Assembly (NCBI GenBank): GCA_964556795.1 | Contig: CAZKWZ010000001.1 | Location: 50,912 to 91,748, forward strand | Direction: 5' to 3' | Origin: an uncultured Gammaproteobacteria bacterium | GTDB lineage: Bacteria > Patescibacteriota > Microgenomatia > UBA12405 | Length of the DNA stretch: 40,837 nucleotides | Shown: positions 1 through 40,837 of the stretch, in pieces | Layout of the letters: every line of letters begins with the position of its first letter | Position numbering within the stretch: position 1 is the stretch's first letter | Notes under the pieces: generated by a model | The model's input: the letters and a program-made list of their open reading frames with translations, nothing else | Databases searched by the model: none | Told to the model about the DNA's origin: nothing | Position numbers and translations under genes: made by a program

Positions 1-71
1 GTTTTTTGGAGAAAAATGAAATACAAAACAGCAACGAGGATTAAAACTAAAAGGATATAAACAAAAGTCAT
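1..71 (-). CDS. hypothetical membrane protein, N-terminal fragment (gene continues past the left edge)
   Basis: Own minus-strand reading: ATG at 71..69, 3 nt after the dut stop (75..77), open to position 1. It translates MTFVYILLVLILVAVLYFIFLQK, one hydrophobic helix. Too short for the ORF track. Confidence 0.3.
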   Translation of the reverse strand, partial: MTFVYILLVLILVAVLYFIFLQK

Positions 72-74
72 AGT

Positions 75-506
75 TTATTTTACCCCAGTAGTGCCGAATC
101 CCCCACGGGAAGGATTGGGCATAGAGTCGACCTCGTCAAAATCAAAATTTTCACACTTTATTAGAACCAGTTGACAGAGACGATCGCCCTTGTTGATATG
201 AACTATAGCATCGGTAAAATTGCGAACAGCAAAATGATATTCATCATCGTTACCACAGTAATCGCGATCCATAATTCCAACTCCATTAATTCCCTGAAGA
301 CCAAGTTTGTGAGTGGAAGAACGGGGAGCGAGTAAAACAAAATAGCCATCGGGAATTTTAATGGTCACATTCATGGGAATATAGGCAATTTCCTTTGGCT
401 TTATATCCATATCAAGCCGAGTACAGAGGTCAACGGCGACAGCGCCGGGAGTTTTGTGAACTGGTAGGGGGAGTCTTTTGTCAAAGCGTTTGATGAGAAG
501 TTTCAT
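75..506 (-). CDS. dut: dUTP diphosphatase (dUTPase)
   Basis: 143 aa with all five trimeric dUTPase motifs: GAVAVDL, APRSS, GIMDRDY, GDRLCQLV and C-terminal RGGFGTTG. ATGA overlap with the upstream helicase gene. Confidence 0.9.
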   Translation of the reverse strand: MKLLIKRFDKRLPLPVHKTPGAVAVDLCTRLDMDIKPKEIAYIPMNVTIKIPDGYFVLLAPRSSTHKLGLQGINGVGIMDRDYCGNDDEYHFAVRNFTDAIVHINKGDRLCQLVLIKCENFDFDEVDSMPNPSRGGFGTTGVK

Positions 507-3500
507 TTGAAATATTTGTCAAATAAAATATGTAAATGGTCTTTGTCTTCACACTTGTCATTGGGGGTAAAATCAAGAGATTTAATTTTTCCAAAAACCT
601 CGGTAATTTGAGATTTTAATCTGGTAACATCTTCGACTGTAAGAGGATAATTTTTACGAACAAAAAGATTTTTATTATTTTTTTCAATAAAGTCGATAGT
701 GCCGGAAACCACTTCATAAGGAAAAGCCTTGGCCTCAGAGCAAAGTAATTTATAAAAAACTAGCTGACGGAAATAATCCCCCTCGGGACCCAATTCCTGA
801 TATTTAGAGTCGGGTTTACCGGTTTTGTAGTCAACAACATTGACGGTATTCCCTGATAAAAATTCGATTTTATCAATTTTCCCGGTGAGTGGAATGTCGT
901 TCATCCGGACGTTATAAGATTTGAAATCATGCTCAGTAAAACAACGACCATTAAATTCACTTTTATAATGTTCATAATAGTCACTCAAAACTTGGTGGCC
1001 GTATTCCAATAAATCCTGATAATCATTTTTGGATAAATTCTCGCGACGTAAATTAAAATCAAAAATTGATAATAATTTAGAGAGAGGGATTAGGGTGTTA
1101 TCTTTTTTATAAATTTCAGTAAGATAGGCTAAAGCGCCATGGACACTGGTACCAAAGGAAAGAGATTTAGTTTTAGGGTAAGGGAGGCGAAGAATAGTTT
1201 TAAAGAAAAAACAGAGTGGACATTTGAGATAAGAATTGAGGTGAGTAATATTAAAACGATATTGAGTTTCTAAATAGTTTTGAAGATAGGACCTCAAGTT
1301 GGTTGATTGGAGAACGGGGATGGATGGGTGAAATAAGGAAAGTAAAGATTCTTTTTCAATACCAGTATCCGAAGATATTTTTTCAACAAGCTTCGGGTTT
1401 ATCTCACTGACAAATTGGGAAACTAATTGCTCCCGACGGGAATTATTAAAACGGGAATAAGAGATATAAATTTGTTTTTTGGCACGAGTGAGAGCCACAT
1501 AAAAAAGACGGCGGTCTTCCTCAAGAGACTCGGCGGCAGCTAGGTCGTATCGGAGAATCCCCAGGGGCAATTTTATGAGAGAGCGGCTGGAGGCAGAATC
1601 CCATTTACCGGATAAAACTTTAATCAAAAAGACATGCTCAAATTCCAAACCCTTGGCCTTGTGAACAGTCATCAGACGAAGACTATTGTCGACTTCGGAA
1701 ATTAGAGGCGAGGAGTTGAGAGGTAGATCGTTTTCGAGAAGAAGATTAATTTTTTGGGTCCAGGTAAATAAATCAATTTTTTCCAGTAGAAGGATTTGTT
1801 TGAGGTGTGAATAGAGAGTGTTTAACTGTTTTAGTAATGATATATTGCCTGTTTTTAGGATAAATGGTAGATATTTAAATTTTCTAATAATCAAATTAAA
1901 AAGTTCATCGGCTGGAAGACTAGCAGAAAGTTTTTTAATTTTAGCGACGCGAAGAGTAAAGATATTCAAATTTTTAGCAAAAACCTTAGAAAATTTTTTC
2001 TCAACTAGTTTTTTATCAAAAATCAGCTCGGAAAGAGCTCGTCTTTTTTTGGAAGCCAAATGAAAAAGTCGATAAAGCTCAAGAGAGTTGAGGTGAAGAA
2101 ATTTAAAAGATAAAACATGGAAAAGGAGGGTATCATCGTCAGGATTACTAAGGTATTTTAAAAGGGTTAAAAGTTGCTGGATTTCCGGGGTGTCCAAAAT
2201 ATTGACAGAATCAGAGCGAAGATATTTGAGGTTATTTTGCGCGAGGTATGGGAGTAGGTCATTAACATCATTGTTATTTCGATACAGGACAGCGATATTT
2301 TTTGGGAGAACTCCTGATTTGACTAAATCTTTAATTTTTCTAGCTACCCAGTAATTTTCTTCGATTACGGAATTGGCAGCAAATAAATTTATAGGGTCAG
2401 GATCGAAGGTACTAATAGACTTGAGGGATTTATCTATATTGCCGATATATTGGGTGATACGACTGAGGTTATGACTGATAACATCCTCGGAGGAATCGAG
2501 AATTAACTGATGGCTACGGTAGTTATTTTTTAAAACGATGAGTTTTAAATCTTTTTGATATTTTTGATAAAAGGTATAAACATTTTCCACACTGGCACCC
2601 TGAAAACGATAAATTGATTGGTCATCATCACCGACTACAAAAAGGTTGGGGTTAGCCTGATTTTTGGTTAATAGATTGAGAATTTCCATTTGAGAGGAAT
2701 TAGAATCCTGAAATTCATCAACCAAAAGATACTGATAGAGTTCTTGGTATTGGGAAAGCAATTCCGGATGAGTTTGGAAGGCTAAAATTACCCAGAGAAT
2801 CATGTCTTCATAGTCGTAAAGACCGCGTTTTTCAAGGGTTTTTTGATAGGATTGATAAATTAGAGATAAATCTCTAAGCTTGGGTAAATTGTTGTTTAGC
2901 GATTCAACAAAATCTTTGACATTTTTCTTTAATTCCGAGAGAGTAGAGGCGTCGGATTGATATAGAGTTTGAAAATATTTGAGGCGAATCTGATAAAGGG
3001 AATTAGTTTGGAGATTAGAAATTAGATTAGAGATTAGAAAGTTAATCTCGGTAGCAGCTTTGGGGGTGGCGCGGATTGACTGAAGTTTTTCAACAACCGG
3101 AGTAGCTAAAGTAACAAAATCAGCAGCGAATTTTATCAGCTCATCAAAACGGGCAGGAGAAATATTCTCTTTTTTTAAGGTAGATAAGGTGGAAATAATA
3201 TCTTTTTGATAAAAATAGGTGAAATTTAAGTTTTTTAACGGGCTACTTTGAGGGAGTTTATCAATTAAAGAACGGACAATTTCAATTTGAGTAATATCAT
3301 CGATGGCCTCAGATTCGACGGTAGATTTGAGAAAATATTCGGGATGATCTTTGATAACTGAGTTACAAAAGGCATGGAAAGTAGCAATACGGACATTGTA
3401 GGCGGAGGAACCAATGTACGAAAGTAGGCGCTCGCGCATATTAATAGCGGCATTTTCAGTGAAAGTAAGACACAAAATATTACTGGGATTAACCTGGGTT

Positions 3501-3652
3501 TCCTGTAGTATTCGTCCTATTCTTAGGGCTATAGTCTGAGTTTTACCGGTACCAGCACCAGCAATAACCATAACAGGTCCCTCAATAGTGTCGACAGCCT
3601 GACACTGCTGTGGGTTAAGCTTTTGATATTCGGAATCAAAGTTGGTAGTCAC
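503..3652 (-). CDS. UvrD/PcrA-family SF1 helicase fused to a C-terminal RecB/AddA-type PD-(D/E)XK nuclease domain
   Basis: 1049 aa, GTG start (cac at 3650..3652). Helicase motifs: Walker A GAGTGKT, motif II VDEFQDS, NYRS, VHKAKGLEFEHVF, YVALTRAK. C-terminal nuclease signature: GKIDKIE ... VVDYKTGK ... RQLVFYKLL. Confidence 0.85.
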   Translation of the reverse strand: MTTNFDSEYQKLNPQQCQAVDTIEGPVMVIAGAGTGKTQTIALRIGRILQETQVNPSNILCLTFTENAAINMRERLLSYIGSSAYNVRIATFHAFCNSVIKDHPEYFLKSTVESEAIDDITQIEIVRSLIDKLPQSSPLKNLNFTYFYQKDIISTLSTLKKENISPARFDELIKFAADFVTLATPVVEKLQSIRATPKAATEINFLISNLISNLQTNSLYQIRLKYFQTLYQSDASTLSELKKNVKDFVESLNNNLPKLRDLSLIYQSYQKTLEKRGLYDYEDMILWVILAFQTHPELLSQYQELYQYLLVDEFQDSNSSQMEILNLLTKNQANPNLFVVGDDDQSIYRFQGASVENVYTFYQKYQKDLKLIVLKNNYRSHQLILDSSEDVISHNLSRITQYIGNIDKSLKSISTFDPDPINLFAANSVIEENYWVARKIKDLVKSGVLPKNIAVLYRNNNDVNDLLPYLAQNNLKYLRSDSVNILDTPEIQQLLTLLKYLSNPDDDTLLFHVLSFKFLHLNSLELYRLFHLASKKRRALSELIFDKKLVEKKFSKVFAKNLNIFTLRVAKIKKLSASLPADELFNLIIRKFKYLPFILKTGNISLLKQLNTLYSHLKQILLLEKIDLFTWTQKINLLLENDLPLNSSPLISEVDNSLRLMTVHKAKGLEFEHVFLIKVLSGKWDSASSRSLIKLPLGILRYDLAAAESLEEDRRLFYVALTRAKKQIYISYSRFNNSRREQLVSQFVSEINPKLVEKISSDTGIEKESLLSLFHPSIPVLQSTNLRSYLQNYLETQYRFNITHLNSYLKCPLCFFFKTILRLPYPKTKSLSFGTSVHGALAYLTEIYKKDNTLIPLSKLLSIFDFNLRRENLSKNDYQDLLEYGHQVLSDYYEHYKSEFNGRCFTEHDFKSYNVRMNDIPLTGKIDKIEFLSGNTVNVVDYKTGKPDSKYQELGPEGDYFRQLVFYKLLCSEAKAFPYEVVSGTIDFIEKNNKNLFVRKNYPLTVEDVTRLKSQITEVFGKIKSLDFTPNDKCEDKDHLHILFDKYFK

Positions 3653-3689
3653 TACCCTATTTTAGCTGAGAAGAGACTATTTTTTCGGT

Positions 3690-3857
3690 TTAAATACCAG
3701 TGTTTTGTCTGAGATATTTGATACAGACAATGGCAGCCATCATAACAATGAAAAACATGCAGAGAGTGAAACCAGACATTCCGGTTTGACTTTGAGAACT
3801 TTTACTAACTGTTCTTCTAGTAGCAGTTTTTTTGGGGGCAGTTTTTTTAGATTTCAT
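3690..3857 (-). CDS. small basic tail-anchored membrane protein (55 aa), hypothetical
   Basis: Own translation of the gap between hydrolase and helicase genes: MKSKKTAPKKTATRRTVSKSSQSQTGMSGFTLCMFFIVMMAAIVCIKYLRQNTGI, ATG at 3857..3855, TAA at 3692..3690. Lys/Arg/Ser-rich N-terminus plus one TM helix. Below the 60-aa cutoff of the ORF track. Confidence 0.35.
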   Translation of the reverse strand: MKSKKTAPKKTATRRTVSKSSQSQTGMSGFTLCMFFIVMMAAIVCIKYLRQNTGI

Positions 3858-3924
3858 AGAAAGAATGTTAATTAATTTAAATTAGTATAGACAATAATTA
3901 AGTAATAAGAAAAGGGGGTAAAAT

Positions 3925-4800
3925 CTATCGAATATACTTCTTTAGAAAGTCCAGCACGTGTCCTTCAAACTCTTTGGGGAATTCTGAATGGATATCGTGG
4001 TGGGAATTGACTTGCCAAAAGTCTTTGGGGGATAAGGCAAGGTTAAAAATATTTCTAGCGTCTTCACGATTGACATGTTCATCTTTTAAAGCCTGGAAAA
4101 TCAATATCGGCACCTTAACTCGGGATATGTTGTTTATGGCCGAATATTGGGAATAGTTAAAACCGAGCTCAGTGGTAGCAGCTAAATTTATTATCGGCCA
4201 AATAAAAGGCAGATAAGAATTATTTTTTAATCTGAATTTAATTAAAGAATCAACCGAGGCAAAGGGAACCGAGGCAATAATAAAATCCCCCTTACCACTT
4301 TGAGCGGTAGCAGTAATTGCCGAGGCAGCACCCATAGAGACTCCTAGATAACCAATTTTTTTATCAGTATTTTCCGGAAAAGATTTAACTAAATCATAGG
4401 TATCCACCAAATCGTGCCATTCCTGAGTACCCAAATAAATTTGTTGGCCCTCACTATCACCAAAGGAACGAAGATCGGGAATAATAGTGCTGTAACCGGC
4501 CTTTTTAAGATATTCGGCATGAGCTATCATCTGGGATTTGCCACCGGGATTGGCAAAACCATGAGCCAAAATAACTACTGCCTGGGCATTTTTTACTGGA
4601 AAGTACCAATAAGCTAGTTTTTGGTGATTAGAACTGACGAAATACTTTAGCTCGGCGTTTTTGGCAAGTGGAGAATTGGTTTTGTCCTCAGTAGAGTGAA
4701 TACTTAATTGACGGCGAATTTCGGTAACCGATTGTCGATAAACAGAAACACCGGGAATAGCAATTAGGGCCAATAAAACCAAGATAAAGAACCACTTCAT
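3925..4800 (-). CDS. membrane-anchored alpha/beta-fold hydrolase
   Basis: N-terminal TM helix, HGFANPGG oxyanion-hole region, nucleophile elbow GVSMGA (GxSxG), C-terminal acid/His candidates (ALKDEH, SHHDIH). Confidence 0.8.
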   Translation of the reverse strand: MKWFFILVLLALIAIPGVSVYRQSVTEIRRQLSIHSTEDKTNSPLAKNAELKYFVSSNHQKLAYWYFPVKNAQAVVILAHGFANPGGKSQMIAHAEYLKKAGYSTIIPDLRSFGDSEGQQIYLGTQEWHDLVDTYDLVKSFPENTDKKIGYLGVSMGAASAITATAQSGKGDFIIASVPFASVDSLIKFRLKNNSYLPFIWPIINLAATTELGFNYSQYSAINNISRVKVPILIFQALKDEHVNREDARNIFNLALSPKDFWQVNSHHDIHSEFPKEFEGHVLDFLKKYIR

Positions 4801-5354
4801 GATTTTAGTTTAGCAGTCTCCGAGGACAAATAAAGCTTCGCGGCGCGATGAATAAAATTTATTTGATGATCCATAGTGTTGACCGGAAGTTTAGAAATTG
4901 GAAAAAGGTAGGGACGGGCCGATTCATATTCGACTACCTGATAAAAAACCGGTTTTGATTCAGGACCACGACGAACTTTCTGGGTCAGATGTCCAACAAA
5001 AACAGGATCACCGATAAGCTTTAGATCTTTCATCTCGCCATTTTTAAGACGTTCGTAAGCGCGAGTTGGCATACCCCATTCATCAGTATTGGGCATATCA
5101 TCGGCAATTAAGCAGGTGCCTGGGGTGTGATATAAGTTTGGCCACCATAAATCATTTGGACCACGATTATATAAAACAATGTTAACCTCCCCATTGGAAT
5201 CCAGACAAAGCGGAACAACTTCGATAGTGATAGTAACCTTCAGACGAGTTAATTCGACAAAAAGATCGTAAGGGATAAGGCCGGATGCAGGTAAACGTTT
5301 TAGTTTGGCGGCAATGTCTTTGATTTCAGTGTCACTGAGGGTATTGATAGTCAT
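4797..5354 (-). CDS. hypothetical protein (possibly a Nudix-like fold with a degenerate Nudix box)
   Basis: 185-aa ORF in an operon-like string, with ATGA overlap to the hydrolase gene. The segment VVPLCLDSNGEVNIVLYNRGPNDLWWPNLYHTPGTCL resembles the Nudix beta-core, but no GX5EX7REUXEEXGU box is present. Confidence 0.55.
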   Translation of the reverse strand: MTINTLSDTEIKDIAAKLKRLPASGLIPYDLFVELTRLKVTITIEVVPLCLDSNGEVNIVLYNRGPNDLWWPNLYHTPGTCLIADDMPNTDEWGMPTRAYERLKNGEMKDLKLIGDPVFVGHLTQKVRRGPESKPVFYQVVEYESARPYLFPISKLPVNTMDHQINFIHRAAKLYLSSETAKLKS

Positions 5355-5357
5355 TTT

Positions 5358-5591
5358 TTAAATTTTTTTATCAGTAGTTGGCGGGACAATTTTTTGGACA
5401 AAGTTGGCCAAATCCCCCTGAATTTCTAAACGAAATTCACCCTCGGGTGAGTCAATCTGGAGACTGTGATAATTATCGTCAAAATCATTTACCCGAATCA
5501 TGGCAGGACCAGCTACTTCTTGTCCATTACTATCAATTATTTTTTCATCAGCGGGTAATTCGTAGATATTGCCATTAATATGTTCGACCAT
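5358..5591 (-). CDS. hypothetical small acidic protein (77 aa)
   Basis: ORF tightly packed between neighbours (3-nt and 8-nt gaps) on the same strand. No recognisable motif. Confidence 0.5.
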   Translation of the reverse strand: MVEHINGNIYELPADEKIIDSNGQEVAGPAMIRVNDFDDNYHSLQIDSPEGEFRLEIQGDLANFVQKIVPPTTDKKI

Positions 5592-5599
5592 AGATTATT

Positions 5600-6214
5600 T
5601 TAACAGGGTTTAATAAGATTTTTTAGAAATTTAAAATCTTTTTTTTGACAGGCATTAATAATAGGATCAAATATTTTTTGAAGTCGAATATCAGTCTCGG
5701 GAAAGTAGGTCCGACGACCATAACTACCGACTGCAAATTTTTGCGATTGATATTCAGCGGCACGGTAGATTTGTTCATCATCAGTAAGATTTGGATAGTT
5801 TTTTTTACCATACCAATAAGCCCGGGAAAATTGTTCACCCGGGTCATCGAAGCCACCTCCCCGGTCAGCATCACTAATTATTTTGGCGACCAAAGTTTTT
5901 GGATTTCCTGTAGAGGCACGATGTTGCCCAACAGCATGACACAATTCTTCAAAGTCCTCTTCTGATAATTGAGATTTTAAATATGTGTCATTTCGGATTA
6001 ATTTTTCTCCCTCGACCTCGTGATTTTCTCGATTAACAGAAAGACCAATGTCGTGGAGGGTGGCAGCTAAATAAACTAAATTAATTTTGTCAGGAGCGTA
6101 TTTTTTAGCCAATTCTCCGGCACATTTTCTAACTGCTTCTAAATGTTTTCGATTATGACCGCCATCAAATGAGTCATAGAGATTTTCATATCGATTTAAA
6201 TCAATATTTTTCAT
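5600..6214 (-). CDS. HD-domain metal-dependent phosphohydrolase
   Basis: 204 aa with H...HD...D signature: HNRKH, ATLHDIGL, ENHE, ISDADR. Confidence 0.8.
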   Translation of the reverse strand: MKNIDLNRYENLYDSFDGGHNRKHLEAVRKCAGELAKKYAPDKINLVYLAATLHDIGLSVNRENHEVEGEKLIRNDTYLKSQLSEEDFEELCHAVGQHRASTGNPKTLVAKIISDADRGGGFDDPGEQFSRAYWYGKKNYPNLTDDEQIYRAAEYQSQKFAVGSYGRRTYFPETDIRLQKIFDPIINACQKKDFKFLKNLIKPC

Positions 6215-6241
6215 AACTTTATTTTATAATACACTCCGACT

Positions 6242-6679
6242 ATGGAAAAACGCGAAACATATCGCAGAAATATTATTATGAAGCTGGAAAAATCCGGCGA
6301 CAGCGAAGATTTAGCGTTAGTGGAAATAATTCAACGAGCTCAACTGAGTGATCATTGGGGACATAAAGAAACTGTAAAAATAGGTGAGGCAAAAAATATG
6401 CGTGAATTTGCGACTTTAATTTTTCACGAATCGGGGCATTGCTATCATGGTTTTGGAACCGATAAGGATGAAGAACAGGCATGTTATGAGTTTGCCAAAA
6501 GAGTTTGTCAAAGGTTAAATTTACCCTTTAGTGAGGTGATTATGAGATATGGGGTGACTAGTGCGGCATTAATACAACTTAACCACGATGAATCGGCTTT
6601 TACCCTAGAAATAGATGCTTTTCCACCAAGAATAAGAGAGATACTAGGTTTGTCGGAACAGGTACAAATGACAGAATAA
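6242..6679 (+). CDS. small HExxH protein, ImmA/IrrE-like zinc-peptidase motif
   Basis: IFHESGHCYHG (HExxH) is followed about 10 residues later by EEQACYEFAKR, resembling the ImmA/IrrE (COG2856) pattern HExxH...E-x-x-A-x-x-FA. No HTH partner is nearby. Confidence 0.55.
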   Translation: MEKRETYRRNIIMKLEKSGDSEDLALVEIIQRAQLSDHWGHKETVKIGEAKNMREFATLIFHESGHCYHGFGTDKDEEQACYEFAKRVCQRLNLPFSEVIMRYGVTSAALIQLNHDESAFTLEIDAFPPRIREILGLSEQVQMTE

Positions 6680-8116
6680 TTACTTGAGCAATTTTTCGAG
6701 GATTTCTTTACCGCTTTGGGGATTGGCAGAACCCTTTGATATTTTCATTAATTGACCTACCAGAAAACCGATAGCTAGGGGATTTTTGTGATAATCCTCT
6801 ACAGCTTTGGGATTAGCATCGATTACCTCTTTAGCAAATTTTTCCAAAGCACCAGTGTCAGAGATTTGGATTAAACCTTTTTCCTTGGCAATATCGACAG
6901 GATTTTTGTCGGTTTCATAGGATTCAACAATAACTTGTTTGGCCACTGAGGAAGATATTTCAGATTTAGAAACCGATTCAAAAAGTGAAAGGAAATAAGT
7001 CGAGTTAATTTTATCCAAATTAATTTCAGTTTGGGTTTCATTAAGCTGGGTACGAATGGCACCATTTAATAAATTGGCGATAAATTTGGCATATTCTGAG
7101 TTAGTAGAATTATTCAGGGCTGTTTCGAAAGCAGTCGAAAATATCAAATTTTCGGATAATAAATTGGCATCGTAGTCTGATAGACCTAGAGATTTATATT
7201 TAGCAATTTTTTCATCGGGTAGCTCGGGAAGAGTTTTTCGGATTTCCTCAATTTGATCTTTGGTAAAAGATATTGGAGGAATATCCGGTTCAGGGAAATA
7301 GCGGTAGTCAGCACTACCTTCTTTTTCACGCTGTAAAAAAGTTTGGTCCTTATCTGCGTCCCAGCCGCGAGTGGTTTTATTGGAAGAATTTTTGGCAATA
7401 CCATCAGATTGATACTGATCAATTTGACGTTTGATTTCATAGTTTATGGCGTTCATAACGCCAGTTAGTGAAGCAACGTTTTTGATTTCAGCCAAAGGAG
7501 TATAGATAGTGTTTCCATCATCGGTTTCAATTTTGACATTAACTGTGGGTTCGCAACGCATAGAACCTTTTTCAATATCTGCATCAGAAACGCCAATATA
7601 TCGGATAATTTGTTGTAATTTATTCAAATATTTTTTGGCCTCTTCGGCACTTTGAAGATCCGGTTCGGAGACAATTTCCACTAAAGGAACCCCGCTACGG
7701 TTAAAATCCAAAAGGGTTGAATCATCGACATGGATAGATTTGCCAGTATCCTCTTCCATGTGGGCCCGATTGATACGAATTAGATGTCCGTCAATGTCTA
7801 AGTGACCATTGATAGAAAAAGGTTTTTGAAGCTGAGTTATCTGATAGCCTTTGGCCAAATCCGGATAAAAGTAATTTTTTCTTTCAAAAAAAGATTCTTC
7901 GTTAATAGTGCAACCCAAAGCCAGACCTAATTTAATACACCATTCACAGGCGGTTTTGTTGGGAATAGGGAGGGCACCAGGTAAACCCAAACAAACCGGA
8001 CAAGTGTGAGTGTTGGCCTCAACATGAAAATGATCAGCGCTACAAGCGCAAAACATTTTAGATTTTGTCTTTAATTCAACGTGAACCTCTAGTCCAATGA
8101 TAGGTGTAGTTTTCAT
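6680..8116 (-). CDS. gatB: Asp-tRNA(Asn)/Glu-tRNA(Gln) amidotransferase subunit B
   Basis: 478 aa. N-terminal IGLEVHVEL, Cys motif CACSADHF...CPVCLGLPGALP, FERKNYFYPDL, and a C-terminal YqeY-like tail (GFLVGQLMK). Confidence 0.93.
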   Translation of the reverse strand: MKTTPIIGLEVHVELKTKSKMFCACSADHFHVEANTHTCPVCLGLPGALPIPNKTACEWCIKLGLALGCTINEESFFERKNYFYPDLAKGYQITQLQKPFSINGHLDIDGHLIRINRAHMEEDTGKSIHVDDSTLLDFNRSGVPLVEIVSEPDLQSAEEAKKYLNKLQQIIRYIGVSDADIEKGSMRCEPTVNVKIETDDGNTIYTPLAEIKNVASLTGVMNAINYEIKRQIDQYQSDGIAKNSSNKTTRGWDADKDQTFLQREKEGSADYRYFPEPDIPPISFTKDQIEEIRKTLPELPDEKIAKYKSLGLSDYDANLLSENLIFSTAFETALNNSTNSEYAKFIANLLNGAIRTQLNETQTEINLDKINSTYFLSLFESVSKSEISSSVAKQVIVESYETDKNPVDIAKEKGLIQISDTGALEKFAKEVIDANPKAVEDYHKNPLAIGFLVGQLMKISKGSANPQSGKEILEKLLK

Positions 8117-8122
8117 ATTTAT

Positions 8123-8830
8123 TTATTTGCCTATAGTACCGCCCCATTCAACCACAGTAAAGCCACTTCTCTTGGGAGTAACAATCTCCGGCTCAACCAA
8201 AGTGGTAGGTTCGGTTAAATGTTTAAAATAAAACTCAACCCGGATAATAGTATCCGGAGTAGGGTTAATAATTAAATCCATATTTTTTCCGAGAAATTCA
8301 TCAGAAAATAGTTTGATTTCATAGTAACCGGTATCATTAAGGATTTTTAGCCAGTACTTTTTAAATTCAGTAGATTCTTTTTTATTTAACCCAAATTTCG
8401 GTAAATTTTTGTCAAACCAGGTTTTCAAATCAGTAGTAGCTACAACCCAACCAGTCTCAGGAATTTTATAATTGTCAAGTTGAGCTTCATAAAAAAGATA
8501 ACTATATTTATTGTCGATTAAGCCGTTTGGGGTAGCAATAACATACCAACCATTCTTGGGATATTTTGGAATGCTGGCAGTCAGAGTACCTTTAATATCT
8601 AATTTAACGGATACTGGCATGAATTTTTGAGGATAGAGATAAATGGCGGGTTTTCTGACTATGGGAAGAATTGGCTCAGGAGTAGGAGTGGGAATTTCAG
8701 TAGGAAGTGCGATGGGAGTAGGCGTAGGTTTTGGAGCAAAAACCGCCAATAATTGTCGATATTGGGTGGCGGCAAAAATAAATATCGCAATAATTAAAGT
8801 AGTGAAAACTCCATTGATAAAATTTTTCAT
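8123..8830 (-). CDS. hypothetical membrane-anchored extracytoplasmic protein with Pro/Thr linker
   Basis: N-terminal TM helix (FTTLIIAIFIFAA), linker PKPTPTPIALPTEIPTPTPEP, then a roughly 170-aa globular domain. ATGA overlap with gatA and a 6-nt gap to gatB. Confidence 0.7.
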   Translation of the reverse strand: MKNFINGVFTTLIIAIFIFAATQYRQLLAVFAPKPTPTPIALPTEIPTPTPEPILPIVRKPAIYLYPQKFMPVSVKLDIKGTLTASIPKYPKNGWYVIATPNGLIDNKYSYLFYEAQLDNYKIPETGWVVATTDLKTWFDKNLPKFGLNKKESTEFKKYWLKILNDTGYYEIKLFSDEFLGKNMDLIINPTPDTIIRVEFYFKHLTEPTTLVEPEIVTPKRSGFTVVEWGGTIGK

Positions 8831-10224
8831 AGTTGAGGCTTTTTTAAATGGAATTCAGTTGAGTCTTCAAATAATTTGGCAATTTGATAAACCAAATCTT
8901 CGCGGCGTTGAGGGGCAATAATTTGAAGGCCAACGGGCAGACCAATTTTGTCAAATCCGCAAGGAATAGAAATACCCGGTAAACCGGCAATACTTGATGG
9001 CTCTACCAGCATATCCTGAAGTTCACCAAACATGGATTGGCCTTCGGAGGCACCAAGTTTTAGAGCAGTAGTTGGGGAAACCGGACCAATAATGGCGTCG
9101 ACTTTTTCGAACTGATGATCAAAGTCACGACAAATTAACGTCCTGACTTTTTGGGCTTTCAAATAATAGGCGTCGTAGTAGCCAGCAGAAAGTGAATAAG
9201 TTCCAAGCATAATTCGGCGTTTGGCTTCACTACCAAAAAAACTTCGGTCATGACCATAGCGAACACCGTCAAAACGGGCTAAATTACTGGAAACTTCCGA
9301 GCGCTGCAAAATAGTATAAACAGCAATGGAATATTTCGGATCCAAAACATCGGTTAGCTCGATAACTTCAGCACCTATTTTTTTTAAAGTCTCAACGGCA
9401 GCCAAAATTGAAGCTTTTACCTCGGGTTGAGTTTGAGAGGGAAAATAACAACTAGGGAGACCAATTTTTAGACCTTTAAGATTTTGTCTTGGTTCCGGCT
9501 TTTTCCATGGTTCTTCGTCTATGGAAGTAGCATCGTGAGGGTCGGACCCAGACATAATTTCCAGTAAGTCAGCAGCATCATCGACAGTTTTACAAATCGG
9601 ACCCGGAGAGTCAGTACTGGATTTCATGGCAATAACTCCATAACGGGAAACACGACCATAAGTAGGTTTAAAACCAACTACCCCACACCAAGAAGCTGGC
9701 TGACGAATTGAACCAGCAGTTTCAGAGCCAATAGAAACAATAGCCTCATCAGCAGCAATAGCAGCGGCTGAACCACCACTAGAACCACCAGGGAGATGTT
9801 CTGGATTCCAAGGGTTTAAACTAGGACCATAGTCAGAGGTTTCCGTACTGGAACCATGAGCCCAAGCATCCATATTGGTCTTACCAATAATAATGGCACC
9901 GGCTTTTTTCAGTTTTTCAATAGAAGTGGCATCATATTGGGCAATATAATTGTCCAACACCTTTGAAGAAGCAGTAGTTCGAATCCCGGTGGTTAAGTAG
10001 TTATCTTTGACGGCAATGGGAATACCGCCAAGGGGCAAAGAAATATCGGCAGTTTTGGCAAGTTCCAGTGCTTTTTTGCCGGTAGTGGTAACAAAACAAT
10101 TTAATTTTTTATCAACGCTTTCGATTCTATTAAGACAGGATTGGACTAAATCAACGGAAGTAATTTTTTTTGTTTTTAAAGCTTCACGAGCTTCTTTGAG
10201 AGTTAATTTAAATAAGTCAGTCAT
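8827..10224 (-). CDS. gatA: Asp/Glu-tRNA amidotransferase subunit A (amidase signature family)
   Basis: 465 aa. Amidase signature GGSSGGSAAAIA and GSETAGSIRQPAS, catalytic Lys context IAVKDN. Confidence 0.93.
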   Translation of the reverse strand: MTDLFKLTLKEAREALKTKKITSVDLVQSCLNRIESVDKKLNCFVTTTGKKALELAKTADISLPLGGIPIAVKDNYLTTGIRTTASSKVLDNYIAQYDATSIEKLKKAGAIIIGKTNMDAWAHGSSTETSDYGPSLNPWNPEHLPGGSSGGSAAAIAADEAIVSIGSETAGSIRQPASWCGVVGFKPTYGRVSRYGVIAMKSSTDSPGPICKTVDDAADLLEIMSGSDPHDATSIDEEPWKKPEPRQNLKGLKIGLPSCYFPSQTQPEVKASILAAVETLKKIGAEVIELTDVLDPKYSIAVYTILQRSEVSSNLARFDGVRYGHDRSFFGSEAKRRIMLGTYSLSAGYYDAYYLKAQKVRTLICRDFDHQFEKVDAIIGPVSPTTALKLGASEGQSMFGELQDMLVEPSSIAGLPGISIPCGFDKIGLPVGLQIIAPQRREDLVYQIAKLFEDSTEFHLKKPQL

Positions 10225-10226
10225 AA

Positions 10227-10523
10227 TTATTTTTTAATGGTGGCAGCAGTTTTAAAATAAGAGTTACTAGTATTTTCTGCCTGAGACAAGGCTAATTCTT
10301 GAGGTAATGATGGTAAAACAACGTCATCACGTAAAACATTATTTTTATGGTTTACCTGGTAAGTTGGAGGAACATCATCAGTATTTAATTCTTTTAGAAC
10401 TTCGACATATTGAGCGGCATCGGCCAACTGAGGTTGGATATAATTTTCTTCTGGTTTAATTTCTAGACGAGAAAGCTTGGCGGTATGTTGAAAAACAGTG
10501 TCACTAATTAAGTTGTCAGCCAT
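10227..10523 (-). CDS. gatC: Asp/Glu-tRNA amidotransferase subunit C
   Basis: 98-aa ORF 2 nt upstream of gatA. HTAKLSRLEI ... LRDDVV pattern typical of GatC. Confidence 0.8.
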   Translation of the reverse strand: MADNLISDTVFQHTAKLSRLEIKPEENYIQPQLADAAQYVEVLKELNTDDVPPTYQVNHKNNVLRDDVVLPSLPQELALSQAENTSNSYFKTAATIKK

Positions 10524-10544
10524 AGTTTATTTTATAACTATTTA

Positions 10545-10576
10545 ATAAAAAATCCCGTCTGATTAATTACGGGATG
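10545..10576 (-). terminator. intrinsic-terminator-like hairpin between the femX-like gene and gatC
   Basis: Perfect 7-bp inverted repeat atcccgt (10552..10558) / acgggat (10569..10575) with a 10-nt loop. On the minus strand it reads ...ACGGGAUUUUUUAUU. Confidence 0.55.
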
Positions 10577-10651
10577 CTTTTGTTTTCAATAACCACAAAA
10601 GCCCCCTAGCGGGCATTATTTTGTTGGTTATTAGTAGAAAACATTGAGGAG

Positions 10652-10660
10652 ATTATAGCA
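10652..10660 (-). promoter_or_regulatory. extended -10-like element TGcTATAAT
   Basis: The reverse complement of 10652..10660 is TGCTATAAT, 7 nt downstream of the femX-like stop codon. No good -35 is present. AT-rich DNA makes chance matches likely. Confidence 0.3.
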
Positions 10661-10666
10661 AAATTT

Positions 10667-11710
10667 TTAATGACGAAAGAGAGATGCTTTGAGACGAAGT
10701 AATTTCCAACGGTACCGGTCAACCAGGTTATAAAGATTATAAAGTTTAGGGTTAATGATTAAATCATATGTGCCAACAAATTGAACTAAATTACCACCAT
10801 AACCCTGTTTAAAACGATGAAAGCCAAAGCCCTGCTGACTAGCATTGGCGTCCGGACCAAGACAACCCCACATATCAAAAGTTTTTAATCCTAATGTTTG
10901 ACCATATTTAATTGCCTCCCACATCAATAAGGTTGGGGCCATAACTTCACGGTGAAGATCAAGGGAAGCACCATAGGGATAAAAAAGACGATCTTTTAAT
11001 TTGAAAACCATAAAGGCAGCTAAGACCTGACCTTGATAGGAGGCGAGAAATATCTCAGCCATGCCGGTGGATTTAAGTATTGACCATTGCTGACGATGAT
11101 AATCCTCCGAATGTAAATAAAAACCCTGTCTTTTGGTGGTATCAAAAAGAAGTTTTAAATAGATTTCAAAATCTTCATCTTTGGTGGAGTGGGTAATCTG
11201 AACTCCGTGACGGTTGGCAATTTTAATGTTGTATCGGGTTTTTTGAGACATTTCGGCTAACAGCTCATCTTCACTTTTTCTTAGATCAACAATAAAAGTG
11301 TGGGGATAAAAGGCAACTTTGGGAGAGGAAACTAATCCAGGATATTTTAAAACAACACTTCGATTTTTAATTAGTTGGTATTTGTTGTCATAAATTTTTT
11401 CAATATCGTCCGGCTCAAATTTTACAAAAATAGCATTTTCTTTTTCGGCTATTTTTCTAATATTTTCTATCATGTCTTTATCAATAGCCGGACCACGGAG
11501 CAAAGTACCAATAGAAAAATTTGTATGGGGAATACGATGAAAAGAAATCATATAAACCGAAACCATTTTGTTTTGATCAAAGACACCAAGACGATATACC
11601 TTGTGACCCTGAGATTCCTGAAAATCACCCCATTCCCAGGTTTGAACCGGATGAGAGACAACTTTTTGGTAAATACTTTTTTCTTCGTTGTATAAAATAC
11701 GGGTAATCAT
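10667..11710 (-). CDS. FemAB/FemX-family aminoacyl-tRNA-dependent peptidoglycan peptide-bridge transferase
   Basis: 347 aa. N-terminal ...QTWEWGDFQ..., overall length and C-terminal FHRFKQGYGG segment are typical of the FemABX/MurM family. Confidence 0.8.
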   Translation of the reverse strand: MITRILYNEEKSIYQKVVSHPVQTWEWGDFQESQGHKVYRLGVFDQNKMVSVYMISFHRIPHTNFSIGTLLRGPAIDKDMIENIRKIAEKENAIFVKFEPDDIEKIYDNKYQLIKNRSVVLKYPGLVSSPKVAFYPHTFIVDLRKSEDELLAEMSQKTRYNIKIANRHGVQITHSTKDEDFEIYLKLLFDTTKRQGFYLHSEDYHRQQWSILKSTGMAEIFLASYQGQVLAAFMVFKLKDRLFYPYGASLDLHREVMAPTLLMWEAIKYGQTLGLKTFDMWGCLGPDANASQQGFGFHRFKQGYGGNLVQFVGTYDLIINPKLYNLYNLVDRYRWKLLRLKASLFRH

Positions 11711-12354
11711 AATCGGTGATTTAGCATATCATTAAATCTTTTATAAGTTGGTTTGAAAGTGTAAATTTCGCAGAAAAGTTTTTCAAATTTTTTTGAATTA
11801 TTTGCTTCGCTAAGTCTTTTTATCAATTCTAATATTTTTTCTTTTCCGTATTGTTCAGTCAATAATTTAACAGCATATCCTGACTCATGATATACATTTC
11901 CTTTATCATCACCATGACTATCAAAATATCTTAAAAAATCAGTAAATTTTTTGGGAATAGGATGATTTTTCCAACCACCCGAAACATATTCAGCCACTCC
12001 TTCCCAAAGCCAGGTTGGTCTATTGAAATCTTTTGACAAAACCATGGTATAGCAGTGAACGAGCTCGTGCCTAATGGTAGTTTTATAGTAATTATCAGAG
12101 TAGGTATGACTGGAATCCGTAGAATATTTTTTACCATCTAAAATGCAAACATTGTGATGGGAAACCCAGCCAATAACCCAATCCAAGGTTGGACTGCCGT
12201 TGTATTTGTTCATGGTTTGGCGACTATCCATAACAAATATTTTTGGCTTATTTTTAATCCATTTAAACTCAAAAAATTTATTGAGACCTTTGATAGATTT
12301 TTTGTACTCAGTATCAATTAATTTGTCGGGGTAATAGGAAAGTTTAAAAGGCAT
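11707..12354 (-). CDS. MA-clan zinc metallopeptidase-like protein (peptidase_MA_2-like)
   Basis: HExxH in IRHELVHCY, plus the downstream third-ligand motif WLWEGVAEYVSGG (EGxAEY). ATGA overlap with the femX-like gene. Confidence 0.7.
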   Translation of the reverse strand: MPFKLSYYPDKLIDTEYKKSIKGLNKFFEFKWIKNKPKIFVMDSRQTMNKYNGSPTLDWVIGWVSHHNVCILDGKKYSTDSSHTYSDNYYKTTIRHELVHCYTMVLSKDFNRPTWLWEGVAEYVSGGWKNHPIPKKFTDFLRYFDSHGDDKGNVYHESGYAVKLLTEQYGKEKILELIKRLSEANNSKKFEKLFCEIYTFKPTYKRFNDMLNHRL

Positions 12355-12368
12355 GATTTATTTTACTA

Positions 12369-14267
12369 TTAGTATATATCAGGGTCGTAGACTAAATCGG
12401 AATTAGAATCATCTTTGGTAAAACGATGTTGATGACGATAGTCATGAGTGACTTCGGTAGAACTTTCATACTCGAGTAAGTCTTTGGGAATGTCGTACAA
12501 GAAACGAGAGGCTTCATTGAGAGATGATTTACCGAAAAATAAGCGCCGTGAAGCATAGGTTATGTAAAGTAATTCTTTGGCTCGAGTAATACCAACATAA
12601 CAAAGACGACGCTCCTCCTCGATATCGGCATCTTCAATCATGGAGCGGGAATGAGGCAAAATCCCCTCTTCAAAACCAACTAGAAAAACAGCATCGAACT
12701 CCAAACCCTTGCTACTATGCAAAGTCATCAACCTAACACCATCACGATTTTCTTTTTTCTTATTTTTTTCCTGAAGAGAATATTCTTGTTGGACGAGAGC
12801 AATATTTTCCAAAAAATCATTTAGTTTAGGATAAGTGGCGGCGACTGATTTTAATTCTTTGATGTTTTCAATTTTTCGCTGATCGTCTTCTTCTTGGGGA
12901 TTAAATTTTCCAAGGTAACCAGAATTAATTACCAGTGATTCCAGTATTTGGAGGGAAGTTAATTTTTTAATATTTAAATTAGAAAGATGTTCGTCGAAGG
13001 TAATTTTTCGGCGTTTACCAAGAGCTTTTTCAATCCTAGCAGTGGAAAGGGCGTCGACAGGATTAGCAGCAACCCGAAGCATGGCGACGATGTCTTTGAT
13101 TTCAGCTCGGTCATAAAAACGGAGACCACCGATTAAAACATAGGGAATGGAATTTTTTAGAAATGATTCTTCAATGGCCCGAGATTGGGCATTCATACGA
13201 TATAAAACAGCAATATCTTTAAAGGCAAAATGAAGTTGGTGATGAAGTCCGTTTATTTTTTCTGATAAATATTCGGCCTCGGAAATTTCAGAGTCGGACT
13301 CGTAAACTTTTATTTTGGCGGGACTTTTTTTAGTGGTAAAAAGTTTAAGGACTGGATGGCTAGTGTTTTTGGAAATGACCGAATTAGCGGCTTCTAAAAT
13401 ATTTTCTGTAGAACGATAATTTTGTTCCAGATTGATAACCGTGGCATCAGCAAAGTCAATTGTAAAAGCAGAGAGGTTTTTGTAATCAGCCCCACGCCAA
13501 CCATAAATTGATTGAGAAGCATCACCAACGGCAGTAATTTGACGATATTTGGCGGCTAATAATTTGGTTAATAAATATTGAATTTGATTGGTATCTTGAT
13601 ATTCATCAACAAGAATATAATGGTATTTTTGGTGAAATTTATCTAGGACTTCGGGAAATTGTTGAAATAGCTCAACAGTTTTAAAAAGTAAGTCATTAAA
13701 ATCCAGGGCCTGATATTGGAGGAGACGAACCTGATATTTAGTGTAGATTTTGGCAACCATTGCTTCCCAAAATCCATGAGCAGTAGCTTGAATCATAGCC
13801 GGAGTAAGAAAAGAATTTTTGGCAGATTCAATAGTGTACAAGACTGAAGAAGGTTTGAATTCCTTTGTAGTCAGACCCATTTCAAAGAGAATAGAACGAA
13901 CTAGATTTTCCTGATCGTCACTATCGTAAATAACAAAATCTGAAGAAACACCAATATTTTTGCCATAAATTCTCAGGGTTCTACAGCCAAAAGAATGAAA
14001 GGTGCCGGCAAATAAATCATCCGCCTTTTGATTATTAAGAATTTTCACCATTCTGTCTTTCATCTCTCCAGCAGCCTTGTTGGTAAAGGTTAGGAGAAGA
14101 ATTTCCCCAGGTCTAGCCAATTTTTCTTGAACAAAATAGGCAGCTCGATGAGTCAAAACACGGGTTTTTCCTGATCCGGCGCCAGCTAGAATCAGAAGAG
14201 GAGTCCCCTGGTGAATCACAGCGGCTTTTTGATTGGAATTTAATCCGGAAAGAATATCGGAGGACAT
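12369..14267 (-). CDS. pcrA: ATP-dependent DNA helicase, UvrD/PcrA family
   Basis: 632 aa. GAGSGKT, VDEYQDTN, NYRS, LHSSKGLEFDAVF, YVGITRAK. Confidence 0.9.
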   Translation of the reverse strand: MSSDILSGLNSNQKAAVIHQGTPLLILAGAGSGKTRVLTHRAAYFVQEKLARPGEILLLTFTNKAAGEMKDRMVKILNNQKADDLFAGTFHSFGCRTLRIYGKNIGVSSDFVIYDSDDQENLVRSILFEMGLTTKEFKPSSVLYTIESAKNSFLTPAMIQATAHGFWEAMVAKIYTKYQVRLLQYQALDFNDLLFKTVELFQQFPEVLDKFHQKYHYILVDEYQDTNQIQYLLTKLLAAKYRQITAVGDASQSIYGWRGADYKNLSAFTIDFADATVINLEQNYRSTENILEAANSVISKNTSHPVLKLFTTKKSPAKIKVYESDSEISEAEYLSEKINGLHHQLHFAFKDIAVLYRMNAQSRAIEESFLKNSIPYVLIGGLRFYDRAEIKDIVAMLRVAANPVDALSTARIEKALGKRRKITFDEHLSNLNIKKLTSLQILESLVINSGYLGKFNPQEEDDQRKIENIKELKSVAATYPKLNDFLENIALVQQEYSLQEKNKKKENRDGVRLMTLHSSKGLEFDAVFLVGFEEGILPHSRSMIEDADIEEERRLCYVGITRAKELLYITYASRRLFFGKSSLNEASRFLYDIPKDLLEYESSTEVTHDYRHQHRFTKDDSNSDLVYDPDIY

Positions 14268-14295
14268 GAATTAGATTATGGCATTAAAAAAATAC

Positions 14296-16311
14296 TTAAG
14301 GTAGTTGATAGATTTGAGTCCGACCGGATTGAAAAACTGATTTGGCGCCAAGAAGCTCAAAATTTTGAAGATTAATAGTGGCATATTTTTCATATTCCTT
14401 GTCACCGACAACAATATATTTGACTTGATATTTATCTAAAATGGATTTTATTTGATTAAGATCTGAGGACTGATAGATTTCATTGACTTCGTTTTGACGG
14501 GCGGCAGGGCCGTCATAACCACCACGCCACAACCATTCGTGAACTAGCCACCCCTCAATGGTTGGTAGACCTGTGGCCATGGAAACTTGATTAAAGGTAG
14601 TATAGCTATCACCTGGGGCTTCGACGATGTGAGGTTGACCGGTAACATTTTGATTTAGCCAATTGATGGCTAAAAGATTATTGGGGTTAGCCGTTTGAAG
14701 AAACTCTAAACCCCAAAGTCCATGATAGTTTTTCAGACCGCCATAGTATGATCTGACGGCGAAATAGGGATAGGACAGGTGAATAATAAAGATAATAGTA
14801 AATAGGAGTCGATATAGAAAATAACGTCGAAGACGGATAAAAATATAACCGGAAATTAACGAATACATAATAAAGGCCTGATAGACTAACTTAAACATCG
14901 TATTGGCACGACGATACTCTTCAACATAAATATCCTTGATATACATAATTTCCGGTATTAGGATTAAAAGAGTTGCAGTGAGAAAAAGAGCAATGACAAA
15001 ATAATCAGTCGCCAACAATTTTTTCTTTTTTAAATTTTTTAAGAAAAAATAAATAAAGGGTAAAGAAATTAGCCAAAAACCACCATAGAGAATAAAGAGT
15101 TGATAAAAAGGGCTATGAGCATCGGCAATCCTTAGGCCTTCTGCCATGGGAATAAAATGAAGCGAAAAGGGAAGGGTAAATAAGAACCAGGAGGCAATAG
15201 TTAAAATACCGGAAAATATTGTCTGCCAAAAATTTTTGGTTAAGAGCAGCGAGCTGAGGCCAAAAAGAAGGCCATAAACAGCAAAATCCCAAGCATTGGT
15301 CATGAAAGCCATAGAAAGTAAAAACCCGGCGGGGAAAAAAAAGAAAGTTGTCAATCCAGAGCTAGAAGTCAAACCAACAAAGAGAAAAGCAATAAAGAAA
15401 ATAACTAGAGGAATGTCATTCATGTGACCATGAAGATCCGAGACAACAAAACTATAAATGGGAAATTCATGAATAGTTTTATCCTTGGTGTCGGGATCAA
15501 AACCAATAAAACGAGTAGCATCCGGATACCAATAAGTTGATATGGCTTGTGACAAAGTCATCTGTTTTTCAATCATATTACTTCTGACTTTGTAGGCAGT
15601 ATGCAGATTTCCCCCAAAGGTTAATAGGAGTGCAGAAAGAAGAGCACCAAATACATAGAGTCTAAATGCTGGTTTTTTTAGTGAACTGTAAATTAAATTA
15701 GAAACCAGAGAAAAGGCAGAGGTAAAAGTCAGAGCACAAACAGTGGCAATTGATAGGTTATAAGTAATAGCTGAATTAATTCCGGAAATTTTAGTTAAAA
15801 AAGCAAATACAAAGTGGCCAAAATAGTAATAGTTTATTGATTGGCCGGCGTACCACATGTCCGCGGGAGGAAAGTAGCGACTCCTAAGAACAGAGTTGAT
15901 AAAACCCCAGTCCATAAATTTTTCTAAGCCTTCAATATCTGGAGAGAAACCACGAATATAAGACCAAAAAATTAAAATTAAAAGAAAAATTATTTCCTCA
16001 GAAAGAAAGGTTTTCCAATGTTTGGTGAGGGCATTTTTAAAGTAACTTTTATTCTTTTTTATTAAATAAAAATTAATTAAAGCAAAAAGAGCAATTATTA
16101 GATAGATAAAGGGGGTGGTGAACGGAGTAAGATGAAAAATCCCTGAGACTAATAGAAGATAGCTAATAACAAAAAGAGATAAGGTTTTAGAAAAAATATA
16201 ACCTTTATCCCAAAATTTTTTAAAAATAAGAAAAACTAATGGCAAAGATAATGAAGACAGAAAAAAAATACTGGACCACCAAATAAAAATATATTTAAAA
16301 TCAGCAAACAT
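14296..16311 (-). CDS. DUF2298 / Chlor_Arch_YYY-type polytopic membrane protein (predicted GT-C-like glycosyltransferase)
   Basis: 671 aa and highly hydrophobic. NYYYFGH matches the YYYxG motif that names the family. EKFMDWGFINSVLRS loop. C-terminal soluble domain. Confidence 0.8.
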   Translation of the reverse strand: MFADFKYIFIWWSSIFFLSSLSLPLVFLIFKKFWDKGYIFSKTLSLFVISYLLLVSGIFHLTPFTTPFIYLIIALFALINFYLIKKNKSYFKNALTKHWKTFLSEEIIFLLILIFWSYIRGFSPDIEGLEKFMDWGFINSVLRSRYFPPADMWYAGQSINYYYFGHFVFAFLTKISGINSAITYNLSIATVCALTFTSAFSLVSNLIYSSLKKPAFRLYVFGALLSALLLTFGGNLHTAYKVRSNMIEKQMTLSQAISTYWYPDATRFIGFDPDTKDKTIHEFPIYSFVVSDLHGHMNDIPLVIFFIAFLFVGLTSSSGLTTFFFFPAGFLLSMAFMTNAWDFAVYGLLFGLSSLLLTKNFWQTIFSGILTIASWFLFTLPFSLHFIPMAEGLRIADAHSPFYQLFILYGGFWLISLPFIYFFLKNLKKKKLLATDYFVIALFLTATLLILIPEIMYIKDIYVEEYRRANTMFKLVYQAFIMYSLISGYIFIRLRRYFLYRLLFTIIFIIHLSYPYFAVRSYYGGLKNYHGLWGLEFLQTANPNNLLAINWLNQNVTGQPHIVEAPGDSYTTFNQVSMATGLPTIEGWLVHEWLWRGGYDGPAARQNEVNEIYQSSDLNQIKSILDKYQVKYIVVGDKEYEKYATINLQNFELLGAKSVFQSGRTQIYQLP

Positions 16312-16314
16312 ATT

Positions 16315-16884
16315 TTATTTTACAAGGAAAATTATATTAAAAATAACTTGAAGAAAATTATCTATTGGTAGAGAAATATTTAGGGTATGAATAGGTAACC
16401 AAATTATATATCCAATAATAGCGCCGCCTAAAATATCGGCCGGATAATGAAAACCAACCAAGACCCGAAAAGCCAATAGGGATAAGCAAATTACCAAAAA
16501 AAATGGCATGGAAAAAACTGGAAATTGTAGTAGAAAAAGAAAAAAGATAGCGGCTTTTATGGTGTGGCCAGAAGGAAAAGCACCAGAACGATACCACTTG
16601 TCAACTAAACCCGGTGGAGTGACATCGTGTCGTAAAAACATGGGACGACGCCAAAATATTTTTTTCTTGATTAATCTTTCAATAAGCTCAGCAAAAAATG
16701 TAGCTAAAAATAACTGCCAAAAAAGAGAAAATTGATTTTTTATGAGCAAGTAAGAGAGATAAAAAAAGAAAATCCAAATGGCATAATTTAAGACAACTAA
16801 AATTTTTTGACCTAAATCCGATGAAGACATGAGTCGAAGATAATCAGTTTTTGGCTGCCAAAAAAGGTAAGATTTTTTATTCAT
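16315..16884 (-). CDS. PAP2-family lipid phosphate phosphatase
   Basis: PAP2 motifs KKKIFWRRP (Kx6RP), FPSGHT (PSGH) and HYPADILGG (H-x3-D). I prefer the ATG at 16884 (8-nt overlap with the epimerase stop) over the longest ORF start at 16935. Confidence 0.8.
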   Translation of the reverse strand: MNKKSYLFWQPKTDYLRLMSSSDLGQKILVVLNYAIWIFFFYLSYLLIKNQFSLFWQLFLATFFAELIERLIKKKIFWRRPMFLRHDVTPPGLVDKWYRSGAFPSGHTIKAAIFFLFLLQFPVFSMPFFLVICLSLLAFRVLVGFHYPADILGGAIIGYIIWLPIHTLNISLPIDNFLQVIFNIIFLVK

Positions 16885-17896
16885 GAAAGAGAGATAAATT
16901 GTCCTTGACCCAAAGGTATAAGTTTTTAATACCATTTTCTAAATTTATTTTTGGTTCCCAAGAAAAAGTTTTTTTGGCTTTATTAATGTCACTAACATAA
17001 ATTTTTTGATCACCAGGTCTGGCTGGTAAAAACGGAGGATTAAAGGTAATTCCCATGAGTTTTTCTAATTCTTTTTTGAAATCGAAATAGATTGACATGG
17101 TGTTTTGAGGACCACCACCAATATTAAAAACCTGACCACGAGTAACCTGAATATTGTCAGCAGCCATTTGGTAGGCGCAGACTAAATCATCGACATACAA
17201 AATATCACGAACCTGTTTACCATCACCATAAACAGTTATATCTTTACCCGTAAGAATGGCAATAATAAACCAAGCTACCCAGCCCTGATCTTCAACTCCA
17301 AATTGATGTGGGCCATAAATACATGACTGACGAAAGACAATAGTATTTAAATCGTAAATTCGGCTATAGTCTCGAACATATTGATCACCACAACCTTTGC
17401 TACAACCATAGGGAGAATGAAAATCCAGAGGATAATTTTCATCTATACCGGAAAAATCCCGATAGGCGTACCGATTTTCTGATTCGGTCAAGGGGACGTT
17501 TTCCATGCCCCCATAAACCTTATTAGTAGAAGCAAATATTAATGTTGCCTGAGGATTAAAGAGACGAAGGGCTTCAAGAACATTAAAAGTTCCTAGAGCA
17601 TTGACCTCAAAGTCATGACGTGGATTAACCACAGAGGTAGTAACAGCAACCTGGGCGGCTAAATGATAAATCCTGTCAACAGATTTGACAGCATTGTTTA
17701 AAACGTCTAAATCGTTGGTAATATCTGCTTTTATGAATTCTAAGTTGGGATATTTAGAACGTAACCATTCAAGATTTTTAATACTACCGGAGCGGGATAA
17801 GTTATCAAGAATAGTGACTGAATCACCTGAATCAAGTAAGGTATTTGCTAAATTAGAGCCAATAAATCCAGCCCCACCTATGACAAGATGTTTCAT
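16877..17896 (-). CDS. extended SDR, NAD-dependent sugar epimerase (CDP-paratose 2-epimerase-like)
   Basis: GGAGFIGSN Rossmann motif, DNLSRSGS, STNKVYG, LDFHSPYGCSKGCGDQY (YxxxK), DQGWVAWF, GDGKQVRD, FNIGGG. This motif set matches my memory of RfbE-type 2-epimerases. Confidence 0.85.
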   Translation of the reverse strand: MKHLVIGGAGFIGSNLANTLLDSGDSVTILDNLSRSGSIKNLEWLRSKYPNLEFIKADITNDLDVLNNAVKSVDRIYHLAAQVAVTTSVVNPRHDFEVNALGTFNVLEALRLFNPQATLIFASTNKVYGGMENVPLTESENRYAYRDFSGIDENYPLDFHSPYGCSKGCGDQYVRDYSRIYDLNTIVFRQSCIYGPHQFGVEDQGWVAWFIIAILTGKDITVYGDGKQVRDILYVDDLVCAYQMAADNIQVTRGQVFNIGGGPQNTMSIYFDFKKELEKLMGITFNPPFLPARPGDQKIYVSDINKAKKTFSWEPKINLENGIKNLYLWVKDNLSLFHE

Positions 17897-17919
17897 AATG
17901 AGATAATTGTATCAGCTTT

Positions 17920-19014
17920 ATGAAAAGAATCTTGATTGGGGTCACCTATTATTACCCAAACATTTCTGGTGTCAGTGAATACGCAAAAATTTTAGCCGAG
18001 GAGTTGGCTAATTCTAACAAGGTGGAAATAATTTGCGCTCAACACAAAAAGGAACTAAAAAAGGTTGAGAACATAAATGCGGTTAGAGTTGAAAGAATTG
18101 AAGGTTGGCAAATAAGTAAGGGTTTTTTGATGTGGAAATATCCAATAATTAGCTTTAAGGCAGTTAAAAGAAATGTTGTAGTAAATTGTCATTTGCCATC
18201 AATGGAGTCATTTTGGTTGGCATTATGGGGAAAGATTTTAAAAAAGAAAGTGGTTATTACTCATCATTGTGAGTTTACTTATAGCGGTAATTTAAGTAAT
18301 AAAATAATTGCGGTATTATCTTTTCCCAGTCATTTTTTGACCTATCTAATGGCTAATACTATTGTGGCTTATACGGAGGATTATGCCAGACACTCAATGT
18401 TTTTAAAAATTTTTAAGAAGAAAGTTGTCTATATTTTGCCACCGATAAAAATTGAAACTAAGGCTAAAAATTTAGATTTTAGAGAGAAAAAATATAAGAT
18501 TAAAGTAATCGGTTATGTGGGAAGAATTGCCTGGGAAAAGGGTCTAACTTATCTAATTGAAGCAATGAAAAAAATTAATGCTAAATTGATTTTGGCTGGA
18601 CCATACAAAGATGTAGTGGGAGATAAAACTTATGAAACTATTAAAAATAATTTAAGCGAAAAGGTTGAATTACTTGGGCCAATAGCTCATGAAAATTTAG
18701 GTGATTTTTATAAAAAAATTGATTGCTTGGTTTTACCAAGTATCAATAATTTGGAAACTTTTGGAATAGTCCAAGCCGAGGCAATGAAGTGCGGAACTCC
18801 GGTAGTGGCATCAAACCTGCCGGGAGTAAGAGTACCGGTACGACTAACCAAGATGGGAGAAATATGTAGCATTGAGGACTCAGATAATTTAGCAAAAAAG
18901 ATAAATATTGTTTTGAAAAGTGGAAAAAAGTATTATCAAAAAATTGCAGAAAACATAGATTTATTTGATTACAAAAAGACTGTTAAGTCATATGAAAAGG
19001 TATTTGGAAATTAA
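17920..19014 (+). CDS. glycosyltransferase family 4 (GT-B fold)
   Basis: 364 aa. GRIAWEKG and the E-x7-E region FGIVQAEAMKCGTPVVASN. Confidence 0.85.
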   Translation: MKRILIGVTYYYPNISGVSEYAKILAEELANSNKVEIICAQHKKELKKVENINAVRVERIEGWQISKGFLMWKYPIISFKAVKRNVVVNCHLPSMESFWLALWGKILKKKVVITHHCEFTYSGNLSNKIIAVLSFPSHFLTYLMANTIVAYTEDYARHSMFLKIFKKKVVYILPPIKIETKAKNLDFREKKYKIKVIGYVGRIAWEKGLTYLIEAMKKINAKLILAGPYKDVVGDKTYETIKNNLSEKVELLGPIAHENLGDFYKKIDCLVLPSINNLETFGIVQAEAMKCGTPVVASNLPGVRVPVRLTKMGEICSIEDSDNLAKKINIVLKSGKKYYQKIAENIDLFDYKKTVKSYEKVFGN

Positions 19015-19678
19015 AAAACTATTAAAGAGTTATGGTTTTAAAAAAATTTTTTTAGCTGGGATAATGGAGATATATCGTAAATTGTGGTTAGAACTAATCA
19101 ATAACACATATTCGCAAAATGGAGAAGATAAAATCGTTGAAAAAATATTTCCAGTAAATTATGTTGGTAAATACATGGAGATTGGAGCTTATCACCCATC
19201 AAGATTAAGTAATGTTTACAAATTTTACAAAAAGGGTTGGACGGGAATTGTAGTAGAACCTAATCCTGAGGTAAAAGATTTATTTAATAAACTTAGGCCC
19301 AAAGATAAGTTTTATAACCTTGGGATAAGCGACAGAAAAGGCACAATAAACTATTATCAATTTTTAATTCCCGCTTTAAATACATTTTCAAAATATGAGG
19401 CGGATAAAAATATTAAAAATGGACACAAATTAGAGAAAATTATTAAAGTAAAAACCAAAATAATTACCGACCTAGAAGAAACAAATATTGATTTTTTATC
19501 TGTTGATACGGAGGGTTTTGACGAAAAAATTTTAAAAAGCTGGAATTGGAAAAAATGTCGGCCAAGAGCGGTATGTGTAGAAAAAAATAATAAAGAAATA
19601 TTGGGTTTTATGCAAAAAGTTGGTTACAAGCTATGTGAGGAAACAAGATATAACTGGGTTTTAGAGTTGAATATTTAA
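18992..19678 (+). CDS. FkbM-family methyltransferase
   Basis: YMEIGAYHPS, IVVEPNP, GISDRKGTINYY, IDFLSVDTEGFDEKIL. The track start at 18965 is TTG; the first ATG is at 18992. Confidence 0.75.
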   Translation: MKRYLEIKKLLKSYGFKKIFLAGIMEIYRKLWLELINNTYSQNGEDKIVEKIFPVNYVGKYMEIGAYHPSRLSNVYKFYKKGWTGIVVEPNPEVKDLFNKLRPKDKFYNLGISDRKGTINYYQFLIPALNTFSKYEADKNIKNGHKLEKIIKVKTKIITDLEETNIDFLSVDTEGFDEKILKSWNWKKCRPRAVCVEKNNKEILGFMQKVGYKLCEETRYNWVLELNI

Positions 19679-21210
19679 TAATATATTTCGAAATTCCGGG
19701 AATCTCCTAAGGGGCACAAAAATTTATTCTTTTTATCTAAACAGTTTATTTCCAAATTTTTTGACATATTAGTAGACAGAGCGGCGGTATGATCATCTAG
19801 ATAATCCCATGGTAAAAAGTTAATTATTTTATCCGGGAAAAAGAAGTTATATTGTTCTTTGTAATGCAGACAATTAAAATTCTGAGCATTATAGTTTGAT
19901 AAATAAACAGTAATTTCACCGGGAAATTTTTCTTTTTTCATTAGATAAATTAGATGCATTGATAAATAGTCCTTGGCACCACGCCAGTCACCATAGTCAT
20001 TTATATTTATTTTTTGGAAATAAAAGGAATAAAAACAAACTTGAATAATATAAATTCCTATAAGAAATTGGAAGATTAGAGATAAAATTTTGGGGACTGA
20101 TTTTGACAGAAAAGATATTGTTGAAGCAACAAAAGGGAAAAGCACGGGTAATAGCGGCATTAGACGATGATCACCGTTTATAAAGTCTGTAACCGCACTA
20201 TTAGTAAAAGGTATTAGAAGTAAAAGATACATCATCAAAAAAAAGAAACTACGATTTATTTTGTACAAATAAATGATTCCCAAAATAAATAAAATGAAGA
20301 ATGGAAGGGAAAGAAGAGGTTGGTGATCAAAGTAATGACTGGTAGTAGAATTAAAGGCTATAACTTTGAGGGAATCGATATATCTACTAAATAGTGTTGG
20401 AAGGCCAAGATAGCTTGAGTCTAGACGGCTAAGATTCAAGAATATATCAATATTTGTATAAAGTATCCTCGGACCAAAACCAATGATAATCATCAAAATC
20501 GAAAGAAGAATTTTTTTTAATATAGTGAATATGTTTTTAAAAGAGATAAGTTTAATAAAAAGGATAGGGATAAGAATTAAGCCAATTATTTTTACGGAGG
20601 CATGAAAGTTAAAAGAAAAACCAATAAGAAAAGCCAGATAAAAATATTCCTTGGGATAACGTATGGTTCGATAGGAAAAATAGATTAAGAGAGTAGTTAT
20701 GAGACTACTAAAAATAACTACAGTTTCGGTTCGACTGTAAAAGATGTGAAGTGGGTGGCAGGCTAATAAAAATGAAGACCAAAAGGCAATAGTCGAATTG
20801 GTAAATGAATTTAGTAAAAGGTAGAGCAAAACAACATCCAAAACGCCAATAATCGCGGTGGGAATTCTGTAAGAATAGACAGAGTTTTTAAAAATATTAT
20901 AAAAAAAGCTGTTAAGAGTAGGAATAATAAGACCGTGGCTATTGTATCTGCCATAACCAAAGATATTGTCTACCTCCCCACTGGCAATTTGCATAGCGTC
21001 AAAAGCACCATCCCGAATTTCATCGCCTACGGCAACATATGGATAGGTTTTCAGAAACAAAAAATTTACAAATATGGAAACAATGAAAAGAAGGATAAGT
21101 TTAATTTTGGCATTTTTAGATAAATGAAATTCATGTTTGTTGACGAAAAAATAATGAGTAAACAAGGCAAATAATATGGAAAGGTGGATGATTAAAATCA
21201 ACCACATCAT
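19675..21210 (-). CDS. polytopic GT-C-like glycosyltransferase (ArnT/PMT, GT39/GT83-like)
   Basis: 511 aa with more than 10 predicted TM helices. Asp-Glu in the first loop (VAVGDEIRDGA). C-terminal soluble part. Confidence 0.7.
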   Translation of the reverse strand: MMWLILIIHLSILFALFTHYFFVNKHEFHLSKNAKIKLILLFIVSIFVNFLFLKTYPYVAVGDEIRDGAFDAMQIASGEVDNIFGYGRYNSHGLIIPTLNSFFYNIFKNSVYSYRIPTAIIGVLDVVLLYLLLNSFTNSTIAFWSSFLLACHPLHIFYSRTETVVIFSSLITTLLIYFSYRTIRYPKEYFYLAFLIGFSFNFHASVKIIGLILIPILFIKLISFKNIFTILKKILLSILMIIIGFGPRILYTNIDIFLNLSRLDSSYLGLPTLFSRYIDSLKVIAFNSTTSHYFDHQPLLSLPFFILFILGIIYLYKINRSFFFLMMYLLLLIPFTNSAVTDFINGDHRLMPLLPVLFPFVASTISFLSKSVPKILSLIFQFLIGIYIIQVCFYSFYFQKININDYGDWRGAKDYLSMHLIYLMKKEKFPGEITVYLSNYNAQNFNCLHYKEQYNFFFPDKIINFLPWDYLDDHTAALSTNMSKNLEINCLDKKNKFLCPLGDSRNFEIYY

Positions 21211-22901
21211 TTGGTAGTTTTCTCAAAAAGAATAACACTGGGGTGGTCATAAACTGTAAAGGCCTCCTCTGCTGTATCATCACGAAGATAGATTCCTGGA
21301 TAAAGACAATTATTATCTTTTTCGTACCAATAGTTTTTAACACCTGGATAATTGCTCGGACCAAAGTAATAACAGGATTTTAAAAAAGGTAAAGTAAAAC
21401 CCGGATAGGAAACAAATTTTTTTATAAAGGTAAAATTTGTTTTTTCAGAAAAAAGGTTTTCATAAAATTTTGAGGCTAAGGGATATTTATCCGGAACCCG
21501 GGGAATCGAAGCCCAGAGGCGATTGCTCGACATAATCATAAAATCTATCTCAGATAAAGAGTTATTGATTTTTGTCCATTTTTCCGAAGTGTCTGGATCA
21601 AAAAAGGCTAGGGAAATATTTTTATAGTTGGAATAACCTACCGGTAAAGCGTCATCCCAATATTCACTACTAAGAACTTTAAAGCTAGGAATATTGTTGA
21701 TAATCCAAGCAGAAGCTTGGACCCGAGAAACTGGATGAGCATAGATAGAAAGGAAAGCAAGGGCATATAAAGACATTAAGAAAAATATGGTTATAGATAG
21801 GCGTTTACCAACTTTAAAATAAGCGATTAATGCGGCAAAGAGCAAAGATAAAAAAGGATAAATTGGTAAGAGATAACGCATAGCATGGACATATTGGATT
21901 GATTGATAAACAAAAAGAAACAATACCCAAACGATAGCGATTGATATCGAATTAAGTTTTATCTTTATTTTTTTAGAAAATAAGTAACGAAAAATTAAAA
22001 ATAAAAACGGGATAGAAAACGGGAGACCAAAACCCCAAATGAAAGTATTTTTAGTAGCGTTTAATAAGGGGAGACGATTAATCCACTGAACACCCGGTGG
22101 GTAATATATGTTGGGATTGGAATAATTTGCCAGTGTTTTAAGGTTGTTTACAAAAACCGGATTAATCCCAAAGGGACCAATAAAGGCATAGGGCTGAAAA
22201 ATTCTAAAAACTATAAAAGAAAAAATCAGACTTAATATGATCTTGGGGATAAATGATGTTCTATCTTTGGTGTCTAAAAATAATTTAAGTAGAAATAAAA
22301 ATATAATTGGGGCAAAATAGATGGCAGAAATTTTACAGGACATAGCTAGACCAAAAGCCAAAAACGCAGGAAAAAATAGATTATAGGAAAAAAGAGTAAA
22401 GGTCAGTAGAATAAAAAAATTCAAAAAAGTGTCAACTGCATAAAAATGTGATAGCTGGATAGGGAGGACTAAAAGAGCGTAAATGATGGATGGGAAATAT
22501 TGATATTTATTTTTTAGAAATTTAGAGGCGATAAAATACAACAAAATGACATTTCCGGAATCAAAAAGAGCTGAAAGAATCCTACCAACAATGGTGATTT
22601 GATTGTAATTGTCCCAATTAAAAATTGTAACCAAAATTTTTGTTAAAAATATAGGAAAGGTACCATAAACATAAAAACGATATTGTGAATAGTTGAACGG
22701 ATTTAATGGTGAGGAGGCAGTGTCAAAATACTGAGAAAAGGACGTGGGTAGTTTTATATCATTAGTAACCATCGTTAAAAATCTTTCGTCAGGGTGAAGA
22801 TGATTGTTCGAATCCCAATTAAGACCATAGATTCTCAAAAGAAAGGCAACAACGAAAATAAACAGAATTAAAAATAAATTTTTTTTAGAGTAACTTTTCA
22901 T
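21207..22901 (-). CDS. GT-C glycosyltransferase, family 39-like
   Basis: 564 aa, polytopic. First-loop motif GLNWDSNNHLHPDERF. C-terminal AEEAFTVYDHPSVILFEK. Paralogue of the next gene. Confidence 0.8.
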   Translation of the reverse strand: MKSYSKKNLFLILFIFVVAFLLRIYGLNWDSNNHLHPDERFLTMVTNDIKLPTSFSQYFDTASSPLNPFNYSQYRFYVYGTFPIFLTKILVTIFNWDNYNQITIVGRILSALFDSGNVILLYFIASKFLKNKYQYFPSIIYALLVLPIQLSHFYAVDTFLNFFILLTFTLFSYNLFFPAFLAFGLAMSCKISAIYFAPIIFLFLLKLFLDTKDRTSFIPKIILSLIFSFIVFRIFQPYAFIGPFGINPVFVNNLKTLANYSNPNIYYPPGVQWINRLPLLNATKNTFIWGFGLPFSIPFLFLIFRYLFSKKIKIKLNSISIAIVWVLFLFVYQSIQYVHAMRYLLPIYPFLSLLFAALIAYFKVGKRLSITIFFLMSLYALAFLSIYAHPVSRVQASAWIINNIPSFKVLSSEYWDDALPVGYSNYKNISLAFFDPDTSEKWTKINNSLSEIDFMIMSSNRLWASIPRVPDKYPLASKFYENLFSEKTNFTFIKKFVSYPGFTLPFLKSCYYFGPSNYPGVKNYWYEKDNNCLYPGIYLRDDTAEEAFTVYDHPSVILFEKTTK

Positions 22902-24336
22902 ATTGATTGATGTTTAATGGCTGGATTTTTTTGTAAAGACGAATGGTAGGACGATCAAAAACAGACCAAGTTTCTTCGGCATTTTCTGGATTTAAAAACA
23001 GATCCGGAATGGGAGAAAATTCCTTAATTTTTTCAAAGCCTAAACTGCCATTAAAAAGATTCTGGTAATACTTATAATCATAATTCATAAATACCCGCCT
23101 AGAAGGAATGATAATATAGTTTGAGGTGGTCAGGGCTTCACTTAGTGTTTGGGGATTGTATTTATAAAAGTCATAATTAATTATATTTAGGTGATGGGTT
23201 AAGACAGGAATATCAACGACATTTCCTGATTCTGAGAGGATTGCAGAGTCAGGTGGTAAATTTTTAACCAGGTATTCAGAAGCCAAAAATCGAGAATCGG
23301 GAACAAAATAGCGAGTAAGGAAGAATAAACCAGGGATAATAGCAATGATTAACAATTTAGGAAAACGTTTTATAAATATTGTAGCCACCAATGGAATAAC
23401 AAAAAATAAGGGGGACATAAAACGAGTCCATTTGACATATAATTGTCCAAAATACAGGAAATAAACTAAACAAGTAGAAAGGACTATCCAAAAAAATTTT
23501 TTATTTTTTATTTGATTGGTTTGAAATTGAAAAAGTGAAATAAGAGCGAAAACGATGACCGGTAAACCTATGGTATAGGGAAAGATTTTCGTAATTTGAA
23601 ACAAGTAGGGAATAGTGTGTTGAAATTGAGCGGTGTAAAAAACCGGCAAAGAACCGTTGGCGACAGTAGTTTCATAATTCATTGCAGAAATAAAATCAGG
23701 AAAAGAATATATGCTATATGGGGACAAAATAATGGCATATAAAGCTGAGAAAAGGGCATAGGGAAATAGACACCAAAACCTAGTTAACAAAGCAGCAAAA
23801 ATGATTGGCAAGGCAAAAACGGCTCCGGAAATTTTCGTAGCTATGGCAGCACCAGTACACAATGCAGCAATAAAAAAGTAACGTAAGCGGGGACGTTCTA
23901 AAATTAGTTTGGTTAAATAAAGATTGACAGAAAAAATAAAAATCAAAAGACTTTCGGTTGTTCCAAAATGAGCCAACTGAATTAAACCAGGAGTAAAGAT
24001 AAGCAAAATAACAAAAGAAAGCTTGGAGTATATTTTATAAAAAAAATAGAGAGAAGCAACTGAAAAAAAGGCAGAGTAGAAACGTAATATAAAAATAGAA
24101 TTAGCAAAATTATTATCAAGTCCAACAGCTTTAAGGGAGTAATAACCCAAATATAATGGGAATTGGCCATAGGAAAAAAAATGGGGATTTAGATTATTTG
24201 AGTTAAGTTGGGAGATAGAAACGGCCATATTATTTTCATCAGGATTGAAGAAATAATTACTGCCCCAATTAAGGCCAAAAAATCTAGTGAAAATTGCCAA
24301 AATAACTATAAGGAGAACTCGATATTTAAAGGACAT
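22885..24336 (-). CDS. GT-C glycosyltransferase, family 39-like (paralogue)
   Basis: 483 aa, polytopic. GLNWGSNYFFNPDENN. C-terminal AEETWSVFDRPTIRLYKK. Confidence 0.8.
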   Translation of the reverse strand: MSFKYRVLLIVILAIFTRFFGLNWGSNYFFNPDENNMAVSISQLNSNNLNPHFFSYGQFPLYLGYYSLKAVGLDNNFANSIFILRFYSAFFSVASLYFFYKIYSKLSFVILLIFTPGLIQLAHFGTTESLLIFIFSVNLYLTKLILERPRLRYFFIAALCTGAAIATKISGAVFALPIIFAALLTRFWCLFPYALFSALYAIILSPYSIYSFPDFISAMNYETTVANGSLPVFYTAQFQHTIPYLFQITKIFPYTIGLPVIVFALISLFQFQTNQIKNKKFFWIVLSTCLVYFLYFGQLYVKWTRFMSPLFFVIPLVATIFIKRFPKLLIIAIIPGLFFLTRYFVPDSRFLASEYLVKNLPPDSAILSESGNVVDIPVLTHHLNIINYDFYKYNPQTLSEALTTSNYIIIPSRRVFMNYDYKYYQNLFNGSLGFEKIKEFSPIPDLFLNPENAEETWSVFDRPTIRLYKKIQPLNINQYEKLL

Positions 24337-25231
24337 ACATGATAGTAATCATCATCAAACCCCAAATTAAAACAGCCCCTAATAGAGGGATATCGGTAGC
24401 AATCACCCTTTCAGGTCTCTCCCCTTCCTGCATCTCAAAAATAATCTGACCATATCGCATGATGCCAAAGATGACAGGTAAAAGAGTAATCATCCACCAC
24501 TTACGATCAAGAGCTGATGGATAATTATTTAACAAAAATTGATGAATAATACCCTCAAATTTAATTGGTTCAGCTAAAAATGTAAACATGGCATAACTAA
24601 TCAAAGTACAAACTGCAAATATAGTGGTATAAAAACTAAGTAAACTTTTGTTATAACCCTCAAGTGCTTTACGGGTAATTTTACCGGTATTATACAATTC
24701 ACTTCGACGTTTACCGCTAGCGATAAAGAGAGACAAAAATATGACAGCTAACATTATCCAAACCGGGAGATGATAACCAGTAGCAACTTCGCCAGCATAA
24801 GTTCGGATAATAAAAAACAAAGCAATTCCCATGATATCTAACAGAGCCTTCTTTTTTATAAAAAATGTGTAAAGATATTGCATCAAAATAAAAATAATGG
24901 AGATAATAAAAAAGGTTGAATTTATGGAATAGGCAATAAAAAGACCGAGAATTACAAGTAGAGCTGAGGTTAAAATGGCACTATTTTTATTTACTGCACC
25001 CCTAGCAAGAGGACGATTTTTTTTTATTGGATGAAGGCGATCTTTGTCGACATCAATTAAATCGTTAATTAAATACGATGATGACGAGAGAAAGCAAAAA
25101 CATATAAATGCCCAAACACTCGAGGAAAATACCCGTTCATTAAATAATTGTCCGGTTAAAATTGCCGCGGCAAATAAACTTAGGTTTTTTATCCATTGAT
25201 TGGGACGAAGAGCTTCAATTAGTGCTATCAC
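24326..25231 (-). CDS. UbiA-superfamily polyprenyl-phosphate phosphoribosyltransferase-like protein (decaprenyl-phosphate 5-phosphoribosyltransferase type)
   Basis: 301 aa with about 8-9 TM helices. N-terminal RPNQWIKN and Asp-rich motif NDLIDVDKDRLHPIKKNRPLARG. GTG start (cac at 25229..25231), 1 nt after the upstream stop. Confidence 0.8.
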   Translation of the reverse strand: MIALIEALRPNQWIKNLSLFAAAILTGQLFNERVFSSSVWAFICFCFLSSSSYLINDLIDVDKDRLHPIKKNRPLARGAVNKNSAILTSALLVILGLFIAYSINSTFFIISIIFILMQYLYTFFIKKKALLDIMGIALFFIIRTYAGEVATGYHLPVWIMLAVIFLSLFIASGKRRSELYNTGKITRKALEGYNKSLLSFYTTIFAVCTLISYAMFTFLAEPIKFEGIIHQFLLNNYPSALDRKWWMITLLPVIFGIMRYGQIIFEMQEGERPERVIATDIPLLGAVLIWGLMMITIMYVL

Positions 25232-25232
25232 A

Positions 25233-26267
25233 CTACAATAATATCAAAAATCCGAATAAGGTGATGATACCACCAATAATAGTCAAGACCTGTGATGGGA
25301 AATCGACACCGGATTCAGGCAAAATAATTCTAGTGGGGCTAGGACCTTCGGCGATAACGAGGGTAGGAACTGGAGTATTGGTTGGAGGCACTGGTGTAGA
25401 AGTCGGACTTGCCTGACAGGTACAATCGGTTTCATTAGGACATGATGGATTTCGACAGAAACCACTATGACAAAAGAGATCTGAACCACAATTGATATTG
25501 GAACCACAGGTACCTCCACAAGCATTAGGTGGAGATGTGGTTGGAGTTGGAGTGGGAGTATTGGTTGGAGTAAGAGTCGGAGTCAAGGTTGGGGTAGGGG
25601 TAGGAGTGGGAGTATTGGTTGGAGTAAGAGTCGGAGTCAAGGTTGGAGTAGGGGTGGGGGTGGGAGTATTGGTTGGAGTAAGGGTAGGAGTCAAGGTTGG
25701 GGTAGGAGAAGGACCACGAGTGGGACTGGGGGTTACCGAAGGAATTCTGGTAGGGGTTGGTGATGGACCCCGGGTGGGAGTTGGTGATGGGGTACGAGGA
25801 GTTGGAGTATTTGAAGGATGATGAGGAACTGGAGTATTAGTGGGATTACAATCAGTACAATTGTTTCCGGTACAAGCACAAAGTCCATCACAACTAGCAC
25901 CTTGACCAATTGTCCAGACACCGTTATTACAGTGACATCTTTTGTAACCACTGGGCATAACATCGGGACATTGGGCAACACATTGAACACCACCAACAGT
26001 ATAAATACATTGGTTTGTTCCAGGAATTGGATCACAGGCACTATATCCACCAGCTTGATGGCAACTCTTGTATCCTGAACAATTATATCCACCTGAAGAA
26101 CCGCTGAGGGTATTACATGAAAGCTGACCAACACCGGAACAAGCGCCATAATGGGCAGCTTTATTACGATTATCCTGATTAGTTTTGGCTAAAAATACTC
26201 CCCCAATTAAAGAGAGTAATAAGAACAATAAACTTAATATTCCATATCTTTTTCCGTATCTTTTCAT
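25233..26267 (-). CDS. Cys-rich / Pro-Thr-repeat cell-surface protein with LPESG-type C-terminal sorting-like signal
   Basis: Signal/TM helix; Cys-rich N-terminal domain (about 20 Cys); residues about 141-247 are almost pure P/T/S; a second Cys-rich module ([22 protein letters not shown]...); C-terminus [30 protein letters not shown]. Confidence 0.8.
25552..25713 (-). repeat. 3 x 54-bp in-frame tandem repeat encoding ([18 protein letters not shown])x3
   Basis: Units at 25552..25605, 25606..25659 and 25660..25713 (plus strand gtgggagtattggttggagtaagagtcggagtcaaggttgg...). Units 1 and 2 differ at a few bases; unit 3 is more diverged. Confidence 0.85.
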
Positions 26268-27559
26268 TTTCGGTAATAATATAAAGATACACTAAATAAT
26301 AGCGAAGATAAAATAACTAAGAAAAATGTTGGTAGAGTTACACCACTTTGATATAAAGATGAGGTAGTTGATGGTTTAGCTACTCTTATGGTTGGAACTC
26401 TTGTGGGAGGAATTTTGGTAGGAGGAATAGCTGTGGGAACTGATGTTATTTTGGCGGTTGGTTGGGCTTTTTTAGTAGGAAGTGCAGTTGGGGTTTTAGT
26501 AGGTGTTTTAGTTGGAATGATGGTTGCCGAAGGGGTAGCGCTAAAGGATAAATAACTATCGCTGACTGAGACTGAAAATTTTCTGGTAATAGTTTTGTTT
26601 TGATATGTTAAAACAAGGTTATGCAATCCAGAGGATAAATTAGTGGATGGGGACCAGTGCCAGGTATTGTTTGAAGGAACTGTGATATTGTAGCTACTAT
26701 TATCAAGTGCTAGTTGAAAAGTAACACCAGCTGGACCCTGACCAAAAATATCTGGTTTGGCGGTGTTAAGTGTTTCAGAGTCTTTTGGACTAGTAATTGT
26801 GAAACTGACTGCTGAAACGGCGGTACCAGCTCCAAGATCAGTAGAACTTTTTGGTGTGGTAGGAATTGCAGAAAAATTTTTTTGACCAATGATTATGTCA
26901 GGCACAGGGTCATTATTGTCGGAACGATTGGTAATTTGAGTTAGCTTGGCATCAGGGGAATAAACGATTATATCTTCGTCAACCGGAGTGGTGGGGTTGA
27001 ACCAGTCAGTTTTATTCTCATTAAAACTGGTAGCAAAAGAGATATTCCAATTGCCATCTTTATTGGAAAAAGCCGAAAGGGCTTGCCCACCGGGAATTGT
27101 CAAAAAGACAATTGCGCCAGAAACCGGTTTGAGACCGGAATCCAAAATTTTTCCCCAGGCAAGATTTGAGTCGGGAATTGGGGAATTTGGTTTTAAGGTA
27201 GTAGTCAAAACATATTCCGGAGGAGAATAGGTAACACTTCCTGAAATTAGGCTAAATTTATATGTAGTAGTCGGTTTAAGATTGTTAATTTTAAAATAAT
27301 GGGTATTGGAAACCGTTGAGGAATCTTGGTAAATCCGTCCATCAATTGAAAGAGTGGCTAAACAAGATGTGGCAGTAGTTAAAAATGAAAAATCAAAGGA
27401 TCCATAAGTCAAATTGGCTATTTGAGGATTAACAGGTTCACAACTACCACTAGCTTTGGTAGAAAGTGAGGTGGTTCTTGAGGAAAGGTAAATGCCAGCA
27501 GCTAAGATAGTCAGTAGCAAAATTATTCCCAAGATAGTTGGGAAACGTTTCTCTTTCAT
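26264..27559 (-). CDS. multi-domain cell-surface protein (FN3-like, carboxypeptidase-regulatory-like and Ig-like modules, P/T/K-rich stalk, C-terminal anchor)
   Basis: N-terminal TM/signal. FN3-like [30 protein letters not shown]...DGNWNISF (CarboxypepD_reg-like). Stalk [20 protein letters not shown].... C-terminus [31 protein letters not shown]. Confidence 0.75.
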
Positions 27560-27765
27560 AAATTAGTTTCTTGCCTCTTTTCAATTTCATCCAAAACCTG
27601 CGTGTCCAGATTGGGTGAAACTGAACGAATAAGTGGGCTATTTTTAGCTTCGGTTGTAGCTTTCATCAAATTGTTATAACTTTGTTGAACTACAAAGAAA
27701 AATATAGCTAGAAAGGTACAAATCCCTAAAAATACAAAATATTGTGATAATTTATTTTTTAACAT
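27556..27765 (-). CDS. small single-pass membrane protein (69 aa), hypothetical
   Basis: One TM helix (YFVFLGICTFLAIFFFVV). Overlaps both neighbours (14 nt and 4 nt) in the same operon-like string. Confidence 0.5.
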   Translation of the reverse strand: MLKNKLSQYFVFLGICTFLAIFFFVVQQSYNNLMKATTEAKNSPLIRSVSPNLDTQVLDEIEKRQETNL

Positions 27766-28351
27766 CCGGCTTCCAAAAATAAACCTTTAAAGGTAGGACT
27801 ATATTGATTTGGCCAGGTTGATCTTCGTTGACGGAGAAGGTTATACCATCAATATTGATTAGACGTCGATTTTGTAACAAATCGGAAAATAAAGCTACAG
27901 CTGACTGATAACTAGTACTGGCATTTAAATTGGTAGTAAAGTAATTTTGATCTTTAATAACGTAGTTAATTTTTGGAAAAGAAATTTGGCGATTATTTGC
28001 CAAAGAAATTATTTGGGAGTTAGCATGATAAAAGCGGGGATTAAGGGGTAAACTGGATTCAACTAGGGAATACCTTTCCTGAACTTGTGAGAAAAGATCC
28101 TGGGCAACAATAACGTCGTTAATTTTTGTCTTGAGCTGAGTACTTAACAATTTTTTTGAATTTATATCACCAATTAGGGCAGAAATGGTTAAAAATGTAG
28201 GTTTAATGGCAAAAAGGACAAAAAAGGAAATCAGGAAAAAAGTGGCACCAATTTCTACTGATTTGACGATTTTTTGATTCTCGCGCTTCTTTTGGATATA
28301 TTCCAAAAGCGGAGTGGCTTGAGAACTGAGACTATTTAAATTTAGGTTCAT
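27752..28351 (-). CDS. pilO: PilO-like type IV pilus alignment-complex protein
   Basis: Architecture is short cytoplasmic N-terminus, one TM, a coiled coil, then an alpha/beta domain. Segments SLPLNPRFYHANSQIISLA and SYQSAVALFSDLLQNRRLINIDGITF resemble PilO. Lies directly after the pilN-like gene (ATGA overlap). Confidence 0.55.
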   Translation of the reverse strand: MNLNLNSLSSQATPLLEYIQKKRENQKIVKSVEIGATFFLISFFVLFAIKPTFLTISALIGDINSKKLLSTQLKTKINDVIVAQDLFSQVQERYSLVESSLPLNPRFYHANSQIISLANNRQISFPKINYVIKDQNYFTTNLNASTSYQSAVALFSDLLQNRRLINIDGITFSVNEDQPGQINIVLPLKVYFWKPDVKK

Positions 28352-28908
28352 ATTTTTTTAAAGGTAACTGATACGGTTAAATAATACTTACTATCCTTGG
28401 TCTTTTTTTCAATTTTTTGAACTTCGATATTAGTAACATCGGGATTCAACTTAATATTGGTAATAAAATCAATGATTGGATCCTCTTGATATGAATATAG
28501 CTGGGAGGCGATGATTATTAGGGATGTTTTTTTATCACGGTTAAAGGTAAGATTTTGCAGATAAATACCGTTGGGTAAACTTTGAATAAAAGAATTTAAA
28601 ATGGTGGTATATTTTGGTTCAGATTGATAAAAATTTTTGATATATGCCAAACGTTGTTGGAGGGAATTGTAATCTGTTTCAAAATCTTTAGTGCTATTTA
28701 AGATAGCTTTTTGCTGTCGTAATATTTCTGATAAATCGGCATTTTTTCTATCAAGCCAGAATCTAGAGAGAAAAGCTCCAATAACAATAAATTCGGTAAT
28801 GATAATTACTACCCGACCAACGGTGGTAACCCAACGAAGAAGACGGGCAATAAAACTGTTGTTATCGGCTTCGTTGGGTAGTAATGAAATCTCCTTTGTT
28901 GAAGGCAT
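28348..28908 (-). CDS. pilN: PilN-like type IV pilus alignment-complex protein
   Basis: N-terminal MPSTKEISLLPNE resembles the conserved PilN INLLP PilM-binding peptide, followed by one TM helix and a coiled coil. The track start 28929 is TTG; the first ATG is at 28908. Confidence 0.6.
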   Translation of the reverse strand: MPSTKEISLLPNEADNNSFIARLLRWVTTVGRVVIIITEFIVIGAFLSRFWLDRKNADLSEILRQQKAILNSTKDFETDYNSLQQRLAYIKNFYQSEPKYTTILNSFIQSLPNGIYLQNLTFNRDKKTSLIIIASQLYSYQEDPIIDFITNIKLNPDVTNIEVQKIEKKTKDSKYYLTVSVTFKKI

Positions 28909-28934
28909 ACTACTTAACAGTATAAACAAAAGAT

Positions 28935-30542
28935 TCAGGAAAGGAAACGAAAAAAGCGACTAAAATATGATTTGATATGAATGAACTCGGGGGAATGAAA
29001 AAGCCAGGTAAAGATTAAGAATGAAATTGTGCCGGTGATTGTGGAAATTCCAAAAACTAAAAGAACATTAATACTTTTACTAGTATCGAGGATAAACATA
29101 TCCAAACACTGGACTGTAAGCCAAGAAACCAAGCCACAAAGGATTGAGCTGACAAAGATTCGATTGAAACTAAAAAGCATCTCTTTCCAGCCAGAACCAT
29201 CAACCCGCAAGACAAATAACCAAAAAAGACCAATACATTGGATTAAATTCCCTATTGAAGCACTAATAGCCAGACCAACGATACCCAAGGTGGTAAAGTG
29301 AACAAAAAAATAACTGGTGGCGATATTAATAAAAAGAGAGATGGCGGAAATTTTTAACGGGGTTTTAGTATCATGAAGGGCGTAAAAGGAGCGAATAAGA
29401 ATTTGAATAGCTGCCTGACAGACTATGGCGGGGGTTAAAAAAGCTAAAGTTCTAGCGGTTAAAAGGGTGGCAGCCCAGGGAAATTGCTTAGTACCAAAAG
29501 CCAGACGAACAATAGGAAGACGGTTAACTAAAATTAAAACACTAATCGGAAAGGCAACATATATACTTTGAAGAATGGTTCTTCGGACGGTATTTCGAAA
29601 AGTATCAAGCTGATTTTTAGCAATATTTTTTGAAAGAATTGGTAGTGAAGCCTGGCCAACGGTAGTACCAAAAACCCGACTAGGCAAATACATTAATTGA
29701 AGGGCCAAATTTAAAAGAGAAATAGATCCAGCCGCAAGGGTTGAGGCAAAAAACAGGGTGACAGTATTTTCTATTTCTGCCAATCCCAAGGATAAAGTTC
29801 TAGGAATCATTAGACGAACAATTTCCCTGACTCCAGAGATATTAAAATTGGCAACTCGGGAATATTGAAAACCAATATGTCTAATCGAGGGTAATTGAAT
29901 AGCCATATGAAAAAAGGCACCTATTACCGTTCCGTAAACTACACCGTAAATTCCAAAGATTGGGGCTAAAGTAAAAATGCTTAAAATGATAAAAAGGTTG
30001 TAAATAATCGGTGATAAAGAGGGAACAATGAAAATTTGGTTTACCTGAAGAATGGCAGTAAGAAAATTACTAACCAAAAAAAATATTTGAGCCAGTAAAA
30101 GAATTTTGGTTAAACTGGACATCAAATCTACTTGGTAGGGGGAAAAACCTTTGGCAATTAACTGAGAAAGAGGATGAGCAAAAATTAAAGCAACTAAAGA
30201 AATGGCAATAAAAAATATCAATAGTAAATTAATAACCGAAGAAGCCATTGAATAGGCCTGTTTTTTATCTTTGTGAAGATAGCTGCTAAAAACTGGAATA
30301 AAAGAGGCTGATAAAGCCCCGGTAACCAGCAGTTTAAAAATTAAATCAGGAATTCTAAAGGCAGCATTATAGGCATCTAAATCTAAAACACAGCATTTAA
30401 AAAATGCAGCATATAAAAAACGGGTTCTTAAAAATCCTAATATGGCCGATAAAGCGAAAGTAACCGCCAAAACGACAGTGGCAGAGAAAATACTTTTTTG
30501 GCGGTGGTGGGCAAAATGCCGAATTTTATCTCGTAGAGACAT
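28935..30542 (-). CDS. murJ: lipid II flippase MurJ (MviN family)
   Basis: 535 aa, about 14 TM helices, conserved N-terminal DAYNAAFRIPDLIFKLLVTGALSASFIPVF. Confidence 0.88.
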   Translation of the reverse strand: MSLRDKIRHFAHHRQKSIFSATVVLAVTFALSAILGFLRTRFLYAAFFKCCVLDLDAYNAAFRIPDLIFKLLVTGALSASFIPVFSSYLHKDKKQAYSMASSVINLLLIFFIAISLVALIFAHPLSQLIAKGFSPYQVDLMSSLTKILLLAQIFFLVSNFLTAILQVNQIFIVPSLSPIIYNLFIILSIFTLAPIFGIYGVVYGTVIGAFFHMAIQLPSIRHIGFQYSRVANFNISGVREIVRLMIPRTLSLGLAEIENTVTLFFASTLAAGSISLLNLALQLMYLPSRVFGTTVGQASLPILSKNIAKNQLDTFRNTVRRTILQSIYVAFPISVLILVNRLPIVRLAFGTKQFPWAATLLTARTLAFLTPAIVCQAAIQILIRSFYALHDTKTPLKISAISLFINIATSYFFVHFTTLGIVGLAISASIGNLIQCIGLFWLFVLRVDGSGWKEMLFSFNRIFVSSILCGLVSWLTVQCLDMFILDTSKSINVLLVFGISTITGTISFLIFTWLFHSPEFIHIKSYFSRFFRFLS

Positions 30543-30559
30543 CAGCTTATTGTAAATTA

Positions 30560-30588
30560 TTGTAAATAGAATGGCGATAGGATAGAAT
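30560..30588 (+). promoter_or_regulatory. candidate sigma70-type promoter for rpsT (TTGTAA-17 nt-TAGAAT)
   Basis: TTGTAA at 30560..30565, a 17-nt spacer, TAGAAT at 30583..30588. The rpsT ATG begins 8 nt after the -10, which implies a very short or absent leader. No SD motif. Confidence 0.3.
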
Positions 30589-30595
30589 ACAACTT

Positions 30596-30904
30596 ATGCC
30601 AATTGGAAGATCATCTAAAAAATCACTCAGAAAGTCGGTTAAAAATAAAAAAGTTAATTCTTCTTTCAAAAGTAAATTAAAGGAAGTAATTAAAGATTTC
30701 CTTGCTAAACCAGAGAAAAAAAGTTTTGGAGAAGTTCAAGCGGTTTTAGATAAAGCCGAGAGAAAACACTTGTACCAAAAAAATAAAGTAGCTAGATTAA
30801 AAGCTAGATACTCGAAAAAAGTTGGTAAAGCAGTAGAAAAAGTAGTCATCAAAAAGAAGGCTGCTAAAAAAGTGACTAAGAAAAAAGTTACCAAGAAAAT
30901 GTAA
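30596..30904 (+). CDS. rpsT: 30S ribosomal protein S20 with Lys-rich C-terminal extension
   Basis: SSKKSLRKSVKNKKVNSSFKSKLK ... HLYQKNKVARLKAR matches the S20 pattern (SAxKRxRxSxK...N...KS ... HKNxAARxK). Lys-rich tail KKKAAKKVTKKKVTKK. Confidence 0.85.
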   Translation: MPIGRSSKKSLRKSVKNKKVNSSFKSKLKEVIKDFLAKPEKKSFGEVQAVLDKAERKHLYQKNKVARLKARYSKKVGKAVEKVVIKKKAAKKVTKKKVTKKM

Positions 30905-30946
30905 TAGCCACAGAGTTTGGCTATAAGCCAAATAATGTGGCAAAAT

Positions 30947-30980
30947 AAAGAGTATCGAAAGATACTCTTTTTTGTTTTTT
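30947..30980 (+). terminator. rho-independent terminator of rpsT
   Basis: Perfect 10-bp stem aaagagtatc (30947..30956) / gatactcttt (30961..30970), GAAA tetraloop, then a T-run tttgtttttt to 30980. Confidence 0.8.
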
Positions 30981-30995
30981 AATTTAAAAAATAAA

Positions 30996-32408
30996 ATGGA
31001 TAATAAAAAATTTTTTGTAACTACCCCCATCTACTATATAAACGATGTCCCTCATATTGGTCATACCTGCACTACAATTGCTGCGGACATTATTGCCAGA
31101 CTTCACCGTCAACTAGGTGAAGAAGTATTCTTTTTAACCGGAACTGATGAACATGGCCAAAAGGTGGCAGAATGTGCTCAAAAGGAAGGTATTGATACCC
31201 AAGAATATTGCGATAAGATTGCTCCCCGCTTTTCTGACGCTTGGAAAAGCTTAAATATCAGTAATGATTTTTTTATTAGAACTACAGATAAAAGACATGA
31301 AAAAGTAGTGGGGGAGTTATTACAAAAAATTTACGATAAAGGCGATGTTTATAAAGCCAAATACGAGGGATGGTACTGTATTGGCTGTGAAAAGTTTTTG
31401 ACAGAAACTGATATGGTCGACGGTCATTGCCCTCTACATCCTCCAGAAAAAACGGTACAAAAGTCAGAAGAAAATTGGTTTTTTAAATTATCAAAATATG
31501 TCCCGAAAATTATTGAGCTAATTGAAAATCCAGAAACTAACTATATATTTCCAGAGGGTAAAAAAGCGGAGGTATTGGCAAAACTTAAAGCAGGTATTAA
31601 CGATATTTCATTGTCTCGGGAAAACGTTGAGTGGGGAATTCCCCTACCTTGGGATAAAAGTCAAACAACCTATGTGTGGTTTGATGCCCTGATTAATTAC
31701 TATAGTGCGACAAGATTTTTGGAAGGGAAGGGAGAATTCTGGCCGGCAGATTTACATTTGTTGGGAAAAGAAATTTTATGGTTCCATACAGTGATTTGGC
31801 AAGGGATGTTATTATCGGCTGAAATTGAACTACCAAAAAAGACTTATACTCATAGTTTTTATATGATAGACGGACAAAAAATGTCCAAATCACTTGGAAA
31901 CGTAATTTCCCCCGGACAACTAGTGGAGTTATTTGGTGTCGACGGAGCCAGATATTTAATTGCCAGATCTTTTCCTACAGAAAATGATTCTGATGTGGGA
32001 ATAGAAAGATTTAGAGAAAAATATAATGCTGATTTGGCCAATAATTTGGGAAATTTGGTGAGTAGAGTCTGCAAACTTGGAGAGGGTTTACCATTGGCAA
32101 AAAGTGAGATCAAGATTGATTCTGACTATATCAAAAATATAGATAATCTAAAATTTGACGAAGCTATTGGGAGTATTTTTGAAAACTATATTGATAGGTC
32201 AAACAATCGTCTCAATGAAGTAACACCTTGGAAATTAGAAAACGGCGATCCAAAAAGGACAACTGTATTGAGTGAGTGCGCTGAAAATTTAAGGATTGCG
32301 GCTACCCATCTACAACCAATAATTCCGGAAATAGCGGAAAGGATTTTGAAACAACTTAATGGAGAAATAAAGATTCTGGAAAACGGTTTATTTCCGAGAA
32401 TAAAATGA
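30996..32408 (+). CDS. metG: methionyl-tRNA synthetase (short form, no C-terminal tRNA-binding domain)
   Basis: PIYYINDVPHIGH (HIGH), KMSKSLGN (KMSKS), zinc knuckle CIGCEKF...HCPLH. The track start 30972 is TTG inside the rpsT terminator; the ATG at 30996 gives MDNKKFFVTTPIYY. Confidence 0.92.
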   Translation: MDNKKFFVTTPIYYINDVPHIGHTCTTIAADIIARLHRQLGEEVFFLTGTDEHGQKVAECAQKEGIDTQEYCDKIAPRFSDAWKSLNISNDFFIRTTDKRHEKVVGELLQKIYDKGDVYKAKYEGWYCIGCEKFLTETDMVDGHCPLHPPEKTVQKSEENWFFKLSKYVPKIIELIENPETNYIFPEGKKAEVLAKLKAGINDISLSRENVEWGIPLPWDKSQTTYVWFDALINYYSATRFLEGKGEFWPADLHLLGKEILWFHTVIWQGMLLSAEIELPKKTYTHSFYMIDGQKMSKSLGNVISPGQLVELFGVDGARYLIARSFPTENDSDVGIERFREKYNADLANNLGNLVSRVCKLGEGLPLAKSEIKIDSDYIKNIDNLKFDEAIGSIFENYIDRSNNRLNEVTPWKLENGDPKRTTVLSECAENLRIAATHLQPIIPEIAERILKQLNGEIKILENGLFPRIK

Positions 32409-33118
32409 TAGATACCCACGCCCATATTGACTCAACATTGTGCGACATTGACGGAGGAGTACTAAATGCGGTGATTTTATCGGGGGCAAATTTGGAGACT
32501 TCAAAAAACAATTTATTGTTGGCTGATAAATACCCTTTCCTCTACCCGGCGGTCGGCATCCACCCTACTGAGCTTAACGATGATATAAATTTACTGGAAG
32601 ATTTGGTTAAATACTCAAATTCTATAGCTGTCGGGGAGTGTGGTTTGGAGTTTATGGGCGGGGAAGATATCAAAAAACAGGAGGAATATTTCAGAAAGCA
32701 AATAGAGCTGGCGCAAAAATACAATAAACCACTAATTGTTCACGCCAGAAAAGCGATGGATGAGACTATAAAAATTTTGGGAGAATACAAAGATTTACGA
32801 GGAGTAATTCACTGTTATACGGGTGGTAAAAAACGGATAAAAAAAATACTCGATTTACCCGGTGAATGGTATTTTGGAATTGATGGAAATTTAACTTATG
32901 AGGTAGGTCTCGAAGAAGTAGTTAAAAGTATTCCAAGAGACAGACTATTGGCGGAAACTGACTCCCCTCTTTTGACACCAGAACCATTCAGGGGCCAGGA
33001 AAATAAACCAGAATATGTAAAATACGTGTATCAAAAAATTGCCGATATTTGGGGTGATAGTTTTGAGACTACAGAAAAGATTTTGGACGAGAACGCGAAA
33101 AGATTATTTGGAATTTAG
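32405..33118 (+). CDS. tatD: TatD-family metal-dependent hydrolase/DNase
   Basis: IDTHAHID, GECGLEF, LIVHARKA, GVIHCYTG, ETDSPLL. ATGA overlap with metG. Confidence 0.88.
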   Translation: MIDTHAHIDSTLCDIDGGVLNAVILSGANLETSKNNLLLADKYPFLYPAVGIHPTELNDDINLLEDLVKYSNSIAVGECGLEFMGGEDIKKQEEYFRKQIELAQKYNKPLIVHARKAMDETIKILGEYKDLRGVIHCYTGGKKRIKKILDLPGEWYFGIDGNLTYEVGLEEVVKSIPRDRLLAETDSPLLTPEPFRGQENKPEYVKYVYQKIADIWGDSFETTEKILDENAKRLFGI

Positions 33119-33119
33119 T

Positions 33120-33362
33120 TTATTTCAGATAGTCACTGAGGATGTTTTCCAATTCTTTGATAGAGGGATATTTATCGATAAGAGCAACTTCACCGTCAAT
33201 AAGTAGAATGGTATTTCCCTGAAGTCCCATGGAATAAACTCGAGTCATGTCTTTGATATATTCTGGGTCATAGTCAATTTGCAGACGTTGACATAGAGTT
33301 TGGAGATTAGCAAATAACTGTTTACCGGGTGGTAAACCACGATCATAAAGTTGTATTCGCAT
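33120..33362 (-). CDS. thioredoxin-fold small protein (Thioredoxin_3 / redox-active-disulfide-protein-2-like) lacking the CxxC motif
   Basis: 80 aa. It aligns by eye with the about 77-aa MKI.ILG.GCxKC...L....G........D.......G....PAL.I.G.V family, but the GCxxC position reads RGLPPGK. Confidence 0.55.
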   Translation of the reverse strand: MRIQLYDRGLPPGKQLFANLQTLCQRLQIDYDPEYIKDMTRVYSMGLQGNTILLIDGEVALIDKYPSIKELENILSDYLK

Positions 33363-33368
33363 ACTTAA

Positions 33369-34391
33369 TTATAACTCAGAGCGAGAATCGATATCTAAAT
33401 GGTCCGGGTGGGTGAAAATCCCCTTTTTTGATTGATAAAAACCAGCTAGGGCGATCATAGCAGCATTGTCTGTATTGAGTTCTTTTTTGAAAGGTAAATA
33501 AAGAGGAAGTTGATACTTTTTGGCTAAAATTCTGACCCGATGACGGAGAGTCAAATTGGCGGCTACACCACCAGAGATCAGAAGACATTTGGGCTGATAT
33601 TTTTCGATGGCCAGTTTAAATTTTCTAAGTAAGGTGTCAAAGACAGCTGATTGAAATGAGGCGGCTAGATTGGCTAAATTTTTGTTTATTTTAGATTTTG
33701 ACCAATCTTTAATTTGATAATAAAAAGCAGTTTTGAGACCGGAAAAGGAATAATCGAGGACTTTTTTATCGGCTAAGGGAGTCGGTAATTTTAAAAAAGT
33801 ACTATCCCCTTTTTTGGCGATTCGTTCAATGATGGGACCGCCAGGATAACCTAAACCCAATAATTTGGCTGATTTATCTAAGGCTTCACCAGCAGCATCA
33901 TCTAAGGTTTCACCAATTACCTGATAATCCCCGATTTTGTTGATTAAAACAATTTTGGTATGACCACCGGAAACGGTTAAGGTAAGGGCTGGAAAAATAA
34001 AATCACGCTTTGGAAGAGCTTTACTATTGGTCAAAAAATTTGCCATCATATGACCTTCAATGTGATTAACAGCGATTACTTTTTTGTTATATTTTATGGC
34101 TAAATCACGGGCAGTATTAATTCCAACAGCCAGAGCTATGGCTAGTCCGGGGCCTTTGGTAACAGCAATTAAATCAATATCTTTTATACTTACTTTGGCC
34201 CTTTTTAAGGCAGTCTCAATTACCGGCATAATTCGTTCCTGATGGGCTCTTTTAGCAATGTCAGGAACTACCCCACCCCATTTTTTATGAAGATCAACTT
34301 GGGACGAGACAATATTACTAAGAATCTGGCTGTCGCGGAGAACGGCAGCGCAAGTATCATCGCAACTAGTTTCGATACCAAGAATTAACAT
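33369..34391 (-). CDS. tsaD: tRNA N6-adenosine threonylcarbamoyltransferase
   Basis: ILGIETSCDDT, NHIEGH metal site, SGGHT, ISGGVAANL. 340 aa. Confidence 0.93.
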   Translation of the reverse strand: MLILGIETSCDDTCAAVLRDSQILSNIVSSQVDLHKKWGGVVPDIAKRAHQERIMPVIETALKRAKVSIKDIDLIAVTKGPGLAIALAVGINTARDLAIKYNKKVIAVNHIEGHMMANFLTNSKALPKRDFIFPALTLTVSGGHTKIVLINKIGDYQVIGETLDDAAGEALDKSAKLLGLGYPGGPIIERIAKKGDSTFLKLPTPLADKKVLDYSFSGLKTAFYYQIKDWSKSKINKNLANLAASFQSAVFDTLLRKFKLAIEKYQPKCLLISGGVAANLTLRHRVRILAKKYQLPLYLPFKKELNTDNAAMIALAGFYQSKKGIFTHPDHLDIDSRSEL

Positions 34392-34413
34392 AGGGTGGTG
34401 TATTATAAATTAT

Positions 34414-35181
34414 ATGGCCGAAAGAACCAACTTAAATACTCAGAATAAGCCGACAAAATATATTTTTGGAAGCATCCTGTTGTTGGCTGCGTCCGGAATC
34501 GGAATATTTTGGCTAATTCAAAACAAAAATGTTATGGTGAATAAACCTGACAAGACTTTAGTTAAAAATACTGTCTCTACGACACCGACAAAAACCATTT
34601 TGTTGGCTAAAGAAGGAGAGATTTGCGGAGCCGGACCAAAAGGATTAATTCAATGTGAAGAAGGACTAACATGTGATGAATCAAAGGAAATATCTGATTT
34701 GGATGATATCCAAGCAAATAAAGTAGGTGGTGGTGGAATATGTGAGAAGGCTGAAGAGGCAAGTATTGAGGCTAATAAGAAAATTTCTCCAACCAAAGCA
34801 ACTGAAACCACAATTGCCACACCAACGCTTAAAGTATATGAAATATATAAGAGTGATGAGGGTTTTTCGGTAACTTACGATGGGAGCAGGACAGTATCAA
34901 AAGAAGATGAAACCAGTGGTGAGAGATATGTTTTTTTCAGTCCTTTAGGCAACATTACTGTTCATGTGGGTAGAAGTTGGTCATGGATTAATCCTGGCAG
35001 AGATTTTACTGACACTCTACTTGTTGGTGGAGAAAAAAGTTCGGTTTATGAGATTTCTAATCAGAAAATTGTAGATATAGAAAAAGGTGAGATGAAATAT
35101 ACAATTCAGTGTGTCCACAATGCTCAAAAAACATTAAAGACTGAATGCGATAAATTCCTAAAGGATTTTAAATTTATTTAA
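34414..35181 (+). CDS. hypothetical membrane-anchored extracytoplasmic protein with small Cys-knot-like module
   Basis: N-terminal TM (IFGSILLLAASGIGIFWLI), 4-Cys module ICGAGPKGLIQCEEGLTCDE...GGGGICE, then a roughly 110-aa beta-rich domain. Confidence 0.7.
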   Translation: MAERTNLNTQNKPTKYIFGSILLLAASGIGIFWLIQNKNVMVNKPDKTLVKNTVSTTPTKTILLAKEGEICGAGPKGLIQCEEGLTCDESKEISDLDDIQANKVGGGGICEKAEEASIEANKKISPTKATETTIATPTLKVYEIYKSDEGFSVTYDGSRTVSKEDETSGERYVFFSPLGNITVHVGRSWSWINPGRDFTDTLLVGGEKSSVYEISNQKIVDIEKGEMKYTIQCVHNAQKTLKTECDKFLKDFKFI

Positions 35182-35262
35182 CCCTAACCCCCACCATTTT
35201 TTACCCTAAAGGGTATCCAGGGACCCTTGACAGGGCAAGGGAAAAATATTTATTAACATAAA

Positions 35263-36348
35263 TTATTTTTCTGTTTTTGGAAATGAAAACGAAATTTGAC
35301 GGGTGGTTGGATCGAGATAAGAAAAGTTGAGAGAAATTAGATAGACAGATGAAGATAATTTTTTAAACATCGACTCGCCCATATTTTCCGGCCATTCGAT
35401 ACAAGATATAGTTTGTGGTTTAAAATGTTCTAAAAATTTTATTTCGGTAAATTCTGATTCACTATTTAGACGATATAGATCAAAATGATAAAAATTTTTG
35501 TATGGAGAAGAGCTGAGAGAATATTGATTATAGATGACAAAGGTTGGAGATAGAATTTTATGAGTAATTCCAAGTTTTTTGCCTATACTTCTGGAAAATA
35601 CAGTTTTTCCACAACCCAAATCTCCAGATAAAGAGAAAACAATTGCCTTGTCCTGATCTAATTTTATAGCTTTTTGAAGTAAAAATTTAGCAATTTTTCC
35701 TGTTTCTTCTTCCGATTTTGAAACAAGAGTTTTAAAAGAGCCGGTGATTAAATCACCTCGACGTAGAATTTTTATCTCACTACCAACAGCATCAATAACT
35801 GTTGAGGGCTTATTTTTGGGTAATTTACCAGCATCGACAATCAAAGAAATTAACTTCTTTTTCTTTTGGGATAAGGGTCTAAGAAAGCTAGAAACAGAAT
35901 AATTTGGGGTGCGGCCGCTAAGGTTGGCCGAGGTAGCAGTAATTGGCTTTCCTAAAAGTTTAACCAGGTCAAAAATATATTTAGAGTCAGGGATTCTGAT
36001 GCCCAGAGTGCCATCTTCGGCCTCGATTCCCATGGCAACCTGGTGTTTACCCGGGGAAACAATTGTGAAAGGACCGGGTAATAAATTATGGTAGAGATTT
36101 TTTGTGTTATCAGATAATATTACATATTTATCGGCCATATTGATGTCCGTAACGGCAATAGAAATAGCCTTTCCAGTCCAGCGGTTTTTAAATGATAGGA
36201 GGAGATCAACGGCAGTTTTTTTAGTGGGATCAACAGCGAGAATATAAACAGTATCTGAAGGAAAAATAACGAGTCCGCCAGCTTTAATAACTTCGGCAGC
36301 TTTTTTTATTACCTGATTATAATTTTTGGAAATATCCAGAATAAGCAT
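35263..36348 (-). CDS. fusion protein: TsaC/YrdC-domain (threonylcarbamoyl-AMP synthase) + TsaE (t6A ATPase)
   Basis: The N-terminal half has YrdC motifs FPSDTVYILAVD, LLPGPFTIV, LGIRIPD, ITATSANLSGR, STVID. The C-terminal half has TsaE motifs SGDLGCGKTVFSR (Walker A), SPTFVIYNQY, HFDLYRL, CIEWPE. One uninterrupted 361-aa ORF. Confidence 0.85.
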   Translation of the reverse strand: MLILDISKNYNQVIKKAAEVIKAGGLVIFPSDTVYILAVDPTKKTAVDLLLSFKNRWTGKAISIAVTDINMADKYVILSDNTKNLYHNLLPGPFTIVSPGKHQVAMGIEAEDGTLGIRIPDSKYIFDLVKLLGKPITATSANLSGRTPNYSVSSFLRPLSQKKKKLISLIVDAGKLPKNKPSTVIDAVGSEIKILRRGDLITGSFKTLVSKSEEETGKIAKFLLQKAIKLDQDKAIVFSLSGDLGCGKTVFSRSIGKKLGITHKILSPTFVIYNQYSLSSSPYKNFYHFDLYRLNSESEFTEIKFLEHFKPQTISCIEWPENMGESMFKKLSSSVYLISLNFSYLDPTTRQISFSFPKTEK

Positions 36349-36399
36349 CGGGGTATTTTAGCATTTTTTGGGATATCTACATGCTAAAATGAGAAGATT

Positions 36400-36825
36400 A
36401 TGAAAGATACTTTGTTGATTAGTCTAATTGTATGGGTAGCTTTAGCCAATTGGGGAAAAGTTTGGCCTTTGTCAAAAGGAGATCAATATTACCGGAATCT
36501 ACAAAAGTGGTATCTGTTGGCTAATAAGGGTGAATGGGATCAAGCAAAAGGTCTAGAAAAATATCTAAATTTTCAAGATATCGAGGACTTTAGTAAAAAA
36601 AATAAGAATGATGAATTGACCAAGAGACTAAACGAAATAAGTATTAGGGGGAATAAGAATGCTGATGATTGGATGGAAACAGCCGTGCTGCTTTTTAGGC
36701 TCGGAAAAAAGGATCAGGCTTTTAAAGCTATAGAAAATGCCTATAAACTGGATCCCATCAGAGATGATATCAGTAAAATTTACTTTACTTATCGGAATTC
36801 TCTTTTGCCTCTTCGGCAGCCTTAG
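36400..36825 (+). CDS. hypothetical secreted/anchored protein with one TPR-like repeat
   Basis: N-terminal hydrophobic segment. ADDWMETAVLLFRLGKKDQAFKAIENAYKLDP is TPR-like. The last 41 nt overlap the convergent rplY 3' end. Confidence 0.5.
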   Translation: MKDTLLISLIVWVALANWGKVWPLSKGDQYYRNLQKWYLLANKGEWDQAKGLEKYLNFQDIEDFSKKNKNDELTKRLNEISIRGNKNADDWMETAVLLFRLGKKDQAFKAIENAYKLDPIRDDISKIYFTYRNSLLPLRQP

Positions 36826-37468
36826 CAGCCTTTTCTTCTTCGGTCTTTTGAGCGGTGGCAGGAACGTCAGCTGGAGCAACTTCCTCGACAACAACCGGTT
36901 CTTCTTCAACTCGAGGTGCTTCGATAATAACTACAACTTGTTCGGGATCGTTTTTAACTTCAATAAGTTGACGATCGATGTTTAGCTCAGAAACAGTGAT
37001 TTTACTATCGACCTCAATAAGAGATGAAATATCCACTTCGATTTTTTCCGGCAAGTCGGAAGGCAAAGCTTCGACCTCAACTTCATTAAGAATGTGCATA
37101 AGGGTATTTCCATTCTTAACTGCAATTGATTCACCAATAAGCTCTACTGGAACCGTAGCGGTGATTTTTTCTTTTAAGTTAACCTTGTAGCAATCGATAT
37201 GGATTAATTCACCAGTAACAGGATGGAATTGAGGATTTTTAAAAATAATCGGATATTTATTGTCGTCAATAATAATTTCAACTAAGGAAGATTCACCGGC
37301 GTGTTCAAAGATTTTTTCGAGTTCTAAAGTTGGAAATTGAACAGAAAGAGCTTCAAATTTGTGACCATAGATAGTAGCCGGAGTTTGACCGATGTTTCGG
37401 AGATGTTTAACGCCACGACCAGTAACAGTTCTAAGAGCAGCAGATATCTTGGGATTTTCTTTTTTCAT
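36785..37468 (-). CDS. rplY: 50S ribosomal protein L25 / general stress protein Ctc form
   Basis: From the ATG at 37468: MKKENPKISAALRTVTGRGVKHLRNIGQTPATIYG, then the Ctc beta domain and an acidic/Ala-Lys tail. The track start 37516 is TTG. Confidence 0.88.
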   Translation of the reverse strand: MKKENPKISAALRTVTGRGVKHLRNIGQTPATIYGHKFEALSVQFPTLELEKIFEHAGESSLVEIIIDDNKYPIIFKNPQFHPVTGELIHIDCYKVNLKEKITATVPVELIGESIAVKNGNTLMHILNEVEVEALPSDLPEKIEVDISSLIEVDSKITVSELNIDRQLIEVKNDPEQVVVIIEAPRVEEEPVVVEEVAPADVPATAQKTEEEKAAKAAEEAKENSDK

Positions 37469-37541
37469 TTTATTTTCATAGTTTGGCGCCTTTGATAATA
37501 AACGACTTCGCCACAACTAAGGACTTGGGTAGTATATCAGA

Positions 37542-37569
37542 TTGACTACGAAGTAAAAAGTGATATATT
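37542..37569 (+). promoter_or_regulatory. strong sigma70-like promoter TTGACT-16 nt-(TGa)TATATT
   Basis: TTGACT at 37542..37547 and TATATT at 37564..37569, preceded by TG at 37561..37562 (extended -10). It points toward tRNA-Trp. Confidence 0.45.
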
Positions 37570-37671
37570 TGACCTAAGATGACATTAATTAAACACTCTT
37601 TCTATTGGCGATACGAAATAGCCCAATCGGGAGAGGTTTTAATGGCATAAAACTATTTTTTTAAATATTAA

Positions 37672-37698
37672 ATCTCCCGGTTTTTCGGGAGATTTTTG
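37672..37698 (+). terminator. intrinsic-terminator-like hairpin 4 nt upstream of tRNA-Trp
   Basis: Perfect 8-bp stem atctcccg (37672..37679) / cgggagat (37686..37693), loop guuuuu, followed by uuuuguuu. Confidence 0.5.
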
Positions 37699-37701
37699 TT
37701 T

Positions 37702-37773
37702 AGGAACGTAGTTTAATTGGTAAAACGCTCGTCTCCAAAACTAGAAATGAGGGTTCGAAGCCCTCCGATCCTG
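37702..37773 (+). tRNA. trnW: tRNA-Trp (anticodon CCA)
   Basis: Hand-folded cloverleaf. Acceptor AGGAACG/CGATCCT (one A-A mismatch), D arm GTTT-AATTGGTA-AAAC, anticodon arm CTCGT-CTCCAAA-ACTAG (one C-U mismatch), 4-nt variable loop, T arm GAGGG-TTCGAAG-CCCTC, discriminator G73. CCA is not encoded. Close to the bacterial tRNA-Trp consensus. Confidence 0.85.
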
Positions 37774-37869
37774 CAGAGTCCCCTTTTTTATAATTTGAAT
37801 GAAAATTTAAAAATTCCCATGGATTTTGATTACAAAATCATACGGAATAATAGAAATTTATATAAATAT

Positions 37870-38556
37870 ATGAAAATTAAAAAAATTGGAATTATTGACG
37901 GTATGGGGGCATTTGCCGGGTCTAGATTTTTTCAAATACTTTTGGAAAAATTTAGCCAAGAAAATATTCCCTTTCCAGAAATTGTTTTGAATGCAATTTC
38001 GATTGAGGATTTTATTGCTGATCAGAGCAAAATAGCCCCGGCCAAAAAAGTTATTTCCAAGCGGATTCGCTTTTTTAATCAACAAAAAACTACGTTGATA
38101 GTTATGGCCTGTAATACGGCTCATATTATGCATCATGATCTAATAAAAATAGCCAAGTGTCCATTTCCATCCATAATTGATTTGGTAGCAAAGGAAGTTA
38201 AAAAAACTAATTTACAAAATGTGGGGGTGTTGGCGTCGCCGACAACACTAAAAACAAAGTTATATGAGAAAAGATTACTCGAACTGGGGATAGACCCAAT
38301 TGTTCCAAGCAAAAGATTCCAAATAAAATTAGAAAATATTATACGAAAGGTGCTAAATGGTTCGTTATCTAAATCTGATATAAAGATGTTGGTAAATGAG
38401 ACAAATATTTTTATAAAAGAAAATCAGGCAGAGGGAATAATTTTGGGTTGTACAGAGCTACCTTTGGCTTTTCCAAAGTCAAATTTTAAAGATGTAAAAA
38501 TCTTTGATAGCTTGGATATTTTAGCCAATTCAGTTGTTAATCATGTTAAATGTTAG
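37870..38556 (+). CDS. aspartate/glutamate-type amino-acid racemase (Asp/Glu/hydantoin racemase family)
   Basis: From the ATG at 37870: MKIKKIGIIDGMGAFAG. Two catalytic Cys motifs MACNTAH and LGCTELP. The longer track ORF starts at a TTG inside the tRNA. Confidence 0.85.
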   Translation: MKIKKIGIIDGMGAFAGSRFFQILLEKFSQENIPFPEIVLNAISIEDFIADQSKIAPAKKVISKRIRFFNQQKTTLIVMACNTAHIMHHDLIKIAKCPFPSIIDLVAKEVKKTNLQNVGVLASPTTLKTKLYEKRLLELGIDPIVPSKRFQIKLENIIRKVLNGSLSKSDIKMLVNETNIFIKENQAEGIILGCTELPLAFPKSNFKDVKIFDSLDILANSVVNHVKC

Positions 38557-38571
38557 AATTTCAATATAAAT

Positions 38572-39573
38572 ATGAATCAAAATAAAAAAAGAATACTGAC
38601 CGGCGACAGACCAACCGGACCATTACATTTGGGACATTATGTCGGCACTCTAAAAAACAGAGTGGCTTTGCAGGATGAATATGACTGCTTTTTTATTATG
38701 GCCGATTTACATACTTTAACAACAGCCATGAATAAGGATAAAACCTCGACTATCAACCAACGGGTTAAAGGCTTAGTTTTAGATTATCTATCGGTGGGAA
38801 TTAACCCAGATAAATGCACCATTTATCAACAATCTAGAGTTCCTGAGGTGGCTTATTTATCATTAATCTTTTCAAATTTAGTGACAGTGCCTAGAGCCCA
38901 AAGAGTACCAACATTAAAAGACGTAATGCATGATTTAAAAATTGAACAACCGTCACTGGGACTATTAAACTATCCGGTTTTACAAGCAGCGGATATTTTA
39001 ATGGTAAAAGCCGATTTAGTCCCAGTAGGGAGAGATCAGGAAAGTCATGTAGAAGTGACACGAGAAGTAGCCCGGGATTTTAATAAAAACTTTGGAGAAA
39101 TTTTTCCAGAACCAAAGGCGTTAATTGGTGATGTTGGAACCCTGGTGGGAACTGACGGACAAGCCAAAATGAGTAAAAGTATCGGAAATTGTATCTATCT
39201 TTCCGATGATGAGGAAACGGTGAATAAAAAAGTGAAAACAATGTATACTGATCCGACAAGAATTAGACCGACAGATCCGGGACATGTAGAGGGAAATCCG
39301 GTGTTTATATATCATGACGCTTTTAATGAAAACAAAGAAGAAGTAGCCGATCTTAAGGATAGATATGTAAAAGGTCAGGTTGGTGACGTGGAGGTTAAAA
39401 CCAAATTGGCGCAGGCAATTAATAAGTTTTTAACACCGATTAGAGATAGAAGAGCCAACTTTGAAGGCAATGATGAATTAATCAAGCAGATTATCGAAGA
39501 AGGTAGCAAAAAAGCTCAGATTGAAGCTCAAAAAACTCTAAATGAGGTATTGGTGGCCATGGGAGTAAGATAA
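38572..39573 (+). CDS. trpS: tryptophanyl-tRNA synthetase
   Basis: TGDRPTGPLHLGHY (HIGH-type), AKMSKS (KMSKS), 333 aa class Ic layout. Confidence 0.93.
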   Translation: MNQNKKRILTGDRPTGPLHLGHYVGTLKNRVALQDEYDCFFIMADLHTLTTAMNKDKTSTINQRVKGLVLDYLSVGINPDKCTIYQQSRVPEVAYLSLIFSNLVTVPRAQRVPTLKDVMHDLKIEQPSLGLLNYPVLQAADILMVKADLVPVGRDQESHVEVTREVARDFNKNFGEIFPEPKALIGDVGTLVGTDGQAKMSKSIGNCIYLSDDEETVNKKVKTMYTDPTRIRPTDPGHVEGNPVFIYHDAFNENKEEVADLKDRYVKGQVGDVEVKTKLAQAINKFLTPIRDRRANFEGNDELIKQIIEEGSKKAQIEAQKTLNEVLVAMGVR

Positions 39574-39575
39574 TA

Positions 39576-40061
39576 ATGACTACCTATTATATTTTTCGTC
39601 ACGGGCAGACAAAGTATTCAAAATATCGTCTCCCCTATCCAAAGGATAATCGTCTGGTAGAAATATTACCCGAAGGGAAGGTGGCAATTGAAAGATTGGG
39701 AAAATATTTAAAAGATATAAAATCTCTGAAAAATTTTTCATCGGAATACTATCGATGCCGGGAGACAGTAAAAATTATTGGAAAAATCTCCGGTTTAAAA
39801 TTTAAAAAGGATAAAAGATTAAACGAAAAATCTGGGGAAAACTTTAGTGATTTTAAAACAAGAGTAAAAGACTTTGTAGAAGAAATTGAAAAAAAGGAAT
39901 ATAAGACCGTAATGATTTGCACCCATGGTGCAGTTATCGCCGCTATAAAAAAGATGCTTTTAAAGAAGAACCTAAGAATAACCGACCTACTTTTTTATCC
40001 CAAAACAGGAGTGTTATTGATAGTAAAGGGAAAGGAAGTTGAAAAAATAGATTTTAATTAG
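39576..40061 (+). CDS. histidine phosphatase superfamily (phosphoglycerate-mutase-like) protein
   Basis: RHG catalytic motif at the N-terminus (YIFRHGQT); second His in ICTHGAVI. Confidence 0.8.
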   Translation: MTTYYIFRHGQTKYSKYRLPYPKDNRLVEILPEGKVAIERLGKYLKDIKSLKNFSSEYYRCRETVKIIGKISGLKFKKDKRLNEKSGENFSDFKTRVKDFVEEIEKKEYKTVMICTHGAVIAAIKKMLLKKNLRITDLLFYPKTGVLLIVKGKEVEKIDFN

Positions 40062-40063
40062 CC

Positions 40064-40369
40064 TTAAAATGGGACTTTTTCGAGATTGACATAGGTGCCA
40101 ATGGCGTTTCCAAGAGCGTAAGCAATTAAAACCGGAATGTTGCCGTGGAGATTATTGGCAATTTGGTAAATAACGTAGATAGCAAGAAAATTCTCAAAAA
40201 ACACTAAGAGGGCCGCAGCGCGTGATCGGCCTTTTGAAATCCAATAGGTTCTTTGAGTGGCCAAAAACATTTCGACGAAGCCGACGGCAAAGTACCCCAA
40301 AATTTGACCTATTAATTGCAGAGACATATTTGGTAAAGTGAATTTTAAGAAAAGAACTGAGAGGCTCAA
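40064..40369 (-). CDS. small membrane protein, DUF5698/UPF0316 N-terminal-domain-like
   Basis: VEMFLATQRTYWISKGRSRAAALLVFFENFLAIYVIYQI resembles the (V/L)D.SLGT.R......G....A....F.E motif. The track start is TTG (40369); an in-frame ATG at 40327 (MSLQLIG...) is an alternative. Confidence 0.55.
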   Translation of the reverse strand: MSLSVLFLKFTLPNMSLQLIGQILGYFAVGFVEMFLATQRTYWISKGRSRAAALLVFFENFLAIYVIYQIANNLHGNIPVLIAYALGNAIGTYVNLEKVPF

Positions 40370-40460
40370 CGCCTCCAGGTTCGGTTTTTTCTTGGGTCAT
40401 ATGGTTCTCTAAATAAGAACAAGTAATTTTACACTAAATATAGGTGATATTCAATATTAG

Positions 40461-40522
40461 TAGGCATGCATGGACTCGAACCATGGACCCCTCCGACGTA
40501 CGTCGGAGTGCTCTAACCAATT
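40461..40522 (-). pseudogene. tRNA 3' fragment (D-loop to discriminator) with non-canonical anticodon arm
   Basis: The minus strand reads AATTGGTTAGAGCA-CTCCGACGTACGTCGGAG-GGGTC-CATGG-TTCGAGT-CCATG-CATGCCT-A. No matching 5' acceptor or D-stem strand lies upstream (the GIY-YIG ORF is there). The anticodon arm is an 18-nt perfect palindrome (5-bp stem with an 8-nt loop, or 7-bp with a 4-nt loop). Confidence 0.6.
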
Positions 40523-40794
40523 AATTTACAAAAATTATCGGCAATAATTCTTTCGATTATTGTGCGTGATTTTAATTTTTTGAGTTTACATTCAATTCTT
40601 CTAGCAGTTGGTAAATCAAAATATTCTTGTTTAAAAACCAATTTCCATGGAATTCCGTTTCTGGTTGATTTTACAAAACCAGAATTGTGTTGTGTTTCCA
40701 AGCGTCTTTCTGGATTATCTGAGCTACCAATGTAATATTTGTCTGTTTTACTGCTTTTTAGAATATAAATAAAACCTTTCAAGTAGGCATGCAT
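40513..40794 (-). CDS. stand-alone GIY-YIG nuclease-domain protein (about 90 aa, YhbQ/UPF0213-like)
   Basis: GFIYILKS...KYYIGSSDNPERRLETQHNSG...ARRIECKLKKL (GIY, YIG, Arg and Glu elements). The ATG (40794) lies inside the acceptor stem of the upstream tRNA. An in-frame TTG at 40782 starts 1 nt after that tRNA. The stop TAG is formed by the D-loop of the downstream tRNA fragment. Confidence 0.8.
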   Translation of the reverse strand: MHAYLKGFIYILKSSKTDKYYIGSSDNPERRLETQHNSGFVKSTRNGIPWKLVFKQEYFDLPTARRIECKLKKLKSRTIIERIIADNFCKLIG

Positions 40795-40837
40795 GGACTC
40801 GAACCATGGACCCTCGACTTATAAGATCGATGCTCTA
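40784..40837 (-). tRNA. tRNA-Ile (anticodon UAU), 3' two-thirds; 5' part lies beyond the right edge
   Basis: The minus strand reads TAGAGCA-TCGAT-CTTATAA-GTCGA-GGGTC-CATGG-TTCGAGT-CCATG-CATGCCT-A. Canonical 7-nt anticodon loop with U33 and A37, anticodon TAT, discriminator A73. Confidence 0.7.

Follow-up and report, generated by a model that had tools for sequence, protein, structure and literature searches.

A putative lipid-linked pentofuranose glycosylation island with a strain-variable accessory module in Candidatus Shapirobacteria

We describe a gene island from a member of Candidatus Shapirobacteria (Microgenomates/CPR), a host with a tiny genome, that appears to encode a CPR version of lipid-linked pentofuranose glycosylation, in which a polyprenyl-phosphate-ribofuranose donor would serve a set of GT-C glycosyltransferases, along with a strain-variable accessory module; we place the probability of this reading at roughly 60%. 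The island lies in a stretch of 40,837 nucleotides, hereafter the window (Table 1). Glycosylation of this kind is not yet described for CPR bacteria, though the scheme is familiar from mycobacteria and from the O-antigens of Gram-negative bacteria. More specifically, the island matches the ‘three-component pentofuranose’ systems reported in 2024, wherein a PPPRS with a phosphatase domain and a GT-C adds alpha-Ribf outside the membrane and optional epimerases alter the pentose (PMC11127046). The first-pass annotation of this DNA had proposed a polyprenyl-phosphate-pentose pathway, and the ingredients of its logic, namely a UbiA-type transferase that depends on PRPP, together with a phosphatase and GT-Cs, are present; its open reading frames were all recovered at the same coordinates. 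Its claim of novelty was overstated, as such systems, including auxiliary single-SDR epimerases, had already been called widespread (PMC11127046).

Table 1. Genes of the island and of its upstream flank, in window coordinates.
Product	Coordinates	Strand	Basis
DUF2298/Chlor_Arch_YYY membrane protein, predicted GT-C fold	14296..16311	-	PF10060, TIGR03662, model
PAP2 lipid phosphatase, candidate 5'-phosphatase of polyprenyl-P-ribose-5-P	16315..16884	-	PAP2 domain, motifs
TyvE-like SDR of the NAD-dependent sugar 2-epimerase family, strain-variable	16877..17896	-	PDB matches, residues
Cytoplasmic GT4 (GT-B) glycosyltransferase	17920..19014	+	Glycos_transf_1
FkbM-family SAM methyltransferase, strain-variable	18965..19678	+	Methyltransf_21
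GTC6, extra predicted GT-C (PMT_2), strain-variable	19675..21210	-	PMT_2
GTC7, predicted GT-C glycosyltransferase, paralogue of GTC8	21207..22901	-	model, homologues, paralogy
GTC8, predicted GT-C glycosyltransferase, PMT_2/GT39-like	22885..24336	-	PMT_2, paralogy with GTC7
Putative polyprenyl-phosphate 5-phosphoribosyltransferase (PPPRS/DPPRS type, UbiA superfamily)	24326..25231	-	NF008978, 8J8J, residues
Secreted Cys-rich, Pro/Thr-repeat surface protein, candidate acceptor	25233..26267	-	translation, repeat
Secreted Ig-like, Pro/Thr-rich protein, candidate acceptor	26264..27559	-	weak Big_13, synteny

The UbiA-type protein, which carries the motif NDLIDVDKDRLHPIKKNRPLARG, is recovered by the Pfam UbiA model (E = 1.2e-25). 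Among NCBIfam models, it reaches 200.7 bits against NF008978 (decaprenyl-phosphate phosphoribosyltransferase), narrowly below the cut-off of 207, and at most 58 bits against every other prenyltransferase or UbiA type; likewise, its top PDB match is 8J8J (Rv3806c; 1.8e-36), with an ordinary UbiA enzyme at 5e-9. Alignment with the PRPP/Mg-binding residues named for Rv3806c (PMC10994848) pairs R22, K28, Y70, N73, D77 and K87 with R9, K15, Y53, N56, D60 and K70 of the window protein, and R90, Q135, Y138, K143 and Y157 with R73, Q118, Y121, K126 and F140, such that 11 of 11 positions are counted as kept, Y157 aligning to F140. Ordinary UbiA enzymes do not conserve the phosphoribose-specific positions among them (K28, Y70, Q135 and Y157) (PMC10994848). 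The HMM and PDB rankings place the protein with Rv3806c, as first annotated, and apart from the quinone, heme and chlorophyll prenyltransferases; we identify it, on these sequence comparisons, as a predicted polyprenyl-phosphate phosphoribosyltransferase of the Rv3806c type. Given the conserved active site, it would carry out the first step of the pathway, the transfer of ribose-5-phosphate from PRPP to polyprenyl phosphate. That it is an ordinary prenyltransferase for quinone, haem or archaeal-type lipid synthesis, with the GT-Cs using hexose donors, is highly improbable: the near miss of the equivalog cut-off and the label ‘4-hydroxybenzoate polyprenyltransferase’, which JGI pipelines give to many homologues, would fit this view, but it is opposed by the full retention of both phosphoribose- and pyrophosphate-binding residues, by the disparity between DPPRS models and other UbiA types, and by the NCBI name of close homologues, decaprenyl-phosphate phosphoribosyltransferase.

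All four large membrane proteins of the island are predicted GT-C enzymes, two by modelled structure, one by a Pfam match and one by paralogy, which agrees with the earlier proposal; the first-loop motifs on which attention had been drawn (PDERF, PDENN, GDEIRD and YYYFG) are all seen in the translations. GTC7 has no Pfam match, and its homologues (~50% identity) match PMT/PMT_2 (PF02366/PF13231), some being named GT39. In a Foldseek comparison of its AlphaFold2 model (pLDDT 84.9, pTM 0.88) with the PDB, all 24 of 24 matches at E<=1e-3 were GT-C enzymes, including STT3, ALG9, AglB, ArnT, AftA, PglB, Pmt4 and AftD. GTC8 falls just under the PMT_2 cut-off (25.3 bits) and is a full-length paralogue of the GTC7 family (hhalign 100%, E = 1.8e-65), while GTC6 exceeds that cut-off (40.9 bits, 3.1e-10). 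The DUF2298 protein matches PF10060 (7.6e-94) and TIGR03662 (451.8 bits; cut-off 300), and the matches of its predicted model (pLDDT 76.8, pTM 0.84) at E<=1e-3 all contain GT-Cs (7/7: DPY19, STT3-containing OST complexes and AftA). Once a carrier has flipped the donor across the membrane, GTC8/GTC7, the DUF2298 protein and the strain-specific GTC6 would pass the pentofuranose to extracytoplasmic acceptors; this pairing of GT-Cs with a donor is tentative, as orthologues of GTC7 and DUF2298 are also found in SDR-GT4 loci with no UbiA within 10 kb (L091, L099).

The neighbourhoods of UbiA orthologues were compared at 83 loci, comprising 80 genome loci and 3 further loci drawn from two lookups of close homologues. 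GTC8 always follows UbiA, as seen in at least 16 related loci, the order UbiA-GTC8-GTC7 being seen in 16 species-representative genomes of Shapiro- and Gottesmanbacteria and in the 3 further loci, and the PAP2-DUF2298 pair recurs in at least eight. What these loci conserve is a core of UbiA and a pair of paralogous GT-Cs, to which PAP2 and DUF2298 usually belong as well; the cassette that separates GTC7 from PAP2 varies from strain to strain and is occupied here by the TyvE-like SDR, the GT4, the FkbM methyltransferase and GTC6. The GT4 (Glycos_transf_1, 4e-32) and FkbM (Methyltransf_21, 1.9e-20) assignments of the first-pass annotation are borne out by Pfam. Orthologues of the GT4 are encoded at 7 of the related UbiA loci (161-466 bits), GTC6 has no orthologue in such loci, and FkbM is absent from them, with class-I methyltransferases filling the same slot. 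Farther afield, the UbiA orthologue adjoins a PMT_2 GT-C in Levybacteria, a polytopic membrane protein (no Pfam match) and an SMR/EamA-type small transporter in Clostridium, and an LPG_synthase_TM protein in deltaproteobacteria, echoing the three-component logic of the published systems.

The PAP2 protein shows the domain (Pfam PAP2, 2.4e-12) and the complete catalytic motifs (KxxxxxxRP, PSGH and RxxxxxHxxxD) of a lipid phosphatase, as had been claimed. By analogy with Rv3807c and from its synteny, it would strip the 5'-phosphate to yield polyprenyl-P-ribofuranose. PAP2 active sites usually face outward, an awkward fit with cytoplasmic dephosphorylation, and Rv3807c poses the same issue. In the related loci, the gene always adjoins DUF2298 and not UbiA; its best NCBIfam matches, though weak, are the undecaprenyl-diphosphatase and PgpB types. 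This placement and these matches favour a different, though unlikely, reading, namely that two independent pathways are adjacent by chance or synteny only: UbiA with GTC8/GTC7 in pentofuranose modification, and SDR-GT4-FkbM-GTC6-PAP2-DUF2298 in a lipid-linked hexose or lipoglycan pathway, with PAP2 recycling polyprenyl diphosphate instead of dephosphorylating phosphoribose at the 5' position. In the same direction, the plus-strand GT4-FkbM pair splits the minus-strand genes of the island into two blocks, and an SDR-GT4-methyltransferase-PMT_2 GT-C-DUF2298 series lacks a nearby UbiA in loci L091, L099, L101, L104, L105 and L119. However, UbiA, GTC8/GTC7, PAP2 and DUF2298 remain clustered at eight or more loci even as the intervening genes vary, and at L103 a UbiA homologue lies two genes from the SDR-GT4 module. 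Moreover, where PAP2 is lacking (L017-L020), a small protein with HAD-like motifs takes the same position, which looks like the displacement of one phosphatase by another that occurs among known pentofuranose systems (PMC11127046).

As for flipping, no dedicated flippase of the MATE, SMR, GtrA or LPG_synthase_TM type is encoded in the island; the MATE flippase of the three-component systems is itself a prediction, as yet untested (PMC11127046). The closest MOP-family protein is a MurJ (28935-30542), probably needed for lipid II.

The SDR belongs, by sequence, to the CDP-tyvelose 2-epimerase family: 9RL0 (8e-102) and 1ORR (1e-93) lie far ahead of the best 4-epimerase (4e-43), which upholds its earlier classification as a sugar 2-epimerase and sets it apart from NDP-hexose 4-epimerases and dehydratases. 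It keeps the catalytic T/Y/K triad, the TNK segment and the nucleotide-pyrophosphate-binding residues of TaTyvE (K126, R237, R299, D204 and Q205), which are invariant among aligned relatives; in place of Y203 it has E, like 68 of 69 relatives without a linked GT4 and all 8 with one (n=77). The first-pass annotation had gone further, proposing this enzyme as the lone 2'-epimerase that would convert polyprenyl-P-ribofuranose to polyprenyl-P-arabinofuranose in place of DprE1/DprE2, with the GT-Cs as arabinofuranosyltransferases. TyvE chemistry, in which C2 is transiently oxidised with NAD and then reduced again, does match the needed step (PMC13098431), and a single cytoplasmic SDR, ORF13, sets the pentose (Xylf versus Ribf) in a known system, its epimerisation of undP-Ribf being proposed and biochemically not yet demonstrated (PMC11127046). 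The window holds no DprE1- or DprE2-like gene; the SDR gene sits inside the island, overlapping PAP2, at the very position that the UbiA-linked SDR family takes in a sister strain (L085); and at L103 and L141 no more than 4 kb separates a UbiA homologue from a TyvE-like SDR.

Against this, the TyvE-like SDR is missing from all 83 UbiA loci, including strains whose UbiA is 78-87% identical and that carry the same PAP2-DUF2298 pair, and the SDR family that does track UbiA, in CPR, an unclassified large-genome bacterium, Streptomyces and the haloarchaeon Natronococcus, is a different one, only 25% identical. Characterised TyvE-family members use pyranose sugar nucleotides, and the relatives of the window SDR, the closest at <=60% identity, lie mostly in nucleotide-sugar clusters beside GT4s. 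At 80 loci of these relatives, a GT4 is near in 34 (directly adjacent in 11) and a phosphoribosyltransferase-type UbiA in only 1-2. At 8 metagenome loci the adjacent GT4 is orthologous to that of the window (180-224 bits), 6 of these modules extending into a class-I methyltransferase, PMT_2-type GT-Cs or both and 3 including DUF2298; other relatives occur among 4,6-dehydratase-like SDRs, GT4s, radical-SAM enzymes and methyltransferases. The arabinose proposal is hence unsupported and distinctly improbable. From its absence at the UbiA loci, its GT4 neighbours and its invariant pyrophosphate-binding residues, we infer that a nucleotide sugar is the most probable substrate of the SDR, which would 2-epimerise a nucleotide-activated hexose, in a conversion of the glucose-to-mannose type, to supply the GT4; this would introduce or vary a second sugar, or a glycolipid or glycan primer. 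The 40-kb window contains no sugar-nucleotide pyrophosphorylase for the presumed substrate. As most related loci lack any epimerase, the default donor of the pathway is most likely ribofuranose rather than arabinofuranose.

The Pro/Thr-rich, sortase-type surface proteins encoded just upstream of UbiA are the favoured candidates for the acceptors. The nearer of the two, whose gene contains a 54-bp tandem repeat (25549-25713), ends in LPESG and a hydrophobic tail, and 9 related loci encode similar proteins upstream of UbiA. The second, with a weak Big_13 match (1.5e-4) and a C-terminal membrane anchor, has syntenic orthologues upstream of UbiA in 14.

The UbiA-superfamily protein of the island belongs, as judged from its sequence, to the polyprenyl-phosphate 5-phosphoribosyltransferase (PPPRS) type, as the first-pass annotation had proposed. 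It scores 155-201 bits against the three NCBIfam models of decaprenyl-phosphate phosphoribosyltransferases (DPPRS), with all other UbiA types reaching at most 58 bits, and its best solved structure is the mycobacterial type member, M. tuberculosis Rv3806c (1.8e-36), followed by an ordinary UbiA enzyme (4TQ3, 5e-9). These scores fall narrowly short of the curated equivalog cut-offs (200.7 versus 207 for NF008978; 189.9 versus 234 for NF008977), as would fit a distant orthologue. In Rv3806c, PRPP and Mg are liganded by R22, K28, Y70, N73, D77, K87, R90, Q135, Y138, K143 and Y157, of which ordinary UbiA enzymes do not conserve the phosphoribose contacts K28, Y70, Q135 and Y157 (PMC10994848). In alignment with Rv3806c, all 11 ligand positions are retained: N73, D77, R22, K87, R90, K143 and Y138 of the Mg/pyrophosphate site correspond to N56, D60, R9, K70, R73, K126 and Y121, and K28, Y70, Q135 and Y157 of the phosphoribose-specific site to K15, Y53, Q118 and F140, the Tyr-to-Phe exchange at the Y157 position being also found within mycobacteria (PMC10994848). 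The HMM and PDB rankings, together with the Rv3806c active-site residues, led us to reject the identity of an ordinary quinone or haem prenyltransferase. The family is large, with 1,008 clusters (50% identity) recovered at E<=1e-30 in an exhaustive search, and some homologues from Shapirobacteria are already labelled "decaprenyl-phosphate phosphoribosyltransferase" by NCBI.

Every ORF cited in the first-pass annotation exists at its coordinates, and the gene content that it described is borne out in full by HMM, PDB, structure and paralogy evidence. Public records assign homologues of three island proteins to Candidatus Shapirobacteria or Patescibacteria, which places the window in a Microgenomates/CPR genome of ~36% GC. 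The island genes abut or overlap one another, with GTC8 overlapping the UbiA stop codon, leaving no room for extra genes; accordingly, 14296-27559 holds no free coding space, and a scan for promoters and terminators gave counts no higher than chance. The GC content drops to 0.30-0.33 over 18001-24000 (GT4, FkbM, GTC6 and GTC7) versus 0.36-0.39 in the flanks, which is consistent with horizontal exchange of a variable cassette.

Features of the island and its flank (island order as read on the minus strand) and of the comparison loci (Lnnn) discussed in the text
Feature	Coordinates	Strand	Remark
Two small membrane proteins	27752-28929		between MurJ and the Pro/Thr-rich proteins
PilN-like member of this pair	28348-28929		~3 kb upstream
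MurJ	28935-30542		only nearby flippase-type protein
Two secreted Pro/Thr-rich proteins	27559-25233	minus	first in order
UbiA	25231-24326	minus	second in order
Three GT-C genes (GTC8, GTC7, GTC6)	24336-19675	minus	after UbiA
FkbM	18965-19678	plus	convergent pair with GT4; standard Pfam match
GT4	17920-19014	plus	convergent pair with FkbM; standard Pfam match
SDR	17896-16877	minus	last in order, with PAP2 and DUF2298
PAP2	16884-16315	minus	last in order
DUF2298	16311-14296	minus	last in order
HAD-like small protein (cluster c41)	L017:9968-10504; L018:17994-18572; L019:12061-12597; L020:5905-6438; L008:16013-16594		HAD-like motifs
Levy-/Daviesbacteria UbiA block, example	L034:5591-9987
Amine-oxidase-type flavoprotein, example	L017:3442-4668
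Long DUF2298 proteins	L103:17520-20096; L091:9205-11541; L015:15361-18177
Second SDR family	L085:15753-16808; L065:10883-11920

The island's four GT-C transferases with an acidic first-loop motif, likewise recognized in the first-pass annotation, are supported by Pfam, predicted structure or paralogy. GTC6 scores above the Pfam PMT_2 cut-off, and GTC7 has no Pfam match of its own, though its homologues carry PMT/PMT_2. Sequence searches of GTC7 and the DUF2298 protein against the PDB returned no match, and structure prediction was therefore needed. The AlphaFold2 model of GTC7 (pLDDT 84.9, pTM 0.88) matches exclusively GT-C enzymes in Foldseek at E<=1e-3 (STT3, ALG9, AglB, ArnT, AftA, PglB, Pmt4 and AftD), and GTC8 aligns with GTC7 over its full length as a paralogue (hhalign 100%, E 1.8e-65), with a C-terminal AEE..V.DHP domain common to both. 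The DUF2298 protein is a full member of its family (DUF2298/TIGR03662 Chlor_Arch_YYY), exceeding both curated cut-offs (PF10060, 315.8 bits versus 27.8; TIGR03662, 451.8 bits versus 300.25) and carrying the YYYxG motif as INYYYFG. Its model is weaker (pLDDT 76.8, pTM 0.84), the best-conserved external loops being modelled with low confidence, and its significant Foldseek matches are limited to the GT-C enzymes DPY19, STT3 and AftA; a GT-C fold is thus predicted for it. What the window adds to the picture of the family is this predicted fold and the conserved pairing with PAP2 within an island of the pentofuranose type; through these, the uncharacterised DUF2298/Chlor_Arch_YYY family would gain a concrete, testable role as GT-C transferases paired with a lipid phosphatase.

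Some variants of these enzymes have additional regions. Long DUF2298 proteins in three loci (L103, L091 and L015) are extended at the N-terminus by a region whose counterpart in GTC7 is the homologous C-terminal extracytoplasmic domain (hhalign 97.9%, E 4.8e-13); this extension was all that an hhalign comparison of a locus-built DUF2298 alignment with the GTC7 family recovered, and it is uninformative on the window's DUF2298 protein. Giant GTC7-like proteins of ~1,700 residues occur in L099 and L103. Further, certain DUF2298 homologues from Shapirobacteria (P0403, P0408, P0423, P0425, P0431, P0432, P0491 and P0508) are fused to LysM (PF01476), a fusion which hints that the DUF2298 enzyme may work next to peptidoglycan.

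The PAP2 protein (Pfam, 2.4e-12) has complete KxxxxxxRP, PSGH and RxxxxxHxxxD motifs and is syntenic with the PPPRS gene, making it a candidate for the 5'-phosphatase role by analogy. In loci without PAP2 (L017-L020), its position is occupied by a protein of 178-193 residues with HAD-like motifs (DxDGV...S...K...ED[D/N]), for which HMM and PDB profile searches gave no significant match; this may represent the displacement of one phosphatase by another. No dedicated MATE/SMR flippase was identifiable in the island, nor did the window hold homologues of the SMR or LPG_synthase_TM proteins of other loci.

To place the island in its evolutionary context, a UbiA alignment of four sequences was used to scan one genome per GTDB species, yielding 80 loci, whose ORFs were searched with the window's proteins and whose neighbours were clustered; three close relatives (L084-L086) brought the set to 83. 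The order UbiA-GTC8-GTC7 is invariant in 16 loci of Shapiro- and Gottesmanbacteria, the secreted Pro/Thr-rich protein PT2 (26264-27559 in the window) has a counterpart upstream of UbiA in 14 loci, and PAP2-DUF2298 follows downstream in L004, L006 and L008-L011 as well as the three close relatives. The interval between GTC7 and PAP2 varies by strain, holding GT4, class-I methyltransferases, extra PMT_2 GT-Cs or a DUF362 protein, or being empty. Orthologues of the window's SDR, FkbM and GTC6 were found in none of the 83 loci, including L004 (UbiA 78% identical) and L084 (86%), both of which have PAP2-DUF2298. The strain-variable cassette of methyltransferases, GT4, extra GT-Cs and SDRs behaves like an antigenic-diversity locus. 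In Levy- and Daviesbacteria (L021-L063), UbiA is embedded in another conserved block (TatD, membrane GT2, PMT_2 GT-C, a 117-residue membrane protein, MraY/WecA-type transferase and UbiA), with GroEL, LepA and MurJ nearby. The Clostridium UbiA neighbours are a polytopic membrane protein without a Pfam match and an SMR/EamA small transporter, and that of Deltaproteobacteria is an LPG_synthase_TM protein. An Rv3806c-type transferase is thus conserved together with GT-C partners in Shapiro-, Gottesman-, Levy- and Daviesbacteria, and this conservation implies that envelope molecules bearing pentofuranose are standard in Microgenomates.

The SDR was placed by the first-pass annotation in the sugar 2-epimerase family, and both the PDB ranking and the catalytic residues agree. 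It is 47-49% identical over its full length to the CDP-tyvelose 2-epimerases StTyvE (1ORR, 1e-93) and TaTyvE (9RL0, 8e-102), which rank so far ahead of the best 4-epimerase (4e-43) that a 4-epimerase or dehydratase is ruled out. In TaTyvE, T124, Y164 and K168 are catalytic, R237 and R299 contact the phosphates and Tyr203 covers the cytosine (PMC13098431). The window's SDR retains T124, N125 and K126 (the TNK segment), Y164, K168, D204, Q205, R237 and R299, and departs from TaTyvE by Y203E, M85V (VAM to VAV), S193C and the replacement of E300-S301 by P-G, all of them common to its 77 relatives. It hence belongs to a distinct TyvE-like subfamily with an intact phosphate-binding apparatus, whose nucleotide specificity may differ on account of these changes. 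The surroundings of the window's SDR hold no CDP-dideoxyhexose genes.

Metagenomes were scanned with the window's SDR aligned to both solved TyvEs, which recovered 80 loci, none with a relative more than 60% identical. GT4 lies within a few kb of the SDR in 34 of these and directly adjacent in 11; in eight (L091, L099, L101, L103-L105, L119 and L135), the GT4 paired with the SDR is orthologous to the window's (180-224 bits). All of these eight but L119 and the short L135 display a LepA - LPG_synthase_TM - SDR - GT4 module, which usually continues into a class-I methyltransferase and GT-Cs of the PMT_2 or giant GTC7-like kind, and DUF2298 accompanies the SDR-GT4 pair in L091, L103 and L119. A phosphoribosyltransferase-type UbiA occurs near an SDR relative in L103 alone (160 bits, opposite strand), with L141 a possible second case (104 bits). 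The remaining loci resemble common sugar-nucleotide clusters, combining a 4,6-dehydratase-like SDR and GT2 with multiple GT4s, methyltransferases and radical SAM enzymes. The SDR is thus best read as an accessory gene specific to the strain, with GT4 as its partner in evolution.

This distribution, with the SDR absent from the 83 UbiA loci and GT4 as the recurrent neighbour of its relatives, does not support the earlier proposal that the TyvE-like SDR replaces the DprE1/DprE2 pair. In the most far-reaching version of that idea, the SDR alone would serve as an NAD-dependent 2'-epimerase of polyprenyl-phosphate-ribofuranose, by which the strain would make lipid-linked arabinofuranose without DprE1/DprE2 and arabinosylate the Pro/Thr-rich surface proteins via its PMT_2-like and DUF2298 GT-Cs. 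We keep it in play because the SDR sits in the island and ORF13 offers a precedent for an accessory SDR, but consider it unlikely, at perhaps one chance in eight. DprE1 (an FAD_binding_4 oxidase) and DprE2 (a classical SDR) were found neither among the island's proteins or the window's other ORFs nor in the related loci inspected, which instead show an amine-oxidase-type flavoprotein or another extended SDR; the donor is therefore probably ribose rather than arabinose. Given also the strain-specific nature of the SDR and its partnership with GT4, polyprenyl-P-ribofuranose is the most likely default donor. The broader claim of the first-pass annotation, that a lipid-linked pentose donor is used by the GT-C enzymes, is well supported. 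As a separate observation, the flavoprotein (NCBIfam PRK07233, 327 bits), of the FAD/NAD amine-oxidase type, lies directly upstream of UbiA in Gottesmanbacteria and some Shapirobacteria (L014, L016-L019, L022, L023 and L045); it is not DprE1-like but could stand in as the redox partner of the lipid-linked pentose.

We place the island, on its predicted components, in the three-component pentofuranose class. In Citrobacter youngae O1/O2, a PPPRS with a phosphatase, a predicted flippase and a GT-C together attach alpha-ribofuranose on the outer side of the membrane (Kelly et al., PNAS 2024, PMC11127046), and DprE1/E2 homologues go with those three-component systems that contain Araf (PMC11127046). 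The island shares with this class (PMC11127046) a UbiA-type polyprenyl-phosphoribose synthase predicted to depend on PRPP, a putative 5'-phosphatase step and external GT-Cs, and in both, optional, strain-variable epimerase genes diversify the glycan. It differs in that the phosphatase is a separate PAP2 protein rather than a fused HAD domain, in lacking the MATE/SMR flippase found in those loci, and in its GT-Cs, which in the known systems belong to CAZy GT136 and here are four proteins that match PMT_2/GT39-type and DUF2298 models. Likewise, the accessory SDR of those systems is of the ORF13 type whereas the island's is presumably TyvE-like, and the Citrobacter acceptor, the LPS O-antigen, is impossible for a CPR bacterium. 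With the mycobacterial decaprenyl-P-arabinose pathway, the island has in common the same PRPP site (Rv3806c), a PAP2-class phosphatase (Rv3807c) and several clustered GT-Cs; these are, however, not close to Emb/Aft, with Foldseek revealing general GT-C similarity only (TM 0.35-0.5). The pilin arabinosylation system of Pseudomonas aeruginosa PA7/Pa5196 (PPPRS, DprE1/E2 homologues and TfpW) similarly couples a lipid-linked pentofuranose donor to a GT-C but has DprE1/E2 homologues and a pilin acceptor, neither of which was identified for the island, where the possible targets are Thr/Ser-rich surface proteins, with a PilN-like gene 3 kb upstream.

Members of the CPR/Patescibacteria are uncultured and host-dependent, and next to nothing is, to our knowledge, known of the chemistry of their cell surface. 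A literature search returned no description of such a system in Patescibacteria and nothing useful on DUF2298, TyvE with a phosphoribosyltransferase, or Agl23. While overturning nothing known, the island extends the three-component pentofuranose concept of 2024 to the CPR and furnishes a clue to the CPR cell surface.

Several features hint at the acceptors, namely the sortase-type Pro/Thr-rich proteins directly upstream, the LysM-fused DUF2298 homologues and the PMT-like GT-Cs. Of the two upstream proteins, the one adjoining UbiA (25233-26267) is secreted and Cys-rich, with three 54-bp tandem repeats (25549-25713) that each encode 18 residues, and ends in LPESG and a hydrophobic tail that looks like a sortase signal. 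Levybacteria too have Pro/Thr-rich proteins with LPxTG-like ends near the UbiA orthologue (L034, LPPTG). The small membrane pair beyond them (clusters c11 and c13) keeps its position next to the island in most loci from Shapirobacteria, and one of the two matches PilN just over the Pfam cut-off (23.3 versus 22.8 bits).

The SDR that truly partners this UbiA type is of a second family, distinct from the window's TyvE-like SDR. L085 and L086, with a UbiA 87% identical to the window's, encode a 351-residue extended SDR between the GT-Cs and PAP2. The L085 protein is merely 25% identical to the window's SDR, and we reject it as an orthologue; it shares 60% identity with the SDR encoded directly downstream of UbiA in L065/L068, on contigs of 3.6-6.5 Mb from an unclassified bacterium. 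Its homologues on a Natronococcus megaplasmid (L167) and a Streptomyces plasmid (L168) adjoin UbiA genes with the ND..D...DR.(H/N)P.K..RP motif; the former locus adds a PHP phosphatase, an LPG_synthase_TM protein and two GT39-type GT-Cs, and the latter GT2s and an LPG_synthase domain protein. The best NCBIfam match of the family is HpnA-like, under the cut-off. Together, these loci resemble a pentofuranose system equipped with an epimerase of its own, reaching into Archaea, by which the three-component concept would extend to haloarchaeal and Streptomyces plasmids. In a further setting, a 6.6-kb unannotated human-faecal 'Bacteriophage sp.' sequence (MT837543.1) codes for a protein that shares 31% identity with the window's UbiA across 99% of its length, which may be of the kind of phage-borne pentofuranose system mentioned previously (PMC11127046).

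Follow-up and report, generated by a model that had tools for sequence, protein, structure and literature searches.

Nucleases of the GIY-YIG superfamily carry GIY and YIG motifs, a catalytic arginine and a metal-binding glutamate on a beta-beta-alpha-alpha-beta-alpha fold. Stand-alone UPF0213/Slx1-like members are common in bacteria. Such proteins have been described as the minimal GIY-YIG form (PMC1564403; PMC7017083), and eukaryotic Slx1 requires Slx4 and has a zinc-finger domain (PMC7017083). In the open-access literature found, no function or mobility was reported for the stand-alone proteins, and no report of tRNA linkage or of an associated hairpin was found there. [quoted passage not shown] A report on SegB describes its association with tRNAs across phages and a homologous-recombination-dependent segmental amplification, driven by SegB, that involves microhomology of the tRNA 5' region and the segB 3' end (PMC13096335).

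The window (the whole 40,837-nt stretch of DNA that was analysed) ends in a tRNA gene which is followed, on the minus strand, by a small GIY-YIG ORF and a partial tRNA copy, the pseudo-tRNA X' (Table 1). A prior description of tRNA-nested GIY-YIG cassettes of this kind was not found in the open-access literature.

Table 1. Features of the cassette in the window (positions on the forward strand).
Feature	Position	Strand	Remarks
Stand-alone GIY-YIG nuclease ORF	40513..40794	-	93 aa (start ATG 40794) or 89 aa (start TTG 40782)
Extra segment, 323 nt	40459..40781	-	Alignment of filled and empty loci; absent from empty-site relatives
Left 32-nt repeat copy	40459..40490	.	Variable loop, T arm, 3' acceptor strand and discriminator of X' + CT
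18-nt perfect palindrome CTCCGACGTACGTCGGAG	40491..40508	.	Anticodon-arm position; family hairpin NN-CCGA-Y..R-TCGG-NN
D-arm remnant GGTTAGAGCA of pseudo-tRNA X'	40509..40518	-	Overlaps ORF end
Right 32-nt repeat copy	40782..40813	.	tRNA positions 44-76 + CT
tRNA-Ile(UAU) gene, 3' 54 nt from D-loop onward	40784..40837	-	Rfam and full-length orthologues

The ORF belongs to the GIY-YIG nuclease superfamily (PF01541, E 2e-12 in Pfam). It consists of a single domain (residues 6-77), with no separate DNA-binding domain within its 89-93 aa, and its AF2 model (pLDDT 87) shows the order of secondary structures expected for the GIY-YIG fold. The product is UPF0213/Slx1-like and closer to these proteins than to the I-TevI/UvrC branch: the sequence matches are 1zg2 (E 1.8e-9), 1ywl (2.9e-8), SLX1 (5.7e-6) and I-TevI (0.046), and the top ranks in Foldseek are 1zg2 and Slx1. 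Look-ups of the exact product gave no match with either start. Across 160 ORFs, residues Y10, Y21, G23, R31, H36, E68 and K72 show 98-100% conservation, and dN/dS is about 0.1 (0.06-0.14). The protein is under purifying selection, which is strong on the catalytic residues. The conserved residues and the modelled fold suggest a nuclease activity and, with it, a target for the product. A phage origin of the cassette was ruled out, as a tblastn search of 50,697 phage records gave no match to the ORF and all matches to PHROGs phage families had E-values of 7e-4 or weaker. Membership in a defence system was likewise ruled out, the only PADLOC match being to 'HEase' (E 0.0047).

An earlier sequence-only reading of the window had the TAG stop supplied by the D-loop of the downstream fragment, and the stop (40515-40513) does fall in GGTTAGAGC, in the D-loop of the pseudo-tRNA. 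The same reading placed the start codon in the acceptor stem of the upstream tRNA. An ATG exists there, but it may not be the true start, since in 4 of the 6 closest homologues shown the start aligns with the TTG 2 nt past the tRNA (89 aa).

The 32-nt repeat AGTAGGCATGCATGGACTCGAACCATGGACCC occurs exactly twice in the window, with no further copies there at up to 3 mismatches, and its chance expectation is about nil (a match in 0 of 100 shuffles). On the minus strand it comprises nt 44-48 of the variable loop, the T arm, the 3' acceptor strand, the discriminator A and 2 trailing nt, which agrees with its earlier description as a direct repeat of a tRNA 3' end. The right copy was correctly assigned to tRNA-Ile(UAU): although 5'-truncated by the end of the window, the gene scores 38.4 bits in Rfam (gathering score 29) with anticodon UAU, and 75-nt full-length tRNA-Ile(TAT) orthologues are present in the related loci L184, L007, L171 and L172. 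The 5' part of this gene and the upstream half of this cassette copy lie outside the window. The left copy was already taken for an incomplete tRNA. ARAGORN calls no tRNA there, Rfam gives 16.9 bits (under the threshold of 29), and on folding the acceptor stem cannot form and the complete cloverleaf is absent. A complete tRNA at this place, which had been named as counter-evidence, is thereby ruled out. The shared D-arm string tgctcta was also verified (40509-40515 and 40831-40837). Two details of the sequence-only reading were wrong: the two repeats are separated by 291 nt instead of 261, and the ORF does not fill this gap, positions 40491-40508 being a separate perfect palindrome.

The pseudo-tRNA X' has three parts: a D-arm remnant, the 18-nt palindrome, which stands where an anticodon arm would be, and a duplicate of positions 44-76 of tRNA-Ile. 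The palindrome folds to a 7-bp stem with a 4-nt GUAC loop, not a 7-nt anticodon loop. The last 22 nt of the ORF and tRNA positions 5-26 are alike at 16 of 22 positions, a hint only, counted by hand, in which most of the likeness is the D-arm remnant already mentioned and the remainder is weak.

Empty sites, for which a search in relatives had been proposed, were found at seven syntenic loci. These carry the same tRNA-Ile without the ORF, the palindrome or the repeat, and the 323-nt segment (equally written 40491-40813, its ends being ambiguous within the repeat) is therefore an insertion/deletion polymorphism. The seven loci represent at least four close relatives (at least 4 TrpRS alleles, 85-91% identical to that of the window), and four filled lineages are known. 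The nuclease gene is thus polymorphic for presence or absence at one site among conserved genes, inside a tRNA-Met/tRNA-Met/tRNA-Ile operon, where the ORF begins 0-2 nt after tRNA-Ile and is followed by X'. In this clade, gain and loss of the cassette are indistinguishable, and its patchy occurrence could be the outcome of ordinary allelic recombination. Horizontal transfer, as read from the identities of TrpRS (53%) and GIY-YIG (81%), was rejected because TrpRS is the outlier: identities for the integrase, DUF5698 and L25 are 68-93%.

In relatives a tyrosine recombinase gene is found about 0.5-1 kb past the tRNA cluster, and short-read contigs break at the 32-nt repeat (Logan contigs end in it). 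These observations would fit an att-type duplication left at the tRNA 3' end by a decayed integrase-borne island, or an assembly artefact. Both are extremely improbable, as the recombinase is not enclosed by the repeats, accompanies both empty and filled loci, and has a position close to just 1 of the 157 other family loci, and the same architecture recurs in many independent assemblies. Linkage of the cassette to the integrase was rejected on these grounds. An Rfam E-value scan of 39900-40837 for an intron ribozyme core around the ORF detected only tRNA and chance-level matches, and the earlier statement that neither an integrase nor a group I intron is involved was upheld.

Cassettes of this kind form a family that is widespread in the tRNA gene clusters of bacteria. 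A survey covered 167 related loci from CPR, Bacteroidota and others. Where a tRNA lies within 150 nt of the ORF, it is on the same strand in 159 cases and on the opposite strand in none, and in 57 of 86 cases the ORF ends with a TAG within the downstream tRNA. Repeats of 12 nt or more shared by the two flanks, which are pieces of the adjacent tRNA, are present in 111 of 161 loci, compared with 8 of 161 mismatched-pair controls. The tie of the ORF family to tRNA genes and tRNA-derived flanking repeats thus extends to more than 100 loci, the opposite of GIY-YIG genes at unrelated non-tRNA sites without repeats, which had been named as evidence against the sequence-only reading. No tRNA or hairpin is present within 150 nt of 24 of 168 ORFs, and about 40 ORFs have a tRNA without a recognisable hairpin. 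The usual layout is partial copy, ORF, tRNA (X-ORF-T, about 66 loci); the layout of the window (T-ORF-X) is a minority with about 15. Partial copies are placed with strict polarity: for 5' tRNA halves, 70 loci have them upstream and 3 downstream, and for 3' halves, 35 loci have them downstream and 14 upstream. The family bracket around the ORF and the intact tRNA consists of a 5' half with a hairpin upstream and a hairpin with a 3' half downstream. Some genomes hold several copies, with tandem arrays in L083, L008 and L062.

Throughout the family, the match of X to the tRNA is broken at the base of the anticodon stem (26/27 and 43/44), and the anticodon arm is replaced by an NN-CCGA...TCGG-NN hairpin. 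This motif, of which the window contains no second instance, lies within 400 nt of the ORF in 128 of 167 loci. Near ORFs 241 matches were observed where about 16 would be expected, and distant flanks do not exceed chance. The stem pairs covary: 3-4 pair types occur, and Watson-Crick pairing is seen in 135/143 and 122/143, for which shuffles gave 60 and 43. The hairpin is also seen alone, nested and in tandem. A relation between the hairpin loop and the anticodon of the partner tRNA was sought and none was seen. The palindrome is 18/18 identical in the window, L184, L007 and L001, four lineages separated by dS 0.8-1.6, with synonymous sites near saturation. The hairpin sequence itself, and not merely heterology, is conserved. 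Moreover, ORFs that are 70-77% identical adjoin tRNAs of different identity, and hairpin class follows ORF relatedness across these partner switches (27% down to 1%): hairpin and ORF are inherited together through a change of tRNA partner. The element-specific parts are the hairpin and the ORF, and the backbone of X matches whichever tRNA adjoins. An ungapped comparison of X with tRNA 5' halves is too noisy from D-loop indels (only about a third are near-identical).

These results bear directly on the sequence-only reading, in which a tRNA 3' portion plus the GIY-YIG gene inserted at the D-loop and the resident tRNA had its original 3' part displaced, to become the downstream fragment. The direct repeat of the tRNA 3' end, the common D-arm strand and the existence of empty sites agree with it. 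So does L001, where the outer fragment is nearer the empty-site tRNA than the central tRNA is (outer halves GGGCATG.../...CATGCCT, like the empty-site tRNA; central tRNA GGGTGCA/TGCACCT). As a whole it is nevertheless very unlikely. A displaced part should have the resident anticodon arm CCGATCTTATAAGTCGG, but it has the family palindrome, which is absent from all 7 empty sites, is inherited with the ORF and is conserved at dS of about 1. Filled loci also have full-length X copies upstream, as in L184, where one with the same palindrome stands between tRNA-Ile and tRNA-Met, and instead of a single D-loop breakpoint there are the two family-wide interruptions. What survives of the tRNA-targeting mobile cassette is its insertion/deletion polymorphism and its tRNA-linked family, without the D-loop breakpoint and the displaced 3' part.

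Sequence states at positions 26 and 44-45 and in the T-loop are lineage-specific and common to the tRNA and X within each genome. Filled tRNA-Ile genes all have private substitutions, including a U55C change in the T-loop, and the tRNA-Ile is identical in the seven empty loci, invariant except for one D-loop C/T difference in L171. The private substitutions fit co-conversion and equally fit conversion from pseudo-copies. Cassettes thus appear to raise the turnover of tRNA sequences, the filled tRNA-Ile being privately changed and the empty-site genes essentially invariant.

Gene conversion alone could explain the co-variation of tRNA and X, and ORF divergence in the clade (78-85%) is about that of neighbouring genes (83-93%). 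Since scarless loss through the flanking repeats is also possible, the cassette could be a passive passenger of local tandem tRNA duplication, vertical descent and allelic recombination, with the nuclease taking no part in its propagation; the ORF may then be domesticated or neutral, and the hairpin may be kept as a repeat interrupter that slows deletion. This is an unlikely explanation. Strong purifying selection on the catalytic residues argues against it, as do the repeated tRNA-partner switches with the hairpin kept, the multiple copies and tandem arrays, and the conservation of the hairpin sequence and not of its heterology alone.

Purifying selection on the protein is also compatible with a host function, in which tRNA operons would encode the small GIY-YIG protein as a housekeeping factor related to tRNA or to recombination, and the tRNA-like hairpin would be a cis-regulatory mimic in its mRNA for autoregulation or processing. 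The ORF is strictly co-oriented with the tRNA genes and overlaps them, and in X-ORF-T loci the hairpin 3' strand and GGAGG/GAAGG stand 8-15 nt ahead of the ATG. However, the ORF is missing from the closest relatives, its copy number, position and partner tRNA all vary, the hairpin is downstream of the ORF in the class of the window, and stem mismatches have no RNA-type wobble bias (G.T 11, A.C 13). A host function is highly improbable.

The best reading, which we consider probable, if well short of certain, is that a split tRNA copy harbours a small selfish nuclease cassette of homing type, one end of which is marked by the 32-nt repeat. The promoter-like sites upstream of the ORF in L007 all precede tRNA genes, and one further weak match falls inside the ORF. 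The ORF would have no promoter of its own and would be read from the transcript of the tRNA operon. The nuclease may break or nick DNA at a tRNA-gene or palindrome structure, and host homologous recombination, with the tRNA-derived halves as homology arms, would then copy the cassette into a cassette-less allele. The resident tRNA would be split at its anticodon arm and the intact tRNA supplied by the cassette. The same repeats may drive gene conversion between tRNA and X, tandem amplification and scarless loss. There are two counterpoints to homing. The intact tRNA of filled loci retains all internal tRNA sequence, so a target inside the tRNA gene would persist there and be open to self-cleavage, and a 90-aa single domain without a DNA-binding module is unlike proven homing endonucleases.

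A broader and more tentative possibility, to which we give less than even weight, is a new class of bacterial mobile element: a minimal Slx1-like nuclease with a palindromic pseudo-anticodon arm as its cis site and a tRNA of its own. Such an element would enter tRNA genes regardless of their identity, split the resident gene at the base of the anticodon stem and leave the host dependent on the cassette tRNA. If true, the element would drive tRNA gene replacement, duplication and faster tRNA change in CPR, Bacteroidota and other phyla.

A large subgroup of stand-alone UPF0213/Slx1-like proteins now shows a clear, testable genomic behaviour. The cassettes occupy essential tRNA operons of very small CPR genomes, and their pseudo-tRNAs mislead tRNA annotation (ARAGORN 'tRNA-???') and fragment short-read assemblies. 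Should the palindrome be its site, the nuclease would combine very small size with sequence or structure specificity and a defined target. Carriers in culture include Algoriphagus marincola DSM 16067, Fontibacter flavus CCM 7650 and Belliella aquatica.

Among known systems, UPF0213/Slx1 proteins give the best sequence and fold matches and, like the ORF, are single domains of about 90-100 aa. I-TevI and the group I introns of tRNA genes share the nuclease superfamily and the tRNA-gene habitat with the cassette, in which, unlike there, no intron RNA was detected and the ORF stands between tRNA-like units. Integrase-borne prophages and islands in tRNA genes also keep an intact tRNA and have a direct repeat of its 3' end at the far end. 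In contrast to them, the insert here is 0.3 kb with no linked recombinase, the duplicate has a foreign anticodon arm, and 5' halves are duplicated too. A conserved, covarying hairpin or palindrome accompanies an enzyme gene in IS200/IS605, REP/RAYT and integron attC elements as well, but these use HUH or tyrosine recombinases with covalent intermediates, which a GIY-YIG nuclease does not form, and in the cassette the hairpin sits in a tRNA scaffold. SegB belongs to the I-TevI-like branch, which the ORF matches weakly (E 0.046), and it is larger, with a DNA-binding part. It is also a phage gene, and the cassette has no phage matches. A pseudo-tRNA with a conserved palindrome and a split-tRNA bracket characterize the cassette and are not mentioned for SegB in the accessible part of the report. 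SegB amplification parallels the cassettes, in which ORF ends overlap tRNA 5' ends and tandem arrays occur.

The 32-mer AGTAGGCATGCATGGACTCGAACCATGGACCC occurs exactly twice in the window, with no third copy there even when 3 mismatches are allowed (shuffle control: 0/100 matches). Its minus-strand reading takes in the final 5 nt of a variable loop, then a T arm (CATGG-TTCGAGT-CCATG), CATGCCT as the 3' acceptor strand, the discriminator A and CT. The right copy is part of a tRNA with a UAU anticodon, cut in the D-loop by the window end (Rfam 38.4 bits, flagged 5'-truncated). By three tests the left copy is not a tRNA: ARAGORN called none, the Rfam tRNA score of 16.9 bits is below the threshold of 29, and on folding the acceptor stem is absent. 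The sequence-only reading had correctly regarded this copy as incomplete. It had also put 261 nt between the copies, wholly occupied by the GIY-YIG ORF; the measured distance is 291 nt, and the part next to the left copy is not coding filler, but an 18-nt perfect palindrome in the position of an anticodon arm. The palindrome contradicts the proposal that a cassette inserted at the D-loop and displaced the original 3' part of the tRNA, a model which is quite improbable. Logan short-read contigs carrying the window's own TrpRS (ends of L167 and L168) stop inside the left repeat, at window position ~40488; the cassette (ORF plus tRNA-derived parts) breaks k-mer assemblies.

Homologues 78-85% identical were found in Shapirobacteria loci sharing the window's neighbourhood. 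One flank holds His-phosphatase or DUF5698 along with TrpRS and L25; the opposite flank holds two tRNA-Met genes, a tyrosine recombinase and DUF87. Below, T is the intact adjacent tRNA, X a pseudo-tRNA with a hairpin in the anticodon-arm position and X' its copy downstream of the ORF. In L184, L007 and L001, X is a full-length tRNA-like gene (ARAGORN: 'tRNA-???') with the same palindrome as the window. Seven syntenic loci are empty (TrpRS 85-91% identical to the window's, at least 4 different alleles). Their order is tRNA-Met, 8-9 nt, tRNA-Ile(TAT), flank, and alignment showed the ORF, X and palindrome to be absent from all seven. Relative to these loci, then, 323 nt of the window are an insertion/deletion polymorphism, and where it starts and stops within the repeat is ambiguous. 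Filled and empty states alike have the recombinase, which thus lies outside the polymorphism. An integrase att remnant or an assembly artefact is extremely improbable, given the recombinase in empty loci, its presence near just 1 of 157 other family loci, and the same architecture in independent assemblies.

Features of the window and of related loci, in the coordinates of the locus named
Locus	Feature	Position	Strand	Details
Window	TrpRS	38572-39573		
Window	32-nt repeat, left copy	40459-40490		
Window	Palindrome	40491-40508		CTCCGACGTACGTCGGAG
Window	GIY-YIG ORF	40513-40794	-	PF01541, E 2e-12
Window	32-nt repeat, right copy	40782-40813		
Window	tRNA-Ile	40784-40837		
Window	T/X' state			A26, GG44-45, T-loop TTCGAGT
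L184	Layout			X, tRNA-Ile(TAT), ORF, X'
L184	T/X' state	tRNA 1646-1720; pseudo-tRNA 2014-2044		A26, GG44-45, T-loop TCCGAGT (U55C)
L007	Layout			two X copies, tRNA-Ile(TAT), ORF, X'
L007	T/X' state			G26, AA44-45, T-loop TTCAAGT
L007	Second GIY-YIG gene, remnant	2540-2611		72 nt
L007	TrpRS	3781-4788		
L001	Layout			X, tRNA-Ile(TAT), ORF, X'
L001	Second GIY-YIG gene	2136-2510		complete, 88 aa
L001	T-loop hairpin	3305-3330		25 nt, GTCCGATCGTTAGCATCGGAC
L183	TrpRS	3824-4759		
L083	Tandem array	1409-3830		

The same loci differ in other respects. A second GIY-YIG gene, 34-40% identical to the window ORF, lies directly 3' of an initiator-like tRNA-Met, before its terminator, in L001 (likewise L002-L004 and L088). 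Only a remnant of it persists in L007, and L171, L172 and L184 lack it, which makes an independent presence/absence series in the same operon. Across syntenic Shapirobacteria loci TrpRS is just 53% identical (window, L007, L183), while the integrase and DUF5698 are 83-93% identical; L183 and L184 have identical cassette regions and different TrpRS types, which looks like xenologous TrpRS replacement. The anticodon stem of the window tRNA-Ile is TCGAT/GTCGA, as against CCGAT/GTCGG in all empty sites and other filled loci; compared with L171 and L172, the CCGA/TCGG motif of the real tRNA-Ile is lost in the window copy alone.

Two collection scans yielded 159 further loci, from Patescibacteria/CPR, Bacteroidota, Ignavibacteria, other MAGs and three cultured Cyclobacteriaceae, and statistics were computed on 168 non-redundant ORF places. 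Loci were picked by ORF presence, and the survey covers pseudo-tRNAs at ORF-bearing loci; with pseudo-tRNAs detected as exact matches of at least 12 nt and hairpins by one motif, the counts are lower bounds. The cultured carriers, Algoriphagus marincola DSM 16067, Belliella aquatica CGMCC 1.12479 and Fontibacter flavus CCM 7650 (L038, L071, L075), are usable for experiments.

All 159 tRNAs within 150 nt of the 168 ORF places share the strand of the ORF. Where a tRNA follows the ORF (86 cases), the ORF stop is a TAG inside that tRNA in 57, formed by U8-A9-G10 in 42 of the 57. The longest upstream-downstream flank match reached at least 12 nt in 111/161 loci versus 8/161 mismatched-pair controls, and these flanking repeats are pieces of T. 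The commonest layout is X-ORF-T (~66 places), X being T[1-~26] + hairpin + T[44-~56]; the window's T-ORF-X is a minority (~15 places). The (ORF,T) block is preceded by 5' halves of T in 70 loci and followed by them in 3; 3' halves follow it in 35 and precede it in 14, and both halves are present in 23. By this polarity a split tRNA copy encloses the ORF and an intact tRNA. A host function related to tRNA, with the tRNA-like hairpin as a regulatory mimic, is very unlikely, failing on the patchy presence and variable position. Upstream pseudo-tRNAs often end directly past GGTTCRA in the T-loop, where the ORF leader starts, a recurrent junction just upstream of ORF starts (L008, L011, L014, L015, L026, L031, L103, L119, L129). 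Tandem arrays also occur: seven 336-nt units (ORF + pseudo-tRNA + terminator) in L083, two in L008 and three in L062. The L083 array is 3' of a tRNA-Val(TAC) on a Bacteroidetes chromosome; its terminator is a hairpin, and its pseudo-tRNA arm has a 7-nt loop with a UAU anticodon instead of the CCGA hairpin.

The hairpin has the form NN-CCGA-Y...R-TCGG-NN in a tRNA-like context (GAGC-R before, AGGTC after, G26.A44 frequent). At 128/167 loci a hairpin of this form occurs no more than 400 nt from the ORF (241 matches versus ~16 expected), and in distant flanks its density is at chance level. The loop is the canonical 7 nt in only ~10% and 8 nt in half. The two outer stem pairs covary: they are Watson-Crick in 135/143 and 122/143 (shuffled: 60 and 43), and 3-4 pair types occur. 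Mismatches G.T (11) and A.C (13) are equally rare, which argues weakly for constraint at the DNA rather than RNA level. The palindrome is identical in the window, L184, L007 and L001 (4/4) despite dS of 0.8-1.6, and is thus under selection rather than a decaying relic. In L001 the downstream pseudo-tRNA has a CCGA..TCGG hairpin inserted in its T-loop, and so the hairpin can occur on its own. A subfamily (L135, L147, L161, L024, L153, L084) has 2-3 tandem or nested CCGAC..GTCGG hairpins up to 100 nt upstream of the ORFs, for example CTCCGAC[CTCCGATATTCAAATCGGAG]CGTCGGAG; these could have arisen by nested insertion or could form a larger structured element.

The ORF ends with a TAG in GGTTAGAGC. 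The sequence-only reading had started it at an ATG in the acceptor stem; the frame does run from 40794, but in 4/6 of the closest homologues shown in the alignment the start codons align with TTG 40782, 2 nt past the tRNA (89 aa). Profile searches against solved structures gave BH0048 (1zg2; E 1.8e-9), EF2693 (1ywl; E 2.9e-8), SLX1 (E 5.7e-6) and I-TevI (E 0.046), and the fold ranking of the AlphaFold model (pLDDT 87) agrees. By these rankings the protein groups with stand-alone UPF0213 and SLX1, well ahead of I-TevI. Defence and phage family searches with the protein gave nothing significant, 50,697 phage records contained no match to the ORF, and IMG/VR gave two weak matches, neither with a tRNA nearby. 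Catalytic residues are 98-100% conserved (160 ORFs), and dN/dS is 0.06-0.14 among the window, L184, L007 and L001.

ORFs 70-77% identical adjoin tRNAs of different identity (e.g., Lys/Ala, Met/Val, Gly/Ala), and the hairpin is retained when the partner changes: hairpin class follows ORF relatedness, with 27% sharing a class at 65-75% ORF identity and 1% below 45%. Hairpin and ORF thus belong to the element itself; the tRNA backbone of X comes from the locus. Passive duplication, with no spread driven by the nuclease, would fit the neighbour-like divergence of the ORFs, but is unlikely since it misfits catalytic conservation, partner switching with a retained hairpin, and the arrays.

The seven empty-site tRNA-Ile genes are identical except for one D-loop base. 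Every filled lineage has private tRNA-Ile changes, and those at 26, 44-45 and the T-loop are common to T and X' within a genome. This co-variation accounts for the exactness of the window repeat, either through gene conversion keeping the copies identical or through recent regeneration. It also suggests a passage of mutations from pseudo-copies to the functional tRNA. U55C, common to the apparently functional tRNA-Ile of L184 and its adjacent pseudo-tRNA, likewise suggests conversion from pseudo-copy to real gene. L001 is an exception: X_up[1-26] and X'[49-76], the outer halves, belong to the empty-site type and have matching acceptor strands (GGGCATG/CATGCCT), and its central tRNA has GGGTGCA/TGCACCT.

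The ORF is probably expressed as part of the tRNA operon. The promoter-like sites found upstream of it in L007 stand ahead of the tRNA genes, the sole other match being inside the ORF; at X-ORF-T loci the start codon is 8-15 nt past the hairpin with an SD-like GGAGG/GAAGG, and otherwise it abuts the tRNA 3' end. In the most likely mechanism, host homologous recombination would repair a nuclease-made break and thereby copy the entire block into an allele lacking the cassette. Of the two ends of the broken resident tRNA, the left would pair with the upstream half (1-26), the right with the downstream half (44-76); the copied block would be hairpin, ORF and tRNA in either order, hairpin. Such break-repair copying would reproduce the observed architecture and the L001 pattern, and the same repeats could account for arrays, conversion and scarless loss. 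One candidate cut target is the palindrome, either as a duplex or as a cruciform, a substrate that would suit an Slx1-like enzyme; another is a conserved tRNA-gene feature (compare the GGTTCRA T-loop breaks and the L001 T-loop insertion).

The branch containing the window protein has been described just as minimal, stand-alone and Slx1-like (PMC1564403; PMC7017083), and neither tRNA-linked UPF0213 genes nor these pseudo-tRNAs were found in the open-access full-text literature. The nearest described behaviour is that of phage SegB, a GIY-YIG gene in tRNA clusters which drives recombination-dependent amplification via tRNA/segB microhomology (PMC13096335). SegB differs in being a phage gene of another GIY-YIG branch, and the passages on it that were consulted mention no pseudo-tRNA hairpin. 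The cassette is classed here with the free-standing selfish nuclease genes, and there is a substantial chance that its split-tRNA, own-tRNA, palindrome design represents a new element class.
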